IMG/VR virus record: IMGVR_UViG_3300035208_006553
Span: 44,380 to 108,379 of that record
Source of the DNA: a virus
Taxonomy: Duplodnaviria > Caudoviricetes
Length of the DNA: 64,000 nt
Strand: one strand, 5' to 3'
Position numbers and translations under genes: made by a program. Below are positions 1 to 64,000 of this stretch, in pieces (positions within the stretch are counted from its first letter, which is position 1; every line of letters starts with the position of its first letter). A model generated the notes under the pieces. It ran no database searches. It worked only from the letters and a program-made list of their open reading frames with translations, and had not been told where the DNA came from.

Positions 1-983
1 TTTATGCTAGAAAAGTACCTATAGCTAAATTAATTGCCGATGCTAATAAGACTGCTAATTTATTAACAATTTTTTTGGACGGCATTTTAGATAGAATACG
101 TACAGATGGAAGAGTTCATACTTCTTTAAATTTACAAATTGCAGAGTCGGGAAGACTTTCAAGCAGCGGGCCCAATCTTCAAAATATTCCCAACCGTACA
201 AATAACCCTACCGATGCAAAACTGATAAGAGATATTTATATTGCTGATTCTCCAAATCATGTTATTATAGAATTTGACCAAAAGCAGTGCGAGTTTCGGA
301 CATGGTGCCAAATGTCTCAAGATCCTGTTATGATTCAGGATTTAGCAAATGGGTTAGATATACATACTGATATAGCTTCTGAAGGGTTTAAAATACCAAA
401 AGATCAAGTTACGAAAGAGAAGAGAGACGGAGCTAAAGGTGTCGTTTTTGGTAAAATGTATGGAAGAGGAAATAGATCAGTTGCTGATCAATTAGGTATT
501 TCTATTAAAGAAGCTGAGAAAATAGAAACTGCTTTATTTAGTAAATATAAAGTAGCATCAGCTTGGTTAAGACAGGTAGTTATTAAAGCAAGACATGATA
601 AATATGTTGATAATTTATTTGGATTTAGAAGACATTTAAAGGGTTTAATAGATAGTTCTGATTCTGCTTTACGTTCAGCAGCTGAAAGGTTAGCCGTGAA
701 CGCTCCCATTCAAGGAGGAGCTTCTCAAATGGTATGTTATGCTATGTTAAAAGCAGATAAACTTTTTAAAGAAAATAATATTAGAGGACGTTTATTATTT
801 CCTATTCACGATGCTATTTTATTTAGCGTACATAAAGATGATATAAGAAGAGCAATACCTTTAATTGAAGAGAGTATGATACATCCTCACCCGCTTATAA
901 ATGTACCTTTGGGGATTGATGGGAAAATTGGGTATAGGTGGGGGTCAACTCAAACTGTTGAAGAGTATTTACAAACAAATTAA
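1..983 (+). CDS. polA: DNA polymerase family A, C-terminal polymerase domain (5'-truncated by window; frame open from position 3)
   Basis: Motifs GRLSSSGPNLQNIP, motif A (EFDQKQCEFR), motif B (RDGAKGVVFGKMYG), NAPIQG, motif C (IHDAI). Confidence 0.95.
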   Translation, partial: YARKVPIAKLIADANKTANLLTIFLDGILDRIRTDGRVHTSLNLQIAESGRLSSSGPNLQNIPNRTNNPTDAKLIRDIYIADSPNHVIIEFDQKQCEFRTWCQMSQDPVMIQDLANGLDIHTDIASEGFKIPKDQVTKEKRDGAKGVVFGKMYGRGNRSVADQLGISIKEAEKIETALFSKYKVASAWLRQVVIKARHDKYVDNLFGFRRHLKGLIDSSDSALRSAAERLAVNAPIQGGASQMVCYAMLKADKLFKENNIRGRLLFPIHDAILFSVHKDDIRRAIPLIEESMIHPHPLINVPLGIDGKIGYRWGSTQTVEEYLQTN

Positions 984-1004
984 AATAAAAGAAGGAGATG
1001 TAAA

Positions 1005-1463
1005 ATGACAAAAATTGGTGAGTTCGACGAACAAAGTATAATTCCTGGAATTAGCATAACCGGAAAAGATCAGAAACTTCCGTCTTTAGAGGGAGAGCTT
1101 ACAGAAGAACAAAAAGTTATAAGAAAAAAGTTAATAGACAGCATACCTTATCCAGAAGAGTCTGCTGAGATTAAAAAAGAAGAAGAAATTCCAGAAGACA
1201 TGTCTGAAGATGCTCTAGATCCTTTTAAAAAGATAAATATTACAGATTTAGGTAATAAAATAGTTAAAGCTGAAAACAAAGAAGAAGAAGTACATTACAA
1301 TCAGGAAGAGTTAATTGAACTTGTTAAAATTAATGCTGGATTTTTTTACAGTTGCTATATTCAACATAAACCACGGGTAGACACCAGAATTGAAGATGAA
1401 GCAATAAAATATTTAATTAGTTTTTACAAAAAATTACTAACTAAGATAAATCAAGGAATATAG
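1005..1463 (+). CDS. Hypothetical acidic protein
   Basis: 152 aa ORF with AAGGAG RBS, tightly packed between polA and groEL. Confidence 0.7.
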   Translation: MTKIGEFDEQSIIPGISITGKDQKLPSLEGELTEEQKVIRKKLIDSIPYPEESAEIKKEEEIPEDMSEDALDPFKKINITDLGNKIVKAENKEEEVHYNQEELIELVKINAGFFYSCYIQHKPRVDTRIEDEAIKYLISFYKKLLTKINQGI

Positions 1464-1464
1464 T

Positions 1465-3099
1465 ATGCGATCAAGGACTCTTTTATATGATTTAGAAGCA
1501 AGAACTAAATTAAAAGTCGGCATGGATGCTTTATCTGAAATGGTAAAAGTAACTCTAGGTCCAAAAGGTAATAATGTAATTATAGAAAAAATATCAGGTT
1601 TTCCTCTTATTACCAAAGATGGTGTAACTGTGGCTAGAGAAATTTACCTCAGTGATCCTATTGAAAATATGGGAGCTCAAGTGTTAAAAGAAGTAGCTAT
1701 GAAGACTAATGAAACTGCTGGAGATGGAACAACAACAGCAACAGTTCTTGCACACGCTTTTATTACAGAAGGTATTAAAAATTTAACTGCTGGTTCTAAT
1801 CCTATGGATTTAAAGAGAGGTATTGATATTGCAGTTAAACATGTTACAGATAGGTTAAAAGAGTTAAGTCGTCCAGTTACAGGTAAGGAAGATATAATAA
1901 GTGTAGCTTCCATTTCTGCAAATAATGATAATCAAATAGGGAATGATATAGCTAATTCTATTGAAAAAGCAGGTAACGAAGGAATAGTTATCGTTGAAGA
2001 TTCTAAAGATTCAGATACAATTATTGAGGTATCTGAAGGAATGCAAATTGATAGAGGATATCAGCATCCTTATTTTATTAATAAAACTGTTACAATGGAA
2101 GTTGAGTTAAAAGGGACTTATATATTATTTTATAATGGAAAGTTACATCAAATGCACGATCTAGCAAGAATAGCTGAAGCTGTTATTCAAAAAGAAGCTG
2201 CATCTTTTTTAGTTATTGCTGATGAATTTAGTCAAGAAGTTTTGCAATTGTTAGTAATGAATAAAATGAAAATGGGTAGACAATTTTGTGCTGTTATTTC
2301 ACCCGGTTTTGGAGATCGTAAAGTAGACTTATTGAATGATATGGCTGCTTTAACTGGAGGTACTGTGTTTGGTGGGGATTTATCTTTACCCCTTGCTCGA
2401 GCAGATATATCTCAATTAGGTTACGCTGACAAAGTATTAGTTGATAAGAATAAAACAGTTATAGTTGGCGGCAAAGGTAAGTCTGAGAAAGTGAAAGAAA
2501 GAGTTGATCAAATAAGGATGTTACTTGACAATACTATCGTTGACTTCGATAAACAGAGATTACAAGAAAGGTTAGGTAAGTTAACCGGTGGTATAGTTGT
2601 CTTGCGAGTAGGCGCAATTACAGAAACAGAGCTAAAAGAAAAGAAAATGAGAATAGAAGATGCTCTTCATGCTACACGAGCTGCTCTCGATGAAGGTATA
2701 GTACCTGGAGGAGGCGTAGCTTTAGTAAGAGCAAAAGAAATTATAAATAAGATTGATACTTCAAATTTAAGAGAGGATCAAAAAACCGGTATTAATATAG
2801 TAAAAAAAGCTTTAGATATTCCATTTTTAAGTATTTGCTCTAATGCAGGATTAACAGGAGAGGTAATTTTACAGGAAGTTATACAAGAAAATTTAGAATA
2901 TGGATATGATTCCTTGAACGATAAATATGGGAATATGTTTGAAATGGGAGTTATTGATCCAACTAAAGTTGTTAGGTTGGCTTTAGAAAATGCTGCTTCA
3001 ATTGCTGGATTATTTCTTACTACTAAAGGTGTTATTGCAGAATCAAAAGAAGAGAAGGAGTATATTGATAAATTAATGTCTCAAAGTCCTGCAAATTAG
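1465..3099 (+). CDS. groEL: Chaperonin GroEL (Cpn60)
   Basis: VTLGPKG, ITKDGVTVA, AGDGTTTATVLA, PGFGDR, EGIVPGGG, GVIDPTKV motifs; no GGM tail. Confidence 0.98.
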   Translation: MRSRTLLYDLEARTKLKVGMDALSEMVKVTLGPKGNNVIIEKISGFPLITKDGVTVAREIYLSDPIENMGAQVLKEVAMKTNETAGDGTTTATVLAHAFITEGIKNLTAGSNPMDLKRGIDIAVKHVTDRLKELSRPVTGKEDIISVASISANNDNQIGNDIANSIEKAGNEGIVIVEDSKDSDTIIEVSEGMQIDRGYQHPYFINKTVTMEVELKGTYILFYNGKLHQMHDLARIAEAVIQKEAASFLVIADEFSQEVLQLLVMNKMKMGRQFCAVISPGFGDRKVDLLNDMAALTGGTVFGGDLSLPLARADISQLGYADKVLVDKNKTVIVGGKGKSEKVKERVDQIRMLLDNTIVDFDKQRLQERLGKLTGGIVVLRVGAITETELKEKKMRIEDALHATRAALDEGIVPGGGVALVRAKEIINKIDTSNLREDQKTGINIVKKALDIPFLSICSNAGLTGEVILQEVIQENLEYGYDSLNDKYGNMFEMGVIDPTKVVRLALENAASIAGLFLTTKGVIAESKEEKEYIDKLMSQSPAN

Positions 3100-3108
3100 A
3101 AAAAAGAA

Positions 3109-3903
3109 ATGGTACATGAAATTATACAAACTTATTATAGAAATACTCAAATTTTAGATAAGTTAGCAATTTTTTTTAATAATAATTTATTGCAGCATAC
3201 TGATTCTTTAAATTATCTTTTACAAAGAGGTATAAGTAAAAAAGCAATTGAAGAGTTTAGAATAGGTTATGATATCAATGCTTTATCATTACAGACTTTT
3301 ATTGAAAAGGAAAATATTTCTTTAGAAAGCTTATCGGAAATAGGTGTATTAACTAAAAACGAAGATAATTCTTATTATGATAGATTTGCAGACCGTATTA
3401 TATTTCCAATTTTAGATATTAAAGGATTAGTTGCAAGTTTTAGTGGAAGGGTATGGCAGGAAAGTGACGAAAGAGCTAAGTATATCAATGGTAGTTTATC
3501 AAGTACTTATCAGAAATCTCTAACGTTATTTGGACTGTTTCAAGCTCTTTACGATATTCAAAAAAACAATTTAGTATTAGTAACAGAGGGAAACGTAGAT
3601 GTGATAACTTGCCATGTAAAAGATATTAAAATAGCAGTAGCTACATGTGGGTCTGCCTTTACGAAAGAGCATTTTCAATTGCTTAAAATGTTTGTAAACA
3701 GGTTTATTTTTTGTTTTGATAATGATGAAAGTGGTCGAAAATCTACAGAAAAAGTTAAGGGATTATTAAAAGATGAGAAAACTATAAAAGTAGGATATTT
3801 AAATATTGAAGGGGTAAAGGATTTAGATTTATTTATTCAAGTTAATGGAGCAGCTAAATTAAAAGAGATTATTAAAGAATTCAGTAATGAGTTAGTGTTT
3901 TAA
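3109..3903 (+). CDS. dnaG: DnaG-type primase catalytic core (TOPRIM), lacking the N-terminal Zn finger
   Basis: YLLQRGI, DRFADRIIFPI, FSGR, KYIN, VTEGNVD, FCFDNDESG, KDLD. Confidence 0.9.
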   Translation: MVHEIIQTYYRNTQILDKLAIFFNNNLLQHTDSLNYLLQRGISKKAIEEFRIGYDINALSLQTFIEKENISLESLSEIGVLTKNEDNSYYDRFADRIIFPILDIKGLVASFSGRVWQESDERAKYINGSLSSTYQKSLTLFGLFQALYDIQKNNLVLVTEGNVDVITCHVKDIKIAVATCGSAFTKEHFQLLKMFVNRFIFCFDNDESGRKSTEKVKGLLKDEKTIKVGYLNIEGVKDLDLFIQVNGAAKLKEIIKEFSNELVF

Positions 3904-3913
3904 ATGTATAATA
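3903..3913 (+). promoter_or_regulatory. Putative phage promoter, AATGTATAATA motif
   Basis: Same motif recurs in several intergenic gaps upstream of genes. Confidence 0.6.
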
Positions 3914-3928
3914 CAACAAAAAAAAAGT

Positions 3929-4312
3929 ATGAGAATATTAATTTGTGGTGACAGAAATTGGAGTAATTTAAGTTTTCTTAAAAAGTTTATTGATTCAATA
4001 CCTTTTGATAGTGTTGTAATTGAAGGAGAAGCTAGGGGTGTAGATCTTTTATCTAAAGCATATGCTAGAAAAAGAAATTTAGATGTAATACAGTTTCCTG
4101 CAAATTGGATGAAGTACGGTGCGGCTGCAGGACCTATTCGAAATTCGCAAATGCTAGAAGAAGGGTTACCTGATATTGTAACGGCTTTTCACTTTAATAT
4201 TGCAGAATCAAAAAGTACAAAAAATATGTTAATTCAAGCTAAAAATAAAGGTGTTAAGACATATTTAAATCCTTCTTCATTTCAAGAATTAGAAAATTTT
4301 AAGTATGATTAA
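3929..4312 (+). CDS. SLOG-family (DUF2493/YspA-like) protein
   Basis: RILICGDRNW, IEGEARGVD, FPANW.KYG.AAGPIRN.QML. Confidence 0.8.
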   Translation: MRILICGDRNWSNLSFLKKFIDSIPFDSVVIEGEARGVDLLSKAYARKRNLDVIQFPANWMKYGAAAGPIRNSQMLEEGLPDIVTAFHFNIAESKSTKNMLIQAKNKGVKTYLNPSSFQELENFKYD

Positions 4313-5138
4313 ACAAAAAACAAGACATACTGATAAAAGCTTAATTAACTTTCCAGTAGTTTTTACACCTCTTATGATAACTAATCCTTTATATAGAGAT
4401 GTTAAAGGTAATGCAGGTCAGGCTATTGTAAGAGTTGATACTAAGCGTATAATAACAATAGCTTCTGAGTATTATGAACCATTAACTCATATTGATAAAA
4501 TTAATAATATGGAACAGGTTTTAAGAGATTTAGGTATAAATTTTGAATTGTTTGATATTAATATTGGAGGTGTATCTGGTAATAGAGTATTCCTTAATTA
4601 CATACTTCCTACTTATAAGTTTGATGTTGAGGGTGACATTTTTGTACCATTTATACAAATTTACAGTGCTTATGATAGATACCTTTCAACTGGGTATTAT
4701 TCAGGTTTATACAACACTTCGACAACAAGTGCAGTTATTGTTAGAAAAGGTTTAAATTTAGTAAAACGTAAAGCATTATGGGGAAATGTGAAATTTAATG
4801 ATAGTATGATAGATATTGGAGGATGGATTACTGAATTAGGAGCGGTGAGAAGAAAATTAAAGAAATTAAAACTTGACAAGAACGTCGATAATTCATCAAA
4901 TATAGTAACTGCAATAATAGAAAAAAAGAAGCATCAATTGAATTTTTATAAAGCAAAAATCTTAGAAAGTTATATAGAAATATGTGATTTTTCAGAATAT
5001 TCATTGTTAAATTCTTTGATGGATTACGTCACACACTATATGAATGATGAAAAAAAGAAACGTTCTTATGATAGAATACGACATGCTCAAATTTTAATTG
5101 GTGATAAATTTTTAAATTTAAAAGGGGGTTTAATGTGA
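4305..5138 (+). CDS. Hypothetical protein, DUF932-like
   Basis: AIVRVDT..I...SEYYEPLTH N-terminal pattern; divergent. Confidence 0.45.
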   Translation: MIKQKTRHTDKSLINFPVVFTPLMITNPLYRDVKGNAGQAIVRVDTKRIITIASEYYEPLTHIDKINNMEQVLRDLGINFELFDINIGGVSGNRVFLNYILPTYKFDVEGDIFVPFIQIYSAYDRYLSTGYYSGLYNTSTTSAVIVRKGLNLVKRKALWGNVKFNDSMIDIGGWITELGAVRRKLKKLKLDKNVDNSSNIVTAIIEKKKHQLNFYKAKILESYIEICDFSEYSLLNSLMDYVTHYMNDEKKKRSYDRIRHAQILIGDKFLNLKGGLM

Positions 5139-5722
5139 ATGATTGGAGATATGCATTGGATAATGATAATAATAAGCAGCTTGATAATATAAGAAATTTA
5201 TTTAGTGCGTTAAAAATTCAATCTACTTTTACAGAAGCTTTCAAAATTTTATCTTTAAGTTTCGAACCTTTTGTTTTAGTAGGAGGGTTATCTCGAAGTT
5301 TTTATACATCTCCAAGAAATACAGGGGATATTGATTTATTATTTGATACTGAGTACGATTTAAAAAACTTTTTACACAGGCAAAAAGGTAATTACAAACA
5401 AATTAGACCCCATTCTATTATAATGAAAGGCTCAGAAGTAGATCTTTTAACTTCAGAATTTTTAGGAATATCTAGCGATATTCGTAATTACGTTTTTGAA
5501 ACTGCAAAACTTAGTGATTTAGGTGTAATGGTTGCAAGTAAAGAAGCTATTATTTTATTAAAGTTACAAAGATTGTCTCCAACAGATGACAATGATATAA
5601 GAGCTTTAATTGAAGCTGGAGGTAAAGATTTAAAAGTTAATGATATTTTAAGACTAGCAAAAACCAATAAAGAAAAAATTGAAGAAATTTTGGAACAAAG
5701 TAAAATGTTTTTGAAGGAGTGA
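5135..5722 (+). CDS. Pol-beta superfamily nucleotidyltransferase
   Basis: VLVGGLS...PRNTGDIDLL, EVDLL, C-terminal LLK..R...D..D. Confidence 0.75.
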   Translation: MNDWRYALDNDNNKQLDNIRNLFSALKIQSTFTEAFKILSLSFEPFVLVGGLSRSFYTSPRNTGDIDLLFDTEYDLKNFLHRQKGNYKQIRPHSIIMKGSEVDLLTSEFLGISSDIRNYVFETAKLSDLGVMVASKEAIILLKLQRLSPTDDNDIRALIEAGGKDLKVNDILRLAKTNKEKIEEILEQSKMFLKE

Positions 5723-5725
5723 TAA

Positions 5726-6778
5726 ATGGCAAAAGGTCAAGAAGTAGAACATACAAAATTCAAAGTTATTGAGGATGCTATTTCAAGTATTGAAAAACAA
5801 TACGGAAAAGGTACTATAATGAGATTAGGAGATAAACCTAATCACGATATAAAAGTAATATCTACTGGATGTTTATCTCTTGATTTTGCATTAGGTGTTG
5901 GAGGAGTTCCAAGAGGAAGAATAATTGAGATATATGGCCCCGAAAGCGGGGGAAAAACGAGTATGAGCCTTCATATTGTTGCTGAATGTCAAAAAAGAGG
6001 AGGTACTGCTGCGTTTATTGATGTGGAGCACGCGCTAGACAAAAAATATGCAAAGAAACTAGGAGTAGATACTGACAATTTATTACTATCTCAACCCGAT
6101 TTTGCAGAACAAGCATTAGAGGTAGTTGAAACACTTGTAAGAACTAATGCAATTGATATTATTGTTGTTGATTCTGTGTCTGCATTAGTACCTCGTTCGG
6201 AAGTTGAAGGAAATATGGGAGATCCTCAAATGGCTTCTCAAGCACGCTTAATGTCTCAAGCTCTCAGAAAATTAACACCTGTTGTTGCAAAAGCTAATTG
6301 TGTTGTAATTTTTATTAATCAAATTCGTATGAAAGTGGGAATGATATTCGGGAGTCCCGAAACTACTTCCGGCGGCAATGCTCTTAAATTTTATGCTTCA
6401 GTTAGATTAGATGTAAGGAAGGTGTCTGCAATAAAGGTTGGAGATTTAATAATTGGTAATAAAACTAAAATTAAGGTTGTTAAAAACAAATGCGCTCCTC
6501 CCTTCCGTGAGGTTCAAGTTGATATTATTTTTGGACAAGGAATTGATACAGTAGGAGACATAATTGACTTAGCTATTCAATTTGGATTAATTAAAAAGTC
6601 TGGGTCTTGGTTTACGTACGGAGAGGATAGGTTTCAAGGAAAAGAAGGTATATCAAAAGCTTTAAAGAGTAATTCTATTTTTGTAGAGAATTTGAGAACT
6701 CAATTAGTTAATATACTAAACAATCCTGAAATTACAGAAATTATACCTTCAACAGAAAATACTGAATTGCCGGAGTAA
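5726..6778 (+). CDS. recA: Recombinase RecA
   Basis: [61 protein letters not shown]. Confidence 0.98.
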
Positions 6779-6783
6779 AAATT

Positions 6784-7371
6784 ATGGTGATTACAATTTT
6801 AGGAAATATATTTCATCCTCTTGAAGATTGTTTACCTATGCTTCAAATTTTAGTAGCTGAAATTCAAGAAAGGCAAGAAATAATGTACAAAGTACCTTTT
6901 GAAGAATTAAATTCTATTAAGTTTACTTTAGATAGTACACCTGAGGAAGATATACCGGGATTTAATGAAAAGTATGCTTCTATTCAATCCCATATTAGTA
7001 GAGTTTCTTCTATTTTAATAGAAGCTAAAAGAGAAATAAAATATTGGAATGAATATAAAAGTCGTTTAAAATCTTTATACGTAAGAGCTAAAAATAATTT
7101 ATTAATTAACACTTCTGAAATTAAAGAGTTAAGAAATAAGGAAATGCAAGAATCAGCTATACAAGAAAGGATACCAGATTTAGTTCGTTTACTTGAAGGA
7201 TTAGATATTATTATTGACAGCTTAGAAAGTGATATTGACATTATTAGAATTAAAAAGGAAGAAATAGATAGTGCTAATGTTAATCTTAATCGTCAACAGA
7301 AAGTTATAGAAGATATGATTGGTCTTAATATAATACCTACGGGTGGTGGGTTGTTAAGAATGAGAAGATGA
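6784..7371 (+). CDS. Coiled-coil protein, possible UvsY-like recombination mediator
   Basis: Helical heptad pattern, directly downstream of recA; function inferred from position only. Confidence 0.35.
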   Translation: MVITILGNIFHPLEDCLPMLQILVAEIQERQEIMYKVPFEELNSIKFTLDSTPEEDIPGFNEKYASIQSHISRVSSILIEAKREIKYWNEYKSRLKSLYVRAKNNLLINTSEIKELRNKEMQESAIQERIPDLVRLLEGLDIIIDSLESDIDIIRIKKEEIDSANVNLNRQQKVIEDMIGLNIIPTGGGLLRMRR

Positions 7372-7397
7372 GATAAATAATACTGTTTTGAAAATGT

Positions 7398-7409
7398 TAA
7401 TGTATAATA
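7398..7409 (+). promoter_or_regulatory. Putative phage promoter TAATGTATAATA
   Basis: Exact motif copy upstream of AAGGAG RBS and ORF 7452. Confidence 0.65.
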
Positions 7410-7451
7410 AATAGCAATTATAATTTTTTTTAATTTAAAGGAGTAATACTA

Positions 7452-8132
7452 ATGCCAAAGGTAACAGTTAGAGATAGTATTGTCGAATTATATCCAGATG
7501 AGATTTATGTAATGGAAGTACGTAAATCGGATATAGGAAATAATAAAGATAATGGTAATCAATTTTTGATTTGGGAGTGTGAAATTATTGAACCTGCAGA
7601 ATATGCTGGTAAAATATATAAACATTTAACACCTATAGAAATAGGTCCAAAATCAAAGAGTTTTAAGTTTTTACTTTCTATCGGAGTTCCCGCACCTAAA
7701 GAAGGAGAGGTGTTTGATTTTAATTCTGATGATTATAATGGAAAAGAGTTTGTTGCACAGCTTACAACAGTTAAAATAAAAAAAGGACAAAATGCAGGTA
7801 AAGATAGAAATGAATTTAAAGATGTATGGTCTCCTCAAGAATTTTTAGATTTACAAAACAAATCTGCAGCGAGAGCTAATATTGTTCATAATATTGTTAA
7901 TAAAAATACAGTTTTAAATGCTCAACCTACTGCATTCGAAGTAATACCGAATACCGCAAGTGTAACAGACTCTGCAGTAGTTCAATCTGAAGTAACTAAA
8001 GTATTAAAATCAGTAACACAACCTGCTACGGTTAATACTAACACACTTCAGCGTACTTCTATATTGCAAAATACAAGTGGTGTTACAAAGCCAGTTACAA
8101 CTAACAAGTCTGTTACAGATTTTCCTGATTAA
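7452..8132 (+). CDS. Putative ssDNA-binding protein (DUF669-like OB fold with low-complexity tail)
   Basis: Beta-rich N-domain, T/N/V-rich linker, acidic-aromatic C-terminus DFPD; replication context. Confidence 0.55.
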   Translation: MPKVTVRDSIVELYPDEIYVMEVRKSDIGNNKDNGNQFLIWECEIIEPAEYAGKIYKHLTPIEIGPKSKSFKFLLSIGVPAPKEGEVFDFNSDDYNGKEFVAQLTTVKIKKGQNAGKDRNEFKDVWSPQEFLDLQNKSAARANIVHNIVNKNTVLNAQPTAFEVIPNTASVTDSAVVQSEVTKVLKSVTQPATVNTNTLQRTSILQNTSGVTKPVTTNKSVTDFPD

Positions 8133-8143
8133 GGAGGTATTGA

Positions 8144-8542
8144 TTGGCAAGCATAAAAGCAAAGAAAGGAAACCCTTTTGAGAGAAGAGTGGCTTATAAT
8201 TTAATGCAAGCAAATTATAAAGTAGAGCGATTAGATGATAATACTAAAGGGATTGATTTGATTGCTAAAGATTCTGATGAGTCGGTTCTTCCTTATGCTA
8301 TTGAATGTAAATTTCACAAAAAATTTAGTTGGAATGAATTAGTTAAAATTTATATCAAGACAGAAAAGACTAGCGAAAAGCATTTACTCAATCATCATTC
8401 GATTGTAGTATTAAAAGCTAATCAACAACCTCCTCTTGTTATGTATAAAGTAAGTCTCACGTATTTTGTACAAGAATTTACATCTTATTTTAATTGTCAA
8501 TTTGTAGATATTCCAAAAGGTTATAAAGTATGGAAGCAATAA
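8144..8542 (+). CDS. Holliday junction resolvase (PD-(D/E)xK, Hjc-like)
   Basis: KAKKGNPFERRVA, GIDLI, AIECK. Confidence 0.8.
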   Translation: MASIKAKKGNPFERRVAYNLMQANYKVERLDDNTKGIDLIAKDSDESVLPYAIECKFHKKFSWNELVKIYIKTEKTSEKHLLNHHSIVVLKANQQPPLVMYKVSLTYFVQEFTSYFNCQFVDIPKGYKVWKQ

Positions 8543-8564
8543 TGAAAATTAAGGAAATTTAAGT

Positions 8565-9191
8565 ATGAGCGGTATAATAGTTTTTGATATTGAAACATTA
8601 CCTAATGAATTAGATGAAATTACTTCTAAGTTGTTAGATCATAAAGTAAGAAATGTTGTTGAAGAGAAGAAAGAACAAGAAATGTTACAGTATAGATTTC
8701 ACGAACCAGCATATACAAAGGTCTGTTGCATTGGGGCCTTATATGATAAAGGAGATGGATCTGAAATTAAACAAAAGACTTTCTTTTCAAGAGATAATGA
8801 AAAAGAGGTAATTGAAAATTTTATTAATTATATTTCTCAATTTACAGGGAAGTTTGTATCTTTTAATGGACTTGATTTTGATGCACCTTTTATTCTTTAC
8901 AAGTGTTGTCAGTATGGAATTGAACCTCCCCAAAGATTTTGTAATCTTGTACGCTTTCGAGTAACCCCTCATTTTGATTTAATGCAGATACTTACAGTTT
9001 GGGGAAAATTTAGAATCTCTTTAGCTGAAGCTTGTTATAGCTTTGGTATAACAGTAAAAGAAAATCTACATGGATTAGACATTCTAACTTTTCTTCAACA
9101 AGCTTCTGATGAAGACATTCAGCTATATTGTCAAGAAGATGTTCAAAGTACTTATATGTTATATAAAAAAGTAAGTTTAATTTATCAATAG
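8565..9191 (+). CDS. DnaQ/PolB-like 3'-5' exonuclease
   Basis: ExoI VFDIET, ExoII SFNGLDFD, HFDL, ExoIII YCQEDV. Confidence 0.88.
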   Translation: MSGIIVFDIETLPNELDEITSKLLDHKVRNVVEEKKEQEMLQYRFHEPAYTKVCCIGALYDKGDGSEIKQKTFFSRDNEKEVIENFINYISQFTGKFVSFNGLDFDAPFILYKCCQYGIEPPQRFCNLVRFRVTPHFDLMQILTVWGKFRISLAEACYSFGITVKENLHGLDILTFLQQASDEDIQLYCQEDVQSTYMLYKKVSLIYQ

Positions 9192-9202
9192 TAGGAATTA
9201 AA

Positions 9203-9446
9203 ATGAACCACACTTCTCCTTCTCTTGAGACTAGAAAGAAGCAGTCTGATGCAAAAAAGGGATATAAACATACCGAAGAAGCTAAAAGGAAAATGAGTGC
9301 TGCCCGCAAAGGCAGACCTAGTACGAGAAAAGGAATATCCCGTACAGAAGAAGTTAAACGAAAATTATCTATTTTTTAATACTGGCAAAAAGCACACACA
9401 GGAATCAATACAAAAAATGTCTACTTCTCATAAAGGACAAATATGA
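9203..9446 (+). pseudogene. NUMOD3-repeat homing endonuclease remnant, frameshifted, no nuclease domain
   Basis: Translates as ...KKGYKHTEEAKRKMSAARKG...RTEEVKRKLSIF*; removing one T from the T6 run at 9372-9377 continues NTGKKHTQESIQKMSTSHKG. Confidence 0.75.
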
Positions 9447-9973
9447 ATTACATTTTAATCATATTAGGAATATGGGTTTACTTTCGATATTTCGGACCCT
9501 TACTAATTACATTCAAAAAGACATCTACTAATGCTATTACTCCAACTCGAGCTTACGGAAAAGCTGCTTGTTGGGATGTATATGCTCTTGAGAATAAGTC
9601 AATACCTACAGGACAGTGGAGAGAGGTAAAAGTTGGTATATCATTTGCGCCATGGCCTCATATTTATATGCCTTTTTTAAATCTATCTTTGACACCTTTT
9701 GGAAATGTAGCTTACAAAATACACACACGAAGTGGGTTAGCTATAAAAAAAGGATTAAGAAATCATTTAGGCATTATTGATAATGATTATAGAAATGAGA
9801 TAACTGTTATCATGTATAATCATAGTAATGTAGGGTATGCTTATCCAGTTAAGAAAGGAGATAAAATAGCTCAAATAGAATTTTATAGAGTTCCTTCAGT
9901 TTGGATGTTTCAAGTTAATAAATTGAGTAAATCTCAAAGAGGTGAAAACGGTTTTGGGAGTAGTGGAAAGTAA
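9443..9973 (+). CDS. dut: Trimeric dUTPase with hydrophobic N-terminal extension
   Basis: AACWDVY, TRSGLA, GIIDNDYRNEI, GDKIAQI, RGENGFGSSG. Confidence 0.93.
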   Translation: MNYILIILGIWVYFRYFGPLLITFKKTSTNAITPTRAYGKAACWDVYALENKSIPTGQWREVKVGISFAPWPHIYMPFLNLSLTPFGNVAYKIHTRSGLAIKKGLRNHLGIIDNDYRNEITVIMYNHSNVGYAYPVKKGDKIAQIEFYRVPSVWMFQVNKLSKSQRGENGFGSSGK

Positions 9974-10133
9974 TATGTATAATTTTCTAGTTAAAATGTA
10001 CACAGTTTTTGAATTAGCAGAAAGCAGTTGCAAATTCAAATTAGTTACAACTAAATTTCAAAGAATGCAAATACTACTAAGGTGTATTTATGTAGTATTT
10101 AGATTTTGTAAATATTAAAACAAAGGTGAATAG

Positions 10134-11198
10134 ATGTACAAGGATTTTAAATTCGCAGAACATGCAAAAGTAGAAGTATTTACAGATGCTAAAGAGGCTT
10201 TACAAAGATCTTTTGATATTACAGTAAATCCCGTTCCGGCAGTTGTTGAAGAAATTCAAGTAACTGCAGACGGTAAAATAGTATTTAGAGGAGAACAAAA
10301 ATCAATCTCATTAAATGGTATGGAATCATTTTTAAAAATTCTAAGTATACCGCCTTTATTTGCACGTAAATTACCTACAGATTTGTTATTATATAACATT
10401 GATAAGTTAATTAAAGACAGTCCTGCAAAACCTATTTTTGTATTAGAACGTCCTAATAATAACATTGCAAGTATTGTACAAGATCCATATACAGAAATAC
10501 CATATAATGAAGTAATAGGACGATTTATAGAACGACCTGTTAAAAACATTGAATTATCTGAATCTTTGTTAAAGATGACTTTTGTATTTGATACCTTAAA
10601 AGTACCTGATCTAGATGACAGTCAAGATACTTTATATATAGGAGAGTATTTAGTCAGCTCATTAACTAAGTTGACCAGTTTGCAAGCAATAGCTGGATTA
10701 TACAGAACTCAATGTTCAAATTCCTTTATCATGCCGATTCTTGGTAAATTAAAAGCTAATTATATGAAAAAAGAAGATGTTAGATTATTGCGATTTGCAG
10801 ATGCTTTTGAGTGTTATGATCAAAATTTGGTAGCAACAGTTTTTCGTAATTTTGTTCAGAAAAAGCAAGGTTTATTATATGAACACCAAGTAAAACAAAT
10901 TTGGGAAAGGATTGCAAAGGTATTTTCAAAATCGGATGCAGATCAATTATTTAGTTTTGATGATGATTCTAGAAATGCAATTTTATCCAATGCTAGAGGT
11001 TACTTATCAGAAGTTAAAAAAGCAAAAAATTTAAATTTAGTACCTCCAGAAGCTACTACTACACCTTTTCAAGCTTATAAAATCGCAAATGATGTGACAA
11101 CCTCAGCCCACACTCGTATGTATGATATTGTAGATCAAGTACATGCAGAAACAGTTGGAGGAACAATATTGCAATGGATGCTTTTTAGTAACAATTAA
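10134..11198 (+). CDS. Conserved phage hypothetical protein (DUF932-like)
   Basis: GLYRTQCSN motif resembles G..R..C.N of DUF932 proteins. Confidence 0.45.
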   Translation: MYKDFKFAEHAKVEVFTDAKEALQRSFDITVNPVPAVVEEIQVTADGKIVFRGEQKSISLNGMESFLKILSIPPLFARKLPTDLLLYNIDKLIKDSPAKPIFVLERPNNNIASIVQDPYTEIPYNEVIGRFIERPVKNIELSESLLKMTFVFDTLKVPDLDDSQDTLYIGEYLVSSLTKLTSLQAIAGLYRTQCSNSFIMPILGKLKANYMKKEDVRLLRFADAFECYDQNLVATVFRNFVQKKQGLLYEHQVKQIWERIAKVFSKSDADQLFSFDDDSRNAILSNARGYLSEVKKAKNLNLVPPEATTTPFQAYKIANDVTTSAHTRMYDIVDQVHAETVGGTILQWMLFSNN

Positions 11199-11211
11199 TA
11201 ATTAATTTTTT

Positions 11212-12045
11212 ATGTTAAAAATTTATCAAAATTTTAAATGCAATAAAGAATTTTCTACAGATAAATTAAAACGAAGGTTTTGTAGTAGGCGTTGTTCAGG
11301 AGTATATTCAGCCGAAAAGAAAAAAGAATCTGGAAAGAAATACTATCATTCTATAGAAACGAAGCGAAAAATAAGTAAAGGTAACAGAGGTAAGCGAAAG
11401 CCTTCTCCATTTAAAGGGATGACAGCTGCAAAGAGGTATGGAAGTGAAGAGAGGGCTCAAGAAATTCAAAATAGAAGAAGATTGAAATTAATAGGAAAGA
11501 AACACACAGAAGAGCACAAACAAAAAATAGGGAATGCAGGGAGGGGCAGGAAAAAGACAGTAGCAACTCGTTTAAGAATGAGTGAATCTCGTAAAGGAAT
11601 GAAACAGCCAGAGTATGTTAAAAAGAAAATTTCTAAAACTGTTCGTTTAAATAAAATACAGCAATTAGAGAAGAATAGCCAAATATCAAAACCTAGTTAT
11701 AATATTAGATCTTGTGAATTTTTTAAATATTTAGATATTTTATATAAAACAGAAGGAAGATATGCTATTTACGGAGGAGGAGAATATTTTATTAAAGAAC
11801 TAGGTTATTTTCCTGATTATATAAATTTTGATAAAAAATGGATTATTGAATGGGATGAACCTATGCATTTTACTAAGGAAGGTAATTTAAGAGAAAAAGA
11901 TAAAGTTAGACAACAAGAGATTCAAAAGATGTTTCCTGATTATAAATTTATAAGAATCAGGGCTACGTTGAATTTATATAGACTATTACAAAGGAATATG
12001 AAAAAATTAAAATTAGTTAAACTTTCAAAAACAGGGTTTAATTAA
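11212..12045 (+). CDS. Free-standing homing endonuclease (NUMOD3 repeats plus Vsr/DUF559-like nuclease)
   Basis: RFCSRRC, HSIETKRKIS, KKHTEEHKQKIG, YFPDY...IIEWDEPMH...D..RQ..I......FIRI. Confidence 0.8.
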   Translation: MLKIYQNFKCNKEFSTDKLKRRFCSRRCSGVYSAEKKKESGKKYYHSIETKRKISKGNRGKRKPSPFKGMTAAKRYGSEERAQEIQNRRRLKLIGKKHTEEHKQKIGNAGRGRKKTVATRLRMSESRKGMKQPEYVKKKISKTVRLNKIQQLEKNSQISKPSYNIRSCEFFKYLDILYKTEGRYAIYGGGEYFIKELGYFPDYINFDKKWIIEWDEPMHFTKEGNLREKDKVRQQEIQKMFPDYKFIRIRATLNLYRLLQRNMKKLKLVKLSKTGFN

Positions 12046-13380
12046 TTGTATAAATCTCTACATATTAAAAATTTTCAGTCTCACGAAGATTCTCTGATTG
12101 AATTTGATCCTCAAGTTACTGCAATAGTCGGATTAAATAACTTTGGGAAAAGTGCAATATTAAAAGCTCTTCAAAAACTTGTAAGAAATGATCCTGAAGG
12201 AGTCAGTTTTATTAACGAGAATGCAAATGAAACGTTTCTTACTCTCGAAACTGATTTAGGTAATATAAAAAGAGAGATTTATAGAAGTAAACCCAGTGGA
12301 AAATATGTTATTATAAATAAAGAAAATCCAGCTCAAGATTTAGAATTTGTTAATTTTTCTAAAACAGGCATTCCTCAAGAGGTGTTAAATATATTAGATG
12401 TTTCTTCAATTCAGCAATTTGGTACTGATGAGTTTGATCTAAACTTCCATGTTCAAAAAGACAATGATTTTTTAATCAGAGGTAAAGGGTTATCTTCTAC
12501 TAGAAGTAAAGTATTAAGTAAAATTACTGGAGTAGACATTGTTCAAAAAGCTATTCAACTAGGTAGATTAAAAGAAAAAAGGTACGAACAAGAAATTGAT
12601 AATATAAAAAAAGATCAGCAAAAGATTAAATTAGATTTAGAAAAATATAATAATGTTAATGAACTAGATGAGATTATAAAAAATAAGTTACAGCAAATTC
12701 AAAAATTGCAACAATTAGAAACTGATAAAGTTTTTTATAGTGGATCCTTAAGTTCATTACAAAGTATTGTTGAAAAAGCGACTAAATTAAAGAATTTATT
12801 AAAAGATTCAATTTTACAATTTGCTATTAATGATTTATTAGTTTTACGAAACAAAATAGATAATCTTATAAAGTTACAAAAAGTAAGGTATAGAATTAAC
12901 AAGTTGAATCAATTTTTAATAATGTCAGCTGTAGAGTTTAATGTTGATAGATTACAAATTTTACAAACGTTATTTAATAAAGTTGTAAAGATACAAACAT
13001 TAAATAATAAAATTTTACAGTTGGATAAAGTAATTAAAATAAGCACTATTAATTATGATATAAGTACTTTTCAGCATCTTAAATATGCTAAAGAAAAATT
13101 ACAGCAATTTAAAATATGTACTCAGAAAATTTCTAAATTAAACAATGTTACTAAAATTGAATTACCTAATTTAGGAAGTGTTCAAGAGTGTAAAAAGACA
13201 CTACAAAATTATAAAAATATACAACAACAAATGTTATTACTTACTACTTTTTTGTATAATAAAGAACAAGAGGTACAGCAATTATGTGAGATTTTTAATG
13301 AACAAGAGCAAGAATTAATTAGTTATAAAAAAGAACTTAAAATATGCCCTACTTGCGGCGAATTTTTTAAGGAGAATTAA
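12046..13380 (+). CDS. sbcC: Rad50/SbcC (gp46-like) N-terminal half
   Basis: IKNFQSH, Walker A GLNNFGKS, Q-loop, long coiled coil ending in Zn-hook CPTCG; no Walker B. Confidence 0.85.
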   Translation: MYKSLHIKNFQSHEDSLIEFDPQVTAIVGLNNFGKSAILKALQKLVRNDPEGVSFINENANETFLTLETDLGNIKREIYRSKPSGKYVIINKENPAQDLEFVNFSKTGIPQEVLNILDVSSIQQFGTDEFDLNFHVQKDNDFLIRGKGLSSTRSKVLSKITGVDIVQKAIQLGRLKEKRYEQEIDNIKKDQQKIKLDLEKYNNVNELDEIIKNKLQQIQKLQQLETDKVFYSGSLSSLQSIVEKATKLKNLLKDSILQFAINDLLVLRNKIDNLIKLQKVRYRINKLNQFLIMSAVEFNVDRLQILQTLFNKVVKIQTLNNKILQLDKVIKISTINYDISTFQHLKYAKEKLQQFKICTQKISKLNNVTKIELPNLGSVQECKKTLQNYKNIQQQMLLLTTFLYNKEQEVQQLCEIFNEQEQELISYKKELKICPTCGEFFKEN

Positions 13381-13381
13381 A

Positions 13382-14020
13382 ATGGTTTTATATAAGAAAA
13401 CAGAAAACAATGAATATATTACAATTGACGTACAAACTTTAGGTATAGTAAATAACAAAAATTCAGTAGTTGTATTTACTGTAGGAAATGAAGATTATTA
13501 CCCATCCCAGAAAGATATGGAAGAAATTAAAAGTTTTGTAGATCAAGAGTCTGTTTTTAAGAGTAGTGAAGTATTAATATTACCTTTCTATGTTAAAATA
13601 ACAGATATAACCTTGGATAGTGACAAAAATTATTTATTAGTAGTAAATATACCTTTTCATTTTAGTAAAGCTGATGAGGTAAAGGTAGAGAAAGAAATTA
13701 CAGAAAGTTTACAAAGTCACTCTAATATTAAAGTTAAAGTACTTCGTGAAGATCTTAACATTACAGTTCAAGAAGCTAGTCTTAAAAGTAAGTTTCCTCC
13801 TTTAACTCAGCAAATGGTTGAACATATTGATGGAACACCTACTTTGGATTACGCTATTCGTATTTTGAAAGTGTATAGAGAGAATTGTAATTGTAAGTGG
13901 TCTGATTCTTTAAATGAAGAAAACAAAAGTAGATTATTTGATATTATGAACGAGGCGCAAGATAAGAGAGCTGAGTTATTAGATAAAGCAATATCTGCAT
14001 TAGAAGAACATTTAAAGTAG
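13382..14020 (+). CDS. Hypothetical protein
   Basis: 212 aa ORF, AGGAG RBS, operon spacing. Confidence 0.65.
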   Translation: MVLYKKTENNEYITIDVQTLGIVNNKNSVVVFTVGNEDYYPSQKDMEEIKSFVDQESVFKSSEVLILPFYVKITDITLDSDKNYLLVVNIPFHFSKADEVKVEKEITESLQSHSNIKVKVLREDLNITVQEASLKSKFPPLTQQMVEHIDGTPTLDYAIRILKVYRENCNCKWSDSLNEENKSRLFDIMNEAQDKRAELLDKAISALEEHLK

Positions 14021-14237
14021 AAATGACAATGGAAGAGAAAAAGAAAGAGTATGTGAAATATTTGGAAAGGTTAATTAAATTATTACAATCAAATAAGATT
14101 GAATCAATAAGTTGTGATTCACAACATTTTTACTTTCCTGAATTAGGAAGTATTGCGCACATGGCAGGAAAACCTTTTATATTTCATAAAGAAGAAATAA
14201 TTCTTACAATTCATTACAATACAGAAGAATTAAATTA

Positions 14238-15176
14238 ATGATAATAGGATATGTAACAGATACCCATCTTCGATCAGAAACACCGGAAGGCAGAATAGAT
14301 AATTTTAATAACTCTATTCTTACTAAAATGGAAGAGGTGGGTCAGATTTTTAGAGAAGAAAAATGTGATATAATTCTTCATGGAGGTGATTGGGGTGATA
14401 GACCTGATATTCCTTACAGTGTTTATAATGAATTAGTAGGAGCTTTAAAAGCATGGAATAAACCCATTTACGGAATAATAGGAAGTCATGATTATTATGG
14501 GTATCAGATTAAAAGTTTGAAAAGGACTGCAGTAGGAGCTTTATACAAATCAGGTATAATTGAATTAGTTGGCAGCGAAGGTATGAAAGAATATATCGAA
14601 TTAGATGATATTTGCATTTGTGGAACTCCTCATACGTACTGGTTAGATGAAGATTCTAAAAATTATTACAAAGAAAACTATTCTAGTAAAATTCAAATAC
14701 AACTAACTCATGGAATGCTTCTAGAAAAGCCTGCAATCTTTCAACACACTTTACTTACTAATATAGAAACAAAATCTCAATATCTTTTAGGAGCTCATTA
14801 CCATCCTGGCTGGAGTCAATTGTTTTTTAATTTAAAAGGAACAACATTTATTCATCCAGGAGGGTTAGCTAGATTAGACAATACAGGAAAAGTGAGAATT
14901 CCAAAAGCGGTAATTATTAATTCAGTTACTCAAGAAGTCTATAGTAAAGAATTGCAAACAGCTATAGTACACCCATTTAAAGAAAAGGTAACAGATTCTA
15001 AAGAAGAAATAACAATGAATTTAGTAAAAAGAGCACTAGATTATCTTAAAGATACTCAAGTAAGTGTGATAGATATTAAACAACAACTTCCACTTATTGC
15101 AAATAAATTTAAGTATAATTCAGAAATCGTAGATTTAGCTTTTAATTTAATTGAAGAAGCAGAAAAGGAGAAATAA
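14238..15176 (+). CDS. sbcD: Mre11/SbcD-like nuclease (gp47-like)
   Basis: TDTH, HGGDWGD, GSHD, LTHG, GAHYH, HPG metallophosphoesterase motifs next to SbcC halves. Confidence 0.88.
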   Translation: MIIGYVTDTHLRSETPEGRIDNFNNSILTKMEEVGQIFREEKCDIILHGGDWGDRPDIPYSVYNELVGALKAWNKPIYGIIGSHDYYGYQIKSLKRTAVGALYKSGIIELVGSEGMKEYIELDDICICGTPHTYWLDEDSKNYYKENYSSKIQIQLTHGMLLEKPAIFQHTLLTNIETKSQYLLGAHYHPGWSQLFFNLKGTTFIHPGGLARLDNTGKVRIPKAVIINSVTQEVYSKELQTAIVHPFKEKVTDSKEEITMNLVKRALDYLKDTQVSVIDIKQQLPLIANKFKYNSEIVDLAFNLIEEAEKEK

Positions 15177-15179
15177 TAA

Positions 15180-15752
15180 ATGAGGAAGTGGGAAATATCA
15201 AAACAGTTTGAATTTTCATACGGGCATAGAGTTTGGAGTCAGGAATTAAATAAAGAATTTAGTTTAGATAATAGCTGCTTTTGCCGGTTCATACACGGTC
15301 ATAATTCAGTTCTTGTAGTTTATCTTGAAGCAAGTAGTTTAATAAATGGAATGGTAACAGATTTTAAAAATTTAAATTGGTTAAAGAAATGGATTGACAA
15401 TACTATTGATCACAAGTTTATTATGGACATTAACGATCCGCTATTACCTCACGAAGTATCTGAACCTATAAATCGTTTTATAGGAAATTTTGGAATGAGT
15501 TTTGAAAAAGATGGTCTAATTAAACATGCAGAAGGATATGCTACAATCAATCCTAAATGTTACGAGGATTTTATTTTTCCCGTACGGGAGAAATTTGAAG
15601 GTATGGTATTTGTTTCTTTTGTACCCACTTCAGAAAATTTAAGTAAATGGATATTTGAAATAATTCAAGAAAAAATGTTAAAAATAGGTATAAAAGTATC
15701 TAAAGTAGATTTCTACGAGACACCTAAATCGAAATCTAGTTATTCAATTTAA
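15180..15752 (+). CDS. queD: 6-carboxy-5,6,7,8-tetrahydropterin synthase (QueD/PTPS family)
   Basis: F.FSYGHR, C..IHGH, GMVTDF, DHKF, PTSENL, ETPKS. Confidence 0.9.
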   Translation: MRKWEISKQFEFSYGHRVWSQELNKEFSLDNSCFCRFIHGHNSVLVVYLEASSLINGMVTDFKNLNWLKKWIDNTIDHKFIMDINDPLLPHEVSEPINRFIGNFGMSFEKDGLIKHAEGYATINPKCYEDFIFPVREKFEGMVFVSFVPTSENLSKWIFEIIQEKMLKIGIKVSKVDFYETPKSKSSYSI

Positions 15753-16540
15753 CTACAAATTAACAGTGAAAAGGTGTAAGAATTGAAAGATTTATTAAGT
15801 CAAAATAATTTTAAGTTTGATAAAATAGAATTTAAGAAGTTTGTTTGCAATGATTGTGGTGCTATATTTCAATCAGATGAATATACAACAAGAGAAAGCA
15901 AGAAAGATATTAATATGTCATATTTTATTGATACATGTATTACTTGTAAAAGTGAATGTATAATTAGTGAATTGAAAAATGCCAGTAATTAGAATTTATA
16001 ATAACGGGTATATTTTTGATAGTGCTCGAGTGGCAAATTTTGTTCAACAAATTGATGAACTTATATGTAAAATAGAATCTCTAGATTTAGAAGTAGATGT
16101 TGAAATAATAAATTTTAAAGGAAAAGTGTTAAAAGAAAAGAATTATTGTAATAAAGATGTATTTTTTATTGAAGATTTGTATGATAAGTTATATAAATGT
16201 ATAAATACATACAGTAACGATTTACCTTTTTAAGTGCAGGAGGTGTATTTATTATGGATAAAAAATTATTTTCAGATTATGCTACTGTAATAGTAGGTGG
16301 ACAGACATATTATTGGAATATTAATAAGAGATATACTTATGTATATAGTGAAAGTGAGGAGTTAATGTTTATGTTACTTGCAACAGTAGACGAACTTCAA
16401 ATAAAAGCAGGAATAATTGGCTTTAATAATGGTCACATGCACATTAAAGATAAAGTAAAGAAAAGTATTGCAGAATTACGTAGTTTAATAGGCATACCAA
16501 TTACTCTTGAAATGATTGAAAAGTTAGAAAAGGAATTAAA

Positions 16541-16819
16541 ATGAGTAACGTACAAGAACAGACACCCGCTGACAAATTGACTTCTCTTCAAGCTAAAATT
16601 AAAGAGATTGAAAATAAAAGAATAGGTGCAAATAAAGAGATTGAATTATTGAAAGAGCAATATACAGAGTTAAAGAAGACTCTAGAAGAATTAGGAATAT
16701 CAAATTTAGATGATTTACCTAATTTAATTGTTCAATTAGAAGATGAGTTTAATCAGCAACTTGCATGTGCTGAAAAAGATGTTGAAAGAATTGAACAAGT
16801 CCTTTCTGCAAATGTCTAA
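16541..16819 (+). CDS. Coiled-coil protein, possibly part of the split SbcC arm
   Basis: 92 aa pure heptad pattern upstream of SbcC C-half. Confidence 0.45.
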   Translation: MSNVQEQTPADKLTSLQAKIKEIENKRIGANKEIELLKEQYTELKKTLEELGISNLDDLPNLIVQLEDEFNQQLACAEKDVERIEQVLSANV

Positions 16820-17080
16820 TCAAAAAAAAGAAATAGATCTTAATATACTTGAAGGTAAATACTATCACACAAGAGGTGGCTGGATAGCTAAAGTAGTACA
16901 TGTAAGTACATCTCAGAAAATTTGTTATGTTATTCATAATCCTGGAGATGCAACAGAATCAGCCCCAATTTTACATGATAAAAAGAACGGATTTGCTCTT
17001 TATCCTAGTATATTAGCTTTTTTAGTACCTCCTGCCTATGGAGGACATCCTGCAGATTTAATAGAGGAAGTTACTACAAA

Positions 17081-17785
17081 TTGATTGATCTATTAATTAG
17101 TTACAACGAACATCTTAATAAAGTCAATCAAACATTACAACGCCAAATAGGACAGAGAGATGTTTTGTTGCAAAATCAAAAAGAGAGTGAGAAAAAAGAA
17201 GCAAATGTTATAAACTTGCTTGGTAACATTTCAAAAGCTAAATTGTTATTAGAAATGGTAGTAAGGAGTACTGAAATAAGGGTAAAATCTTATATTGAAC
17301 CTTTCGTAACTGAAGCACTAGATTTCATTTTTAATCAAAATTTAAAATTTCATATAGTATTTATTGATAGAAGAGGACAAATAGAAGTAGATTTTATTGT
17401 ACTTCCTTCTAATAAGGTAGAAGAAGATTACCAAACTTACTTAAATGATGTAGTAACTTACGAACAAGAATTTGATCAGTTAGTAAAAATATACAGAAAT
17501 ATTAATTACTTTTATGGAGGAGCTGTTCAGGAAATATTAGGTGTAGTATTGAGATTAGTAATGATAGAATTATTACAAATAAAAGGACCTGTGTGTTTAG
17601 ATGAACCTACATCTAGTTTTCACGAGCAGTATGCAGCACGTGTTGGTGTATTTATTAAATCATTAAGTGAAAGGTTTAATAGACAAATTATATATGTTAC
17701 ACACAGTCATGCTTTAGCTGCTGCTGCTAATAAAGTATACGAAGTGAAAAAAGACAGGGGTATCAGTAGAGTAGAGGAAATTTAA
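17081..17785 (+). CDS. sbcC: Rad50/SbcC C-terminal half
   Basis: Coiled coil, degenerate signature YGGAVQ, Walker B/D-loop CLDEPTS, H-loop YVTH. Confidence 0.85.
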   Translation: MIDLLISYNEHLNKVNQTLQRQIGQRDVLLQNQKESEKKEANVINLLGNISKAKLLLEMVVRSTEIRVKSYIEPFVTEALDFIFNQNLKFHIVFIDRRGQIEVDFIVLPSNKVEEDYQTYLNDVVTYEQEFDQLVKIYRNINYFYGGAVQEILGVVLRLVMIELLQIKGPVCLDEPTSSFHEQYAARVGVFIKSLSERFNRQIIYVTHSHALAAAANKVYEVKKDRGISRVEEI

Positions 17786-17790
17786 AATAA

Positions 17791-18312
17791 ATGAAAGTTA
17801 ACTTAAAAATTAAAAATAGAGGGCCTTTTATAGTTGCTCCTATTCATTGTCCTTATAAAGTTCAAGAACAAGATATTAAGTTTGATAGTTATCAGAATGA
17901 ACAAGCAGACACAGATAAAGAAATTTTTACAGTTCATTCTTCTATTTGTCCTCTTTGTAAGTTATGTGAATTTATTCCTGAAATAAACGATACACAATTA
18001 GTTTTAAATACCGAAGGTTTTACAAAATATTTAACATTGTTGAATGAAGAAGTGTCAAAATCGATTAGAGGTCAAGTTCTTTATCTTCAAAAAGAAAATA
18101 GATTACCAATTGCAATACTTATAAGCCCGGTAATTTTTGATAGTATGTTAAAATTAACTTATAAAGATAGTCAAGATCAGTATTATTTAGCTTATTCTTA
18201 TTTTATTAATAATGAAGTTCCTATTTGTTATATAACTGGTTGTCCTGTTTACCTTTCTCGAAAATTAACTAAATCTCTTATTCAAGTAGTTGGCGAGGTT
18301 GAATGGCGTTAA
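17791..18312 (+). CDS. Hypothetical protein
   Basis: 173 aa ORF with Cys motifs. Confidence 0.6.
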   Translation: MKVNLKIKNRGPFIVAPIHCPYKVQEQDIKFDSYQNEQADTDKEIFTVHSSICPLCKLCEFIPEINDTQLVLNTEGFTKYLTLLNEEVSKSIRGQVLYLQKENRLPIAILISPVIFDSMLKLTYKDSQDQYYLAYSYFINNEVPICYITGCPVYLSRKLTKSLIQVVGEVEWR

Positions 18313-18388
18313 AACCTTTGATTTTGAATTAAAAACCTACTATTTTCCATTTCTTTTTTGTCTCTTTCTTTATAAATTCCATAAACTT

Positions 18389-18400
18389 TAATGTATAATA
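18389..18400 (+). promoter_or_regulatory. Putative phage promoter TAATGTATAATA
   Basis: Exact motif copy upstream of ORF 18451. Confidence 0.65.
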
Positions 18401-18450
18401 AAATAGTAACAATGTTTAATAGTATTATTTGATTAATAAAAAGAGGTAGT

Positions 18451-19122
18451 ATGAAAAAAGTAATAATTTTTACAGGGTTTGGAAGTTTTTTATTTGGATG
18501 TATTGTAGTTTTTTTATTTCATTATTATTTACTAAAGGAACCACAACATACTAAAATAACTGAAACTATTTATAATAGTAATTTTGAAATAGGGATAGTT
18601 AAAGAAGATTTAGCTACTTATGGTAGATCTTCAATTTTTATAAAAATTGTTACACCTGCTATTGAAAATGCTGCTGAAAAGTATAAAATACCTATAGGTT
18701 TGTTACATGCTATTTTTAGAGTTGAAAGTGATTATAGACCGCAGATTGACCATAACAAAGTAACTGTTCCCGTGCATGGAAATAATATTATTACAAATGC
18801 CATAGGAATGGGAGGTGTGTTATGGGTGTATTGGGGTGATAGTTTGAAAGCACGGGGAATTGCAGAAACTGAAATGGATTTGTATTTTCCACAAATTGCA
18901 ATAGAAGCAACAGCTTATATATTAAAACAAATGATTGATACAGAAACAAAAGTCAATGGTAATTTAAACTCGTTTAATGTATTGTCTAATATAATTAAAA
19001 GATATTTTGGAGCTTACAGTCTAATGTATTTAGCAAAAATGGAAAAGTATACGAGTGATCTTTGGATGAAACGAATAGCGAAAGAAGTATTAGATTTAAC
19101 AAAACAAAAATACAAAGAATGA
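18451..19122 (+). CDS. SLT-type lytic transglycosylase with N-terminal membrane anchor
   Basis: Hydrophobic N-terminus; AAEKYKIP..LLHAIFRVES (catalytic Glu), AIGMG, ATAYILK. Confidence 0.8.
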   Translation: MKKVIIFTGFGSFLFGCIVVFLFHYYLLKEPQHTKITETIYNSNFEIGIVKEDLATYGRSSIFIKIVTPAIENAAEKYKIPIGLLHAIFRVESDYRPQIDHNKVTVPVHGNNIITNAIGMGGVLWVYWGDSLKARGIAETEMDLYFPQIAIEATAYILKQMIDTETKVNGNLNSFNVLSNIIKRYFGAYSLMYLAKMEKYTSDLWMKRIAKEVLDLTKQKYKE

Positions 19123-19147
19123 TTGGCTAATTTTATTTGATAGTAAA

Positions 19148-19333
19148 ATGTATCAGTCTGATAATATAAAAAATAAATTTAGATTAAAAATATTTTTATT
19201 GTTGAAGAAAAATACAGATCAATTTTTAGAAACAAAAAATGAATTAATAAAGAAAAATGTATTAAGACGGATAAACAAATTATTAGACTGTATTTATTTA
19301 TTTATTAAATCTAAAAGAATTAGTTTAAGCTAA
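19148..19333 (+). CDS. Small basic protein, paralog of the loop-encoded ORF at 22749
   Basis: RLKIFLLLKKNTD...RRINKLL.CIYL shared with 22749..22919. Confidence 0.6.
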   Translation: MYQSDNIKNKFRLKIFLLLKKNTDQFLETKNELIKKNVLRRINKLLDCIYLFIKSKRISLS

Positions 19334-19855
19334 TTTGAGGATACAATGAACCAAGAACTAAACAAAATAATAAGCGATTTAGAATATGCTGCTTATAATT
19401 TATGTAACGGCAAAAAAGATACAGATTTACCGCCGGGAATAATTAACTCTACTGGCGCAGAGGATTCTCTTTTAATTGCTATACGTGATTTGAAAGAGAT
19501 AACCAATCGCCACGAACCGCTAGTTAGCGGGAAACTTGCGGACTTTACAGTTTCTGAGCTAATGATAAAAATGAATGAAATTATCGGACAATATCCAGTG
19601 CAAGGTAATTATGCAGATGATGGAAGATATACTTACCCCGGTAGATGGAATGCTTTACTTAAATACATAAAAGAAAAATGAAAACAGTGATTACTAAAAA
19701 CGGAAATCTTGCTTGTAACATTACAAGTGACGAATTGGAACAAATTAAAGAAGATTTGCGACCGACAACAAGACGCAATGATTCTCTATACGAAATATTT
19801 AAGCAAATAGCAGAAGAAGATAAAAAGGTGAATCCAGAACTTTACGAAGATACTA

Positions 19856-20070
19856 CCCGCTAATAATTACAACGAAACGATGTGACGGTTAATTTAACAC
19901 GAACATAAAAGAAGAAATAATGGATTTAAACCAACTTTATATTGAAAATTGTGAGGGCTTTGACGAGTATATGCCCGATGGTTCTTGCCGAAACGGATTG
20001 CGAATGACACTTGATGGATTTCAAAATGCACTAAGAAAATTGAGTGGTCAAATTGAACCGCAAGTTATAA
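19856..20070. repeat. attC-like site (decayed left arm)
   Basis: CCCGCTAAT complements GTTAGCGGG at 19523; right arm ...ATTGAACCGCAA-GTTATAA with GTT at 20064. Confidence 0.6.
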
Positions 20071-20620
20071 AGCAAACGGCGGAAGCAATAAGAGAACTTT
20101 TACAGTTAGCACAAGCAACCCATACTTATTGTGAGGATGGTTATTATAGTTGCCCGAAAGCTGAAGGTGGATGCTATAATGGTGCTTATAAAGAAGATGA
20201 ATGTAATTGCGGTGCAGACAAACAAAACGAACGAGTTACAGAATTAAAAACAATTTTAATGAATGATAGACGTTTGACGTTGTAGAAAAGAAGTATTAGC
20301 ATGGGCTTTGAAAGTACAAAATGAAGAAAGCATACATCCTTTTGATGTGGTATCAAGTTCTAAATCTGATAATTGGAAATTTTATTAATAGTATATGTTT
20401 TATAAATGTAAAAGAAAGTAGTTAAAAGTTAACTTAAATACTGTAATTTTATGTTGAAAATAAAAGAATTTCATAGAAGATACTTCTTGATTTATTGTAT
20501 CCTTTATTACATATTGTAGTTGTAAGAATTATAAAAATAATCAGGAGAAAAAAAAATGGATGCATCAACTTACAAAAACACACCAACAAAATTAAATATT
20601 CTAGAACAAGAAGTAAAACA

Positions 20621-20818
20621 ATATAGCGGAAATGCGTTTAGCCGGACACGGGAATTTAATAAAATAAATTTGAGGTTGATATGAAAGATTACCAAGTAAC
20701 AATAGACTTAGCAAAAAACATTTGAACATGGAAGAGGTTGACCCCGATGTATGGGCTGCAGACGTGGCAAAGCTCATACGAATAATTGAAAGTATTCCAG
20801 CTGAAACGCTGATTAGGC
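20621..20818. repeat. attC-like site (both cores mutated: TAGC / ATT)
   Basis: Left GCGTTTAGCCGGACAC pairs with right GTATTCCAGCTGAAACGC; loop start nearly identical to the site at 22015. Confidence 0.7.
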
Positions 20819-21036
20819 GAGGGCGTTCTTTGCCCGATGTGGCTTGCGGTAATTGTAAACAAATAGAGTTTTGGTATATGAAAATAAAAATCCAAGACGA
20901 ATGGATGGACGGAGTAAGCGGGGAATATAATTTTGTTAAACAATACTGCGATGCAATTACTGACCACGACTGGAAAATAATAAAAGTTACACAGTATAGA
21001 GGCGACAAGGAAGAAGAAATTGAAAGCAAGCCATCT

Positions 21037-21227
21037 GCCTAACGGCTGAGCCATAACCCGCCGAGCGGGAATTGAAAACTAAAATAGGAATTGAAAAATG
21101 AAAAACATTAACGATTGGATAACAGAAAATTTTCTTGCAAGCGAGAGAGAAAATAAATTAAATGATCTTAAAGAAATAATTTTATCCGACCGAGCAAGCG
21201 AGGTCGGTGTTAATGGCATCGTTATGC
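21037..21227. repeat. attC-like site
   Basis: GCCTAAC-GGCTGA-GCCATAACCCGCC ... GGTCGGTGTTAATGGC-ATC-GTTATGC. Confidence 0.8.
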
Positions 21228-21556
21228 CGAAAATTGGTGAACCGGCACTTAGTAACTGGACATTGGTTTGCAACTTGTTAGATGAGTTTCTGCAAGCTAA
21301 TCGCCACGAAGTTTTTGTTATAGCGAGTGAGCATACCGAAGGTAGCTCTGCGAACGGTGCGGTTGCGGACGTACAGGAGTTGTTAAGGGCAATAAGAGAT
21401 TTAGACCAAAGGGAAAGGTTGGTTCTCACTATGTATTACAACGAAAAATTAACGTTAAAAGAAATTGCATCTATCTTTGATTGGACGATTGACGCAACAC
21501 AAAAACAGTTTGAAAATATTATAAACAAACTAAAGATAGCAACCGCATCGCTATAA
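21098..21556 (+). CDS. Chimeric cassette ORF with C-terminal sigma-70 region 4 HTH (FliA/WhiG-like)
   Basis: AIRDLDQRERLVLTMYYNEKLTLKEIA; crosses two att right arms in frame; stop codon lies in the TAAC core. Confidence 0.75.
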   Translation: MKNINDWITENFLASERENKLNDLKEIILSDRASEVGVNGIVMPKIGEPALSNWTLVCNLLDEFLQANRHEVFVIASEHTEGSSANGAVADVQELLRAIRDLDQRERLVLTMYYNEKLTLKEIASIFDWTIDATQKQFENIINKLKIATASL

Positions 21557-21681
21557 CGTAGTTGCGGCTAAACTGCACCGACATAGGAAAAAATAATTAA
21601 ATGAATTATAAATTCACGCATATCATCAAATGCGAAAATCTAAGACACCGTAAGGTGTCAGATTTGAGCCGCTGGTTATGT
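21551..21681. repeat. attC-like site
   Basis: CTATAAC-GTAGTT-GCGGCTAAACTGCACC ... GGTGTCAGATTTGAGCCGC-TG-GTTATGT. Confidence 0.85.
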
Positions 21682-21691
21682 GGAAAATTTT

Positions 21692-21774
21692 GGAAGGTTG
21701 CGAGCAATGGCGCTCAAGCGGTCTTGAAAACCGTGCTATCGGCAACGATAAGGGTTCGATTCCTTAACCTTCCG
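21692..21774 (+). tRNA. tRNA-Ser (anticodon TGA)
   Basis: Acceptor GGAAGGT/ACCTTCC plus G discriminator, anticodon arm GCGGT-CTTGAAA-ACCGT, long variable arm, T-loop GTTCGATTC. Confidence 0.88.
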
Positions 21775-21910
21775 CTAGGTCGAGTTCGATTCTCGATGGG
21801 TTACTGACATGCTGGTGCGAATGGAGTTAGGTTCGATTCCTAATGATTACGGTCTTAGAAATAAGATAACTCTGAGAGCTGAGTATGACAGCCGGGAAAG
21901 ACCGGCGAAT

Positions 21911-21993
21911 GGAAGATTGGCAGAGTGGTAATGCAACGGCTTGCTAAGCCGCACAACAGAAATGTTGCAGAGGTTCGATCCCTCTATCTTCCG
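21911..21993 (+). tRNA. tRNA-Ser (anticodon GCT)
   Basis: Acceptor GGAAGAT/ATCTTCC plus G, D-loop AGTGGTA, anticodon arm CGGC-TTGCTAA-GCCG, long variable arm, T-loop GTTCGATCC. Confidence 0.9.
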
Positions 21994-22014
21994 CAAGATG
22001 CGAAAAATTTTTCC

Positions 22015-22219
22015 ACATAACGGAGTTGCCCATAAGCGGACACGGAAATTTAATAAATAAATTTGAGGTTACAAATGCAAGACGAAAAATTAAACGAAAT
22101 TAAAAGACGGATAGATGTTACTTACCAGGGGGACAGAAATCTTGCCGTAATGTTACAAGATGTTATTTATCTCTATAAAAAACTGGAAGAAAGTGTTCCG
22201 CTTGATGGGCTGGTTATGA
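22015..22219. repeat. attC-like site
   Basis: ACATAAC-GGAGTT-GCCCATAAGCGGACAC ... GTGTTCCGCTTGATGGGC-TG-GTTATGA. Confidence 0.85.
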
Positions 22220-22368
22220 CGCAAGCCGACTACTTAAAAGAAATTGAGACAGCCATAGAAAACACAGTTAATGAATATGACCATATATTAAATATGAAGC
22301 GATACCCGCAAGTTGAAGATATGGAAAAGTGGATTAGGAATTTGAGAGAAGCCATACAACCATTTTAG
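22063..22368 (+). CDS. Cassette ORF, hypothetical (likely ATG at 22075)
   Basis: Starts in att loop after GAGG RBS; crosses GTT at 22213 as Val. Confidence 0.65.
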   Translation: MRLQMQDEKLNEIKRRIDVTYQGDRNLAVMLQDVIYLYKKLEESVPLDGLVMTQADYLKEIETAIENTVNEYDHILNMKRYPQVEDMEKWIRNLREAIQPF

Positions 22369-22376
22369 GCTTGTCG

Positions 22377-22508
22377 GTATAACGGATCAGCGACAACCCG
22401 CAAGCGGTAGTTTAATAAAAACTAAATTGATAAAGGAATGATATATGAAAACAAAGAAAAATAAACCGACAAGCGATAGCGCAGTCGGCGTTGGTTGCGT
22501 AGTTAGTT
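22377..22508. repeat. attC-like site
   Basis: GTATAAC-GGATCA-GCGACAACCCGC ... GTCGGCGTTGGTTGC-GTA-GTTAGTT. Confidence 0.8.
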
Positions 22509-22720
22509 TGCCGAACGAAATTTTGATAGAGGTTGAAGGCAGACAAAAAAGAGTTTTAACGAAAGATTATGTAACCGCAAAGACTAAACAATTGCAAGAA
22601 TTTGGTTACACAAAATTAACAGAAGAAGAAGTTTCTTCTGAATTACAAAATATATTAAGCAATAAACCGCTTAATGTTATTGGGATGTTTATGAAAGATG
22701 ACATCGTGAGGTCAAACTAA
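22445..22720 (+). CDS. Cassette ORF, hypothetical
   Basis: Starts in att loop after AAGGA; crosses GTT at 22502 as Val; stop in next TAAC core. Confidence 0.7.
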   Translation: MKTKKNKPTSDSAVGVGCVVSLPNEILIEVEGRQKRVLTKDYVTAKTKQLQEFGYTKLTEEEVSSELQNILSNKPLNVIGMFMKDDIVRSN

Positions 22721-22925
22721 CGTAGTTGAAACTAAAGCGTGAGCGAACATGGAAGACCAATTGAGAGTAAAGATATTTTTATTGTTGAAGGAAAATACGG
22801 ATTTGTTCTTAACAACAAATAATAAATTAATAAGAAGAAACTCATTGAGGCGAATAAACAAATTATTGACCTGTATTTATCTATTGAACTTAAAAGAGCG
22901 AATCGCTTTGAGTTTTTAGTTATAA
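22715..22925. repeat. attC-like site with a complete 56 aa ORF (22749..22919) in its loop
   Basis: AACTAAC-GTAGTT-GAAACTAAAGCG ... CGCTTTGAGTTTT-TA-GTTATAA. Confidence 0.8.
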
Positions 22926-22950
22926 ATTTTTTGGCGGAAGGAGCAAGACA

Positions 22951-23136
22951 ATGAAAATTATATTAGTACCACATTGTAAAAAATGCCCTCACGGTGCGCA
23001 ATGGAATTTAGAAGGAACTGAATATATGTGTGGAAAGAAAACAAAAATTAATTCTGATAAAAATATACCGGAATGGTGCCCTTTGATGGAAGCAACGGAG
23101 TTCTTAAGAAAGGTTAATAGCCAAAAACAATTATAA
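22951..23136 (+). CDS. Cassette ORF, small Cys-rich protein
   Basis: CxxCP...C...IPEWCPL; own GGAG RBS; stop in TAAC core. Confidence 0.7.
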   Translation: MKIILVPHCKKCPHGAQWNLEGTEYMCGKKTKINSDKNIPEWCPLMEATEFLRKVNSQKQL

Positions 23137-23415
23137 CGTGGCGCGGGCTTACCCGTTTGCGGTGAATGAAAAACTAAATTAGGAGAAACAACAATGATAG
23201 GTTTTAACAGAGTAGCAAAATTTGATGATGGCAGATTGATGTATAGAAATATAATAACTAACGACTATACAAGGCTCTCTTTTGTGTATAGGGACGACAT
23301 TAAATATAAACCTTACCCAACTATGCAAATAACTTGTACAGGGTGGAGTTTTAGCTGGTGGAGGTTTTGGGTATGGCACGAAAAGAAGCAAATCAGGCTG
23401 AAACGCTAGTTAGCC
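23131..23415. repeat. attC-like site with partly mismatched (hybrid) arms
   Basis: TTATAAC-GTGGCG-CGGGCTTACCCGTTTGC ... GCAAATCAGGCTGAAACGC-TA-GTTAGCC; loop ORF 23194..23409 ends at the core. Confidence 0.65.
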
Positions 23416-23566
23416 AAGCCGCTTCTCGGGCGGTGTTGCTTGCGGAAATGAGAGAAGGATTACGAATAGCAATGAATAATTGGAAACGCTGTTATTATGG
23501 ATATGGGAAAGAAGTTATGAAAGAAACAAGCGAAGAAACTTTGGCTAATTTACATTTAGATGATGA

Positions 23567-24031
23567 GTGGAGTGGATTAAATTAAACAAAACACAAAGCG
23601 TGTTAATGAAAATGAGCGAAGGTAATCCCGGAGCTTTAACAACGATGATGCAAATAATGATGGAACACGATAATATTGATCCGCAGGCGATGATGGGTGG
23701 AATGGGTGTGATATTATTATTTGACACATTCCAAATTTATGGCTCATCAATTTATATTTTGTTCAACGACCAATGTAACAGGGATGTGAGGGAGTTATTG
23801 ATGCTAATGAGAGCTACGCAACTTGGGTTATTCAGTAGTCGCAACCTTAAACAGATTGCCGATGACCAAATGGGAAAACATTTATTAAGCAAAGAGCAGA
23901 TGGATGAACTTGATAAAAAAGTATGTGAGCAATTAGAACAATTTACAACCAGAGAAGCGTGGGAGAACGCAAAGAAGCATCCGTATAACGGATCTCCGTT
24001 TGTGCCGGTTGCGACATTAATTAAAAAATAG
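23567..24031 (+). CDS. Hypothetical phage protein
   Basis: MSEGNPGA...D...IYGSSIYILFND.C; contains an att left arm (GTATAAC 23983) read through out of frame. Confidence 0.65.
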   Translation: MEWIKLNKTQSVLMKMSEGNPGALTTMMQIMMEHDNIDPQAMMGGMGVILLFDTFQIYGSSIYILFNDQCNRDVRELLMLMRATQLGLFSSRNLKQIADDQMGKHLLSKEQMDELDKKVCEQLEQFTTREAWENAKKHPYNGSPFVPVATLIKK

Positions 24032-25569
24032 ATTTGGAGAAACAAGATGGGAGAAAACGAAACTAAGAATTGCGAACAAACGATGTGTCACTTAAACAGC
24101 AGAGACAAAAGAGAAAATTATGCAAAGTAAAATAAAAGATTTTTGTAAAAGACATAAACCAGCAAACAAGACAATGACTTATTTAGCACATCTTGAATGG
24201 GTAGAACGAAAAATAAAGCAAGGGCATCAACAGTATGAATGCCCCAAGTGTAGGAGGTGGTTATTTAAGTGTGAAATGTAAGTTTTTATAATTAAATATT
24301 TATTATAAAATTAAAGGAGAAATGCAATGAGTTAGAATATTAAATTTATAGGTGAACGGAAATGTGTTAAGGAATTAATAGAGACAGCACAATTACCTGA
24401 AGAAGTAAGACAATGTATTTTAACTACGTTAAGTGAAGAAGATACTACCAAGAACAGTGTGAGAGTAGAAGGATGCAGACATACTTGGACAGGCAAAGAA
24501 AGTAGTTACAGTAATGTAGTAAAGTTAGTAGTTGAGCCCATAGATATTATATATCCGAAAATGTGTATAACACCTATTCGAGAATGTATTGAAAGTTGCG
24601 ACAAAATATTAGAATATATGGAAGCGTTCATGGTTTCAGAGATAAAAATAAAATTAGAAAATACGATAAAGCGAGGTTAATATGTTTTTTAATGAATGGT
24701 ATAATAAAAACACAAAATCTTTTCTTGATAAAAGCACAAAAGAGAAAATGTACACGGCACATAATTACGGATTTGAGGAGGGTTCAAAGAGGAACAAATA
24801 TAACATAACGCAGAACTATTCTGCAAACGGTCCATTATTTTACAATCTTGAAGATAGAGAAGAATATTTAGCAATACTAAAATTTATAAAGTTGCTAGGG
24901 GTAGAAAGAATAGCCAATTTTATTATGAATCAAAATAAATCAATTAAAGGATTACAAAACAACAATGATTTATTTGTCAAGGCATACAAAGAACAAACAG
25001 AAAAAAAGTAAGTAGTTCATTCGTAGAAAATCAAAATAACAATTACTTTAGTTACGAATACAAAAAGGAGTAAAACGATGAAAGAAAAAATTACTTTAAG
25101 TCAATTACGTAAAGACGAAAAATATCGCAAGATGTCTCTCAAAAAACTTGAACATATTATTAATTGGAATATTAGTCACGGTGATTATAATACTTTAGAA
25201 GGTGAATATGCTATTGATAAGGCGCGCAATTTATTAAGTAAATGGACAAAGAAGATTATTGTTAAACGTTAGATTAATTACTGACGTTAGACATAAAAAT
25301 TTTTATACTAATAAAAGAAAAGGTTTCATTTATGTTGTGGATTGTATAATAGCCTACCGAAAAAGACTTATTCCTTTTTTAGATAGTTATAGCCGGTGAA
25401 ATTTGTGTTTTGCCTTTTTTGATACTATACATTTATTGTTAAGGGAAGGGAAAGTTAGAATTGCTTGTAAAAACCTCAGATATAATAATAGACACAAAAA
25501 ATTCAGAATTAGTATTTTGCAAGACTTGTAAAAAATATTTTTCTAAAACGGAAATCATCACCCACATTT

Positions 25570-28500
25570 GTGATAGAGGAAAGAATGAATCTTCAACGAC
25601 TCAAAGTTCCAAATCGTAATACCAATATAATGTCAGCCAACACAGCTTCTATTCTTGAAGCAGTAAAAAGAGCTTCTCAATCTACTCAACCTATTACTAA
25701 AGTAGATCAAGTTAAAATTCAAGAATCAGAAAACAGAGAAAGAATTTCTTTAAAGAATGCAACCGCTTCTGGATTTACAGAAATGAGAAATGGATTATAC
25801 AAAGAAGCTTATAAAAATGTAGATTATGGTAAGATATGGATTAAGAAAGAGTTCGTAAATGAAAAGACAGGCGAGAAAGAAGAGTGGTTAGTTAAATATA
25901 CGAATGACGATGACGAAGTTGTAAGACACATTGCAAGTTCAGGAATGAATAAAGTAGCAAGTTTAGATACAGACGAATCCCACGAACAAACTAAAAGAGA
26001 CAAATCAGAGGTTATTAAAATGGCAACAAATCAAAGTATTGCAGAAGAAATTGTAAAAACAGCAATGGATTTTTCAGTGTATCAGAAGTATCCTCAATAT
26101 AAAAAATATTTTACAGCTTTACTTGATTTGATGAATCCGCCTTATAGTTATGGTCATGGAACGGTTGCTGACAGTGGTGCAGAATATTTAACAAGTAAGT
26201 TTCCAGAAGTAGATGAAGTTGAAGCCAGTAAAATTTTAAATGTATATTTAGGTGAAATGGCTCCTTATGAAGAAACTGAAGATAGTTACCGTAATTCAAG
26301 TAAGATTGCTGCTAATGTTGATCCAAAAAAAGTACCTATAGCTGAAGGAGTCACAACTAAAAATATCACGATGGATCAAGGAGGAGCTGGAGGTACAGCT
26401 AAAGTAACATTTGAATTTTCTGATCCTGCTAAAGGTTTAAAATTTTATCAAGATCAATTTAGTGGAGGAAAGGAAAAAGTAGAAGCACCTAATGAAGAAG
26501 AAACTTCTGAAGAAGAAGAAAGTAATAAAACACCGCAAGGTCTTCCTCAGATGCAATCTCAAGTACAAACTCCCCAGCAAGGTGTTCAATTATCTCAACC
26601 TAAGGCATCGAGTTTAAATAAAAAGTCTGAAAAGAGTTTTGATTCTATAGATGGGGTAGCAATAACGTTAAATGAAATATTTGAAGATGCTGGAGAATAT
26701 CGTATAAATTGGGAAGAAATAAAACAAGTTTTAAAAAATGCTAAAGAAGAATTTCCTTTATCTCAAGTAATTCAAGTAATACAAAATGGGGATTATGAAA
26801 TTGAAAATAAACAAAAAATGTTGAAAATAGTTAAATCCTCTAATTTAAAAATAGGTGAATACTTAAAGAAGGCTGATTATTATGATAATCAGGCAGAAGA
26901 TCAATACGGACAAATATTAGTTGAAGGAGATAGAGCTAAATTACAAGATGGAAGAAGAGTTGAGATTGTTTCAATTGATAGAGATAACATAAAGGTAGTT
27001 ACAGTAGAAAGAGATCAACCAGTAGGAACACCTTTTTTAGTAAATGCTGAATCCCTTACTAAATGGGCATCTTCAACAGTTAGTGAATTTAGTGATTTAT
27101 ATAAAGGAATAAAAGTTTATCGAACAAATATGGAGGATAGTACATTTGCCGGCAACCCTTGGAAATTAGCTTCTCGCGAAGGTGCAAATAAGAAGGTTGT
27201 AAGTAAATTTAGTAAATTCTCTTTTGTTAACGAGAACGGTATTGAAATACCATTAACGCTTTCACCTTCTATTAAAGTAGGTAGTTTATTTGAAAGACCA
27301 GATACACATGAAGTTGCGAGGTTTGCCGGCTTTATTGATCGAGTAGCTACATCTTTAGATGAAGACGGTGAGGAAGTTTATAATGAACCTAAATTAAGAA
27401 AATTGATTAAGGATAATGTATGTGAGAGTTCTGAGTATTGGGCAAGGAATGGAGCGGATTCTGCTTCTGATGTTACTTCAAATTATAGTTGGAGTAACGT
27501 TACAGAAATGGATGGCATAGGAGATTACTTATTAAATTTAGCTTCTTCAGATAAGCAAAAAGCGAAAGTAATATTAAAAGAATATGCTATGAAAGCTGCT
27601 CAAGAGTTTAATGAATATTTAAAAACTTCTTCTTCTAAAATAGCAGTTAAAGATAATGAAGAACCTGAAGATGATTATAATAAAGGTGATGGAGAAGATT
27701 TTGAAGCAACAAGTGATAATGAGGAAGCAAGTGTAGATATACATATTGAAGCTGATCCTAAAACTATCGAAGATATTCTTGACAGTGTTTTAGAAGGAAC
27801 TAATGTAGGTGATAAATTACCCGGAGGTAAAGGAGATAATAAATCTGATGAAGATTTTGATCCAGAAGAGTTAGAAAAAGGTAAAAAGGTAGAAAAAGAG
27901 CATACTGATGATAGTGAGCTAGCTGATGAAATTGCAAAAGATCATTTGACTGAAATGGATGATTATTATGATAAATTAGAAGACATGGAAAATAAAGAGA
28001 AGAAGAAAGAATCTTCATTAAATAAAACAGCATTAGATTTAGATGAAGTTTTAGGCAATACTTACAAAAATGAAGAGGATATAGATGACCCTGACGCATA
28101 CGAAGTTTATTTTAGTGAAGGATATATTGAATTAATAAAAAATGACCGTATAGTACATCAATATAAATATCCAGAAGATATGGAAAGTGCTCCTATTTCA
28201 GGAGAAGAAAGCAGTGAAGTGAATGGAGTATATTATAACAGTATGGACAATTATTTAGAATTTTACGAAAATAAAAGAGTATTGTTCACTTTAAGTTTTA
28301 ATAGATCTGCTAAAGTAGCTTCTTTAAATAAAGTAGCTAAAATAGTGCACGAGAACGGAAAATGGTTAGTAAAGAATGAAGCAGGAACCAAAACTTTAGG
28401 AACTCACGATACAGAAGAGGAAGCTACAAAACAACTTCAGGCTATTGAAATTAATAAGCATAAAGCAAGTTTAGAAAAAAGTACAGTTGAAAAATACCTA

Positions 28501-29730
28501 CATAAGGCTTCTTCTTTAAATAAATCTGGAGATTTAGGAAAACCTGGAGCATTAAAGCTATACTTAGTTCCAATAAGCGGTAATGAAAGGTTCCCAAGAG
28601 GGGGAGAGTTTTTTGTAGGTACTAGAGATGAAATAAAATCAAAACTACAAAAATCAGAAGATTTAGATTCTGAAGAAGCAGAAGAATTGTTACAAAAGAC
28701 CACTGCTAATTCGATGACAGTAAAAGGGTTATATATTTATGACCAAGATGATTCAGAAGGTTTAGTCTTAGGAAGAGAATCAACTCCAAATAGTGAATTT
28801 ATATTAGCAATTAATGATGCTTTTAGTGAAGGAGGTAATGAAGATATGTATGCATCTAAAAAGATAAATTCAAATTTAAATAAACTTTCTTTTAATGATC
28901 CCTATGAAGGACAAGATGATTTTACTGATTACAGAGATCAAGATGAATTTTTACAATCAAAAACAGAAAGTATTAGTGTAGGAGATAGTGTTAAAGTTGA
29001 TAATGACCCTTTTGATGAAGTAGGTACAGTAGTTGAAAAAGATGAAGAAGGAAATTGTTTAATTGAAATGCCAAGTGGAGATACTATTCCTTATCATACA
29101 GATCAGTTAATTAAAGTTGCAGCTGAAGAAGAGAGTTTAGAGATAGGAGAGGGTGATTTTCACCCTGAAGATAATTCTATTGAGCATTATTTATCTCAGA
29201 GAAATAGAGAATATAGAGAACAAAGTTTACCTGTTAAAATCGATATGTTAGTAGATGATTTAATATCGAAATTTAATTACTCTCCAGAATTATCTCGTAA
29301 ATTAGTAAAAGACTTTATTAACAATAAAATTTCTTCTAAAATCGCAGCTGATATAAGTGATCAAATACCTCCAATGTCCCTTACTACAGATGAATCTAAA
29401 TCAGACAAACCCGATTCTAATGCTCAACCTCTTCCTCCAAAACAGAATTTGAATGACAATCCAGGAGATGTTTTATATGACAGTAATAAAGTTCAGCAAA
29501 ATGGAGGTCCGGATCAGTTTCAAACTATAGTTAATCCGCAAGAAAAGTCCGTCACAGTTAAATTTTTAGATAACGATCAAGAAGATGCTCTTAATCAAGC
29601 ATTACATAGTGGAGTAGGCACCTCTCCAAGTTCTCAACCTCAACAAACACCACCTCTTCCTCAACCAAATCAATCAGGGGTTCCTCCAGTGAAAACTTTT
29701 GAAGAGAGTAACAGCGGTGTACAATACTAA
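25570..29730 (+). CDS. Large acidic modular (polyvalent) putative virion/internal protein with DUF5661-like domain
   Basis: ELEKGKKVEKEHTDD...IAKDHL.E..DYYDKL (DUF5661-like); domains separated by recurrent SSLNK / K-x-A motifs. Confidence 0.65.
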   Translation: MIEERMNLQRLKVPNRNTNIMSANTASILEAVKRASQSTQPITKVDQVKIQESENRERISLKNATASGFTEMRNGLYKEAYKNVDYGKIWIKKEFVNEKTGEKEEWLVKYTNDDDEVVRHIASSGMNKVASLDTDESHEQTKRDKSEVIKMATNQSIAEEIVKTAMDFSVYQKYPQYKKYFTALLDLMNPPYSYGHGTVADSGAEYLTSKFPEVDEVEASKILNVYLGEMAPYEETEDSYRNSSKIAANVDPKKVPIAEGVTTKNITMDQGGAGGTAKVTFEFSDPAKGLKFYQDQFSGGKEKVEAPNEEETSEEEESNKTPQGLPQMQSQVQTPQQGVQLSQPKASSLNKKSEKSFDSIDGVAITLNEIFEDAGEYRINWEEIKQVLKNAKEEFPLSQVIQVIQNGDYEIENKQKMLKIVKSSNLKIGEYLKKADYYDNQAEDQYGQILVEGDRAKLQDGRRVEIVSIDRDNIKVVTVERDQPVGTPFLVNAESLTKWASSTVSEFSDLYKGIKVYRTNMEDSTFAGNPWKLASREGANKKVVSKFSKFSFVNENGIEIPLTLSPSIKVGSLFERPDTHEVARFAGFIDRVATSLDEDGEEVYNEPKLRKLIKDNVCESSEYWARNGADSASDVTSNYSWSNVTEMDGIGDYLLNLASSDKQKAKVILKEYAMKAAQEFNEYLKTSSSKIAVKDNEEPEDDYNKGDGEDFEATSDNEEASVDIHIEADPKTIEDILDSVLEGTNVGDKLPGGKGDNKSDEDFDPEELEKGKKVEKEHTDDSELADEIAKDHLTEMDDYYDKLEDMENKEKKKESSLNKTALDLDEVLGNTYKNEEDIDDPDAYEVYFSEGYIELIKNDRIVHQYKYPEDMESAPISGEESSEVNGVYYNSMDNYLEFYENKRVLFTLSFNRSAKVASLNKVAKIVHENGKWLVKNEAGTKTLGTHDTEEEATKQLQAIEINKHKASLEKSTVEKYLHKASSLNKSGDLGKPGALKLYLVPISGNERFPRGGEFFVGTRDEIKSKLQKSEDLDSEEAEELLQKTTANSMTVKGLYIYDQDDSEGLVLGRESTPNSEFILAINDAFSEGGNEDMYASKKINSNLNKLSFNDPYEGQDDFTDYRDQDEFLQSKTESISVGDSVKVDNDPFDEVGTVVEKDEEGNCLIEMPSGDTIPYHTDQLIKVAAEEESLEIGEGDFHPEDNSIEHYLSQRNREYREQSLPVKIDMLVDDLISKFNYSPELSRKLVKDFINNKISSKIAADISDQIPPMSLTTDESKSDKPDSNAQPLPPKQNLNDNPGDVLYDSNKVQQNGGPDQFQTIVNPQEKSVTVKFLDNDQEDALNQALHSGVGTSPSSQPQQTPPLPQPNQSGVPPVKTFEESNSGVQY

Positions 29731-29766
29731 AAATAATTAATAACATTAATTTTTAAGGAGTAAAAA

Positions 29767-30678
29767 ATGACACGTATAGTTCCCCCATCGAGTGAAAATT
29801 ATAAAAGAAAATTACCAAATTGGATGAATCCAAAAGCAGTAATTGAAGCAAGTAAATCATTTATAGGTAAAGTAGCAAGTATGACAAAAGAAGCTTCTAA
29901 ACCAGAAGAGATTATAGCTTCTTACATCTGTCCTAATTGTAATAAATCTTTTCAATCGAGCCATACTGATTTTATTAAACAAGCTACCATAGCCAGTAAA
30001 AATAAAGTTGAATTTAAACCTACATGTCCTAATTGCGGTAAGGAAGTAATAGCTGATAAAAAGATACCTATTATGAATAGAGTTTCTAATCTTCAGACTC
30101 TTACTAACGAAAAGAGAGTTGATTTAAGAGACAGTCACAACCATTCAATTGGAGTGTCTTTAGGTAAGATTGGCAGTTTTAATAAAATTGCAGCTTTAGA
30201 AAAAGAAGCATCAGGTAAGGGCACTTACAATACATACGTAGATAGACATATAATGTATAGAGCTGTAGATGAATTAGGTAAGTATGCTCGTAAATCAGGT
30301 ATGACTAATGCAAGAGCTCGTTATTTAAGATCAGAACATGTAAAAGAAGCAGGTGCTGATATACAAACTCTTAATAATATAGAATGTGTATTAGAATGGG
30401 TATTTGGAAGAAATCAAAAAGGATACGCAACTTCAACTATTAGTATTGACAGCGGTGGTAAATTTGTATTTCCGACAATATTTAAAGTAGCTTCAGGTAA
30501 AGAGTTTCCTTTTACAGAGCGTTCTATAAGAAGTATCGAAAGAGAACCAGTGATGTTTAATTCATACCCTTCAAGAAAGAAATCAGATGTACCTACTTTT
30601 AAGAAAGTTGACCCTTCTAATTTTAGAGCGGCAAGTTTAGGTAAAGTTGGTGAATATAAAAACGAAAATGAAAAGTAA
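29767..30678 (+). CDS. Putative virion-associated protein with double Zn-ribbon
   Basis: CPNC...CPNC; multiple K-x-A-S motifs. Confidence 0.55.
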   Translation: MTRIVPPSSENYKRKLPNWMNPKAVIEASKSFIGKVASMTKEASKPEEIIASYICPNCNKSFQSSHTDFIKQATIASKNKVEFKPTCPNCGKEVIADKKIPIMNRVSNLQTLTNEKRVDLRDSHNHSIGVSLGKIGSFNKIAALEKEASGKGTYNTYVDRHIMYRAVDELGKYARKSGMTNARARYLRSEHVKEAGADIQTLNNIECVLEWVFGRNQKGYATSTISIDSGGKFVFPTIFKVASGKEFPFTERSIRSIEREPVMFNSYPSRKKSDVPTFKKVDPSNFRAASLGKVGEYKNENEK

Positions 30679-30900
30679 CTAGCGTCAAGTGTTTGCAGTT
30701 GAGAAAAAGCAATTTATTGTTTCAGTAAACTCTAATAAATTAGAAAATGTTGTATTAAGTAAAGCTACAGAATTAGGTTTAAGATTTATTGGCAGAGCAA
30801 TACAGAAAGGTTCTTTACCTGAGTTAATTTTTGAAGGTACTATAGAACAATTTAACCGTTTACGAGATTTTAAAGATAGTTATTATAAGAGATAAATAAA

Positions 30901-32421
30901 ATGGATCAACCGTTACAGTCAGTAATTCCTTCTTCAAATATTCAGACACCAAGAGTGTTTCAACCAAATCAACCAGTAATAAATCCTGCTGATGGAAAGA
31001 ATTACAATGTCAAACAACAAGTACCTGGTAAAGGAGTTACATTAACTGATCCTCTAACTCAGCAAGAAATGATGGTATCTGAAATAGACAGTCGTAATCT
31101 TCAACCAGCATTAAGAACATCAAAAAAGATTTCTGTTGAAGATCTTGCAAGAGAAATAGTAGCAGATTTAACAGGAGAAGAATTACCTATTATAGAAACA
31201 CCAGTTTACCAACCGGAGAAGAAAATGAGTACAGTTAAAAATCGGTGGATGGATACAAGACGTTTATTAAAGACTCAACGCGAGACACTTGCTAGTGAGC
31301 AGTCTGATCATCCTACTTATAATGAACATCGTCAGGTAAGAGCAATAAGAGAATTACATATAAATAAAGAAGGTGCTGTGTTTAATCCTTACAGGGGTAA
31401 AGCCGATGATACAGGTCATGATGAAAAGACAGGTCTTCCAATGTCAGAGACTAAAGAGATTGAGGTAGGAATGACAGAATTTCCATACGGAGTTGATAAA
31501 AACAAAGATCCTGAAGGGTATGCGGCTATGACGATGGAACAAATGGATGAAAAATTTGAAGAAGAACATAGTCATTTTAAAAATGAAAGAAAATTACCTC
31601 AGCAAACTATGATGCGTGAAGAAGATGATGATTACTTTACTGGTCAAGAAAGATTAAATAAAAGAAAGAAAGATGAGGCAGACGCTCCTAAACCTCGCTA
31701 CTCAGGTGAAGATGATGAAGAGTTAGCTAAATCTTTAGCTACTACAGCTGCCGATAGAGTAATGGGCGAACCTATAGGAGGAGAGCCAGAGACTACAGAG
31801 ACTAAAGAATTACCTGTTCAATTTAAAGACATACAGAAAGCACCAGGAAAGAGTATAGGTTATGAAGAACCTACTGTACTAGAAAATGCTAATCCTGATA
31901 TTAAGGCAGCAATAGAATTACTAAAAAATACTCAACAAGATATAGAAAGAATTCAAACTGACATTAAGAATAAGACTGAACCTCTTCAAAAAGCCATTAC
32001 AGACGCTACTTCTGGATTACAAATTGAACTAGCTAAGAATGCAGCTTTATTAAAAACTTGCTTTGATATGATACATACTGAATTAAATAAGACATCTGAT
32101 AAGGTAGCGGTAGTGGAAGATAGTATTTACGCAGCTATTGATAGAGAAAAGGCAGTAGCTCCTCCTGCAAGTTTAGCTCAAATCTTAAAAAAAGCTGACG
32201 AAACAGACGCTAAAGTAGCAGCTGAAATTCGTAAAATCAAAGCTCTTGTTGAATCTAGTACTACAGAAATGGTTTTAGAACAATTTGTTTATAAATATCC
32301 AATATCAGAAGTTCAAAAGAAGAAAGTGCAAGCAGCTTTAGAAGATGGAGATATTGAATCTATAGTTCAGGAGTTAATAGGTGCATTAAAGTCTTTGCAA
32401 GATACAAACGAGAGAATATAA
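30901..32421 (+). CDS. Hypothetical acidic / coiled-coil protein (putative structural)
   Basis: 506 aa ORF; C-terminal coiled coil; virion-block context. Confidence 0.55.
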   Translation: MDQPLQSVIPSSNIQTPRVFQPNQPVINPADGKNYNVKQQVPGKGVTLTDPLTQQEMMVSEIDSRNLQPALRTSKKISVEDLAREIVADLTGEELPIIETPVYQPEKKMSTVKNRWMDTRRLLKTQRETLASEQSDHPTYNEHRQVRAIRELHINKEGAVFNPYRGKADDTGHDEKTGLPMSETKEIEVGMTEFPYGVDKNKDPEGYAAMTMEQMDEKFEEEHSHFKNERKLPQQTMMREEDDDYFTGQERLNKRKKDEADAPKPRYSGEDDEELAKSLATTAADRVMGEPIGGEPETTETKELPVQFKDIQKAPGKSIGYEEPTVLENANPDIKAAIELLKNTQQDIERIQTDIKNKTEPLQKAITDATSGLQIELAKNAALLKTCFDMIHTELNKTSDKVAVVEDSIYAAIDREKAVAPPASLAQILKKADETDAKVAAEIRKIKALVESSTTEMVLEQFVYKYPISEVQKKKVQAALEDGDIESIVQELIGALKSLQDTNERI

Positions 32422-32843
32422 TGTTACAAACTTTAAGTTGGAACATACAATCTGAAAATGATGCTATGAAAGAGCATGTTAGAAATGGCGACTTTCGAGC
32501 GGAACATTTTAGTACAGAAGCACTTACAGATTTTAGAAATCTTTACAAGCAGTTATTTATTAACGATGATTACATGAATAATTTTGCAAGAGTGAGTAAT
32601 CAAGCAATAACAGCATGTAATTTGATATTAAATGTAGTAAAGAAATATTCAGAAGAAGTTAACGCTTTGGGAGAAGATACAGAAGAAGAATATTTTACAG
32701 ATTTATTAAAAAGGTTACAAGATGAAGATTATGATAAGATTACATTAGAAAGCCTTTGGGAAATACCTTCATTAGTTGAAATGTTTTTAGATAATATTGG
32801 AATAAGAGATATATTTCCAAATAATTTAGTGAAGCCATTTTAG
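32421..32843 (+). CDS. Hypothetical protein
   Basis: 140 aa; begins MLQTLSW like the LSW modules. Confidence 0.6.
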   Translation: MLQTLSWNIQSENDAMKEHVRNGDFRAEHFSTEALTDFRNLYKQLFINDDYMNNFARVSNQAITACNLILNVVKKYSEEVNALGEDTEEEYFTDLLKRLQDEDYDKITLESLWEIPSLVEMFLDNIGIRDIFPNNLVKPF

Positions 32844-32884
32844 AAATTAAATTAATAATTTAGCTCTTCAAAGAGGTTAGAATT

Positions 32885-33178
32885 ATGTTAGCACAAGTTG
32901 ATGTAGCAAAAGGTTTATTTGAAGGTTATGAAAAATTAGGAGTTATTTTTTTATTAATGGTAGCTGTAGTAGCTTTAATTTGGTATTTACTAAAGTTAAC
33001 AAAAGAGCATAAAACAGAAAGAGAAGGCATTAATAAAGATTGGCAAGGAGTGTTGCAGCAACACCATGAAGATATGAAAGAGATAATTAAAAACAATTCA
33101 GAAGCAATAAATAACAATTCTAATTTAGTTAGCAGTGTAAAGAGCCTGCTAGAATCTATTGACCGGAGGCTACCTTGA
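32885..33178 (+). CDS. Single-TM membrane protein with coiled coil, holin-like (BhlA/UviB type)
   Basis: One hydrophobic helix followed by an amphipathic coil. Confidence 0.5.
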   Translation: MLAQVDVAKGLFEGYEKLGVIFLLMVAVVALIWYLLKLTKEHKTEREGINKDWQGVLQQHHEDMKEIIKNNSEAINNNSNLVSSVKSLLESIDRRLP

Positions 33179-33450
33179 TTAGTGCAATTCTCTATTTACT
33201 CAGTTCAATTTCGTTTTTTGGAATTTCTTTTATTTTTTACAAGTCCCATAATGGACTTCTGCGGAAAATATTTATATCTATAACTGCAGTGGTAGGATGG
33301 GGTACTTTTATTAGATTTTTATCGTATCTTTTCCCTGGATTTATATCAGAAGAGATAGTTGTATTGTTTATTACAATTCCTTTTGTAGTAACAGGGTTAC
33401 CTAGTTTTATATTTTTATATTTGAAATATTATAAGAAACAACAATTATAA
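33175..33450 (+). CDS. Three-TM membrane protein
   Basis: Three hydrophobic segments, basic C-terminus. Confidence 0.55.
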   Translation: MISAILYLLSSISFFGISFIFYKSHNGLLRKIFISITAVVGWGTFIRFLSYLFPGFISEEIVVLFITIPFVVTGLPSFIFLYLKYYKKQQL

Positions 33451-33486
33451 AATTTTATGTATGTATTGAAATAATGATGAGAAATT

Positions 33487-34278
33487 ATGTCACTTATTGG
33501 TTTAACAAAGAGAAACTCAATGTGCAAGATTTGCACAGCTTTTGATGATGATGAAATTCTTACCGCAATTAATTTAGATATACTTTTAGGACGCAGAACT
33601 TACAAAGAAATTAGAGAACATTACACTCCTCTCATGCCTTCTCTTATTACTAGTCCTATAACTGATTCAAACATTAATAATCACAGACGTCATTGTGATC
33701 CTAAATTAATTGTAGATCAAACATTGAGAGAAAAGAATAAAGCTGTTACTGAGAGCGATTTTGCTGCAGTATTGTATGCTGAACGTTTTAATGAGGTTGT
33801 AGATAAAAAGAAAGTAATTGAATCTTTATATAAAAGTCGAATCAATACTGTTCAATTTTTAAGAGATTTATTAAAAGATAAACAAGATGATTATATTCAA
33901 TATAAAAAACAAATTAAGGAAGGAGATAAAGTTACAGTAGCTGTTGCTACGGGCAAGTCAAAATCTACTGAAAGTGATATTCGAAATTTAATCGATCAAA
34001 TTGATGATATCGAAGTAAGTATTCAACAAACAATATTGAAAGATTTTAGTGTAGAAAAAGGTCCTGGAAATACTTATATTAATCAAAATTTTGTCAATGT
34101 ATTTGAAAATTCATTAAAAGGATTTATGACCGAGGCTATTCCTTATTTGTTATATAGTGTATTTCAAAACGATATAGAAAAAGGTAAAGAAGTAATTGCT
34201 CAATTATCTTCATATATGGATAAACACCTCACCCCTACTCTCAAACAAGTTAATCAATCGAAAAGTTTATTAAATTGA
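33487..34278 (+). CDS. Putative terminase small subunit
   Basis: CxxC...HxxH N-terminal helical domain plus coiled coil; upstream of terL. Confidence 0.5.
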   Translation: MSLIGLTKRNSMCKICTAFDDDEILTAINLDILLGRRTYKEIREHYTPLMPSLITSPITDSNINNHRRHCDPKLIVDQTLREKNKAVTESDFAAVLYAERFNEVVDKKKVIESLYKSRINTVQFLRDLLKDKQDDYIQYKKQIKEGDKVTVAVATGKSKSTESDIRNLIDQIDDIEVSIQQTILKDFSVEKGPGNTYINQNFVNVFENSLKGFMTEAIPYLLYSVFQNDIEKGKEVIAQLSSYMDKHLTPTLKQVNQSKSLLN

Positions 34279-35057
34279 TAGACTGGAGACAAATATTAAG
34301 CTGGCAAGTAGAGACTAACGAATTTTACGAATTAGAAAGATTACTCAATAATAAACATTACTCTTATCATCTAGAAGGAAATACATTTATTATTGATCAT
34401 GAAGGATATGTATATCTTCCTTTTCTTACATCTCTACCTAATAATGTACAATTTAATAACAGAGGATATGTATATCTTTATTATCTTACATCTTTACCTA
34501 ATAACATACAATTTAATAATAGAGGAGATGTAGATCTTAATTCTCTTACATCTCTTCCAGATAACATACAATTTAATAACAGAGGAAATGTATATCTTAA
34601 TTCTCTTACCTCTCTACCTAATAATGTACAATTTAATAATAGAGGATATGTAAATCTTGCTTCTCTTTTATCTTTACCTAATAACAAATATGATATATTT
34701 AAAAACGATGGAGTAATTTCTTATAATCACCGTAACTCTCAATTTAATCCTAAAGATAGAGAAAAATTGAGTTGGAAAGAAGTTGAATGGTCAGATCTTA
34801 AAGGTTGGTTAGTAAAAGATACTACAGGAGGTCGTCCTTATTGGGCTGAAGAAGATTATAAAGGAGAAGTGTATTATCTTGTAATTAGTGTAAGTGAGCT
34901 ACCAAATAAAAATTTAGATAAGTTTAATATGATTGCACTTCAAGGATCTAGTCAAGATGGTGTAATTAATGAATATGAACAAGGTGCAAAATTTACAGAA
35001 CCCTATTGGGTATATAAAGATTTACGAAATATAATACCTATACGAAAAATATTTTAA
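34275..35057 (+). CDS. LRR module plus GWxV module protein, between putative terS and terL
   Basis: Contains LRR copy 1 then WKEVEWSDLKGWLVK...PIRKIF. Confidence 0.8.
   Translation: MIDWRQILSWQVETNEFYELERLLNNKHYSYHLEGNTFIIDHEGYVYLPFLTSLPNNVQFNNRGYVYLYYLTSLPNNIQFNNRGDVDLNSLTSLPDNIQFNNRGNVYLNSLTSLPNNVQFNNRGYVNLASLLSLPNNKYDIFKNDGVISYNHRNSQFNPKDREKLSWKEVEWSDLKGWLVKDTTGGRPYWAEEDYKGEVYYLVISVSELPNKNLDKFNMIALQGSSQDGVINEYEQGAKFTEPYWVYKDLRNIIPIRKIF
34302..34775 (+). repeat. LRR module copy 1 (5 x 60 bp repeats)
   Basis: TGGCAAGTAGAGACTAACGAATTTTAC...CCTAAAGATAGAGAAAAATTGAGTTGG. Confidence 0.97.
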
Positions 35058-35074
35058 TTATATAAATTGATATC

Positions 35075-36988
35075 ATGCCTACAAATTTTAGTGAATACGC
35101 CCAGCAAATAGTACAGACTGCAGAAGTAAATTTTAAGCCTCTTAAAGAAGTAGATGCTATAACTTTTCTCACCTCGTCCGATTATCAAAATGAAGACCTT
35201 TTACCTGTACAGAGAGTTATTACAAAGACTCTTTACAGATTGTGGTCATTATATCCTCCTGATAGAGATGAACAAGTTATATTAAATATATTGAGAGATG
35301 AGTGGGGTGTAACATTAGATTTAGCAAGAAAAGATCCTGTAAAGTTTTTAGTATTAATACTCGGAAGAAGATCCTCGAAATCAACGAGTATTAGCTTTAT
35401 AGCTACTTATGAAGCTTATTCATTAATTTGTAAAGATAATCCTCAAGCCTATTACGGAATACGAGATCGTCATCCTATTCATATCATGCACGTTGCATCT
35501 GCTGGAGATCAAGCTGAAGATGTATTTTCTCTTACTAAAGATAATATAAGAAAAGTATCTTTTTTTAGACCTTACATCGATTTTGATAAAGATAGCGGTA
35601 CGGAATTAAGATTATTTACACCTTACGATTTAAGAAAGAATGATGAAATAAGATTTAAAAATAACCAAATTACAAGAGGAGCTGGAGTACAAAAAGAATC
35701 TACTCTACCGGGATCTATTACTATAGAATCTGTAACCACATCAGCTGCAAGTCATCGTGGAAAAGCAATTAAAGCATTAATGCTTTCTGAGTTTGCTCAT
35801 TTTGAAAGAGCTAAATCAGGAGGTAATAAAGATGATAACGTATTTTCTGAAAATAATAAAACAGACTATGCTATTTGGAAAGCATTTACTCCTTCAGTAA
35901 AAGATTTTAAAGATGATGGAATAGTATTAGTTGAAACATCTCCTAAAGAAAAAGGAGGAGAAGCTTACAATCAATACTGTATAGCCGGAGGTATAGAACA
36001 GGAAAATGTAGATAATATTGTAGCTGATTCTCAATACCAATTAATTCAATTATCTACCTGGCAGGCTCGTTTTACTGAATATGTTTATGAAGATTTTGAA
36101 CCAGATTTTAGAAATGACCCTGTTGGAGCTAATATGGAGTATGGAGCTCATTTCGGTAATCCAGTAGGGTCTTTTATTCCAGAAGAGTGGATTGAGAGAG
36201 TACCTCAACCCATGGTTAATATTAATTTTAATAATATACATCTCCAGAAATATATTATTTCAATTGATCCTGGAGGGAAAGCAAAGAAGAAAAAAGCAGA
36301 TACTTATATAGTAACATGGGGTCATGCCGAGGGAGATCTTCAAGGTCAATACGTTCAAGAAGGAGAAAAAGTAGTATATTGGATTGATGGAATAGAAGGA
36401 TGGGATGCTAAAATTCAATCTCTTGGTAATGGTAAGTATGATATTATACCAGTTAATCCAAATTTAGTATTAGATTTTGTGTTAAATTTAGTAGATAGTT
36501 TAGGTAGAAATTATGTAGCAGAGATTGCATACGATCAATTTGATTCTTCTAGTCCTATTGCAACTCTTCAAGGATTAGGATTACCTGCTGTAGAAACAAC
36601 ATTTACTAATCCTTATAAAAGTGCTATGTACGGTAATTATTTATCAAAGTTAAGCACTAATCAAGTTAGAATGTATGGAGTGGATGAAAAAGGATGGGTT
36701 AATAGGTGGAAATTGGAAATGAAACATTTACAAAGAAAAACTCAAGGTAATGTTACATTCTATACTCATCCAACATCTGGACCTGTTCAGCACGATGATA
36801 CAGTTACATCTACTTCAAATTTAGTACATCGATTGTGTTTAATTACAACTCCTACAAATAAGAGTATTCAACAAGCTCATAAACAAGGTACTACTCCTAT
36901 TCAGGTTAGAAAAGGTCCGTTGCCAGTAAGAGGACCTGCATTTGGAGGTGGAAGGATAAGTTTAACAGGGTCTAGACGTTACAATTAA
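35075..36988 (+). CDS. terL: Terminase large subunit
   Basis: Adenine-binding LLPVQ, Walker A LGRRSSKS, Walker B-like LMLSEFAH, motif III ETSP, RNase H ISIDPG, YDQF, HDD. Confidence 0.85.
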   Translation: MPTNFSEYAQQIVQTAEVNFKPLKEVDAITFLTSSDYQNEDLLPVQRVITKTLYRLWSLYPPDRDEQVILNILRDEWGVTLDLARKDPVKFLVLILGRRSSKSTSISFIATYEAYSLICKDNPQAYYGIRDRHPIHIMHVASAGDQAEDVFSLTKDNIRKVSFFRPYIDFDKDSGTELRLFTPYDLRKNDEIRFKNNQITRGAGVQKESTLPGSITIESVTTSAASHRGKAIKALMLSEFAHFERAKSGGNKDDNVFSENNKTDYAIWKAFTPSVKDFKDDGIVLVETSPKEKGGEAYNQYCIAGGIEQENVDNIVADSQYQLIQLSTWQARFTEYVYEDFEPDFRNDPVGANMEYGAHFGNPVGSFIPEEWIERVPQPMVNINFNNIHLQKYIISIDPGGKAKKKKADTYIVTWGHAEGDLQGQYVQEGEKVVYWIDGIEGWDAKIQSLGNGKYDIIPVNPNLVLDFVLNLVDSLGRNYVAEIAYDQFDSSSPIATLQGLGLPAVETTFTNPYKSAMYGNYLSKLSTNQVRMYGVDEKGWVNRWKLEMKHLQRKTQGNVTFYTHPTSGPVQHDDTVTSTSNLVHRLCLITTPTNKSIQQAHKQGTTPIQVRKGPLPVRGPAFGGGRISLTGSRRYN

Positions 36989-36997
36989 TGTATGATA
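36986..36997 (+). promoter_or_regulatory. Putative phage promoter (TAATGTATGATA variant)
   Basis: One mismatch to motif; upstream of AAGGAG and ORF 37025. Confidence 0.5.
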
Positions 36998-37596
36998 TAA
37001 GTAAAATAAAAGGAGTAAATTTAGATGTCTATAAATGGTTTATTTTTACTTATGCTAATTACTGGCATTGTTTTGATAAAAATTGTAGTAGGTTGGAAAG
37101 AAAAAGCTGATTTATGGGATCAAAGAGTTGGAATAAAAAAAGATGAATTACACGTACCTAATTATCAAGAATTGATGAGTACAAAAAAATATTTACAATT
37201 TAAAGCACGTATGGATTATTTTTTTATTTCTGCATCATCTTTTATTAATTGGTGTAGTCAAAGAATATCACAAATAAAATGTTTAATAGTAGAAGAAAAG
37301 AGACAATACTAGAAATTACTTATATTTTTAGTTAATATAAGGAGAGTAATATTATGAAACACCCATCTGCTTGTAGTAAAAGTAACAATCTTAATTTACT
37401 TAATGATATTAACCCTTCTCACCGGCCGGTCGATTGTACAGAATCGCAAACTTTACTTTTTAATGATACTGAACTGGAAAATTGTACAGTAATACCTAAA
37501 AGTGTATATGAAATATATGATGAATGGGATAGGTATTTTAAACCTATAATAGGTGAATCATCAAGTAGAGAAAGAAGATTACAAATGCAAATTAGT

Positions 37597-37608
37597 TAAT
37601 GTATAATA
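37597..37608 (+). promoter_or_regulatory. Putative phage promoter TAATGTATAATA
   Basis: Exact motif; upstream of ORF 37643. Confidence 0.65.
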
Positions 37609-37955
37609 AATTGTAAAATATAAATAATATAAAGGAGATTTTATGAAAGAGAAATCTTTAACAGGAGCTGTTGTGCGTGTTAAAATGAGAGAATTAAAAG
37701 CATTGAGTGATAAACATGGCTGGAATAATTATAATATGTATAAGCAATTTCAATTAACTAAAGGTAAGAAACATGATTTAATTTTAACTCTTGGAGAAAA
37801 GGGAAACAGTTCAGTATTTTCACCAGCAAGTCATAGAGGAGAAGGGGTTTATTATCAAGTTGATCTTGGAAGAAAATTAGGTGTGGTATATGATTCTTGG
37901 TATATACCAACATCGGTATTTGTGGTGAAAAAAGAGAGAAAATAAAAGGTATAAA

Positions 37956-38354
37956 TTGACTAATCGATTAAAAACTCTTCAGGTTCAAAAGTCTCAACTA
38001 GAATTAGAAATAGCAAACATAAATAAAGAGCTTAAAGAATTAAGTATTGTGAAGTTAGAAAAAGTAAATAAAGTAAAAAGTATACAAAAAGAAATAATTG
38101 AAATTACTGCTGATATTACTATATCAGAGCATGCTGTATTAAGATTTTTAGAAAGAGTAAGAGGTGAAGATTTAGAAAGTATTAAACAGCAAATATTAAG
38201 TGAAGATTTAAAAAAACAAATTCAAGTATTAGGTGATGGCACCTATCCTGTTAAAGATTTTAAAGTATTAGTGAGAAACAATATTATTGTTACGGTAACA
38301 ACGAACGGTACAGAAATTAACAGTAAATATAAGGTGCATAATGAAGAGTGTTAA
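37956..38354 (+). CDS. Hypothetical protein (coiled coil plus ISEHAVLRFLER small RNase-like domain)
   Basis: Motif pattern only. Confidence 0.45.
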   Translation: MTNRLKTLQVQKSQLELEIANINKELKELSIVKLEKVNKVKSIQKEIIEITADITISEHAVLRFLERVRGEDLESIKQQILSEDLKKQIQVLGDGTYPVKDFKVLVRNNIIVTVTTNGTEINSKYKVHNEEC

Positions 38355-38627
38355 TGAAGTAATTCAAGATACTTTGAAAAATTTATACCAACCTAATCTC
38401 GATTCTGAAGTAAGCCAAATCAGTACAGCACAGCATATAGTAGACAATTTACAAAAAGAAGGTTATGTAATATTACGAAAACAAAACTTTTTACAGTATT
38501 ATTGTAGTAATGAAGTTAAAAATAGTTTAAATCCCCTTCCTGACAACTACCAAATAGACAATTAATATTTATTTTAAATTTAAATTAAATAGAGATACAA
38601 TAAAGATTTACATATGTATCGTTTATG

Positions 38628-38639
38628 TAATGTATAATA
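38628..38639 (+). promoter_or_regulatory. Putative phage promoter TAATGTATAATA
   Basis: Exact motif heading the J-domain/vWA/PurA operon. Confidence 0.65.
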
Positions 38640-38802
38640 TTAGTATGTCAACAAACAAAGGAGTAAACAATATGGGAGCAGTAGAACAAGAAGTACCGGA
38701 AAAAGTAGAAACTGAACAATCGGTAGTAACTGAAGAAAGATCACAAAGTGCAGAATCAGAAGTATCTTCTGTTAAAGAAAAAGAAGAGGTAAAAGAGTAA
38801 CA

Positions 38803-39684
38803 ATGACAGGTCAGCAAGTTATTGATACTGTTATTAAAGCTAATTCTTATTTGGATGTATTTTCTAATATAGAAGATTGGAAAAATGATTTTAATTCTTT
38901 TATACAGATGATACATCCAGATAAATGTCATCTTCAACATGCGCAATATGCTTCAGCTAAATTATTAGAATTTAGAAAGGCATTAGAAAACGGTGTTGAC
39001 TTTAATGATGATGCAGGATTAGTAACTTACTTTCCGAAGTGTTGTATTTTTAAAGGAAAAGAAGACTTATTAAAACTTTCATTAAAAAATTATAATAAAC
39101 TTATATCTTTCAATAATAAAAAAGATTTACATTTTCATAAATATTTACCTAACTCGTTAGAGTTAAAAAATAAGCAGTTGGTAACAAATTTTGAAGAAAG
39201 AGCTCTTCCTTTATCATCTATTAAAAAATTACCTCAAGAACATGTTAATTGGGTGTTAAGTCGATTACTTGAAATATCAACTTGGTTTGACAGTCACCAA
39301 ATTTATCATGGAGGTATTAATTTAGATTCTATTTTTATTGTACCTAAAACTCACGGAATCATTGTAACATCTTTTTATCATTTAACTGAAATAGATAAAA
39401 TAGTAAAGACTATATCTGGAAAGTATAAACTATTTTACCCTAATGTTTTGTTTACCACAAAAAAAGCTTCTTCTTTTATTGATATTGAATTGTCAAAAAG
39501 AGTAGCTGCTTATTTATTAGGAGATGTATCTGGTAATGGAGCAGGTTTAAGAAAAATATGCAATGAAGATTTTATTAATTTTTTGTTGAAGTATGATGTA
39601 AGGTCATCATTTGATATAATCAAAGATTATAGAGAATTGTTAAAAAGAAATTTTGAAACAAAATTTTATCACTTAAATATATAA
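38803..39684 (+). CDS. J-domain-like (HPD) plus degenerate protein-kinase-like domain
   Basis: MIHPDK; HVNWVLSRLLE...IYHGGINLDSIFI..KTHG resembles a kinase catalytic loop without the Asp. Confidence 0.6.
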   Translation: MTGQQVIDTVIKANSYLDVFSNIEDWKNDFNSFIQMIHPDKCHLQHAQYASAKLLEFRKALENGVDFNDDAGLVTYFPKCCIFKGKEDLLKLSLKNYNKLISFNNKKDLHFHKYLPNSLELKNKQLVTNFEERALPLSSIKKLPQEHVNWVLSRLLEISTWFDSHQIYHGGINLDSIFIVPKTHGIIVTSFYHLTEIDKIVKTISGKYKLFYPNVLFTTKKASSFIDIELSKRVAAYLLGDVSGNGAGLRKICNEDFINFLLKYDVRSSFDIIKDYRELLKRNFETKFYHLNI

Positions 39685-39696
39685 GGAGAATTAATT

Positions 39697-40620
39697 ATGG
39701 GTAGTACAAGTTGGTCAAGTAGTGCATATGACAGTTTTAAATCAAGTTATAAGTCAAAAAGTACTGATGATATTTTTACACATAACAAAACAAAAGACAT
39801 TTCTTCTGAAATGGATCCTAAAGGTTTAAAATTTAGAGAAGCTAGAGATAGCGATACACATCCTCAAACTGTAGCAATAGGTATTTTCTTAGATGAAACT
39901 GGAAGTATGGGAGCAATACCTGAAATGATTGTTAGAGAAAAGTTACGTAATTTAATGGAAACTTTAATCACGCACGGCATTAAGGATGCTGCAGTATTAT
40001 TTGGAGGTATTGGAGACCATATAGGACCTGATCAATACCCTCTTCAAGTAGGTCAATTTGAATCAGGTACGGAAGAGTTAAACAAATGGCTTACCGATAT
40101 TTACTTAGAAGGAATGGGCGGTGGTCAAAATAGAGAATCTTATTTGCTTGCATGGTTAATTGCAGGGCGTCACACATCGATTGATTGCTTTGAAAAAAGA
40201 GGTCAGAAAGGTTTTCTATTTACAATAGGCGATGAAGCTAGTTGGAATAAAATAAAAGCAAGTAGATTACAACAATTGTTAGGTTATTCTCAAGCTGAAG
40301 ATGTAACAGATGTTCAATTACTTGCTGAAGCTCAGCGTATGTATCACGTTTTTCACATTCACATTCAAGAAGGTAGTTACAAAAACGATCCTCAAATATT
40401 AAAATACTGGAAAGATTTACTTAAAGAGAGATTAATTGTATTGGAAGATTATACCAAGATTTCTGAAGTGATTGCGTCAACCGTAGCTGTTATTTCAGGA
40501 GCTGATATGGAAAAAGTACTTGATTCTTTTGATAGTAAGACTTCTCTTGTAGTACGTAATTCAATTGTTAACGCTATTAAAGTTGAAAATGGAGCAGTTG
40601 AGGGTATTATAAATCTATAA
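39697..40620 (+). CDS. vWA-domain protein
   Basis: MIDAS-like DETGSMG, GIGD, GGGQ.RESY, FTIGDE. Confidence 0.8.
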   Translation: MGSTSWSSSAYDSFKSSYKSKSTDDIFTHNKTKDISSEMDPKGLKFREARDSDTHPQTVAIGIFLDETGSMGAIPEMIVREKLRNLMETLITHGIKDAAVLFGGIGDHIGPDQYPLQVGQFESGTEELNKWLTDIYLEGMGGGQNRESYLLAWLIAGRHTSIDCFEKRGQKGFLFTIGDEASWNKIKASRLQQLLGYSQAEDVTDVQLLAEAQRMYHVFHIHIQEGSYKNDPQILKYWKDLLKERLIVLEDYTKISEVIASTVAVISGADMEKVLDSFDSKTSLVVRNSIVNAIKVENGAVEGIINL

Positions 40621-40641
40621 AAATTATGTTAAAGGAAAATA

Positions 40642-41799
40642 ATGAAAATATCTATCGTATTGGGAGCAGGTTTTGGAGATGAAGGTAAGGGACGTACAGT
40701 TTCTTACCTTGTGTCTCAATCAAAAAAACCTCTTGTAATTAGATTTAGTGGGGGTCACCAAGCTGGTCATACCGTATTTGTTAACAATAAACAACATATT
40801 TTTTCTCATTTTGGATCAGGTACTCTTCAAAATGCTCCTACTTATTGGAGTAAGTTTTGTACAACTTACCCGATAGGGTTAGTAAATGAGTGGACGGCTT
40901 TAAAAGATCAAGGAATAAATTCTTCCATTTTTATTGATCCTCTATCACCCGTTACAACTCCTTTTGATGTTTACGCTAATCGGTATGTAAATGCAAATAA
41001 CCAACACGGGACTTGCGGTGCAGGTTTTGGCACAACAATTGAAAGACAAGAAAATCATTACAAATTGCAGTTTATAGATTTATTTTATCATAGTGTATTA
41101 GAAGCTAAACTAAAAAATATTGAAGATTATTATAAAGCTAAAGGGTGGGTTTTTTCTAATGAACCTGATTTCAAAAATCGCATGAAATGCTTTTTTGATA
41201 GTGTTGATATTATTAATCATTATGATATAGGAAACATTCAAGACTTTCAGTTTAATGATTTTGATCATGTCATCTTTGAAGGTTCTCAAGGGCTTCTTTT
41301 AGATAAAGATATAGGATTCTTTCCTAATGTAACAAGGTCAAATACAACAAGTGAAAATGCATTAGCATTAATAGATGAGCTTTTTAATACAGTAGAAAAG
41401 GATATTACTACTTTTTTTGTTACTAGATGTTACCAAACACGTCACGGTAATGGTTATATGTCGGATGAGAGGTTTTTAGACTTAAAAAATATTGAAAATG
41501 AAACTAATATTTTAAATAGTTACCAAGGAAAGTTCAGAACAGGTTATTTAGATTTAAGTTTACTTAGGTATGCTATTTATAGAGAAACTTTAAACAATCC
41601 AAAAGGAATTAAATATTGTTTAGTAGTAACATGCATTGATCAACTATTAAATTCTACTTTTACAGTAAAGGATGGTGGTAAATTAAGAGTTATTGGTTTG
41701 AATGATTTTCGTTTAATTATATCTAATGTATTGTTTTCATATGGAAGAGCAACAGATAAAATAGATATTATTGCATACACGGAAGGAAGTAAATTTTAA
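40642..41799 (+). CDS. Adenylosuccinate synthetase-like protein (divergent PurA paralog)
   Basis: GFGDEGKG, RFSGGHQAGHTV, HGTCGAG, FEGSQGLLLD, FPNVT.S, YQTRHGNG. Confidence 0.85.
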   Translation: MKISIVLGAGFGDEGKGRTVSYLVSQSKKPLVIRFSGGHQAGHTVFVNNKQHIFSHFGSGTLQNAPTYWSKFCTTYPIGLVNEWTALKDQGINSSIFIDPLSPVTTPFDVYANRYVNANNQHGTCGAGFGTTIERQENHYKLQFIDLFYHSVLEAKLKNIEDYYKAKGWVFSNEPDFKNRMKCFFDSVDIINHYDIGNIQDFQFNDFDHVIFEGSQGLLLDKDIGFFPNVTRSNTTSENALALIDELFNTVEKDITTFFVTRCYQTRHGNGYMSDERFLDLKNIENETNILNSYQGKFRTGYLDLSLLRYAIYRETLNNPKGIKYCLVVTCIDQLLNSTFTVKDGGKLRVIGLNDFRLIISNVLFSYGRATDKIDIIAYTEGSKF

Positions 41800-43593
41800 G
41801 TAAATTAGAGGTGACAGTAGTGGGAGAAACAAGTAGAGATTATTATTTGAAAATTGCTGCTCAAATGTGGCATGGATCTTCATATGAACAAGTATTAACA
41901 CTATTTAGGGAAAGAAAACCACATTATACAAATAATAATTTAGATGTTTTAATTTTACCTGCTGAGTTAGTTCATATTTTAGATGATACAGCTCAATTAC
42001 TTCGTCAAGTTGATGGAGTGTTAAGATCTAGACAAGCGATAGCGAACATTGTAATGAATTATAAATTAAATAAAAAGGCGTAATTTGAAACATATTGAAT
42101 TGACAAAAGATACTTTATGTAAAATTTATGACATTTTAGTAACTGAGTGTAACGTAGATGAGAGTATGAAAGAATCTTTTGTATTTCACCATCTTAAAAA
42201 AGACTACCCTAATGAGTGGAGAATTTGTGGAAAGCTAGGGTATGGAGGAAAGATTTGGAGGCGAGAAATAAACTTTGCAAATCGTGTTGAAATGTATATT
42301 TCATGTTATGGGGAAGATGAAACAGAAGAAAGATTAAAACTTATAAGTAAAGTAAATAAAAGGATTGCTAAATTATTAGGAACAATTTAGTATGTTACAA
42401 AAAGACAAGAATAGAATTATTGATATTGCTTTTATTATAAAGGATTTTCAAACAGAAATTGAAAGACTTAGAGATTCTGAGAAAGTAAAAGCTTGTAATA
42501 TTAATACATCTCAAGCAGAGTATACTCAAGCAGGTGAAAAATTTGATTTTAGAGGAAAGGATTTAGAGGAAGTGTATACTAAGATGAGTGAAATGTATCA
42601 TCTATTAATTGATATAGGAAGTTAGAATGAAAACTAAATGTTATTGTATATTTTGTGTACATCACCCTCTTCACGACAAACAAAAAGAGTTTAAAGAGAT
42701 TACGACTGGATACAAACCGGGCTTCATGGTAAAATCTGAATTTGATGATCAAGGAATAGAGGTAGAGTGTTTACGGCCTGTTTCAGATGCTTTTTATGAA
42801 TTAGGAAGAGAATCAGAAGATTTTAAATGGGAAGTTACAGCTTACGGAGATGGATGTGCAATTACCGGAGTTAAAGGGATAGGTTATACAATATGGGCAA
42901 ATTGTAAAAATGAAAAACACGAAGAAATTTAAAGATTTTTTTGAAGCTTGGTATTTTTTAGAAGAACACTCTTATTATAGACATCCGAAATACCATAATA
43001 GTTTTTTTCAAAGAAGTTTAGATATTGAAGTTGTTAAAGTCAATCCAAAGACAGAATGCATTGATGATAATGAACAATTAAATATCGTGACAAGGATATG
43101 GTTAGAAAGTGGTATTAATTGGATTAACAAAGAAACTTACGAATCTACTCATGATTGGAAATTAGATTGTGGAGGTAAAACATTTGAAGAAGCAATTATT
43201 AACTTAGCTAATTTAGTGTTAAAACATTATGGAAAGTCTAAAACGTAAAGTAACAGCAGTTTGTCTGTTTACAATGTTTGAAAACTAAATTGTAGAGCGA
43301 TGTGAAAAAGTTTATTGAAGAAAAGAAAAAATAATAAAATATTAAAATTAAGAACGGCTTTATAAAGAAATTGCAATTGTACGATGTAAACAGAAGGAAA
43401 ATAGAAAAATGACAATAGTAAAAGCATTAATGAGTGATGAATATAATTTGATATTATCTACCGGACACAAATGGTTGGTATATGATACTCAATTTAATAT
43501 GTGGGTAGTTTATGAACAAGTGAGACGCAAAGTTGTGAAGATAATCGAGACAGAAATAGAAGATGAAGCAGTAGCAGAACTAATTAAATAATT

Positions 43594-44968
43594 TTGTCCG
43601 CACGAATTGCTTGTTTTATGCTTTTGCGGACGTAAATAAAAGGAGAAATAAAACGACACTAGAGAGATTTGAAGAAATATTTGACAACACAGAAAGCGAC
43701 CACAAACGACAAAGTAAGATATTTAAGGGACTTGAAATAATAAGAAAATATTTACCAGATGCTGATATTGAAGCTGCTGAACACGATATTATTTATGCGG
43801 CTGATGTAGATGAATTAATAGAGGCGGGCATAACAGAAGATGATGTAAAAGAACTGGCTAAATTAACTTGGCATATTGATGAGGATGCTTTGGCGCACTT
43901 TGCGTGATAGTTTGCAATAAACATAACATAAACTTGAGGTCTTTTTGATTTGCTGATTAAACCGTGAGAAGTGAACATGGATAATATTATGAATTATGGA
44001 CTAACATTTTATTGTGTGTTAGGGAAATGGAGTAAACCAAAAATACAGTGGATGAAAGCAACGAGAAGTTTGAGAATATGTTTAGGATTTGTTGCCATAA
44101 AAATTGGGTTGTATGATTTAGAAAGATGGGAAAAGAAAGTTTTAATTGCATATATAAAAACAACTGATAGCGACGAGTCGGTTTAACAAATTAATGGAGT
44201 GAAAATGTTTAGCAAGATTGAAAGATTAAAAAGAAAAGCTAAAAAGTATTACCAAGAATACAACCGAATACTTGATGGAATGGATTGCGGAGTAACATTA
44301 GCGTTGCAAATATCTTCCCGGTTGAGCATAGCGAAAACTAATTTCAACAATACTTTAGATGAATTGGCAAAGATCGATCCGCAATGTACCACGAAGAGAC
44401 TATGATAGTCAAAAACATGCATAACTGATCAGCGATTAAACGCACCGGGCATAAAAAGAGAGATTAAAAGTATAATTAACATATTAAACAATAAAATAGC
44501 CGCACAAAAGATAGGTGCCGTTCTTGATTATGTAGTTAGTTTTTGAGGAGCGAAAATATGCAATTACATCCAGCAACATTAATTCTATTGGATAAAGAGG
44601 ATATTATAGATGCTATTAAACAAGCAATTTATAAAGAATATCCAGAGTTTAGATCAACATACAATATTATCATTGATACGAAATTGGAAAGAGTAGAAGT
44701 AAGAGCAATTTGTTATACGCCCGTTAAAAAGGCAAATGATAGCGACGAGTAAAACTAACAGAGTTGGTTTTAAAGGGTTTTACGGAATAAACACTAAAAT
44801 AAAATTGAGGTAAAAATGTTAAAATGTAATAACAAATTTTGCTATAATAATTCAATAGCTGGATGTTCACTTGAGTTTGAAACACAAACTGATTGCGATA
44901 CATATAATGACTATAATGAAAGCAACCTTGTTGAAAACCGAGTTAGCCAAGCCGCTTCTCGGGCGGTG
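43594..44968. mobile_element. Array 2 of attC-like gene cassettes (partly decayed)
   Basis: ATTAAACCG(43956)/CGGTTTAAC(44179); GTTAGTTTT(44535)/AAAACTAAC(44751); full sites at 44419..44541 and 44753..44948. Confidence 0.72.
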
Positions 44969-45065
44969 CAAGCCGCCGAAAATTTAGAACAAAAGATTAA
45001 AGAGTTTGCAGACATACGCGGATTAAAGTGTTCAAAAACTTTGAAAAGTTCCTGGAGGGGTTAAT

Positions 45066-45539
45066 ATGATACATGACTTAAAGAAAATAATATTTTTAGA
45101 CATTGATGGAGTTTTAAATTGTGAAATAGATGCTATTCAAAACGAATTTGAAGATATTTCTAAAAGATGTGTTAAGATGTTAAATACGATTATTAAAGAG
45201 ACAGATGCAAAGGTTGTAATATCTTCTGTTTGGAGAAATAATAGAACAGTAGACCAATTACAAGAACTTTTAGAAAAATATGGATTCGAAGGTGAAGTAG
45301 TAAGTAAAACTCCCCATCTAGGTCAAGGAAGTTTAAGAGGTAATGAAATTAGATGGTGGATTGAAACAAATATACCTTATGAGGAACAAAACAATTTTAA
45401 ATACGTAATACTTGATGATGACAGTGACATGTTATTATGGCAAAAAGATAATTTTTTATGTGTAGATGGGTATTGTGGAATTACACCTAAAATAGTGTAT
45501 AAAGCTTGCTGGATTTTGAAAGGTAAAATAGGAGTTTAA
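45066..45539 (+). CDS. HAD-superfamily phosphatase (RNA-repair-associated HAD type)
   Basis: IFLDIDGVLN, VVISSVWR, RG.EI..W, YVILDDD. Confidence 0.85.
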   Translation: MIHDLKKIIFLDIDGVLNCEIDAIQNEFEDISKRCVKMLNTIIKETDAKVVISSVWRNNRTVDQLQELLEKYGFEGEVVSKTPHLGQGSLRGNEIRWWIETNIPYEEQNNFKYVILDDDSDMLLWQKDNFLCVDGYCGITPKIVYKACWILKGKIGV

Positions 45540-45551
45540 TTTAAAGATAAT

Positions 45552-45563
45552 TAATGTATAGTA
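45552..45563 (+). promoter_or_regulatory. Putative phage promoter (TAATGTATAGTA variant)
   Basis: One mismatch to motif, intergenic. Confidence 0.5.
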
Positions 45564-45874
45564 TATATAGGAAATTATAAAACAAAGATTTTAAAGGTAT
45601 ATAATATGTTTTGTAATCATAAATACAGTAAGGTTGAAGGTAATTATCAATATTGTACAAAATGTGGAAAAGCAATTGCAGCACCTAAAGTAGAATGTAA
45701 TCATAGTTGGGAGGAATACGGTGTATATGAAAAACATAGTGGAACAACAGGTTATCTTACAGGTTACATTATCGTTAATAAATGCAATAAATGCAGAACT
45801 TTTGAAAAATTTGAAATATCAGTATACAAGTAATTACATTTAAAATGCAATTATTTAATTAGGAGATAAAAATT

Positions 45875-46867
45875 ATGTTTTTTAAGTCTATTACATTATC
45901 AAGTAAGCATTGGTCAGTTAAATTATTAAAATATGTATTTCCAAGCCTTCCACGTTTTTATAATTTCTGCCCTCATTTTTGGTTAGCCAATCTTGCTTTA
46001 ATCATACTTCCATTTTTGCTTTTATGGAAAGGCACAGTTTGGAGTTTTGTGAAGTTAGTAAAACCTCTTGTAAAATTATTATCTGAATGGTTTGATGAAT
46101 GGGATAGTGTTCAACAAGAAAAACATGCAACTAAAGTATTAAGTACACTATCTAAAGAAGAGTTAAATATACTTGCCTATGCTTACGATTTGGGACTTTA
46201 CAATTATCATCGTAAACGGCTAAACCGTTACTTTTTTGAAGATATAGATAAACGTGTAGCAAAACATCTTACAAAAGCTTTTAATATACTAATACGTTCT
46301 AGTATAGGCGTCACGTCTTTAAGACATGTAATAATCCAATCAAATTATAATTCTAATTCTATGGAAGAAATATATAATAAATATTTTAACGATAATAAAA
46401 AGACATACGTTCCTCCTAAAGAAATTATACATGTAAAAAAGAGATCTTGGTACCCGACAGCAATAAAGATATCTAAAGTATTAGTTAGTCTTCTTTGCAT
46501 ACCTGCATTGTATGCTATATATAAATTAATTTATTTATTTGGTTTATTTATTGGATGGGTATGGTATTGGATAACGTATGCTTTTTATAATTGGGATTGG
46601 GCTGCAATAGGACAAGCAGCATTATATATACTTATATTTGTAGCTACGCTTTTTATTATCAAATTCTTTAGTAAAAGATTTTCAGGCAGCTTAGTACTCA
46701 CTGATTGGTTATGTAAAATATTACTTAAAATTGGAAATATGTTTGTAATAATTGGAAGAGGTTTAGCTTGGATAGGTAGAGGAATTAGATCAGTTTTTTC
46801 ATTTTTCTGGGAAGCAATTAAATCATTCAAAGCTGATAACTGTCCTGAAATTATTTGGAAAGATTAA
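45875..46867 (+). CDS. Multi-pass membrane protein
   Basis: Several hydrophobic/aromatic helices; N-terminal NFCPHFW and C-terminal CP. Confidence 0.7.
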   Translation: MFFKSITLSSKHWSVKLLKYVFPSLPRFYNFCPHFWLANLALIILPFLLLWKGTVWSFVKLVKPLVKLLSEWFDEWDSVQQEKHATKVLSTLSKEELNILAYAYDLGLYNYHRKRLNRYFFEDIDKRVAKHLTKAFNILIRSSIGVTSLRHVIIQSNYNSNSMEEIYNKYFNDNKKTYVPPKEIIHVKKRSWYPTAIKISKVLVSLLCIPALYAIYKLIYLFGLFIGWVWYWITYAFYNWDWAAIGQAALYILIFVATLFIIKFFSKRFSGSLVLTDWLCKILLKIGNMFVIIGRGLAWIGRGIRSVFSFFWEAIKSFKADNCPEIIWKD

Positions 46868-47407
46868 AATGGTAAAAGCAAAAAAAGAGACATACGAACT
46901 TAGATTAATTACATTTAAAAGAGGTTTACAACGGATGTTCTCTATTGTTGAAGTATATTTTAATAAAAAAAGACAGCCTGAATGCGGTGTTCTTGAACCT
47001 GTATTTTTGTGTCATCGTAAATTACCCCAACTTAAAAATAAAGTTAGTACACTTATGGAAGTTTTTAATAAACCAATTCTAGATTTTGATAATAATTTAA
47101 AGACATACCGTGAGCAAAAAAGACGTAAAAAGAACGAGTGTGCTTGTAAATCCAGACCATATTAATTTAGTTATAGCAGCTTTACTTTTTAACGGTTCTG
47201 CAGATTTATGTGTTGCTTGGAAAGAAGAAGATTATATAAAACTGGTTGATATTGCTGAAGACATAATTAAAGTAGTCAGGTTAAACAGTAAAACAATTGA
47301 TTTATCTTTTCTTAGTTTTTGCGGTTCAAAGTTTGACTACAATTTTGAAAATCCTAATATGGTAAAAAGAGTTAAAAAGTTAATTAAATTAGCAGAAGGA
47401 AAATAAG

Positions 47408-47692
47408 ATGGACGGAACACCTTTAGAACAAGCATTAATGAATAAATTACAAGTTACAATTACTTACACAAAAGAAAAGACAGGTGAAGTAAAAATTCAT
47501 ACTGGAGGTATTACTAAGATAGGTGTAAACAAAGCCGGTAAACCCGCTCTTTGGCTATGGGATACTTCTCTTCAAGATAATATACGTCAAATGTTGTTAT
47601 CAAATATAAATAGTTTTCAAGTTTTAGATACTCCATTTGTAGTACCTAATGGATGGCCTCTTGAATTAAACGGGCAGATAATTGGATATTAA
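47408..47692 (+). CDS. WYL-like small domain protein
   Basis: LEQAL.....VTITY.K..GE...R...LSNI.S.QVL pattern. Confidence 0.5.
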   Translation: MDGTPLEQALMNKLQVTITYTKEKTGEVKIHTGGITKIGVNKAGKPALWLWDTSLQDNIRQMLLSNINSFQVLDTPFVVPNGWPLELNGQIIGY

Positions 47693-47720
47693 ATAAATAA
47701 ATTAAGATGGAAACAAGAAA

Positions 47721-48311
47721 TTGAGTAAAAATTATTGGATTATAGCAGATTCTCACTGGGGGCATTCTAATATAATTAATCTTTGTGATCGTCCTTTTCA
47801 CGATGTTAAAATGATGAATGATTATATGTTAATGAGATGGAATCAAGTAGTAAAAGAAAGAGATATTGTTTACCATTTAGGAGATATGTTTTGGACTGAA
47901 AAAACAGCTTTAGAAATATTACCTCAATTGAAAGGAGAAATTCATTTAATACTAGGCAACCACGATAGAAATTGGAAAAGAGTATATAATAGGCTACAAA
48001 GAAGTCCATTAAATCCACTTTCAAATTTAATTATAGAAGAAAGAGATATTGTAACGATTTCGGAGCCAATTAAGGCCATACTTTGTCATTATCCTTTATT
48101 ATCCTGGAATGGAGCTGCTCATGGAGTGTTACATTTTGCAGGACACACTCACGAAAAGTGTAAGAGTGAAGGACAGAGAGTTAATATTTGTGTTGAAAAT
48201 ATTGATTATACACCTATAAATTTAAATACATTAATTGGATACGAACAGCAAGTAAAAGATTACTATAATATTTTAGATCTAATTAAAGCTATACAGGAGA
48301 AAAATGGGTAA
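47721..48311 (+). CDS. Calcineurin-like metallophosphoesterase
   Basis: ADSHWGH, YHLGD, GNHD, LCHYP, GHTH. Confidence 0.9.
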   Translation: MSKNYWIIADSHWGHSNIINLCDRPFHDVKMMNDYMLMRWNQVVKERDIVYHLGDMFWTEKTALEILPQLKGEIHLILGNHDRNWKRVYNRLQRSPLNPLSNLIIEERDIVTISEPIKAILCHYPLLSWNGAAHGVLHFAGHTHEKCKSEGQRVNICVENIDYTPINLNTLIGYEQQVKDYYNILDLIKAIQEKNG

Positions 48312-48660
48312 TAGACGAAAACTTATTATTTATATAAGTGGAGCCTATTACGGGAATGATAATGGAAAGATTATTAAAAGTAATAGTCAACTTGCAAGAG
48401 AATGTGCTATAGAATTGTAGGAAAAGGGATTTACGGTTATTTGTCCTCATTTGAATACTTCTCATATGGAAAAAGATTGTAAAATTAGATATAAGGATTA
48501 TGTAGAGGGAGATTGTGAAATACTTAAAAGATGTGATTGTGTGTTTATGCTTCCTAATTGGAAAAATTCAAGAGGATCTTGTTTAGAGAAAGAAGCTGTA
48601 GAGAGTGAAAAAATATACGTTGTTTATACAATGTAAGAATTAGAGGATTTGTATGTTTGA
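48304..48660 (+). pseudogene. DUF4406 / nucleoside deoxyribosyltransferase-like gene with premature stops
   Basis: IYISGAY...AIEL*EKGFTVICPH...CDCVFMLPNWKNSRGS; TAG at 48418 where Trp is expected; probable second stop at 48634. Confidence 0.7.
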
Positions 48661-50322
48661 ATATTTTGTAAGTTACCCACTTAATTATTTAAGTACAGTT
48701 CACAATGTTGTAAATGCTTTTATAACTTTAGATTTTGAAGTAAGAACACATGGGGACGTTTTAAAATTAGAAGAGTTGTTAATAGAATAAAAGAGTGATT
48801 GTGTATCTGTAATTACTCTTATTAGTTTTCAAAAATTAAAAGGTTAAAATGAAAAAGGTGTTAATAATTGGACCTTCAGGTAATTCAAAAGAATACGAAG
48901 TCGACGGATTTGAATTAAGTTCAAGTAAATATGAGGGGTATGAATTAGTTTTAATACTGTTAAAAGAACAAGAAGAAGAAAATTTAGCTACTACAATACC
49001 TATTACTGCTACAGAAGTTACATTTGAACTTGTACCTCAACCTTCTAAAAAAGGTATTATTAATGATGTAAAGGAATCTTTTTCTGAACCTTTACGAAAT
49101 CTAACTCAATCTGATATGTTAGTACAATTAAGAGAGAGTAGAGAGATTGTCTTTTTAGATTCAAAAGTTTCTTTAAACGTTACAGGCAAGGCTACAATAA
49201 GCACACTAAAATACAGTTTAGACAGAGATGGTTTAAATGAAGCCATCCAAGAATTAATAGATAAAGAAAAAATTCTTACACAGACATACCAAATGCAAAT
49301 ACTAAAAGAAGCATTAGTTGTGTACAACGCAACAGAAGATAAATTTTATATAAGAGAAGAGGTTAATTGTGGACACACAGAAGTCACTAAAGTTTAGTGA
49401 TATAGATATTCACTCAGATATCGACAAGAAAGTTGAAGGTGAGGTAGATATAGTGAAAGAAGATTCAATAGAAAAGAAAGCAGATCTTTATCAAAGAGAA
49501 TTGTTTACTATTATTCCGGAAGATCACGACCCTTCTTTAGGTATTTTTCCTGGCGATCAGCAATTATCTAATCGATACGTATTATTATGGAATAGTATAA
49601 AAACTATTACACCCTCAATCATCGATAAAGGTTATAAAATACTTAAAATAAAAATAGCTTCAGAATCAATAATTACCAACGAGTTGCGAAATTTAGGAGG
49701 AGGAGTGTATGCTTTAAAATACATATCTAATACTCTTCCTTTTGAAGAAGTTAAAAGTATAAATTATACAGAATAAAGGTGAATAGTAAATGAAAGTCAA
49801 TAATCAACAGCGTAAATTAATTAAGCAAAGAATGTTAGAAAAGGGTATACAAAATTGGTTATTTCAAGAAATAAAGAAACAAGACGTATTCCACGACTTT
49901 GCATCAAAGTTTTTTGAAACATATGAAAGAACAAATTTTTCTATTGAAAATCCTAATTATATAATATCTAAATATAGTATTAATTAAAACAAGAGGTAAA
50001 GTGAAGATCACTGGTAATGTAGCTGATGTGGAACTTGTCAATCTTAAATTGAGCAATCTTAAAGGACAAGAAAGTAGGTGTAGTGAATGTTTAGAACCTT
50101 TTGATGTAGGAGATAAAATTATTGTAATATCTGATGGAATAGTTAATTCTAATGGAGATATTGAACTGTCAGAGATAATGCATTTTGTAAAAACAAAAGC
50201 AATTAGAGACTTTTTAACTAGGTATATAGATTTACTTGAAAAATCTACAAATAAACCTACCGATGAAATTGTAAAAGTACAGCCAGATAACTAAATATTT
50301 ACAATATTCATTAAAAATATGA

Positions 50323-52497
50323 TTGAAATTGAGCAATCCTTTAAGCTACCAAGAGTTTCCAGAGAGTGTAAAGCAATTTGTATCTTACTGTTTTAAAGAT
50401 TGTCTATCTAAGTATTCTTTGTTAGATAATAAATTACAAGCACTTTACATTTCATTTGAACCTCGTCCCTTACAATACCCAGATTATGTTAAAGCAGAGC
50501 TTATTTTACCTAACAAAATAGCTTATTTCGATAAAGGAAATATTAGGTGGGATGGTATTATGCATGAAATTACTCATTTAATTCAGTATCACCTAAACGG
50601 AAAAGAAGAAAATATACCCTATCTTTCTAATTATAGCAAGGTTGCATCGTTTAATTTTGAGAATTATCAAAAAGATGAATCTGAAGTACATGCTTTTAAA
50701 ATACAAGCAGCTTTTGTGGAATATAGAAAACAAAGATTAAATTGGAATAGTATTAAAGTAAGTAATTCATCTTTAAATAATCAAACTACTTATTACATAT
50801 ATGATGCTAAAACTGGAATATTTATAAAAGAAGTTTATAGTTTAGAAGAAATCAGTCAGTTATATGGAATTTCTCCAGCATTTTCTAAACGTGCTATTGA
50901 GAACAACTGGGCTATGAAAGGTGTTTATATTTTAGATGCAAGTAAGGAAAAAAAGAAAAGATTACGTATACCTAATCGCCAAGAAAGAGAATCAGAGATA
51001 AGAGGAGTAAAGATAATAGGAACAAATCCCGAAACAGGAACTGAATATTCTTTTAATTCTGTAAGTGAAGCTGCAAGAGAATTACATATTAATAGACTTA
51101 GTATAATTCATGTATTAAAAGAAAGACAGGGTACTGCAGGGGGAATGAAGTGGAGGTATGCAGAGAATTCTAAAAAAGAAATAAACAAGAATCAATGGCT
51201 TAATAAAACATTTGTATTAAATGATTCTACTAAATTAGAAGTAGTTGATGTGAACGATGCACAGGAACCTATTTTTGTGTTGCGAGATGTCAACACTAAA
51301 AAGTTATTTAGATATAATGAAAGTTCGTTAAGAGAAAATATTCTAAAAGGTATGTTAGTTGAAATTTCTCAAAATAAACTCTCTTGGCAAGTAGAGACTA
51401 ACGAATTTTACGAATTAGAAAGATTACTCAATAATAAACATTACTCTTATCATTTAGAAGGAAATACATTTATTATTGATCATGGAGGAAATGTATATCT
51501 TTATTCTCTTACATCTCTACCAGATAACATACAATTTAATAACAGAGGATATGTAGATCTTGATTCTCTTACATCTTTACCTAATAACATACAATTTAAT
51601 AATGAAGGAAATGTATATCTTTATTCTCTTACATCTCTACCAGATAATACACAATTTAATAACAGAGGAAATGTATATCTTAATTCTCTTACATCTCTAC
51701 CAGATAACATACAATTTAATAATGAAGGAAATGTAGATCTTCGTTCTCTTAAATCTCTACCAGATAACATACAATTTAATAACAGAGGAAATGTATATCT
51801 TGATTCTCTTACATCTTTACCAGATAACATACAATTTAATAACAGAGGAAATGTATATCTTGATTCTCTTACATCTTTACCAGATAACAAATACGATATA
51901 TTTAAAAACGGTGGAGGAATAGTTTATTACAATAATTATACTTCTCAATTTAACCCTAAAGATAGAAAGAAATTAAGTTGGCAAGATGTAGAAGATTTAA
52001 CTGGATGGATGGTTAGATTGGAAAATACTTTTTACGGGACTTTATACGGTATAGTATTATTAGATCTTCCGGGTGAATTGGAAGCTATGTGGAGAAGTTC
52101 TGAAGGGGGAGCTAAAGAAGTATACTATTACCATAAAAATAATACCGCTTTTTTAACAAAGAGATATGATAAAAGACATATTGATATTTTTCCTCTTTAT
52201 AAAGTAGAAGAAACTAAGTTATCTTGGCAAACACCTCAAACATGGAAGGATTTTGAAGGGTGGTTAGTAAAAGAAAATGTTGAAAACACTCGAATACCTT
52301 ATGCTGTGATAAAAAAAGTAGCTATTTCTGAAATAAATCAAAATTATGTATTTGTAGAAGCATTTTTTGCTCAAACGGCAGAAGATGCAGTGCGTTATTA
52401 TCAACAAACAACAGATTCTTTTGTGTACCCTTTTACAAATTTAGATATTAATAGATTTACACCCATTCGTTACATAGGTAACCAAAATGAACAATAG
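50323..52497 (+). CDS. Polyvalent protein: zincin-like HExxH, NUMOD1-like HTH, LRR module, 2 GWxV modules
   Basis: MHEITH..Q...E..A; FNSVSEAAREL...TAGGMKWRY; modules separated by KVAS/KLSW. Confidence 0.8.
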   Translation: MKLSNPLSYQEFPESVKQFVSYCFKDCLSKYSLLDNKLQALYISFEPRPLQYPDYVKAELILPNKIAYFDKGNIRWDGIMHEITHLIQYHLNGKEENIPYLSNYSKVASFNFENYQKDESEVHAFKIQAAFVEYRKQRLNWNSIKVSNSSLNNQTTYYIYDAKTGIFIKEVYSLEEISQLYGISPAFSKRAIENNWAMKGVYILDASKEKKKRLRIPNRQERESEIRGVKIIGTNPETGTEYSFNSVSEAARELHINRLSIIHVLKERQGTAGGMKWRYAENSKKEINKNQWLNKTFVLNDSTKLEVVDVNDAQEPIFVLRDVNTKKLFRYNESSLRENILKGMLVEISQNKLSWQVETNEFYELERLLNNKHYSYHLEGNTFIIDHGGNVYLYSLTSLPDNIQFNNRGYVDLDSLTSLPNNIQFNNEGNVYLYSLTSLPDNTQFNNRGNVYLNSLTSLPDNIQFNNEGNVDLRSLKSLPDNIQFNNRGNVYLDSLTSLPDNIQFNNRGNVYLDSLTSLPDNKYDIFKNGGGIVYYNNYTSQFNPKDRKKLSWQDVEDLTGWMVRLENTFYGTLYGIVLLDLPGELEAMWRSSEGGAKEVYYYHKNNTAFLTKRYDKRHIDIFPLYKVEETKLSWQTPQTWKDFEGWLVKENVENTRIPYAVIKKVAISEINQNYVFVEAFFAQTAEDAVRYYQQTTDSFVYPFTNLDINRFTPIRYIGNQNEQ
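51385..51981 (+). repeat. LRR module copy 2 (7 repeats)
   Basis: Same N-cap DNA as the other copies; C-cap has one extra codon. Confidence 0.97.
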
Positions 52498-55400
52498 TCA
52501 AGTCCAACAAATTTTACAATACTTAAAACAAAAACAAGGTCGACCTATATATTTATCTGATCTTGCAACAGATTTGAGTATTACTGAAGATATAACTCCT
52601 TTAATTACAGCAGGTTATATTTATCCTTACAATCAAGGATTATTTTTAACTCAATTAGGAGAACAATTTTTAAAAAGTAAAAATGTTTCGGATTATTATA
52701 ATAACATACGAAAGTTTCATGCAGGAATACATCCTAAGAATAGGGAATTAACAGAAAATGCAAATATTCAAGATCAATGGTTAAAACATTTTTTAACAGC
52801 TCTTCAACAGTTTAAAATTAACCATCCTGAATTACAAGATTTATTTGCTATACTAGGAGTTAAAGCTGAAGAAGATATAGGTACGTGGCACGATGCTAAG
52901 GAATTTATTAAAGATGCTCAAGCAATTTTTAATAAATGGAATTTTGGGGAGTTTAAAAATCTTGCATATACAAAAGAAAAAGGAGTTTATACCGTACCTG
53001 AAGCATTGAATTCAGTTGAGCATGCTATAGCTGAATCAATGACAAGATTGGAACAATATTCAAAGCGACATAAGAATTTGTTTAGAGATTCAAGTCGTTA
53101 CAGACAAGTATATGATGAAGTAGAAAGTCTTGTTTATAACTTAGATCAGAAATTTGAAGAGCAATTGAAAATAAATTTAGCTAATTATAAAATAGGTTCT
53201 GTAATTGATATTAATTTATTAGAAACAGAATCTCTTCATGCAATTACTCTCTCAAGAGGTTATAGTAAAAGTGATATAGATTTTGTTAAAATAACGTTAT
53301 CTAAATTAGGTAATCAATTAATCGAAAAAGCTCGGACAGTTCTTCCTGACATCTTTTTTAGTAATGAAGATTCTCAATCTGTTTTTACACGTTTATTTGA
53401 AATGATGCATCAAAGAAACGGTACGTTAGCCTATCAAAATTTTAAAGCATCTGCTTCCCACACACCTCTTGGAAATGGTGTGTTTGCATTATTATTTAAC
53501 GGTCAAGATTACAGTACCGGAACATCTTTTTTTTACAGATGTAATTTTGATGATTTAACAATTATTAATTGTAATTTTAGTAATACTAATTTAAGTGATA
53601 CAAGCTGGACAAATGCAAAAATTAGCAATTGTAATTTTGAAGGAGCAAATTTAACAAACGCTGAAATGGGTGATGTAGAATTATTTGATAATAACAATGT
53701 TACGGGAGTTAATTTTACTAATGCATGGGTATCGAGAAAAATTCTGCAAAGTGCACCGGACATTCAAGGTGCAAGAACTAACGGAATGGTTTCTATTACA
53801 AAAGATGACATGAAAGCTAAAGGATATAGAGGAAAAGAAAGTTTTGATCACGAGTATATAAGTACCAAACAAAAAGTACCTGGCTATACAATGAATGCTC
53901 CAGGAGATGAATGGAATAATTTAATATTTGCTACTGATAAAGCTAATGAATTTCCATCTGATCTATTTCAAGCTTTCAATTATCATGGAGGTAGCTTAAA
54001 TTATAAAGGTAAAAGTAAAAATGATAAAATATTAGGATGGATTGGAGGTAAGTGGAGGAAAGATAAAGGAATACTTTATGTTACTGAAATGCAGTCAGAT
54101 TTATTACAAAATACAAGAAGAGTCAGAAATAAGGATGATTACAATCAAAAGAATTGGACTAGGACTAAATTTAATAAAGACTGGCCTGCATTGGCTTCTA
54201 AACTTGAAAATAGATTTGACGGGTGGCAGAAAGTATTTTTTAATAATGCTTTACGAGAAGCTCAGCGTAGAAATGCAAGTTATGTTTACGTACCTACATC
54301 AGTTTACTATGAAGAGAAACATTCAAATGCTCCTTTTAAGTATTATGATGCAATAGTTCAAAACTACCCCCACACAACCACTTCAGACGGTAACTGGAAT
54401 GTTATTGATATGAAAGATTCAGGACAGATGTTAATAGCCGCAATGGAGGATAGTCTCGATAAATTTGCAAATTTAGTTGCATTAAGTTTAGACTATCACA
54501 CCTGGAAAATTTATATAGAAACTTACATTAAAAAGTTCGTAGAAGATCAGGAACAATTAACGAAAGGGTTAGAAAGTAAAGAAGAATTAGCAAAAGACGC
54601 TTACAAGTTTATGTTAGAAGCTATTCCTCAGAATGTTCAAAATGATTCAGATTTTAAAGATATTTTAGAGGCTGCGGTTGAAGAATTAGAAGATGACGGA
54701 TATGGAAATATTTTAGAAGAAGCACAATTTAAAACTCCCACTCAAAATCCTCTTGAAACCCTTAATTTTGGAAACCGTCCAGATGAAGATGATGAAGGAG
54801 CTGTACATATAGATCCTTCAGGTCAGCCCATGGAGCCTGAAAAATTACAAGAAGGACACGGAGAAGAAATTTATAACCCTCTTCGTTCTCTTGATTTTAA
54901 TCGAAAAGATTACGAAGTAGAAAAACAAAGTATGGTTAATAAATATTTAGATGAATTAAGTCAAGCTAAAAGAGGTGGAGATCAAAATAAAGTTAATAGT
55001 ATTAAGAAGAAATTAGATGAATTAATTAGTTTATCGAGTCTTTCGTTTAAAAAAGAAAGCTGGCAAGTAGAGACTAACGAATTTTACGAATTAGAAAGAT
55101 TACTCAATAATAAACATTACTCTTATCATCTAGAAGGAAATACATTTATTATTGATCATGAAGGATATGTATATCTTAATTCTCTTACATCTCTTCCAGA
55201 TAACATACAATTTAATAATGAAGGATATGTAGATCTTTATTCTCTTACATCTCTTCCAGATAACATACAATTTAATAATGAAGGATATGTATATCTTCGT
55301 TCTCTTACATCTCTACCTAATAATGTACAATTTAATAACAGAGGATATGTAGATCTTTATTCTCTTACATCTCTACCTAATAACATACAATTTAATAATG

Positions 55401-55846
55401 AAGGATATGTATATCTTAATTCTCTTACATCTCTACCTAATAACAAATATGATATATTTAAAAACGGTGGAGTAGTTTTTTATAATCACCATAACTCTCA
55501 ATTTAATCCTAAAGATAGAGAAAAATTGAGTTGGAAAGAAGTTGAAGATGCGATTCCTAACGTGTGGAGTAGAGGCTGTAAGTTTTCTTCTCCTCTTGAT
55601 TGGCGTTCAGGAAAAGATTCATGGAAGAATTTGGAATTTAATTATGACCCTTCTCGAGGACAACAAATTCATCAATATGAACCTACACACGATGAAGAAC
55701 AAGGTAATGGTGCTCTTAATTCACTTGACTTACAAGATTTATACTATGCAGATAATTTTAAAGAACCCATTACAATAGATAAAAAAGATAAAGAAATAGA
55801 ATCTCTAGACTGGACTACTCGAAATAATTTACAATTTGGAATTTAA
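52487..55846 (+). CDS. Polyvalent protein: pentapeptide repeats, LYVTEMQSD domain, LRR module
   Basis: CNFSNTNLSDTSWTNAKISNCNFEGANLTNA; E-x-Q-S-D motif of the kind seen in large polyvalent phage proteins; LRR copy 3. Confidence 0.75.
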   Translation: MNNSQVQQILQYLKQKQGRPIYLSDLATDLSITEDITPLITAGYIYPYNQGLFLTQLGEQFLKSKNVSDYYNNIRKFHAGIHPKNRELTENANIQDQWLKHFLTALQQFKINHPELQDLFAILGVKAEEDIGTWHDAKEFIKDAQAIFNKWNFGEFKNLAYTKEKGVYTVPEALNSVEHAIAESMTRLEQYSKRHKNLFRDSSRYRQVYDEVESLVYNLDQKFEEQLKINLANYKIGSVIDINLLETESLHAITLSRGYSKSDIDFVKITLSKLGNQLIEKARTVLPDIFFSNEDSQSVFTRLFEMMHQRNGTLAYQNFKASASHTPLGNGVFALLFNGQDYSTGTSFFYRCNFDDLTIINCNFSNTNLSDTSWTNAKISNCNFEGANLTNAEMGDVELFDNNNVTGVNFTNAWVSRKILQSAPDIQGARTNGMVSITKDDMKAKGYRGKESFDHEYISTKQKVPGYTMNAPGDEWNNLIFATDKANEFPSDLFQAFNYHGGSLNYKGKSKNDKILGWIGGKWRKDKGILYVTEMQSDLLQNTRRVRNKDDYNQKNWTRTKFNKDWPALASKLENRFDGWQKVFFNNALREAQRRNASYVYVPTSVYYEEKHSNAPFKYYDAIVQNYPHTTTSDGNWNVIDMKDSGQMLIAAMEDSLDKFANLVALSLDYHTWKIYIETYIKKFVEDQEQLTKGLESKEELAKDAYKFMLEAIPQNVQNDSDFKDILEAAVEELEDDGYGNILEEAQFKTPTQNPLETLNFGNRPDEDDEGAVHIDPSGQPMEPEKLQEGHGEEIYNPLRSLDFNRKDYEVEKQSMVNKYLDELSQAKRGGDQNKVNSIKKKLDELISLSSLSFKKESWQVETNEFYELERLLNNKHYSYHLEGNTFIIDHEGYVYLNSLTSLPDNIQFNNEGYVDLYSLTSLPDNIQFNNEGYVYLRSLTSLPNNVQFNNRGYVDLYSLTSLPNNIQFNNEGYVYLNSLTSLPNNKYDIFKNGGVVFYNHHNSQFNPKDREKLSWKEVEDAIPNVWSRGCKFSSPLDWRSGKDSWKNLEFNYDPSRGQQIHQYEPTHDEEQGNGALNSLDLQDLYYADNFKEPITIDKKDKEIESLDWTTRNNLQFGI
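55061..55534 (+). repeat. LRR module copy 3 (5 repeats)
   Basis: Direct sequence identity of caps. Confidence 0.97.
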
Positions 55847-55848
55847 TT

Positions 55849-58800
55849 ATGTATTGGGCTGAAATTACAGATTACACAGGTTGGATGGTAAAATTAGAAC
55901 ATTCTGGTACATCATTAGCACCTTGGGATACTATGTATGGAATAGTCACATATCAATATCCGGAAAGCGATTCTATTTATTTATTTGATGGATGGTTTTA
56001 CTATCATGAAGAAGATGTATTAGAAAGGTATGATCCAACACGAACAGGTAATATGAGAATATGGAAAGGTTTGGTAAAAAACGTACATCCGTTATATAAA
56101 ATAGATTTGAATGTTAATAAACAAGCTAATGAATTCACTTATACAGATGCTTCCGATGTAAATCAATCAGTTTTTTCTCCAGGAAAAGAGGAATTTCATA
56201 CTGAAATATTTCCATTTTTAAAAGATGAATTTATTGGAGAGGACGAAGTACCTATTAAGTTTATATTAGATCCAAACAGTAAAGGGTATACTAAGATTGA
56301 TGAACCTCAGGGAACAGCTTATAATGGAATAAGAGCTTCATTAGATAAACTCTCTTGGCAAGTAGAGACTAACGAATTTTACGAATTAGAAAGATTACTC
56401 AATAATAAACATTACTCTTATCATCTAGAAGGAAATACATTTATTATTGATCATGGAGGAAATGTAAATCTTGATTCTCTTACATCTCTACCAGATAACA
56501 TACAATTTAATAATAGAGGATATGTATATCTTGATTCTCTTACATCTTTACCTAATAACATACAATTTAATAACAGAGGATATGTAAATCTTTATTCTCT
56601 TACCTCTCTACCTAATAATGTACAATTTAATAATAGAGGAAATGTAGATCTTAATTCTCTTACATCTCTACCAGATAACATACAATTTAATAACAGAGGA
56701 AATGTATATCTTTATTCTCTTACATCTCTACCTAATAATGTACAATTTAATAACAGAGGATATGTATATCTTGTTTCTCTTAAATCTCTACCTAATAACA
56801 AATATGATATATTTAAAAACGATGGAGTAATTTCTTATAATCGCCATAACTCTCAATTTAACCCTAAAGATAGAGAAAAATTAAGTTGGCAAGAAATAGA
56901 TAATTATGCTGGTTGGTTAGTCAAACTTAAAAACAAAAGAAATACTAATGATAAAGGTAGAGTTTTTCTTGTTTTATCTGATGTATGGAAGGAAAAAGAT
57001 GAAGTTATTACAGGATGGAGAGCTCATGTATTTACTAAAGAGTATGATAGAGAGGTTACTGAAAAAGAACAAGAACAAGATGTAATTAATCAATTAAAAA
57101 ATGGAGATAGTATTGCTCGATTGACTGGACAATTTTATGATAAAATCCCTATTCGAAAAGTTTTAGATTTAGATAAAATTGCTTCTAAAAAGAGTCTTTT
57201 CATATATATTAAACCGGACGAAAAGTTACCTAAAGCGCTTCAAAACGAAAAAGCTCTCCATATTACATTAGTATATTTATCTAATACAGTTGATGATAAA
57301 AGAGAAGAATGTTTAAAAGATTTACAAAAAGTACTAAAAAAATACAAAAAACCGGAATGTAATTTTACTGGTAAAGCAAATTTTAATAATACTGATAATT
57401 CTAATGTATTATTAATAAACTTTGAGAACGGTGCTGAGTTATACTCTGATATAATTAAAGTATTAAGTAAATATGTAGAAATTGATAGAGATTATAATTT
57501 CATTTCTCATATGACTATTGAAAACGATATTGATATGAAAAATGTTGAAGATTATAAATGGAAACCTGATAAAATTCATGTTGAGTTTGAAAAAGACGTA
57601 CCTGCAGTTACTATTGAGTTTGAAACAGGAGAATTAGGAGAAGAAGAAAATTTAGATAAAACTTCTACTTTAAATAGTTTAAGTTGGCAAGAAAATAATC
57701 TCAATACAGTACTTTTAAAAGCAACTATAGATGATATATGGAAAGTAACAAATCCTGATAATAGTTATTACATAAGTATGGAATACACGGATTTACAAGA
57801 AGATAATAGTGTAGGAGGTGCCGGTAAGTGGACACGTACTCTTCCTGAATTATTTTTTGAAATTAAAAAATACAAAGAAGGAGAAACTTGGAATACAGGA
57901 TTTAAAGTTCCAGAAAATTGGAAAGTTAAGTATGTGGGAAGGTTAGAAGATTTAGAGAAGGAATATCAAGATGTCAAAAAAAATCAAAGTACTGAAACAC
58001 AAAAAGAAGCTAATTTTACATATAATCAAAAAGTATCCGAAAGCAATGAAAAAATTAAGTTAGCATGGAAAGATACAGATATTGAAATATTTGCTCCAAA
58101 TACAATTTGGGCTGAAGAAGTTCAACGTTATGGAGAAAACGTATTAAGATATTGGTATGTTAAAGAAAAGTTAGGATACGGTGTCATTTTTGGTATGGAT
58201 GATTATGATTTAGATATTCTCAAAAGAAAAGTTATAGGAGAAAGTCATAATGATGGTCATTTTAATTTTTATAATTCAATGGGAGATCCTAATGAATATA
58301 AATTTGTTCAAAAATGGGACCCTCTTCAAGTTAAATTAGGAAGTCGAGAAAAATTAAGTTGGCAGGAAATTTCTGAAGATTTAATCGGATGGGTGGTAGA
58401 AGTGCACGGAGGATACAGGGTAATTCTTGATAGTATTGATCGAGATTGGTATACTGTAACAGCTAAATTCTCTACCGAACAAGAAGCAAAAGAAAGATAC
58501 AGTGAAGGATCATTTAGTACATTTATGTTAAATAAATCTCAAAAATTTCAACCTCTATATAAAGTTGATCTAACTAAACAAGCATCTAATGAAACAAATT
58601 TTACTGAATACAAAGATAGAAATCGAAAAATGTATGAAGAGAGATCGAAATATTACGATGACAAAGATGGAGGTAAAATCTTTTGGTCTTCTACTCAAGC
58701 TCAACAATCTCGATTTGAAACCTTAATTGGAATAGGAGATTTAACTGACAAGAAGATATTAGATGTAGGATGCGGTCATGCAGATTTACTAGATTACATA

Positions 58801-60144
58801 GAAAAAAAAGGAATAAAAATTCAAGAATATGTAGGTATTGACATTGTAAAAGATATCGTTGAGAAAGCAAGAGAATTACATCCAAATATGAATATTGAAA
58901 TAAGAGATATACAAAAAGATCCAATAAAAGATGAAAGTTTTGATTATGTTTTTGGTAGCGGTATATTCGCTCTTAATACCGAACAATGGAATCAATACGT
59001 AATTGACATGCTACAAAAATTACTTGAAACAACTCGTATTGGTGTAGCTGTAAACTTTCTTAAAGCATCTCAATTTAATCAAAGTAGTCAGTTAAAATAT
59101 AATAATGCTCAAGATGTATTAAATTTGATTAAACAAAATGTTACGGATAAAGTTATTTTAAAAGAAAATTATTTAAATGATGATTTTACTTTGTACATTT
59201 TTAAAAATCAAAATAAACTTTCTTGGCAAGTAGAGACTAACGAATTTTACGAATTAGAAAGATTACTCAATAATAAACATTACTCTTATCATTTAGAAGG
59301 AAATACATTTATTATTGATCATGAAGGAAATGTAGATCTTTATTCTCTTACATCTCTACCTAATAACATACAATTTAATAATAGAGGATTTGTAAATCTT
59401 GCTTCTCTTTTATCTTTACCAGATAATATACAATTTAATAATGAAGGAAATGTATATCTTAATTCTCTTACATCTCTACCTAATAACATACAATTTAATA
59501 ACAGAGGAAATGTATATCTTTATTCTCTTACATCTCTTTCAGATAACATACAATTTAATAATGAAGGATTTGTAAATCTTGATTCTCTTACATCTTTACC
59601 AGATAACAAATACGATATATTTAAAAACGATAGAGTAGTTTTTTATAATCACCATAACTCTCAATTTAACCCTAAAGATAGAGAAAAATTAAGTTGGAAC
59701 TTAAATTTAGAAAATGCTAGTTATGAAACTATTTTACGTGCACCAAAATATAGTGTATGGAAATCTATTGACAGTAATAATTTCTCTATTTACTTTGTTC
59801 TTCTAAAAGAAGGAGGAGTTGAAGATGCTGATGGAAGAATTGATTTATACGGATTTTGGAAAGAAAAATTTGATTATGTATTGAGTACGGCAAAATATAT
59901 TATTAGTATAAGAAACGTAGACAGCACAGGTTACCCCTTTTATATAGATAAACATTGTAAATTTACATATTTAGGTCAACTAGAAGATCTAATAAAGGAA
60001 TATCAAGATGAAACCGAAGAAGATCAAGACACCGAAGAAGGGAGTATAAAAATGGCAAAAAAGATTAAGACAAAAAAACAAAAGAAAGTTCTCATTAAGC
60101 ATATAGTTTTGAAATTTCCCAAGACGATGAAAAAACTGAGTTAG
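55849..60144 (+). CDS. Polyvalent protein: GWxV modules, 2 LRR modules, 2H phosphoesterase, class I SAM methyltransferase
   Basis: LHITL...SHMT (2H pair); ILDVGCG, YVGIDI, FDYVFGSGIF; KLSW/KxA boundaries. Confidence 0.85.
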   Translation: MYWAEITDYTGWMVKLEHSGTSLAPWDTMYGIVTYQYPESDSIYLFDGWFYYHEEDVLERYDPTRTGNMRIWKGLVKNVHPLYKIDLNVNKQANEFTYTDASDVNQSVFSPGKEEFHTEIFPFLKDEFIGEDEVPIKFILDPNSKGYTKIDEPQGTAYNGIRASLDKLSWQVETNEFYELERLLNNKHYSYHLEGNTFIIDHGGNVNLDSLTSLPDNIQFNNRGYVYLDSLTSLPNNIQFNNRGYVNLYSLTSLPNNVQFNNRGNVDLNSLTSLPDNIQFNNRGNVYLYSLTSLPNNVQFNNRGYVYLVSLKSLPNNKYDIFKNDGVISYNRHNSQFNPKDREKLSWQEIDNYAGWLVKLKNKRNTNDKGRVFLVLSDVWKEKDEVITGWRAHVFTKEYDREVTEKEQEQDVINQLKNGDSIARLTGQFYDKIPIRKVLDLDKIASKKSLFIYIKPDEKLPKALQNEKALHITLVYLSNTVDDKREECLKDLQKVLKKYKKPECNFTGKANFNNTDNSNVLLINFENGAELYSDIIKVLSKYVEIDRDYNFISHMTIENDIDMKNVEDYKWKPDKIHVEFEKDVPAVTIEFETGELGEEENLDKTSTLNSLSWQENNLNTVLLKATIDDIWKVTNPDNSYYISMEYTDLQEDNSVGGAGKWTRTLPELFFEIKKYKEGETWNTGFKVPENWKVKYVGRLEDLEKEYQDVKKNQSTETQKEANFTYNQKVSESNEKIKLAWKDTDIEIFAPNTIWAEEVQRYGENVLRYWYVKEKLGYGVIFGMDDYDLDILKRKVIGESHNDGHFNFYNSMGDPNEYKFVQKWDPLQVKLGSREKLSWQEISEDLIGWVVEVHGGYRVILDSIDRDWYTVTAKFSTEQEAKERYSEGSFSTFMLNKSQKFQPLYKVDLTKQASNETNFTEYKDRNRKMYEERSKYYDDKDGGKIFWSSTQAQQSRFETLIGIGDLTDKKILDVGCGHADLLDYIEKKGIKIQEYVGIDIVKDIVEKARELHPNMNIEIRDIQKDPIKDESFDYVFGSGIFALNTEQWNQYVIDMLQKLLETTRIGVAVNFLKASQFNQSSQLKYNNAQDVLNLIKQNVTDKVILKENYLNDDFTLYIFKNQNKLSWQVETNEFYELERLLNNKHYSYHLEGNTFIIDHEGNVDLYSLTSLPNNIQFNNRGFVNLASLLSLPDNIQFNNEGNVYLNSLTSLPNNIQFNNRGNVYLYSLTSLSDNIQFNNEGFVNLDSLTSLPDNKYDIFKNDRVVFYNHHNSQFNPKDREKLSWNLNLENASYETILRAPKYSVWKSIDSNNFSIYFVLLKEGGVEDADGRIDLYGFWKEKFDYVLSTAKYIISIRNVDSTGYPFYIDKHCKFTYLGQLEDLIKEYQDETEEDQDTEEGSIKMAKKIKTKKQKKVLIKHIVLKFPKTMKKLS
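56356..56889 (+). repeat. LRR module copy 4 (6 repeats)
   Basis: Direct sequence identity of caps. Confidence 0.97.
59224..59697 (+). repeat. LRR module copy 5 (5 repeats)
   Basis: Direct sequence identity of caps. Confidence 0.97.
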
Positions 60145-60150
60145 AAAAGT

Positions 60151-60276
60151 ATGTTAGATATAAAATATTGCGCTTGTGGGTGCGATGGAGGGTATTGGCA
60201 TAGTACGGCGAAAGCAAAAATTATTGATCAAGAAAAAGACGAGATTGCAAAAGATAATGGATACGCATTAAATTAG
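60151..60276 (+). pseudogene. Internally deleted homing endonuclease remnant
   Basis: MLDIKYCACGC joined directly to DGGYWH...D.EKD..AK.NGY (Vsr/DUF559-like C-terminus). Confidence 0.6.
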
Positions 60277-60366
60277 ATATAGGTTAAATTATGCAGAGGA
60301 AGTAACGGAGCTTATTGAACTTCATTATAATGAGCTAGTACAAATGTTTAACGTGGGTTAGTAGAT

Positions 60367-60903
60367 ATGAGAGACAACCGGCATCAAGCACTTTTTATAG
60401 AAAAGGGTATAGTAAGTCTAACCACTGAGATACTTAAAAAAGCTTCTTTAGAAGATTTTGAACAAATCACAATAAGTGATATATATGATATTCATAACAG
60501 TATTCTCAGCGAGTATGGAGGACTTCCAGGAGAAAAAGAAGATACAAGAGGAAAAATAGAAGCTACAATTGGAAGAATGAATTCAGGTTTTGGAGAAGAA
60601 GAATTTTATAAAGATTTAATTGAAAAAACAGCCATTCTCATGCATAGTTTAATTACTACACACCCATACGTAGACGGAAATAAAAGAACAGCTCTCGGAA
60701 GTGGTTTATACTTTTTACATTTAAATGGATTTACCTTAGAAGATAGTGAAGAATTAGCAGATTTAATAATTTCTATAGCCGAAGGAGTAGCAAGTCACAA
60801 AAATCTCATTTATTATATAAACGCTCATAAAAAAGAATGGAATGAAGAGTTTTATGGAGAAAATTACCATACTTTGATTGATACACACAATTTACTCACT
60901 TAA
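60367..60903 (+). CDS. Fic/Doc family protein
   Basis: HPYVDGNKRTA Doc-type motif; IH...L..YGG..G. Confidence 0.9.
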   Translation: MRDNRHQALFIEKGIVSLTTEILKKASLEDFEQITISDIYDIHNSILSEYGGLPGEKEDTRGKIEATIGRMNSGFGEEEFYKDLIEKTAILMHSLITTHPYVDGNKRTALGSGLYFLHLNGFTLEDSEELADLIISIAEGVASHKNLIYYINAHKKEWNEEFYGENYHTLIDTHNLLT

Positions 60904-60914
60904 ACGGAGTTTAT

Positions 60915-62168
60915 ATGTCAAGCAGTAAATCAAAAGCATTGCAAGATGAAATGCAATTATTTTTAATTGCTAATTACTATAAAATGACAGATAAGGATAT
61001 AGCAATTTCTTTTATGGAAAAGTATAATAAAGTATATGATATTATTAGTACTGTAGATACAATTAGAAAAAGATTTGGAGACTTAAGGTTTAAATTAGGT
61101 TTACCTGCATTTACTTCTCTAGTAAAAGAGTTAGATGTAAAAAAGTCAGATTCAAATTCCTTTTCTTCATTTGAAATACTTACCAAAAAAGACAAGGACA
61201 AGGATAAAATAATAAAAATATTAAAAAGTTCTCAAGAAGGTACATCTTTAGATAGTCTATCTAATAAAATAAGTGAATCTATAGATTATGCTCAATACAT
61301 AGTAAATGAAATTATCTCAGAGGGTTATGATTGTTTTTTGGAAGATGGTAAGTATTTTATTAATACAGAAGCAAGACAGGGAGGTTATCATACTATAAAT
61401 TTAGAAAAATTTGAAAATAAGTTTTATAAATTTGGTGCGGTTGCGGATACCCATCTAAATTCTAAATTTGAAAGATTAGATGTATTGAATGCCTTGTATG
61501 ATGTTTTTGAAAAAGAAAAAGTTACAACTGTATTAAATGGAGGAAATTGGATTGATGGAGAAGCAAAGTTCAATAAACACGATTTAATTAATCATGGAAT
61601 GACTAAACAAGTAAATTACTTTATTAAAAATTATCCTCAACGTAAAGGGATTACAACATTAATTGTTTCTGGAGACGACCACGAGGGGTGGTATTGGCAA
61701 AAAGAAGGGGTAAATATCGGAGAGTATTTAGAAATGAAAGCTCTTCAACATGGTAGAAAAGATTTGATAAATTTAGGATATGTCGAAGCTGACATAGATT
61801 TAAAAGCAAGTAATGGAGGTTCTAAATTAAGGTTGATGCATGGAGGAGGAGGTACTGCATATGCAATGAGTTATACTCCTCAAAAAATGATTGAAAGTTT
61901 TCAGGGCGGTGAAAAACCTTCTATTTTACTATTAGGACATTATCATAAAGCTGATTATATGTTTTATAGAGATGTACATTGTTTACAGCTAGGAACAGTT
62001 CAAAATCAAACTACATTTATGCGTAAAAAGAAAATTCAAGCACACATAGGTGGATGGATAATAGAATTTCAACAAAGTAAAGATGGAGCTATTAATAGAT
62101 TTAAGTGTGAATGGTTATCGTTTTTTAATGAGACTTTTTATGAAAGAAACTTATATTACAATGAGTAA
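60915..62168 (+). CDS. HTH-fused metallophosphoesterase
   Basis: ADTH, GGNWIDG, SGDDHE, LMHG, LGHYHK. Confidence 0.85.
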   Translation: MSSSKSKALQDEMQLFLIANYYKMTDKDIAISFMEKYNKVYDIISTVDTIRKRFGDLRFKLGLPAFTSLVKELDVKKSDSNSFSSFEILTKKDKDKDKIIKILKSSQEGTSLDSLSNKISESIDYAQYIVNEIISEGYDCFLEDGKYFINTEARQGGYHTINLEKFENKFYKFGAVADTHLNSKFERLDVLNALYDVFEKEKVTTVLNGGNWIDGEAKFNKHDLINHGMTKQVNYFIKNYPQRKGITTLIVSGDDHEGWYWQKEGVNIGEYLEMKALQHGRKDLINLGYVEADIDLKASNGGSKLRLMHGGGGTAYAMSYTPQKMIESFQGGEKPSILLLGHYHKADYMFYRDVHCLQLGTVQNQTTFMRKKKIQAHIGGWIIEFQQSKDGAINRFKCEWLSFFNETFYERNLYYNE

Positions 62169-62655
62169 TTAAAGTATTTGAAAAATTTTATTGTAAATAA
62201 AGATAAAAACAAAATAGTAAATTGCGATGCAAACCGTGCAAAAATGAACATTCTTGAATTCATTATTTATATAGATCAATATTCATATTTTACTGATTTG
62301 TTGAGAGGATTTAAGGAAGGTTTAAAAGGATTTTGTATACTAATTATGTCTATTCTAGGAGTATTACTATTTCCTGTTTTTTTATTTATACGTGCATTTT
62401 TGGCTATAAAAAGGTCCAAGAAAGAAGTAAATTATTGGAATAGTTTAAAGAAAGGTAATTAAATTGAAAGAGCTTGATCTGATAGCTGAAGAACTTATTA
62501 AAAAACTTTCTTCTATGAAAGTAACCCCTTCACAAGTTCACTTGATAGAACAAGCTCTATATAAAGCTTATGTTATTGGATTTGGAATGAAATCTGATTT
62601 TAGAATAGATAAAGAATTTCCTATTATAAATATGAAAAATAGTTAGAGAAAAGTG

Positions 62656-64000
62656 ATGATATATTGGGCTGAAATAGATGATTTAACAGGGTGGTTAGTT
62701 AAAGTAGTAAGTAAGAAAGATAAAAATTACAGTTTGTATCTTGTCGTTCAGGAAGTACGCTTACAAAAATTAAATGTAGATAAATACTGGTTAATAGGAA
62801 ATGCATATTTTAACGAACGATTAGCTATTTTTAATGCAAAAAGACCTGTACTCAACCATACTATATATTCTGAAAATTATGATATTTACCCTATTCGAAA
62901 GATATTTGAATCGACTGAAAAACTTTCTTGGCAAGTAGAGACTAACGAATTTTACGAATTAGAAAGATTACTCAATAATAAACATTACTCTTATCATCTA
63001 GAAGGAAATACATTTATTATTGATCATGAAGGATATGTATATCTTCCTTTTCTTACATCTCTACCTAATAATGTACAATTTAATAACAGAGGATATGTAT
63101 ATCTTGCTTCTCTTTTATCTTTACCAGATAATATACAATTTAATAATAGAGGAGATGTAGATCTTGATTCTCTTACATCTCTTCCAGATAACATACAATT
63201 TAATAACAGAGGAAATGTATATCTTAATTCTCTTACCTCTCTACCTAATAATGTACAATTTAATAATAGAGGAAATGTAAATCTTTATTCTCTTACATCT
63301 CTACCTAATAACAAATACGATATATTTAAAAACGATAGAGTAGTTTTTTATAATCACCATAACTCTCAATTTAATCCTAAAGATAGAGAAAAATTAAGTT
63401 GGCAGGAAATTTCTGAAGATTTAATCGGATGGATGGTAGAGGATCAAATAAATAATGATTTGTTAAGATACGGAATTATTGTAAAGCAGCATAATAAAGT
63501 AGAGGTAGATATTATATGGGGTTTTAGTAAAGAAGACGTTTTAGAAGTAGTAAAAAATTATTTTTTAGATGCAATACCACGAAAGTCAAGAACAACTTAT
63601 TACATACATATTTTAGATAATATTGTATTAATGTACGATACCGGATTACGCCCAATTAAAAATTTAAAAATTGCAGATCAGCTTCCAAAGGCTGAAGAAA
63701 TTAATCAATATGACCCCGGTCCTGAAACTCTTCTTAATCAATATCCAAGTAAAAGGAAAGACAATTGGGATTATAAAAAGAGAAATACAAAAAGTGATGA
63801 AGAGATGGTATTTGAAAAAGGACTTCATCAAGACGTTAACCGACCCGAAACTGGAAGAGAATTAATTCCCTATGCATCAAAACTTTCTTGGCAAGTAGAG
63901 ACTAACGAATTTTACGAATTAGAAAGATTACTCAATAATAAACATTACTCTTATCATCTAGAAGGAAATACATTTATTATTGATCATGAAGGATATGTAT
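62656..64000 (+). CDS. Polyvalent protein (3'-truncated; absent from ORF track): GWxV, LRR, GWxV, linker, LRR
   Basis: ATG 62656 MIYWAEIDDLTGWLVK; in frame with LRR copies at 62929 and 63889; open to window end. Confidence 0.85.
   Translation, partial: MIYWAEIDDLTGWLVKVVSKKDKNYSLYLVVQEVRLQKLNVDKYWLIGNAYFNERLAIFNAKRPVLNHTIYSENYDIYPIRKIFESTEKLSWQVETNEFYELERLLNNKHYSYHLEGNTFIIDHEGYVYLPFLTSLPNNVQFNNRGYVYLASLLSLPDNIQFNNRGDVDLDSLTSLPDNIQFNNRGNVYLNSLTSLPNNVQFNNRGNVNLYSLTSLPNNKYDIFKNDRVVFYNHHNSQFNPKDREKLSWQEISEDLIGWMVEDQINNDLLRYGIIVKQHNKVEVDIIWGFSKEDVLEVVKNYFLDAIPRKSRTTYYIHILDNIVLMYDTGLRPIKNLKIADQLPKAEEINQYDPGPETLLNQYPSKRKDNWDYKKRNTKSDEEMVFEKGLHQDVNRPETGRELIPYASKLSWQVETNEFYELERLLNNKHYSYHLEGNTFIIDHEGYV
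62929..63402 (+). repeat. LRR module copy 6 (5 repeats)
   Basis: Direct sequence identity of caps. Confidence 0.97.
63889..64000 (+). repeat. LRR module copy 7 (truncated by window end)
   Basis: N-cap identical to copy 6. Confidence 0.95.

Follow-up and report, generated by a model that had tools for sequence, protein, structure and literature searches.

What is a run of large palindromes doing in a tailed phage genome? Integrons are usually seen as bacterial devices and are only occasionally phage-borne. The palindromes in question lie at ∼19.9–24.0 kb of the window, a 64,000-nt stretch of an uncultured tailed phage whose available fragment measures 108,379 bp and is an estimated 61% complete. 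A first-pass annotation of the letters alone had proposed an integron-like gene-capture system in a jumbo phage. Genuine attC cassettes are present, but as an integrase-less array and not as a whole system, and a fragment of this size and completeness leaves the jumbo designation unsupported. The region is likely a cluster of integron gene cassettes lacking its own integrase (CALIN) in a large tailed phage, with the integron integrase, IntI, supplied in trans, most plausibly by an Ignavibacteria-type host. A CALIN is defined by at least two attC sites that share an orientation and lack a nearby integrase, and here three intact and several decayed sites share the + strand, with a fourth intact site at 44.8 kb. 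Neither an intI gene adjacent to the sites nor a recognizable attI, the marks of a complete integron, was found in the 108-kb fragment.

Sites and cassettes of the array

All sites of the array lie on the + strand and span 125–281 nt. The first-pass annotation counted about 10 palindromes; the sites are there, but cognate 12-bp arms occur within the interval only at 21554/21675, 22018/22213, and 22718/22919, and the remainder are decayed sites or hybrid or orphan half-sites. Since only three or four sites are intact, this phage's copy may now be largely inert. Related arrays reach 7–9 sites, and those of loci L006, L022, L025, and L041 are built of intact sites. In the following list, an X/X' repeat is an inverted repeat of the form GTTA-X / X'-TAAC.

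19875–20067, + strand: decayed attC site (19875/20064), core AAAC for TAAC; 10/12 L-stem pairs, consensus-type spacer, G at position 16
20624–20645, + strand: orphan 5' half-site, core TAGC, 6-nt spacer, 12-nt arm
21040–21320, + strand: hybrid attC site with non-cognate arms; TAAC and GTTA cores present, 2/12 arm pairs
21043–21556, + strand: cassette with a 152-aa ORF (21098–21556) whose stop is the TAA of the core; exact 10-nt X/X' repeat at 21317/21557
21554–21678, + strand: intact attC site, 125 nt; 6/6/2 geometry, 10/12 stem pairs, G16
21557–22020, + strand: tRNA cassette with tRNA-Ser(TGA) at 21692–21775 and tRNA-Ser(GCT) at 21911–21994 (ARAGORN, Rfam); perfect 13-nt X/X' repeat at 21675/22021
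22018–22216, + strand: intact attC site, 199 nt; 12/12 stem pairs, G16, T23; promoter-like motif and start of the 97-aa ORF in the loop
22021–22382, + strand: apparently mobile cassette with the 97-aa ORF (22075–22368); 99.2% identity across contexts, TAAC at both ends of the homology
22380–22505, + strand: decayed or hybrid attC site; cores and spacers present, 4/12 in-register pairs
22383–22720, + strand: cassette with a 91-aa ORF (22445–22720) whose stop is the TAA of the core; exact 9-nt X/X' repeat at 22502/22721
22718–22922, + strand: intact attC site, 205 nt; 12/12 pairs including G-T, G16, T23; 56-aa ORF (22749–22919) in the loop
22721–23136, + strand: cassette with a 61-aa ORF (22951–23136); 17-nt X/X' repeat with one indel at 22919/23137
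23134–23412, + strand: hybrid attC site, 5' and 3' arms from different sites; 5/12 pairs
23986–24010, + strand: orphan 5' half-site at the array's right end; TAAC, consensus spacer, arm homologous to the L006 site at 1334, no 3' partner
44422–44945, + strand: second mini-array of a decayed site (44422/44535), a cassette, and an intact attC site (44756–44945)

Several arms have partners elsewhere. Read by eye, the arm of the 20624 half-site pairs 11/12 with a 3' arm at 23394–23408, 2.8 kb away, which is the 3' arm of the hybrid site at 23134–23412; the homologue of this half-site in L016 is an intact site. The GTTA at 21317 has an exact junction to another, cognate left side in other metagenome contigs and in the L016 site as well. 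A stem of 6–7 bp in a shifted register is possible by eye at 22380–22505, and the L stem of the 21554–21678 site is present in its minimum-energy DNA fold (z −3.0). Ends homologous to those of the 22721–23136 cassette are found twice in L006. In the second mini-array, the intact site (44756/44942) forms 11/12 pairs, an X/X' repeat joins 44535 to 44759, and 44418–44538 is 87% identical to L016 10700–10826. A 37-nt stretch at 23399–23435 is repeated at 44932–44968.

The C terminus of the 152-aa ORF matches the sigma-70 region 4 domain (Pfam PF04545, E 1.2e-8). A cassette with two tRNA-Ser genes is new here and adds an example with tRNA genes as cargo; 14 related loci had no tRNA cassette. Four ORFs, and not the five counted at first, end on the TAA of a TAAC (21042, 21556, 22720, and 23136), and the fifth ends at a decayed TAAT core at 19863.

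The observation that bases after each GTTA complement those before the next TAAC withstood comparison with other pairings. Besides the repeats listed above, weaker ones occur at 22213/22383 and 19523/19865, and one core is mutated in the repeats 19523/19865 and 20813/21037. Across the window and three related arrays, GTTA-X matches the next X'-TAAC at 8.9 of 12 positions (n=26), compared with 4.7/12 for the same hairpin (n=29) and 5.2/12 for other pairs within the same array (n=176; 95th percentile 8). Each cassette extends from the C of one TAAC through the TAA of the next and so holds both GTTA-X and its complement X'-TAA, which accounts for the chain of complementarity.

Site design and the recombinogenic strand

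The attC bottom strand is marked by two extrahelical bases, G16 and T23/24, that flank 6 bp of stem, and it is cleaved at the A/C step of AAC (PMC5027507). Read on the coding strand, the phage sites consist of TAAC, a 6-nt spacer (consensus GGNGTK), a 12-bp L stem, a loop of ∼60–280 nt, a 2-nt spacer, and GTTA. The 3' arm of the stem carries an extrahelical G at position 16 and an extrahelical T at position 23, six pairs apart. This is the architecture, extra G/T bases included, that the initial reading had described. The inverted AAC/GTT triplets of the R box are represented by TAAC and GTTA cores at every intact site; the base before the core is A in 36/53 sites and the base after it T in 32/53. 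G16 occurs in 50/53 phage and 14/14 bacterial sites and T23 in 47/53 and 13/14, and stem pairing past T23 rises from 1.4/5 without the bulge to 3.8/5 with it. As in other attC sites, structure is kept and sequence is not, as evidenced by compensatory changes: across 53 distinct phage-type sites, 4–6 pair types occur at each of positions 2–5 and 9–11, which make up seven of the 12 positions in the stem. Five related loci (64 kb) hold 32 sites with at least 11/12 stem pairs versus 0.26 in shuffles. The cassette boundary falls in the core triplet, as judged from next-site complementarity and from shared-cassette homology that ends at TAAC.

Two features lie outside the published ranges. Published sites have 5–6 unpaired spacer bases per arm, whereas these have 6 nt on the 5' arm and 2 nt on the 3' arm; the GTT-to-G16 distance is nevertheless preserved, with six pairs standing in for the usual three. 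Published lengths are 57–141 bp, compared with 115–318 nt in the phage contigs (125–205 nt for intact sites in the window) and 178–221 nt in Ignavibacteria arrays. The description of the sites as non-canonical thus holds for spacer asymmetry and loop length but not for G16 and T23, which are canonical. Because these two extrahelical bases sit on the coding strand, that strand is, to judge from its sequence, the counterpart of the classical bottom, recombinogenic strand (PMC5027507), bearing out the earlier suspicion of inverted polarity.

The layout of the genes follows the same strand. The recombinogenic strand is the one that encodes the phage genes of these arrays, and most of these genes begin within an attC loop. 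The loop supplies the start codon, a ribosome-binding site, and, a short way upstream of the ORF, an AT-rich promoter-like motif. The ORF then passes through the 3' arm with GTT as a codon, and its stop is often the TAA of the next core. Of the 53 phage sites, 36 are traversed by an ORF in the GTT frame, and 32 of these ORFs have their start in the loop; of 14 bacterial sites, 2 are traversed by an open frame. Genes on the recombinogenic strand that start within the attC loop are new here. They indicate that attC can tolerate coding sequence across the L and R boxes, a point relevant to synthetic attC design.

Probable cassette exchange among phages

Comparison of contexts supports cassette-type mobility at the core. 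The 22018–22383 cassette is 99.2% identical in three contexts, including L002/L016 and L006–L011, that are otherwise unrelated, and its homology begins and stops at TAAC. For one common 5' arm, TAAC marks the junction with at least 19 distinct upstream ends, and metagenome contigs break or change partner at cores. Taken together, the identical unit and the switching of partners agree with the cassette shuffling first suggested from the letters alone. Two other viral fragments, G001 and G002, share only two protein matches with this phage, both to ORFs inside its attC arrays; unrelated phages seem to trade accessory genes via a bacterial gene-shuffling enzyme. The 6-nt spacer tracks neither neighboring cassette, and the crossover can therefore be placed no finer than TAAC.

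Some junctions instead fall at GTTA or within the loop. A 35-nt promoter repeat has only one copy pair in the window (94% identical), and one metagenome contig links 20285 to 22037 through it. There seems to be a homology-driven layer in the loops of the phage array. As a second process, homologous recombination between similar promoter-bearing loops may swap half-sites, which would explain why this copy has hybrid and orphan arms.

These same arms could be read as the mark of a fossil array, a stretch of integron acquired once and no longer recombined in phages, with differences between contigs due to homologous recombination and decay. Most sites in this phage being hybrid or orphan halves would fit such a history, as would the population joint through the 35-nt repeat and the lack of an integrase in the 108-kb fragment. 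It is nonetheless an unlikely account. The phage cassettes differ in kind from those of the host, with the ORF on the other strand and its start in the loop, and therefore are not simply chromosome copies. A fossil would also have to accommodate a TAAC-bounded cassette that unrelated genomes share at 99% identity, the many upstream ends met by one arm, and the intact sites that make up L006, L022, L025, and L041.

Source of the recombinase

Searches for tyrosine and serine recombinases found none in the 108-kb fragment or in two other array-bearing viral fragments (61%, 51%, and 46% complete): within the 108-kb fragment (G000), neither PF00589 nor PF00239 matched anything at E up to 1, and PF00589 had no match in G001 or G002. 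A Pfam scan of 77 ORFs had no recombinase family among the families listed (25 of 42 families in one batch). The earlier suggestion of a distant or host tyrosine recombinase fits these results, given that the same site design is found beside an Ignavibacteria IntI.

Integrons in Ignavibacteriae were noted in the IntegronFinder 2.0 paper (PMC9024848). Locus L030 has an integron integrase gene (TIGR02249, 430.7 bits, cutoff 265), after which come cassettes that end in same-design sites on the opposite strand. The closest IntI relatives of this enzyme are from Ignavibacterium and Melioribacter (73–78% identity), and their arrays have the same ∼180-nt site type. Ignavibacteria-type loci yielded 11 instances of the site geometry in 198 kb and phage loci 33 in 96 kb, whereas 776 kb of integron loci belonging to other phyla yielded none. 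The sedentary chromosomal integrons of Ignavibacteria share with the phage arrays TAAC, the GGCGTT-type spacer, the 12-bp stem, G16, T23, the 2-nt spacer, GTTA, and the chain complementarity. Unlike the phage arrays, they are adjacent to intI and have uniform ∼180-nt sites, and their genes, of which a single cassette often holds several, are encoded by the other strand and positioned upstream of the site. No shared cassette and no spacer-like match emerged when 401 Bacteroidota genomes were searched at the DNA level.

The array is probably recombined by host IntI. Acting in trans, IntI would bind the strand in its folded, single-stranded form and cleave AAC at its A/C step, with cassettes leaving or entering as circles; the enzyme would most likely be the chromosomal IntI of an Ignavibacteria-type host. 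The identity of the enzyme, its supply by the host, the identity of that host, and the circular intermediates are all inferred. Some other recombinase might use the sites instead, for example a single-strand HUH enzyme or a small Xer-like one whose gene lies in the rest of the phage genome, beyond the available fragment, and the non-canonical spacer geometry and the lack of IntI in three phage fragments would be in keeping with this. Such an enzyme is improbable, because at least five Ignavibacteria-type loci have same-design sites adjoining a TIGR02249-positive integrase, G16 and T23 are IntI-specific contacts (PMC5027507), PF00589 had no match in the three incomplete phage fragments and PF00239 none in the 108-kb one, and the only integrase among 49 ORFs of at least 170 aa from array-bearing loci is the bacterial IntI.

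Recombination in trans has precedent. Phage CALINs have been published, and attC sites of virulent phages were recombined by bacterial IntI in trans (Qi 2023). Those arrays likewise consist of attC sites in phage genomes with no intI near, but they were found with the standard attC model, two sites being enough, and two have the usual cassette orientation. Here, in contrast, the sites are long and lineage-specific, relatives hold 7–9 of them, all genes lie on the recombinogenic strand, most start inside a site, and the same cassette occurs in unrelated phages.

A different precedent is provided by the PeSL cassettes of T4-type phages, for which circles have been detected (Arbiol et al. 2010, PMC2839356; PMC4122927). 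There, too, the hyperplastic region of a large lytic-type phage holds small ORFan genes. Every such gene has its own promoter beside a stem-loop and is shuffled as a unit, with no dedicated recombinase encoded. Regulatory cassettes of this type, recombining by sequence homology alone, would suit the AT-rich promoter-like motif just upstream of the ORF in each loop and the 35-nt copy pair with its contig joint, and the phage does encode RecA, a UvsW-like helicase, and an SbcC-like protein with phosphoesterase. PeSL elements recombine via a conserved promoter and terminator stem-loop, however, whereas here only 4 nt and a spacer consensus are conserved, the stems covary within an attC structure, homology at the main junctions is limited to the 4-nt core, and fixed extrahelical bases and spacers indicate structure recognition; this explanation, which accounts for hybrid half-sites and some secondary joints but not for TAAC-bounded units, is very improbable.

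A fuller model of host-driven exchange can be put forward only tentatively. Phages of Ignavibacteria-type hosts may keep their own pool of backwards, self-promoted cassettes, with a start in the loop, a fixed frame through the 3' arm, and a stop on the core. Unrelated phages would swap these cassettes, tRNA genes included, by hijacking the host integrase during infection, and rarer exchanges on the GTT side or in the loop would recombine the N- and C-terminal halves of small proteins. The uncultured phages concerned, a family from landfill and groundwater, have long arrays of host-type attC sites with cassettes rebuilt for phage use, each with a promoter-like motif of its own. The presence of identical cassettes in unrelated members would make a host enzyme one of the drivers of accessory-gene mosaicism among phages.

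Architecture of the attC-like sites

The small ORFs between 19.5 and 24.0 kb alternate with sites in which TAAC, a 6-nt stretch and a box are followed by a long loop, the complement of that box, a 2-nt stretch and GTTA. Sites are named here by the starts of their TAAC and GTTA cores. The first-pass annotation held that the bases after each GTTA complement those before the next TAAC rather than those of the same hairpin, and this pattern is borne out. Averaged over the window plus three related arrays, the 12-base stretch that follows GTTA is complementary at 8.9 of 12 positions to the stretch preceding the next TAAC (n = 26); for the TAAC of its own hairpin the mean is 4.7, and for other TAACs of the array it is 5.2. 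The same annotation had five ORFs stopping on the TAA of a core; four do, and the fifth ends on a mutated core.

Inverted repeats (X/X') between the bases after GTTA and the bases before the next TAAC
21317/21557, exact, 10 nt
21675/22021, exact, 13 nt
22502/22721, exact, 9 nt
22919/23137, one indel, 17 nt

Relatives comprise 14 public contigs found through an identical 97-aa protein (ORF 22075-22368) and 35 more retrieved with one 3' arm as the pattern. The sites follow a fixed order: TAAC, a 6-nt spacer (consensus GGNGTK), 6+6 pairs and a loop; on the 3' arm an unpaired G splits the two sets of six pairs, and a 2-nt spacer precedes GTTA. Five loci contain 32 sites that form 11 or 12 of the 12 pairs, versus 0.26 in shuffled sequence, and a relaxed site scan proved too noisy to be of use. 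The stem covaries, with four to six pair types at seven positions among 53 distinct sites. Of these 53, 50 have the unpaired G, and in 47 a T lies directly past the second six pairs, with pairing resuming beyond it; counted from the 3' end, the G and T occupy positions 16 and 23. Arrays in related loci are dense (9 sites in 4.7 kb of L006, 8-9 in L022, 7 in L025 and 6 in L041), and all sites lie on the gene strand. In DNA folding, the L stem forms at 21554/21675 and the full attC-like fold forms in one L006 site, and another site folds otherwise; thermodynamics by itself decides nothing.

In the recombinogenic attC bottom strand as published, the base at 16 is an extrahelical G, that at 23 or 24 is a conserved T, and a 6-bp stem separates the two (Nivina et al.; PMC5027507). 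The phage sites share G16, T23 and the intervening 6-bp stem, but their central spacer measures 6 and 2 nt rather than 5-6 on each arm, and they are 115-318 nt long versus 57-141 bp. The sole conserved attC triplet is AAC, cleaved between A and C (PMC5027507). A phage cassette would run from the C of one core through the TAA of the next if crossover on the + strand fell at AA|C. Two other kinds of element were rejected: IS200/IS605-type ends have compact hairpins and two differing ends, and the arms here lack the symmetry around the spacer of double-stranded Xer/dif-type sites.

Phage genes are woven through these sites. An open frame with GTT as a codon crosses 36 of the 53 phage sites versus 2 of 14 bacterial ones. 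Among those 36 ORFs, the first start codon lies in the loop in 32, and 16 stop on the core TAA. The fixed frame through the site is attributed to its conserved bases: as the consensus reads, TTGA around G16 would close one frame (TGA) and the 'TA' spacer before GTT would close another (TAG). The loops contain a small CCG-N4-CGG hairpin as well as an AT-rich motif that terminates, 10-20 nt upstream of the start codon, in TAAATTTG-like boxes; these boxes presumably resemble the -7 element of Bacteroidota-type promoters. Cassette 21557-22020 has two tRNA-Ser genes and no credible ORF, and a search of 14 related loci found no further tRNA cassette.

Transfer of cassettes between phage genomes

Evidence for mobility includes the cassette of the 97-aa protein; this protein is letter-for-letter identical on the 14 public contigs, in three different neighbourhoods. 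Its unit (22018-22383) is 99.2% identical between the window phage, the viral contig behind L002/L016 and the L006-L011 loci. Between the window and L016, identity begins at a TAAC and ends at the next TAAC; the left core of the L006 copy is decayed. The viral contigs behind L016 and L022 have in common with the window phage only two protein matches, both to ORFs within its attC arrays. Purely RNA-level structures were rejected, as they leave this TAAC-bounded transfer between genomes unexplained.

Other junctions at cores are seen as well. At least 19 different cassette ends adjoin, at TAAC, the upstream side of a single common 5' arm, and near-identical L006-group contigs diverge from a TAAC or a GTTA onward. 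Linkage of the 6-nt spacer to the upstream or downstream cassette is uninformative. Metagenome runs were compared with the region as assembled contigs, a view blind to circles, ends and rare forms. In these, Logan contigs from landfill and groundwater runs break at 21039, 21533-21562, 22049-22066 and 22383, with depths that differ up to ninefold. Nine contigs (five from run X3 and four from X4) have an alternative left side joined exactly at GTTA 21317, and one contig of depth 2.2 joins 21557 directly to 23142, in the cassette starting at 23138. A joint that goes back from 22940 to 21068, and several with intervening sequence not known, are ambiguous. Alternative arrays on the same backbone were not recovered because the matched contigs end at the array. 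Exact-protein look-ups (sigma-like, 91-aa, 71-aa, 61-aa, SLT-domain and 109-aa) returned only the phage's own context, and no usable relatives were obtained when the flanking SLT-domain (lytic transglycosylase-like) and DUF5661 proteins served as queries for related loci.

Directly upstream of the 97-aa cassette in L002 (1708-3960; IMGVR_UViG_3300037067_010064) are matches to Csf3, RAMP (faint) and PAPS reductase, which look like a type IV CRISPR-like module beside the attC array of L002/L016. Separately, 23358-24031 is 99.5% identical to 520-1188 of L146, a contig from another sample in which the 75-aa and 154-aa ORFs form one 222-aa gene. One of the two assemblies has a frameshift, since the aligned span of L146 is 5 nt shorter overall.

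Relation to Ignavibacteria integrons

Integrons are recorded in Ignavibacteriae (PMC9024848), and one array-bearing locus, L030, is bacterial. Its 390-aa protein scores 430.7 bits on the TIGR02249 integron-integrase model (cutoff 265), and this intI is followed downstream by two cassettes, one of three genes and one HNH, each ending in a site of the phage design on the opposite strand and with the expected start-to-site complementarity. The closest relatives of this IntI (73-78% identity) are in Ignavibacterium, Melioribacter, Stygiobacter and Rosettibacter genomes, where the arrays adjoining intI have sites of ~180 nt with the phage-type spacer consensus, G16 and T23. Sites in Ignavibacteria-type arrays are on the strand opposite intI and the cassette genes, and, unlike in the phage, those genes end ahead of the site.

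Ignavibacteria-type IntI loci (198 kb) contain 11 copies of the site design, and phage-like loci (96 kb) contain 33. In integron loci of other phyla (776 kb) it has 0 occurrences; a generalised canonical-geometry scan also found few sites there, so that this comparison is without a positive control for the canonical design. Judged by these counts, the 6/6 design is lineage-specific. On sequence evidence the phage sites are attC sites of the Ignavibacteria integron lineage, because the same design adjoins the intI genes of that lineage and is absent from integron loci of other phyla. Integrase-less attC arrays (CALINs) have been published for phages, so the kind is already known. In the literature searched, we found no published account of lineage-specific long sites, reversed genes woven through attC, a tRNA cassette or exchange between unrelated phages.

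Searches found neither a tyrosine nor a serine recombinase in the 108-kb phage fragment, no tyrosine recombinase in either of the two other, incomplete viral fragments, and no recombinase among the Pfam families listed for 77 phage ORFs (25 of 42 families in one of three batches). Among 49 ORFs from array-bearing loci, the bacterial IntI is the sole integrase. Class 1 IntI recombined attC sites of virulent phages in trans (Qi et al. 2023; PMC9892861), and by analogy the simplest reading would be that a host IntI acts in trans on the phage sites. A host search of five Ignavibacteria genomes found nothing shared with the phage. Among 401 Bacteroidota genomes there is a 28-nt match only, between window 22938-22965, which covers the ribosome-binding site and first codons of a 61-aa cassette ORF, and the rpsR-rplI junction of one genome (G096), from which IntI is absent. 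The match, at a ribosomal-protein gene junction, is not a CRISPR spacer; chance or the copying of a translation start could account for the identity.

Site decay, probable loop exchange and genome context

This copy of the array combines intact and broken sites, and only the first four below keep cognate arms.

Sites in the array and in a second mini-array (44422-44945)
21554/21675, cognate arms kept
22018/22213, cognate arms kept
22718/22919, cognate arms kept
44756/44942, cognate arms kept (second mini-array)
21040/21317, non-pairing arms
22380/22502, non-pairing arms
23134/23409, non-pairing arms
23986, lone 5' half-site at the array end

By eye, the partner of the 5' half-site at 20624 is the 3' half at 23394-23408, 2.8 kb away. 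A 35-nt promoter-bearing stretch occurs twice (20643-20677 and 22037-22070), and a metagenome contig connects 20285 with 22037 across this repeat. These are taken as a probable second, homology-driven kind of exchange inside loops, which would keep genes intact and break sites and resembles the PeSL cassettes of T4-type phages (PMC2839356).

Other repeats were observed in the array. The paralogous small ORFs 19148-19333 (61 aa) and 22749-22919 (56 aa) have 79.5% DNA identity over 127 bp; the latter is inside an intact attC loop (22718) and the former at the decayed left array edge. A 340-bp AT-rich stretch (20282-20622) directly after the 121-aa ORF is 96.5% identical to genome positions 36068-36411, 28.6 kb upstream and outside the window. 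It is missing at this position in a metagenome variant, and each of the four runs has a contig that shows an identical set of eight differences from the window across the stretch.

The source IMG/VR contig is linear, 108,379 bp long and 30% G+C, with an estimated completeness of ~61%; the window is its right-hand 64 kb, and the + strand carries all its genes. The expected size of ~178 kb, with ~70 kb apparently absent from the contig, makes the phage large and leaves its earlier description as a jumbo phage without support. In blastn against GenBank phages, the contig resembles none beyond its tRNAs. Pfam matches outline a set of tailed-phage genes (baseplate J, RecA, UvsW-like helicase, DnaB, primase, sigma factor, ribonucleotide reductase, NUMOD-type homing endonucleases, phosphoesterases alongside an SbcC-like ATPase, and queuosine-pathway genes), the last of which suggest 7-deazaguanine DNA modification. 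The upstream genome and window 1-18000 encode QueC, QueF, FolE2, a PTPS-type enzyme, a bacterial-type RecA and a Cpn60-type chaperonin. A ~480-bp module with 85-95% identity is repeated in several large genes between 34302 and 64000 (at 34302, 51385, 55061, 56356, 59224 and 62929), and the assembly probably stopped at the contig end because the contig terminates inside another copy.

Follow-up and report, generated by a model that had tools for sequence, protein, structure and literature searches.

Can a DNA recombination site also supply the beginning of a gene? This question is raised by a locus in a 64,000-nucleotide stretch of DNA (hereafter the window) from a tailed-phage record of the class Caudoviricetes (IMGVR_UViG_3300035208_006553, positions 44,380 to 108,379). 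At 19.3-24.0 kb the window carries an integron-like island of small gene cassettes, accompanied by a two-unit satellite at 44.4-45.1 kb. The original prediction stated that open reading frames start inside the loops of folded att sites and cross the GTT core in one fixed frame, and it proposed that, with crossover at G/TT, any loop-encoded N-terminus could be fused in frame to any incoming cassette body. The features of the locus are collected in Table 1.

Table 1. Features of the cassette island and its satellite (window coordinates; L numbers denote related loci and P numbers denote proteins from the comparison set)
Position	Strand	Feature	Details
19346..19864	+	Leftmost, partly decayed unit	ORF 19346..19681 crosses the 3'-arm core GTT 19523 in frame; body 19523-19864 also holds ORF 19678..19863 and ends in a degenerate core (TAAT)
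19865..20285	+	Hairpin unit 19865-20063 (ATG 19920) and body from GTT 20064	ORF 19920..20285 has an N-terminal module shared with P0007, P0008 and P0021, and a Cys-rich C-terminal domain that other proteins carry behind other N-termini or without this N-terminal module
20286..20626	+	AT-rich 341-bp insert	Absent from a landfill contig that joins 20285 to a 5'-arm-like sequence
20624..21043	+	Cassette with both cores mutated (TAGC 20624-20627, ATT 20812)	Stem intact (14 of 16 pairs); body 20812-21043 is 95% identical to L004:3380-3640 behind a different N-terminus; ORF 20722..21042 stops in the TAA of TAAC
21044..21557	+	Cassette c1	Hairpin unit 21044-21220 (ATG 21098), 98.5% identical to L005-L007 with different flanks on both sides; body starts at GTT 21221, with relic 3' arms at 21317 and 21362; ORF 21098..21556 carries sigma-70 region 4 in residues 91-146; its stop is the TAA of TAAC 21554-21557
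21558..22021	+	Cassette c2	Hairpin unit 21558-21674; body 21675-22021 holds tRNA-Ser(TGA) and tRNA-Ser(GCT), and its ends form a 17-bp stem; ORF 21601..21807 crosses GTT out of frame and is probably not a gene
22022..22383	+	Cassette c3	Hairpin unit 22022-22212 with 16 of 16 stem pairs, bulged G and T, and ATG 22075; body 22213-22383; the N-terminal 45 residues of ORF 22075..22368 are identical in P0033, which continues with a different body
22384..22721	+	Cassette c4	Hairpin unit 22384-22501 (ATG 22445); body 22502-22721; ORF 22445..22720 stops in the TAA of TAAC
22722..23137	+	Cassette c5	Hairpin unit 22722-22918 holds a complete 56-aa ORF (22749..22919) that ends in TAG at the core; the unit is 94.7% identical to L005:2604-2809, bounded at TAAC and GTT; body 22919-23137 has its own RBS and ORF 22951..23136
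23138..23585	+	Cassette c6	Hairpin unit 23138-23408 holds ORF 23194..23409, which ends in TAG at the core; in-frame ORF 23373..23585 crosses GTT 23409; body end degenerate (TAAT near 23546)
23986..24030	+	Relic 5' arm (TAAC plus L' arm) without a partner	Inside the 3' end of ORF 23606..24031; right end of the array
44422..45064	+	Second, two-cassette mini-array	TAAC 44422-44425, a weak 3' core near 44535, a body with its own RBS (ORF 44558..44752), then TAAC 44756-44759, a hairpin unit with ATG 44816, GTT 44942 in frame, and ORF 44816..45064; the 27 nt after GTT are identical to 23409-23435

Reading frames across the putative recombination sites

The observation behind the prediction is confirmed. 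All nine junctions that it listed (GTT at 19523, 20064, 21221, 21317, 22213, 22502, 23409 and 44942, and ATT at 20812) are whole Val or Ile codons of an ATG-started ORF that begins upstream and continues for at least 40 codons downstream. Moreover, the two loop-only ORFs (in c5 and c6) end in a TAG whose G is the core G, as had been claimed, and the only out-of-frame read-through, at GTT 21675 with G as the third codon base, leads into the tRNA-Ser unit. The analysis added a further in-frame relic core at 21362, as well as the fact that the 20812 site has both of its cores mutated.

This arrangement is more than chance. In 226 sites from about 70 related viral and metagenome contigs, 123 carry an ATG-started ORF through the core in this frame, against 10 and 13 in the other two frames. 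In 160 non-redundant hairpin units, 90 have such an ORF; in 89 of those the ATG lies inside the unit, at a median of 55 nt after TAAC, and 75 have a Shine–Dalgarno-like motif, against 7 in a control window. However, the fixed frame is partly forced, since the site consensus itself closes the other frames: the conserved bulge motif TTGA gives TGA in one frame in 173 of 226 sites, and TA before GTT gives TAG in the other in 52 of 226. Even so, among sites open in each frame, the frame in which GTT is a codon is read through in 56%, against 25% and 9% for the other two. Most of the related loci were retrieved with one 20-nt body start, so that one body family is over-represented and the contigs are not independent.

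The stop codon is the TAA of TAAC in 65 of 100 read-through bodies, and in 29 more ORFs with their own start. Additionally, the codon-position bias of substitutions is 26/15/41 in loop-encoded N-termini and 7/6/32 in bodies.

Hairpin structure of the sites

The sites are hairpins of the integron attC type, with an AAC/GTT core pair and a covarying stem carrying two bulged bases. In the 160 non-redundant units, TAAC:GTTA pairs occur in 96-100%, and the two-bulge stem is Watson–Crick in 76% of cells (66-89% per pair), against 43% (sd 0.9%) when the arms are permuted, while slid registers and a model without bulges collapse. The base 9 nt before GTT is G in 149 of 160 units and the base 16 nt before GTT is T in 110 of 160, with 6 paired positions between them. 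This matches the published rule for the integron bottom strand, in which AAC lies on one arm and the bulges opposite, with G at position 16, T at 23/24 and a 6-bp stem between them (PMC5027507). The strand that fits this rule is the coding strand; in other words, the genes are written on the strand that classical integrons recombine, and by the integron rule the cut would fall at TAA|C, right after the stop codon.

Other features agree only in part with the published sites or depart from them. Six nucleotides are unpaired after TAAC but only about 2 before GTT, where positions -3 to -5 pair in 70-79% of sites; integron spacers comprise 5-6 unpaired nt on each arm. The family has two size classes, with hairpin units of about 110 and about 180 nt plus boxes (about 125 and 195 nt), and the window's sites measure 123-285 nt from R box to R box, which exceeds the published attC range of 57-141 bp. 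The ends of each body also pair with each other (81% against 38.5% permuted), as 9 bp, a bulged T and then 8 bp, and this 17-bp end-to-end stem has no classical counterpart. G:T and A:C mismatches are equally rare, so the structure is selected as DNA and not as RNA.

At least 8 paired sites lie on one strand between 19.5 and 23.5 kb, and 2 more at 44.4-45.0 kb. No tyrosine recombinase (integrase profile PF00589), serine recombinase or Y1 transposase was found on the 108-kb contig, which is 61% complete, and four of five other viral records also lack a tyrosine recombinase. One Xer-like gene in another record lies 15 kb from its array and scores below the integron-integrase cut-offs. The array corresponds to a CALIN, a cluster of two or more attC sites with no integrase nearby, and not to a complete integron with intI, attI and Pc next to the array.

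Exchange of gene fronts and gene bodies among relatives

Related phages carry the same gene fronts joined in frame to different gene backs. For all three window ORFs searched, no hit other than the window's own protein covers both halves, and the homology break seen in the alignments lies at or near the GTT core. One body is found 100% identical from the G of GTT onward behind three unrelated N-terminal loop modules. Two outcomes that had been named beforehand as refuting the prediction, namely homologs that always keep both halves together and random frame usage in larger sets, were thus not observed.

Breaks occur at both cores. In total, 31 HSP ends lie at TAAC, with right ends at 0 to +2 and most left ends at -3 to -6, and 20 lie at GTT; counted as events, there are 9 against 8, so that TAAC is at least as frequent and a sharper break point. 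A landfill contig joins 21557 (the C of TAAC) to 23142 and consequently lacks four cassettes. Natural homology breaks exactly at TAAC and a variant contig that joins two TAAC sites are only indirect evidence for recombination by an integron integrase at AA|C of the folded bottom strand.

Interpretation of the cassette array

The interpretation favoured here, with moderate confidence, is that the island and its satellite form a phage-borne, CALIN-like array of attC-type sites. Each site is an imperfect DNA hairpin comprising the TAAC/GTTA core pair, an unpaired spacer, a covarying stem of 16 or more bp with the two bulges, and a long terminal loop. In this view, a cassette consists of the C, the 5' arm, a loop holding the RBS, the ATG and the first 20-70 codons, the 3' arm read in frame, the body and the TAA stop, so that the normal unit would be a complete gene with its own 5' att. 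The ORF could leave the hairpin only in the frame where GTT is a codon, and bodies, starting with an in-frame GTT and mostly ending in the TAA of the next core, would be phase-0 modules. Because every cassette reads the conserved 3' arm in the same frame, any exchange at or near GTT would yield an intact chimeric ORF, and such chimeras are seen in relatives.

The hairpin geometry, the frames, the RBS and ATG in loops, the stop in the core, the break points at both cores and the natural chimeras were established directly from sequence. In contrast, it is inferred that recombination by an integron-type enzyme takes place at all, that TAA|C is the main enzymatic crossover, that the loop starts are used for expression, that GTT-side swaps come from less strand-selective att recombination or from short-homology recombination, and that the recombinase comes from elsewhere, either the host or the missing 39% of the genome. 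The nearly equal number of GTT-side and TAAC breaks weighs against this model, since a strictly strand-selective integron enzyme would not give it, as do the absence of a recombinase on the contig, the asymmetric spacer, the length of the sites and the additional stem of the bodies.

The mechanism originally proposed is only partly supported. The predicted outcome exists in nature, but the frame is largely imposed by the att consensus, and the bulges place the integron-type cleavage at TAA|C, which the original prediction had offered as its alternative, with each cassette carrying its own 5' att. Furthermore, in most GTT-side swaps (5 of 6 cases in which the loop is shared and the body differs) both partners share 16-21 identical bases after GTT, so the crossover cannot be placed and homology could explain it; a crossover exactly at G/TT is shown in only a few cases, and short-homology recombination by the phage's own RecA is not excluded.

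The strongest rival is nevertheless this G/TT model or a two-core variant of it, which appears unlikely but possible. Here GTT would itself be a true site-specific crossover point, loop modules and bodies would be separate mobile units, and fusion of any N-terminus to any body would be the normal working mode. The enzyme could be an unselective one that cuts the folded hairpin of either strand, or a Xer-type enzyme acting on double-stranded DNA at two simple sites, R'-spacer-L' and L''-spacer-R''. In its favour, the body of locus L029 is 100% identical to that of L060, and nearly so to that of L015, starting exactly at the G of GTT with unrelated sequence before it. The window's c3 loop is 99.3% identical in L029 but is joined there to a different body, with only about 6 nt shared at the junction, loop units 97-100% identical occur with both flanks unrelated in four cases, and GTT and TAAC breaks are equally frequent. 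The spacers next to both cores are also mismatch hot spots in otherwise near-identical units (35% and 16%, against 2-4% elsewhere), which is what a strand-exchange region between staggered cuts would leave. On the other hand, the bulges sit only on the arm opposite AAC of the coding strand, the geometry that in integrons directs cleavage to one strand only (PMC5027507), the counts are small, and the data set is biased towards one body family. A further-reaching form of this idea, likewise doubtful although not ruled out, regards the att arms as phase-0 splice borders for exon shuffling at the DNA level. If both TAA|C and G|TT were genuine recombinase crossover points, start-and-N-terminus modules and C-terminal bodies would assort independently among phages, continuously creating new small chimeric proteins, many probably counter-defence factors, from a shared environmental pool.

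It is improbable that the elements are not recombinase sites at all but conserved intergenic or 5' gene elements, in the manner of the promoter-stem-loop cassettes of T4-type phages, shuffled only by the phage's homologous recombination at short conserved blocks. The phage does encode RecA (441 bits) and an SbcCD-like pair, with no site-specific recombinase in cis; one variant contig looks like a deletion between two 94%-identical 35-nt loop segments; and loop interiors are sometimes shared while both arms differ (window 21056-21210 against the related loci L008-L010). However, TAAC junctions share only 4-8 nt, which is too little for RecA-type exchange, the arms covary over 100-270 nt with two bulges at the classical attC positions, which homology-driven shuffling does not require, and sigma-70-type promoter matches are not enriched (18 found, 18.6 expected).

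An mRNA role in translation control or processing, with an incidental in-frame GTT, is very unlikely: although the RBS and ATG sit in the loop of a long stem on the transcribed strand and the stems flanking the tRNA pair resemble processing stems, there is no excess of G:U-type over A:C-type mismatches in either stem (32 against 30, and 26 against 35), and homology breaks fall exactly at the cores.

Comparison with known systems

The closest known systems are integron attC sites and CALINs, including the CALINs already reported in virulent phages, which IntI1 recombines (Qi et al. 2023, PMC9892861). The present sites share with them the AAC/GTT core pair, the L-box stem, an unpaired spacer (asymmetric here), the two extrahelical bases on the arm opposite AAC, a variable terminal loop, body ends complementary to each other and the stop codon inside the AAC box, as well as one-directional arrays without an integrase and DNA methyltransferases as recurrent cargo. 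A classical cassette has a promoterless ORF on the top strand, upstream of its attC and expressed from Pc. Here the genes lie on the bottom-strand-like strand, so that the att sits at the 5' end of its gene, its loop carries the RBS, ATG and 20-70 codons, and the ORF reads through the L''/R'' arm; the greater length, the extra stem beyond the R box and the breaks at both cores also differ. Polaribacter phage P12002L, one of the published cases, has none of these sites by the matrices used here.

A translation start inside an att site that serves the following cassette has precedents in ORF-11 and its translation initiation region in attI1, in short ORFs in attC sites, and in aacA4 cassettes that use an upstream start (PMC8876359), where the N-terminus likewise depends on what lies upstream. 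Those are single exceptions or translational coupling, while here an in-frame start in the att loop is the rule for a whole family, and the two halves reassort.

Shufflons and phage tail-fibre multiple-inversion systems (Rci/sfx, Gin, Cin, Min) also use recombination sites inside coding sequence to join one constant N-terminal part to alternative C-terminal parts in a fixed frame. They work by inversion between inverted sites, with a linked recombinase and one target gene, whereas here the sites all point one way, no serine or tyrosine recombinase was found on the contig, and many unrelated genes are involved. Promoter-early stem-loop (PeSL) cassettes of T4-type phages are hyperplastic regions of small genes whose borders carry conserved stem-loop elements that mediate modular shuffling. 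They combine an early promoter with a stem-loop at gene borders; here no promoter enrichment is seen, the elements have attC geometry with bulges, the junctions are exact at 4-nt cores, and the elements overlap coding sequence.

Biological significance

Integrons are understood as devices that move whole, promoterless genes, each followed by its att site. The case makes an open integron question testable, namely what sets strand choice, given that the bulges predict one core while nature shows both, and it shows that attC finders with a length limit will miss such sites. A large family of uncultured phages from groundwater and landfill samples uses the same hairpin chemistry turned round, as judged from sequence: the att site heads the gene, supplies its ribosome-binding site, start codon and first 20-70 codons, and is read through in the one frame that its own consensus leaves open. 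This would give each cassette a built-in translation start and makes every junction frame-compatible, so that natural recombinants with swapped N- and C-terminal halves exist and the sites behave like exon borders at the DNA level. If the GTT-side exchange proves enzymatic, this would be a prokaryotic, DNA-level counterpart of exon shuffling, and it would offer a new way to think about how phages invent small accessory proteins.

Genomic context of the array

The window is bases 44380-108379 of a 108-kb IMG/VR virus record, which is estimated to be 61% complete. It has about 30% G+C, and all long ORFs lie on the + strand. The contig is present in groundwater and landfill samples (runs X1-X7). 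The phage encodes RecA and an SbcCD-like pair, and thus has its own homologous-recombination gear, and it also encodes queuosine-pathway genes. The stretch which carries the array is richer in G+C (34-42%) and is packed with small + strand ORFs and two tRNA-Ser genes. A blastn search of the 19-24 kb stretch against isolated phages hit only tRNA-Ser genes, Rfam found only the tRNA, and a scan for sigma-70 promoters showed no enrichment. Flanking and cassette proteins used as bait in viral contigs found no relatives. The coordinates of the features discussed here are collected in the table.

Coordinates of features in the phage window and in related contigs (L-numbers denote contigs with related arrays)
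Sequence	Position	Feature
Window	5726-6778, 14238-15176, 17081-17785	full RecA (441 bits), a metallophosphoesterase and an SbcC-like ATPase
Window	19.3-24.0 kb	stretch of small + strand ORFs with the array
Window	19148-19333	paralogue (58% identity) of the 56-aa ORF of the c5 loop, just left of the array
Window	19523, 20064, 21221, 21317, 22213, 22502, 23409, 44942	core triplets that are whole codons of ATG-started ORFs
Window	20812	core triplet ATT, a whole codon of an ATG-started ORF
Window	21362	additional in-frame relic core
Window	19920..20285	ORF with an N-terminal module and a Cys-rich C-terminal domain
Window	20286-20626	stretch absent from landfill-metagenome contigs (run X5); one join runs from 20285 into a 5'-arm-like sequence
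Window	20624-20627 and 20812	both cores of one att site, mutated to TAGC and ATT; stem 14 of 16 paired
Window	21098..21556	ORF with a sigma-70 region 4 body
Window	21317-21366	45-50-nt piece bounded by two 3'-arm cores
L003	1470-1519	the recurring 45-50-nt piece
L011	252-308	the recurring 45-50-nt piece
Window	21558-23141	stretch absent from landfill-metagenome contigs (run X5); join from the C of TAAC 21557 to 23142, with 4 different spacer letters
Window	21601..21807	ORF that crosses GTT 21675 out of frame and runs into the tRNA unit
Window	21675-22021	cassette body without a protein gene, with two tRNA-Ser genes (TGA and GCT anticodons), closed by a 17-bp stem between its own ends
Window	22075..22368	ORF of cassette c3
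Window	22749..22919	complete 56-aa ORF inside the c5 loop, ending in a TAG whose G is the core G; 93% copy in L005
Window	23194..23409	ORF ending in a TAG whose G is the core G
Window	23409-23435 and 44942-44968	27 identical bases after GTT in two cassettes 21 kb apart, with unrelated flanks; they include a small G+C hairpin
L027, L014, L049, L031	L027:1580-2323, L014:2119-3354, L049:1831-2403 (-), L031:368-994	N6_N4 DNA methylase, MT-A70 and Mom-like proteins

Reading frames at the junctions

Every junction was re-derived, and the observation made in the original prediction, namely that ORFs start inside att loops and cross the core in one fixed frame, holds. At all nine predicted junctions the core triplet is a whole codon of an ATG-started ORF, and each ORF begins 12-73 codons upstream and runs 40-111 codons on. 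The two ORFs said to stop in a TAG at the core do so, and the out-of-frame read-through into the tRNA unit was also recovered. To these, one more in-frame relic core was added, together with the finding that one att site has both cores mutated while its stem remains largely paired, and it is possibly a cassette fixed in place. The 27-nt element shared by the cores at 23409 and 44942 has no exact match in viral contigs.

Structure of the repeats

Each ORF stop lies in or just before a TAAC, which is followed by a semi-conserved 5' arm. The partner 3' arm and GTTA lie 110-270 nt downstream, and between them sit an A-rich tract, an RBS and an ATG. Using homologues of ORF 21098..21556 and one 20-nt motif, about 70 viral and metagenome contigs were collected with arrays of the same sites, always on one strand. 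Most loci were seeded with one body-start motif. The contigs are not independent, and the counts are small. The 20-mer also gave four hits in prokaryote genome contigs, which is estimated to be near the number expected by chance. The exception is a 31.5-kb contig filed as a Thermoplasmata archaeon MAG (L019 / L049), which carries a real array of the same type and is probably a viral contig placed in the wrong bin.

In 160 non-redundant sites, the arms form a stem of 6 bp, a bulged G, 6 bp, a bulged T (or C), and then at least 4 bp. Cognate arms are Watson-Crick in 76% of cells, against 43% (sd 0.9%) when arms are permuted, while slid registers and a model without bulges fail. G at -9 is present in 149 of 160 sites and T at -16 in 110 of 160. 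The recombined bottom strand of integron attC sites is defined by these same features (Nivina et al. 2016, PMC5027507), which are AAC on one arm, extrahelical bases on the opposite arm, G at position 16, T at 23/24, and a 6-bp stem between them. Counting from the end of a 7-nt GTT box, -9 and -16 are positions 16 and 23. The strand that fits is the coding strand. G:T-type and A:C-type mismatches are equally rare in the stems, so the structure is selected as DNA and not as mRNA.

The two ends of each body (GTT...TAAC) also pair with each other, in 81% against 38.5% when permuted, as 9 bp, a bulged T, and then 8 bp. This is expected if they meet in a circular cassette. The permutation controls for both stems, together with the frame counts, led to the rejection of chance as an explanation.

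The elements are therefore attC-type sites in a CALIN-like array. No tyrosine recombinase, serine recombinase or Y1 transposase was found on the contig, and four of five other viral records also lack a tyrosine recombinase. The one Xer-like gene found lies 15 kb from its array and scores below the integron-integrase cut-offs, and a tblastn search with its protein found nothing in any of the retrieved loci, as distinct from whole metagenome records, or in the window's genome. Single-strand transposition of the IS200/IS605 type was considered and dropped, since there is no Y1 transposase and the units have paired ends rather than subterminal hairpins.

Constraint on the reading frame

The conserved TTGA that holds the bulged G reads TGA in one frame, in 173 of 226 sites, and TA before GTT reads TAG in the other, in 52 of 226 sites. 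The frame with GTT as a codon is closed in only 5 of 226 sites, and the att consensus therefore largely dictates the frame. However, it does not explain everything, because among sites open in each frame an ATG-ORF reads through in 56% (frame 0), 25% and 9%.

The predicted starts look real from the sequence. In 89 of 90 read-through cases the ATG is inside the hairpin unit, at a median of 55 nt after TAAC, and in 75 of 90 an SD-like motif precedes it, against 7 of 90 in a control window. Substitutions between related units favour third codon positions, both in loop-encoded N-termini (26/15/41) and in bodies (7/6/32). At the other end, the stop codon is the TAA of TAAC in 65 of 100 read-through bodies and in 29 further own-start ORFs. 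A body is thus an in-frame module from GTT to TAA.

Positions of exchange

By the integron rule, the cut on this strand is TAA|C. A cassette would then be a complete gene with its own 5' att, which the original prediction had offered as an alternative to a crossover at G/TT. Natural variation agrees in part. Homology between contigs (at least 90% identity) ends or begins at TAAC 31 times, and right ends fall at 0 to +2 and most left ends at -3 to -6, with only 4-8 shared bases. A landfill contig that joins 21557, the C of a TAAC, to 23142 lacks four cassettes. Such joins were read from assembled contigs only, and several with short sides were left out.

GTT is a break point too, with 20 ends. 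A linkage analysis based on 80% clusters could not separate recent exchange from family resemblance of att units and was replaced by a comparison at 93% identity or above, in which 9 breaks at TAAC and 8 at GTT were counted. Hairpin units 97-100% identical occur with both flanks unrelated. Most GTT-side cases cannot be placed exactly, because the partners share 16-21 bases after GTT. In the related contig L029, however, the body is identical to that of contig L060 from the G of GTT on, with unrelated sequence before it, and the same L029 loop is 99.3% identical to the window's c3 loop, whose body is different. The 45-50-nt piece bounded by two 3'-arm cores recurs at 96-98% identity inside three otherwise different ORFs.

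The spacers beside both cores are mismatch hot spots. In 9 pairs of near-identical hairpin units from related loci, the unpaired spacers (positions +1 to +6 after TAAC and -5 to -1 before GTT) differ at 35% and 16% of positions, against 2-4% elsewhere. No explanation was found for this pattern, although it would fit a strand-exchange region.

Homology of the two protein halves

Whether homologues keep both halves of each protein together, and whether frame use is random in a larger set, had been named in advance as the conditions that would refute fusion of loop-encoded N-termini to different bodies, and neither was fulfilled. For all three window ORFs searched, the only hit that covers both halves is the window's own protein. 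In the case of ORF 21098..21556, the homologous proteins P0003 and P0004 share only the loop-encoded N-terminus, P0005 shares only the 45-nt piece between 21317 and 21362, and P0002 shares only the sigma-70 region 4 body. In the case of ORF 19920..20285, the N-terminal module recurs with three other C-termini, and the Cys-rich C-terminal domain recurs behind other N-termini or without this N-terminal module. In the case of ORF 22075..22368, the protein P0033 has the same first 45 residues and then a different body. That body occurs behind three different N-terminal modules, and several N-terminal modules occur with two bodies, always as open frames.

Relation to known phage arrays

CALINs in virulent phages that IntI1 recombines are already published (PMC9892861), but one of those phages, P12002L, has no site of the present family according to position matrices. 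Cargo in relatives is rich in DNA methylases and Mom, as reported for phage CALINs (PMC9892861). The commonest larger cargo in related arrays is N6_N4 DNA methylase, MT-A70 and Mom-like proteins, and at least the methylase of contig L027 starts inside an att loop. In the papers searched, four features were not found described, namely that the gene start and first codons lie inside the att loop as a family rule, that the att consensus fixes the frame, that the bodies are phase-0 modules, and that the halves reassort in nature.

Mechanism

The interpretation given in the original prediction, that crossover at GTT fuses any loop-encoded start in frame to any incoming body, is partly supported. 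While the hairpin geometry, the frames, the break points at both cores and the exchanged halves were shown by the sequence comparisons, the position of the crossover at TAA|C, the activity of any recombinase on these sites and the expression from the loop ATGs are inferred.

The explanation favoured with moderate confidence is an integron-type array read from the recombinogenic strand. In this view, TAA|C is the canonical cassette border, the frame is forced by the att consensus and kept by selection, and GTT-side swaps arise because all cassettes read a conserved arm in one frame.

The main rival, which remains possible but tentative, is that GTT is itself an enzymatic crossover, through an unselective hairpin enzyme or two double-stranded simple sites, so that module shuffling would be the working mode. 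Shuffling by homology only is doubtful, being weakened by the 4-8 nt junctions and the bulge geometry. A role of the hairpins in RNA is very unlikely, given the equal rarity of the two mismatch types in the stems.

In-frame reassortment of gene fronts and backs is real.

Follow-up and report, generated by a model that had tools for sequence, protein, structure and literature searches.

Two tRNA-Ser genes between paired arms

The window analysed here is a stretch of 64,000 nucleotides, corresponding to bases 44380-108379 of a 108,379-bp IMG/VR phage record with a CheckV completeness of 61%. The record has a GC content of about 30%, carries every long ORF on the + strand and encodes GroEL, a UvsX-like recombinase, a large terminase and a PurZ/PurA-like enzyme. 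Near-identical DNA was present in landfill and groundwater metagenomes from several studies. Among isolate phages we found no close relative, with matches only at the level of the tRNAs, and an IMG/VR search with the flanking proteins returned no useful loci.

ARAGORN identified two tRNA genes, the only ones in the 108-kb record, both on the + strand: a type II tRNA-Ser(UGA) at 21692-21775, with discriminator G and no encoded CCA, and a type II tRNA-Ser(GCU) at 21911-21994 (Rfam tRNA, 57.3 bits). The best Rfam match of tRNA-Ser(UGA) was tRNA-Sec, a long-variable-arm model, at 38.1 bits and under the family cut-off. Both genes showed the cloverleaf, long variable arm, serine anticodon and discriminator G expected of type II tRNA-Ser, and the nearest database tRNAs were phage tRNA-Ser genes (80-84% identical). 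The preliminary description had placed two tRNA-Ser genes (TGA and GCT), and no credible protein gene, inside an att-bounded unit. The ARAGORN check confirmed both genes at the positions given above; the three ORFs of the unit (21601-21807, 21809-21931 and, on the minus strand, 21847-21996) all overlap the tRNAs and none of them is credible, as had been stated.

The closest relative at this locus, found by a 22-mer scan, was a JGI contig (L022) whose tRNAs are about 85% identical to those of the window and lie 4 nt apart by ARAGORN. Comparison with the L022 copies revealed one compensatory pair and one wobble change in tRNA-Ser(UGA) and six compensatory pairs in tRNA-Ser(GCU), and all differences between the two sets of copies keep the cloverleaf pairing. 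From the ARAGORN calls and these compensatory changes, both tRNA-Ser genes are judged to be intact and functional.

Between the two genes lies a 135-nt insert (21776-21910, + strand) that contains two relics of tRNA 3' halves and a short GC hairpin before the second gene. By reading of the sequence, each relic (21780-21804 and 21827-21852) consists of a T-arm and a 3' acceptor strand; ARAGORN drew a pseudo-tRNA within the insert at a relaxed threshold only. The insert is missing from relatives: joints 21775>21908 and 21775>21914 occur in contigs of runs X8, X4 and X5, and the X4 and X5 contigs have the same short inter-tRNA spacer as L022. For the contigs of these three runs, parts of the window lacking contig cover were left out of the evidence, and short-sided joints (e.g. 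18920>24289 and 22940>21068) were excluded.

The presumed role of tRNA clusters in large phages is codon supply or the replacement of tRNAs cut by host nucleases. Serine codons of the phage studied here include TCT (36%), AGT (33%) and TCA (21%), and the two tRNAs jointly read the TCN and AGY serine codons. Replacement of depleted or cut host tRNA-Ser is a plausible role for the pair.

The two genes are enclosed by the arms of an inverted repeat of the Z type described below, which delimit a unit of 347 bp (21675-22021). The left arm (21675-21691, + strand; GTTA + 5 nt + 8 nt) abuts the first tRNA gene with a gap of 0 nt, and the right arm (22003-22021, + strand; 8 nt + extra T + 5 nt + TAAC) begins 8 nt past the second; the arms have 13 perfect nucleotides, one extra base and 4 further nucleotides in common. 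Among the 1276 GTTA..TAAC pairs of the 108-kb genome (spacing <=450 nt), they matched perfectly over the greatest length, 9 nt past the core, against 6 nt in the runner-up pair, which is the neighbouring unit. Inverted repeats of 13 nt within 600 nt are not rare as such (about 7 loci in the genome vs about 4.6 positions in shuffled genomes); the repeat around the tRNAs is significant because it matches the family-wide design, in which its 9 nt + 8 nt make a regular Z repeat and its extra T occupies the consensus position. On this fit to the family design we rejected a chance repeat as the origin of the arms. A common repeat was likewise rejected, the 10 IMG/VR matches to the arm being single and about as numerous as expected by chance. 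Within the tRNA unit, the inner arm of 8 nt forms a palindrome on its own, and in L022 the tRNAs are followed by an A/T run like it; therefore, part of the complementarity may stem from the tRNA flanks. In the fold of 21660-22040, the MFE structure closes the arm stem (z-score -2.64 for the whole stretch).

A chain of co-varying hairpin sites

The arms belong to a family of about 60 co-varying hairpin sites on TAAC/GTTA cores, present in the window phage and in related landfill and groundwater contigs, where they link small genes into a hypervariable array; the family is strand-specific. The att-bounded description of the tRNA unit, whose quoted arms were found, proved right in architecture. 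Two designs, Y and Z, make up the chain. A Y site comprises TAAC, a 6-nt spacer, a 6-nt stem, more stem, a loop and then, on the 3' side, stem that has two extra bases (one of them a G), a 6-nt stem, a 2-nt spacer and GTTA. A gene starts within the loop, with a GAGG ribosome-binding site, the ATG and the earliest codons, and the loop also has conserved A/T-rich stretches. A Z repeat comprises GTTA + 5 nt + 8 nt, the cargo, and then 8 nt, an extra T and 5 nt + TAAC. Each TAAC-to-TAAC unit corresponds to one gene, which ends at or near the TAAC, usually with its TAA as the stop codon; about 55-65 nt separate this end from the start of the next gene.

The core of the array spans 21040-23137 (+ strand), where GC reaches 36-37% vs about 29-30% in the surroundings. 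It is formed by alternating Y units (21040-21224, 21554-21678, 22018-22216, 22380-22505 and 22718-22922) and Z units (21317-21557, 21675-22021, 22213-22383, 22502-22721 and 22919-23137), all on the + strand, while degenerate sites reach out to ~19.1 kb and ~24.0 kb. The Y hairpin upstream of the tRNAs (21554-21678, + strand) has a 6+6-nt stem; it was recovered by a Python scan with 9 matched nt and scored 99.5 bits with R1, a covariance model of the Y site. If one gene is read per TAAC-to-TAAC unit, this hairpin forms the 5' part of a tRNA cassette at 21557-22020. The next Y hairpin (22018-22216, + strand; R1 53.6 bits) was the best of 1279 TAAC..GTTA pairs, with 13 matched nt, and ORF 22075-22368 has its ribosome-binding site and its initial ~46 codons within the loop of this hairpin.

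The four best of these 1279 pairs (spacers of 5-7 and 2-3 nt) were 21040/21221, 21554/21675, 22018/22213 and 22718/22919, and together with the top two of the 1276 GTTA..TAAC pairs they are consecutive sites in 21040-22922. These core-anchored rankings imply that 21040-23137 is a chain, in which each core has one pairing partner to its left and a different one to its right. The array is thus a series of Y and Z inverted repeats joined at common TAAC/GTTA cores. A second small array is located at 44417-44945 on the same strand (Y 44417-44543, Z 44535-44759, Y 44756-44945; R1 40.7 bits), and 27 nt of it are identical to 23409-23435. In five related contigs (L014, L015, L016, L020 and L021), Z,Y,Z,Y chains run without a break; contigs L014-L021 are rows of small genes, all on the same strand, and a 32.8-kb IMG/VR contig contains at least 10 R1 sites.

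Pairing within the family is specific to each site. In 28 unique Y sites, each arm pairs with its own partner over 8-13 nt and with the partners of other sites mostly over 0-5 nt. The extra base is a G on the gene strand in 23 of the 28, at the modal position in 16; the spacer measures 6 nt on the 5' arm in 19 sites and 2 nt on the 3' arm in 16. Site lengths range from 121 to 408 nt, with 10 of the 28 at <=131 nt. In an alignment of 12 short sites, in all of which TAAC and GTTA are invariant, 85.6% of cells pair vs 70.6% in shuffles; changes on both sides affected 32 cells vs 11.1 expected (0/500 shuffles), and controls with slid partners paired at 29-43%. Model R1 matched the gene strand only, with window sites at 21549, 22375, 22013 and 21035. 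Sequence constancy is limited to the 4-nt cores and a few spacer bases, and the pairing is long-range. Moreover, the right arms are read in differing frames in different genes, and their conservation therefore operates at the nucleic-acid level.

Shared slot, mosaic arrays and possible movement of units

The contig L014 provided a counterpart of the tRNA slot. Its segment 4604-4965 aligns with the window at the Y hairpin, over the first 9 nt after it and over the last 9 nt before the next TAAC, with unrelated interiors. The hairpin at L014 4609-4734 is a homologue of 21554-21678, with compensatory changes in stem 1; the first 9 nt of the left arm lie at 4731 and the last 9 nt of the right arm at 4951-4959, 225 nt apart. 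The cargo of this slot is a 95-aa ORF unrelated to the tRNAs. Given the homologous Y hairpin and the identical 9-nt arms, the tRNA pair and the protein gene are alternative cargos of one slot. Sister arrays carry MT-A70 methylases, a C5 methylase, RlaP (an RNA-repair nucleotidyltransferase) and RAMP proteins, a cargo that appears to be of the counter-defence type. As a side observation, the loop ORF 21601 of the window has the arm in the reading frame that the L014 gene also uses, and continues into the first tRNA gene; this match is suggestive of a former protein cassette and could also have arisen by chance.

Mosaicism was found throughout the arrays. Contig L016 2604-2809 equals window 22717-22922, exactly from TAAC to GTTA; in L014, an arm like that at 44942 is fused at GTTA to a unit like that at 21317; and the segment shared by L015 3380-3640 stops at 21045. 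A search with the sigma-like ORF 21098-21556 led to homologues (P0002-P0005) that each match a single part of it: the N-terminal 46 aa, the C-terminal sigma region-4 part or an 18-aa piece from the middle. Contigs L014-L021 are those that encode proteins from this search. Across all arrays, BLAST segments ended within the core 11 times vs 1.5 expected (7-fold) and 6-10 nt from the core 15 times vs 2.8 expected. Loose ends just before 21317 were present in 9 contigs of two runs, and in metagenome contigs the unit ends were constant and the interiors varied, the bins containing junctions being several-fold deeper in summed depth. Breaks thus fall into two classes, one at the core and one at the inner arm ends; since they also occur at the arm ends, a single G|TT crossover accounts for the core class only.

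At the tRNA locus itself, L022 is identical to window 21114-~21734 but for one mismatch and then diverges within tRNA-Ser(UGA). It keeps the left arm; after its second tRNA there is no right arm and no TAAC site, and unrelated AT-rich genes follow. With its break inside a tRNA gene, the exchange between the window and L022 is, as read from the two sequences, homologous and not site-specific. In an X8 contig, window-type tRNAs lie one base apart behind a different left flank, which resembles the left arm of another Y hairpin, which brings the sets of flanks known for the tRNA pair to at least three. Neither IMG/VR nor the one JGI hit yielded the complete two-armed unit a second time, and when the 5' half of the tRNA, the left flank of X8 type and the hairpin downstream were each scanned for as exact patterns in IMG/VR, none gave a match. 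We found no precise empty site and no circle for the tRNA unit, and no circle-type joint among the joints listed. Hence, of the three signs that would mark an integron cassette (the unit elsewhere, its core-precise absence or a circle), none was found for the tRNA unit.

We searched for a recombinase that could act on these sites. The 108-kb record, which is ~61% complete, had no match to Phage_integrase (PF00589) or Phage_int_SAM_1 (PF02899) at E <= 1 and no Resolvase or Y1 transposase domain, and the 32.8-kb relative had no match to Phage_integrase (PF00589). One hairpin sequence matched a 7-kb contig of a Candidatus Paceibacterota MAG; the sites were on that contig only, 150 other genomes of the MAG's class had no sites among those searched, and the MAG had no match to the tRNAs. 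The 7-kb contig is probably phage DNA, and Paceibacterota was rejected as evidence for the host; three tyrosine recombinases elsewhere in the MAG, having no link to the array, were set aside.

These data give partial support to the proposal of the preliminary description that tRNAs are acquired and exchanged as mobile cassettes. In its favour are the shared slot, the modular array, the breakpoints at cores and the three or more sets of flanks; against it are the lack of a recombinase in the 108 kb, of a second whole unit and of a classical site geometry. The check that it had suggested, a search for the same unit in other contexts or precisely absent in relatives, found neither. It had also named an observation that would speak against it, namely the tRNAs at this locus in a relative without the flanking cores, and L022 comes close to this, with the left arm present and the right arm and TAAC absent.

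Relation to known systems and competing explanations

In bacteria, integron cassettes are carriers of protein genes. Their attC sites have mutually pairing boxes, R'' (RYYYAAC) and R' (GTTRRRY), and classical attC has a roughly symmetric central spacer and a length of ~57-141 nt. The Y sites have such terminal boxes, with flanks that fit RYYY/RRRY loosely, and form an imperfect hairpin in which structure prevails over sequence, with two extra bases, a G at 8 nt from GTTA and another one after 3 more bp; in contrast with the classical spacer and length, they have spacers of 6 vs 2 nt and measure 121-408 nt. No integrase was found in the record and no IntI with attI and Pc stands beside the array, as it would in a complete integron. 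Two or more neighbouring attC sites with no integrase close by define an attC cluster without integrase; the array has more than 10 sites within 4 kb, whose attC status is mixed, and no integrase was found in the ~61% complete record.

The closest published relatives of the arrays are attC clusters without integrase (CALINs) of virulent phages; Qi et al. 2023 (PMC9892861) reported 17 of these clusters in phage genomes, with methylases as recurrent cargo. The arrays described here resemble these phage CALINs in their small same-strand genes between imperfect hairpins ending in AAC/GTT, with conserved structure and variable sequence, in the extrahelical bases on one arm, in the methylases typical of the cargo, and in the pairing of bases after GTT with bases before the next AAC, which is the footprint of a circular intermediate. 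They differ from phage CALINs and attC in that no IntI, attI or Pc was found and the internal loop is 6x2 nt. Unlike attC, they also have a 9-bp box plus 8 bp with its own extra base, so that unit ends pair over ~17 bp, not 7, as well as hairpins of 121-408 nt with the gene start in the loop, and breakpoints at the TAAC and GTTA cores and at arm ends. A literature search returned no report of tRNAs as cassette cargo, and the word tRNA occurs 0 times in PMC9892861.

Two of the phage sites studied in that work bear on the array sites in different ways. IntI1 recombined 5/6 tested phage sites (Qi et al. 2023, PMC9892861), the failure being P12002L_attC1, which had been called by HattCI in the same study. 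We located this site of Polaribacter phage P12002L, the single site nearest to those of the array, at NC_028924 30008-30056 and found that it has the same long/short spacer geometry as the array sites; sharing this geometry and being inactive with IntI1, it counts against an integron-like explanation. Model R1 had no match on P12002L. By inspection, the oligo of the IntI1-active PH101_attC1 has 6x6 spacers and a 3' arm of 8 nt, G, 3 nt and an extra base. The 3' arm of the array sites has the same layout on the gene strand; from this match, the gene strand reads like the attC bottom strand, and genes would therefore face opposite to those of classical cassettes.

Two other phage systems invite comparison. 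According to Arbiol et al. 2010 (PMC2839356) and Comeau et al. 2014 (PMC4122927), the PeSL cassettes of T4-type phages, which among phage systems come nearest to the arrays in modular shuffling, are similar to them in occupying hyperplastic small-ORF regions of large lytic phages, in flanking each ORF with a repeated stem-loop + expression-signal motif and in shuffling modularly between relatives. PeSLs are reported to be sequence-conserved homology patches, whereas here only 4 nt are universal, the co-varying pairing is long-range and the arms extend into coding sequence; the conserved-sequence early promoter with a local stem-loop motif that defines PeSL is not a feature of the array sites. 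The tRNA clusters of large phages such as T4 and T5 share with the locus the adjacent tRNA genes, the accessory region and the relics of decayed tRNAs; unlike them, there are two tRNAs here, both for serine, within cassette-type inverted-repeat arms in an array of hairpin sites.

Taking these comparisons together, we put at about even chances that the 347-bp stretch serves a large AT-rich phage as one cargo slot within an integron-like array bounded by hairpins, and that two functional tRNA-Ser genes fill it instead of a protein gene. Units would then be exchanged, as in integrons, by recombination of folded single strands at the hairpin sites, and the acting recombinase would come from outside the 108 kb, for example from the host or from the missing ~39% of the genome. 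The tRNA pair would have taken the place of a protein-coding body in an existing cassette; it may serve translation or counter-defence, and homologous recombination inside the tRNA genes would also spread it. A wider proposal is made only tentatively: that landfill and groundwater phages run an integron-like system of their own, with folded-strand sites, a bipartite ~17+12-bp hairpin and a non-IntI recombinase, by which they trade tRNA genes along with methylases and further genes of counter-defence, and of which the locus would provide the first tRNA pair as a site-specific cassette.

The hairpins could alternatively be regulatory cassettes comparable to PeSLs, that is, modules of terminator, promoter and ribosome-binding site that are shuffled by homologous or microhomology recombination, with the tRNA pair as a passenger and with no site-specific excision or integration. 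We consider this unlikely, if deserving of serious attention. The Y loops do contain conserved A/T-rich stretches, the GAGG ribosome-binding site and a start codon, identical arms in varied contexts could act as homology patches, and PeSL-mediated modular shuffling is described for T4-type phages (PMC2839356, PMC4122927); many breakpoints lie at arm ends, outside the core, the break between the window and L022 is inside a tRNA gene, and the ~61% complete record yielded no recombinase. Set against this, universality is confined to 4 nt, the arms co-vary in pairs without a single constant sequence, and extra bases occupy fixed positions of one strand. The right arms, inside ORFs and in different frames, point to a folded-strand element and not a linear signal, breakpoints in the 4-nt core are 7-fold enriched, and Z arms surround coding bodies, where a terminator or promoter would be senseless.

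Two further readings concern the tRNA unit more directly. It might be a decayed relic, left when illegitimate recombination caught a formerly larger tRNA cluster in a dead cassette; the arms would then be leftovers and the unit and array inactive. We regard this as improbable: the two tRNA 3'-half relics between the genes, the degenerate cores beside the array (e.g. 20623/20812), the AT-rich paralogues (19163-19302 vs 22746-22885, 77% identical) and, again, the failure to find a recombinase in a 108-kb record that is ~61% complete speak for it, but the arms of the unit are perfect save for the extra base of the consensus, Y and Z pairs alike form intact series of five in a row, and near-identical modules recombined differently in several metagenomes indicate recent exchange, as the two intact tRNAs with their compensatory changes also speak against decay. 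The arms might otherwise pair in the transcript to form an RNase III-type stem that frees a dicistronic tRNA precursor, as around rRNAs. The position of the arms at 0 nt and 8 nt from the tRNAs and the MFE fold that closes their stem at a z-score of -2.64 would suit such processing; nevertheless we judge it highly improbable, since in ~30 other units arms of 9+1+8 surround protein-coding bodies, whose mRNA would be destroyed by such cleavage, the protein gene of L014 lies between identical 9-nt arms, and L022 and the X8 contig have intact tRNA pairs without one arm.

If the arrays are active, they would provide large lytic phages with a plug-in rack for counter-defence, including spare tRNAs against tRNA-cutting defences, and site-specific gene capture would extend past IntI. 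On a more cautious reading, the locus offers a clear and testable case in which a slot marked by identical 9-nt arms and by homologous hairpins upstream is filled by a protein gene or by a tRNA pair. At the hypothetical circle junction of 21557-22020 (TAA|C), the unit ends and the hairpin fold as one continuous imperfect hairpin.

Mosaic sigma-like protein within the array

Comparison with metagenome proteins P0002–P0005, homologues of parts of the open reading frame at 21098–21556, showed that the sigma-70 region-4 protein encoded there is a mosaic. Its separate pieces, namely the N-terminal 46 amino acids, an 18-amino-acid middle and the C-terminal sigma domain, each occurred with other fusion partners in the metagenome proteins, and the breakpoints lay either at GTTA cores (21221 and 21317) or close to 21370.

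Repeated stretches and paralogues in the window

An identical stretch of 27 nt, starting at a GTTA core, was found at 23409–23435 and 44942–44968, where it encodes VSQAASRAV in two different genes separated by 21 kb, the flanks of the two copies having diverged. Moreover, the small open reading frames at 19163–19302 and 22746–22885 are paralogues (77% identity over 140 nt). One belongs to the array, with its higher GC content, and its counterpart lies in AT-rich DNA that has no clear arms; the AT-rich member is possibly an older, ameliorated cassette.

Outside the array, a perfect 17-nt inverted repeat (17371–17387 and 17939–17955, ~570 nt apart) represents the longest such repeat of the genome. 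Matches to a GTTATCTGG-type motif recurred at a spacing of 60 nt in 34302–64000; these are part of LRR-module repeats and have no relation to the tRNA unit.

Sister arrays on other contigs

The low-coverage contig L024 (JBBACM010000048.1, 7168 nt), which binning had placed in a Candidatus Paceibacterota MAG, is built of the same hairpin array as the window and has units in common with IMG/VR contig 3300037067_010064; it is probably phage DNA within that bin. The latter contig carries a sister array on the reverse strand at about 3–15 kb (length >10 kb), whose cargo comprises a C5 cytosine methylase, an RlaP-family nucleotidyltransferase, two RAMP-superfamily proteins and a PAPS-reductase-like protein.

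PurZ-like gene

The open reading frame at 40642–41799 matched, with E 1e-55, a PHROG whose annotation is adenylosuccinate synthetase of the 2-aminoadenine pathway (PurZ-like), and the phage DNA may be modified.
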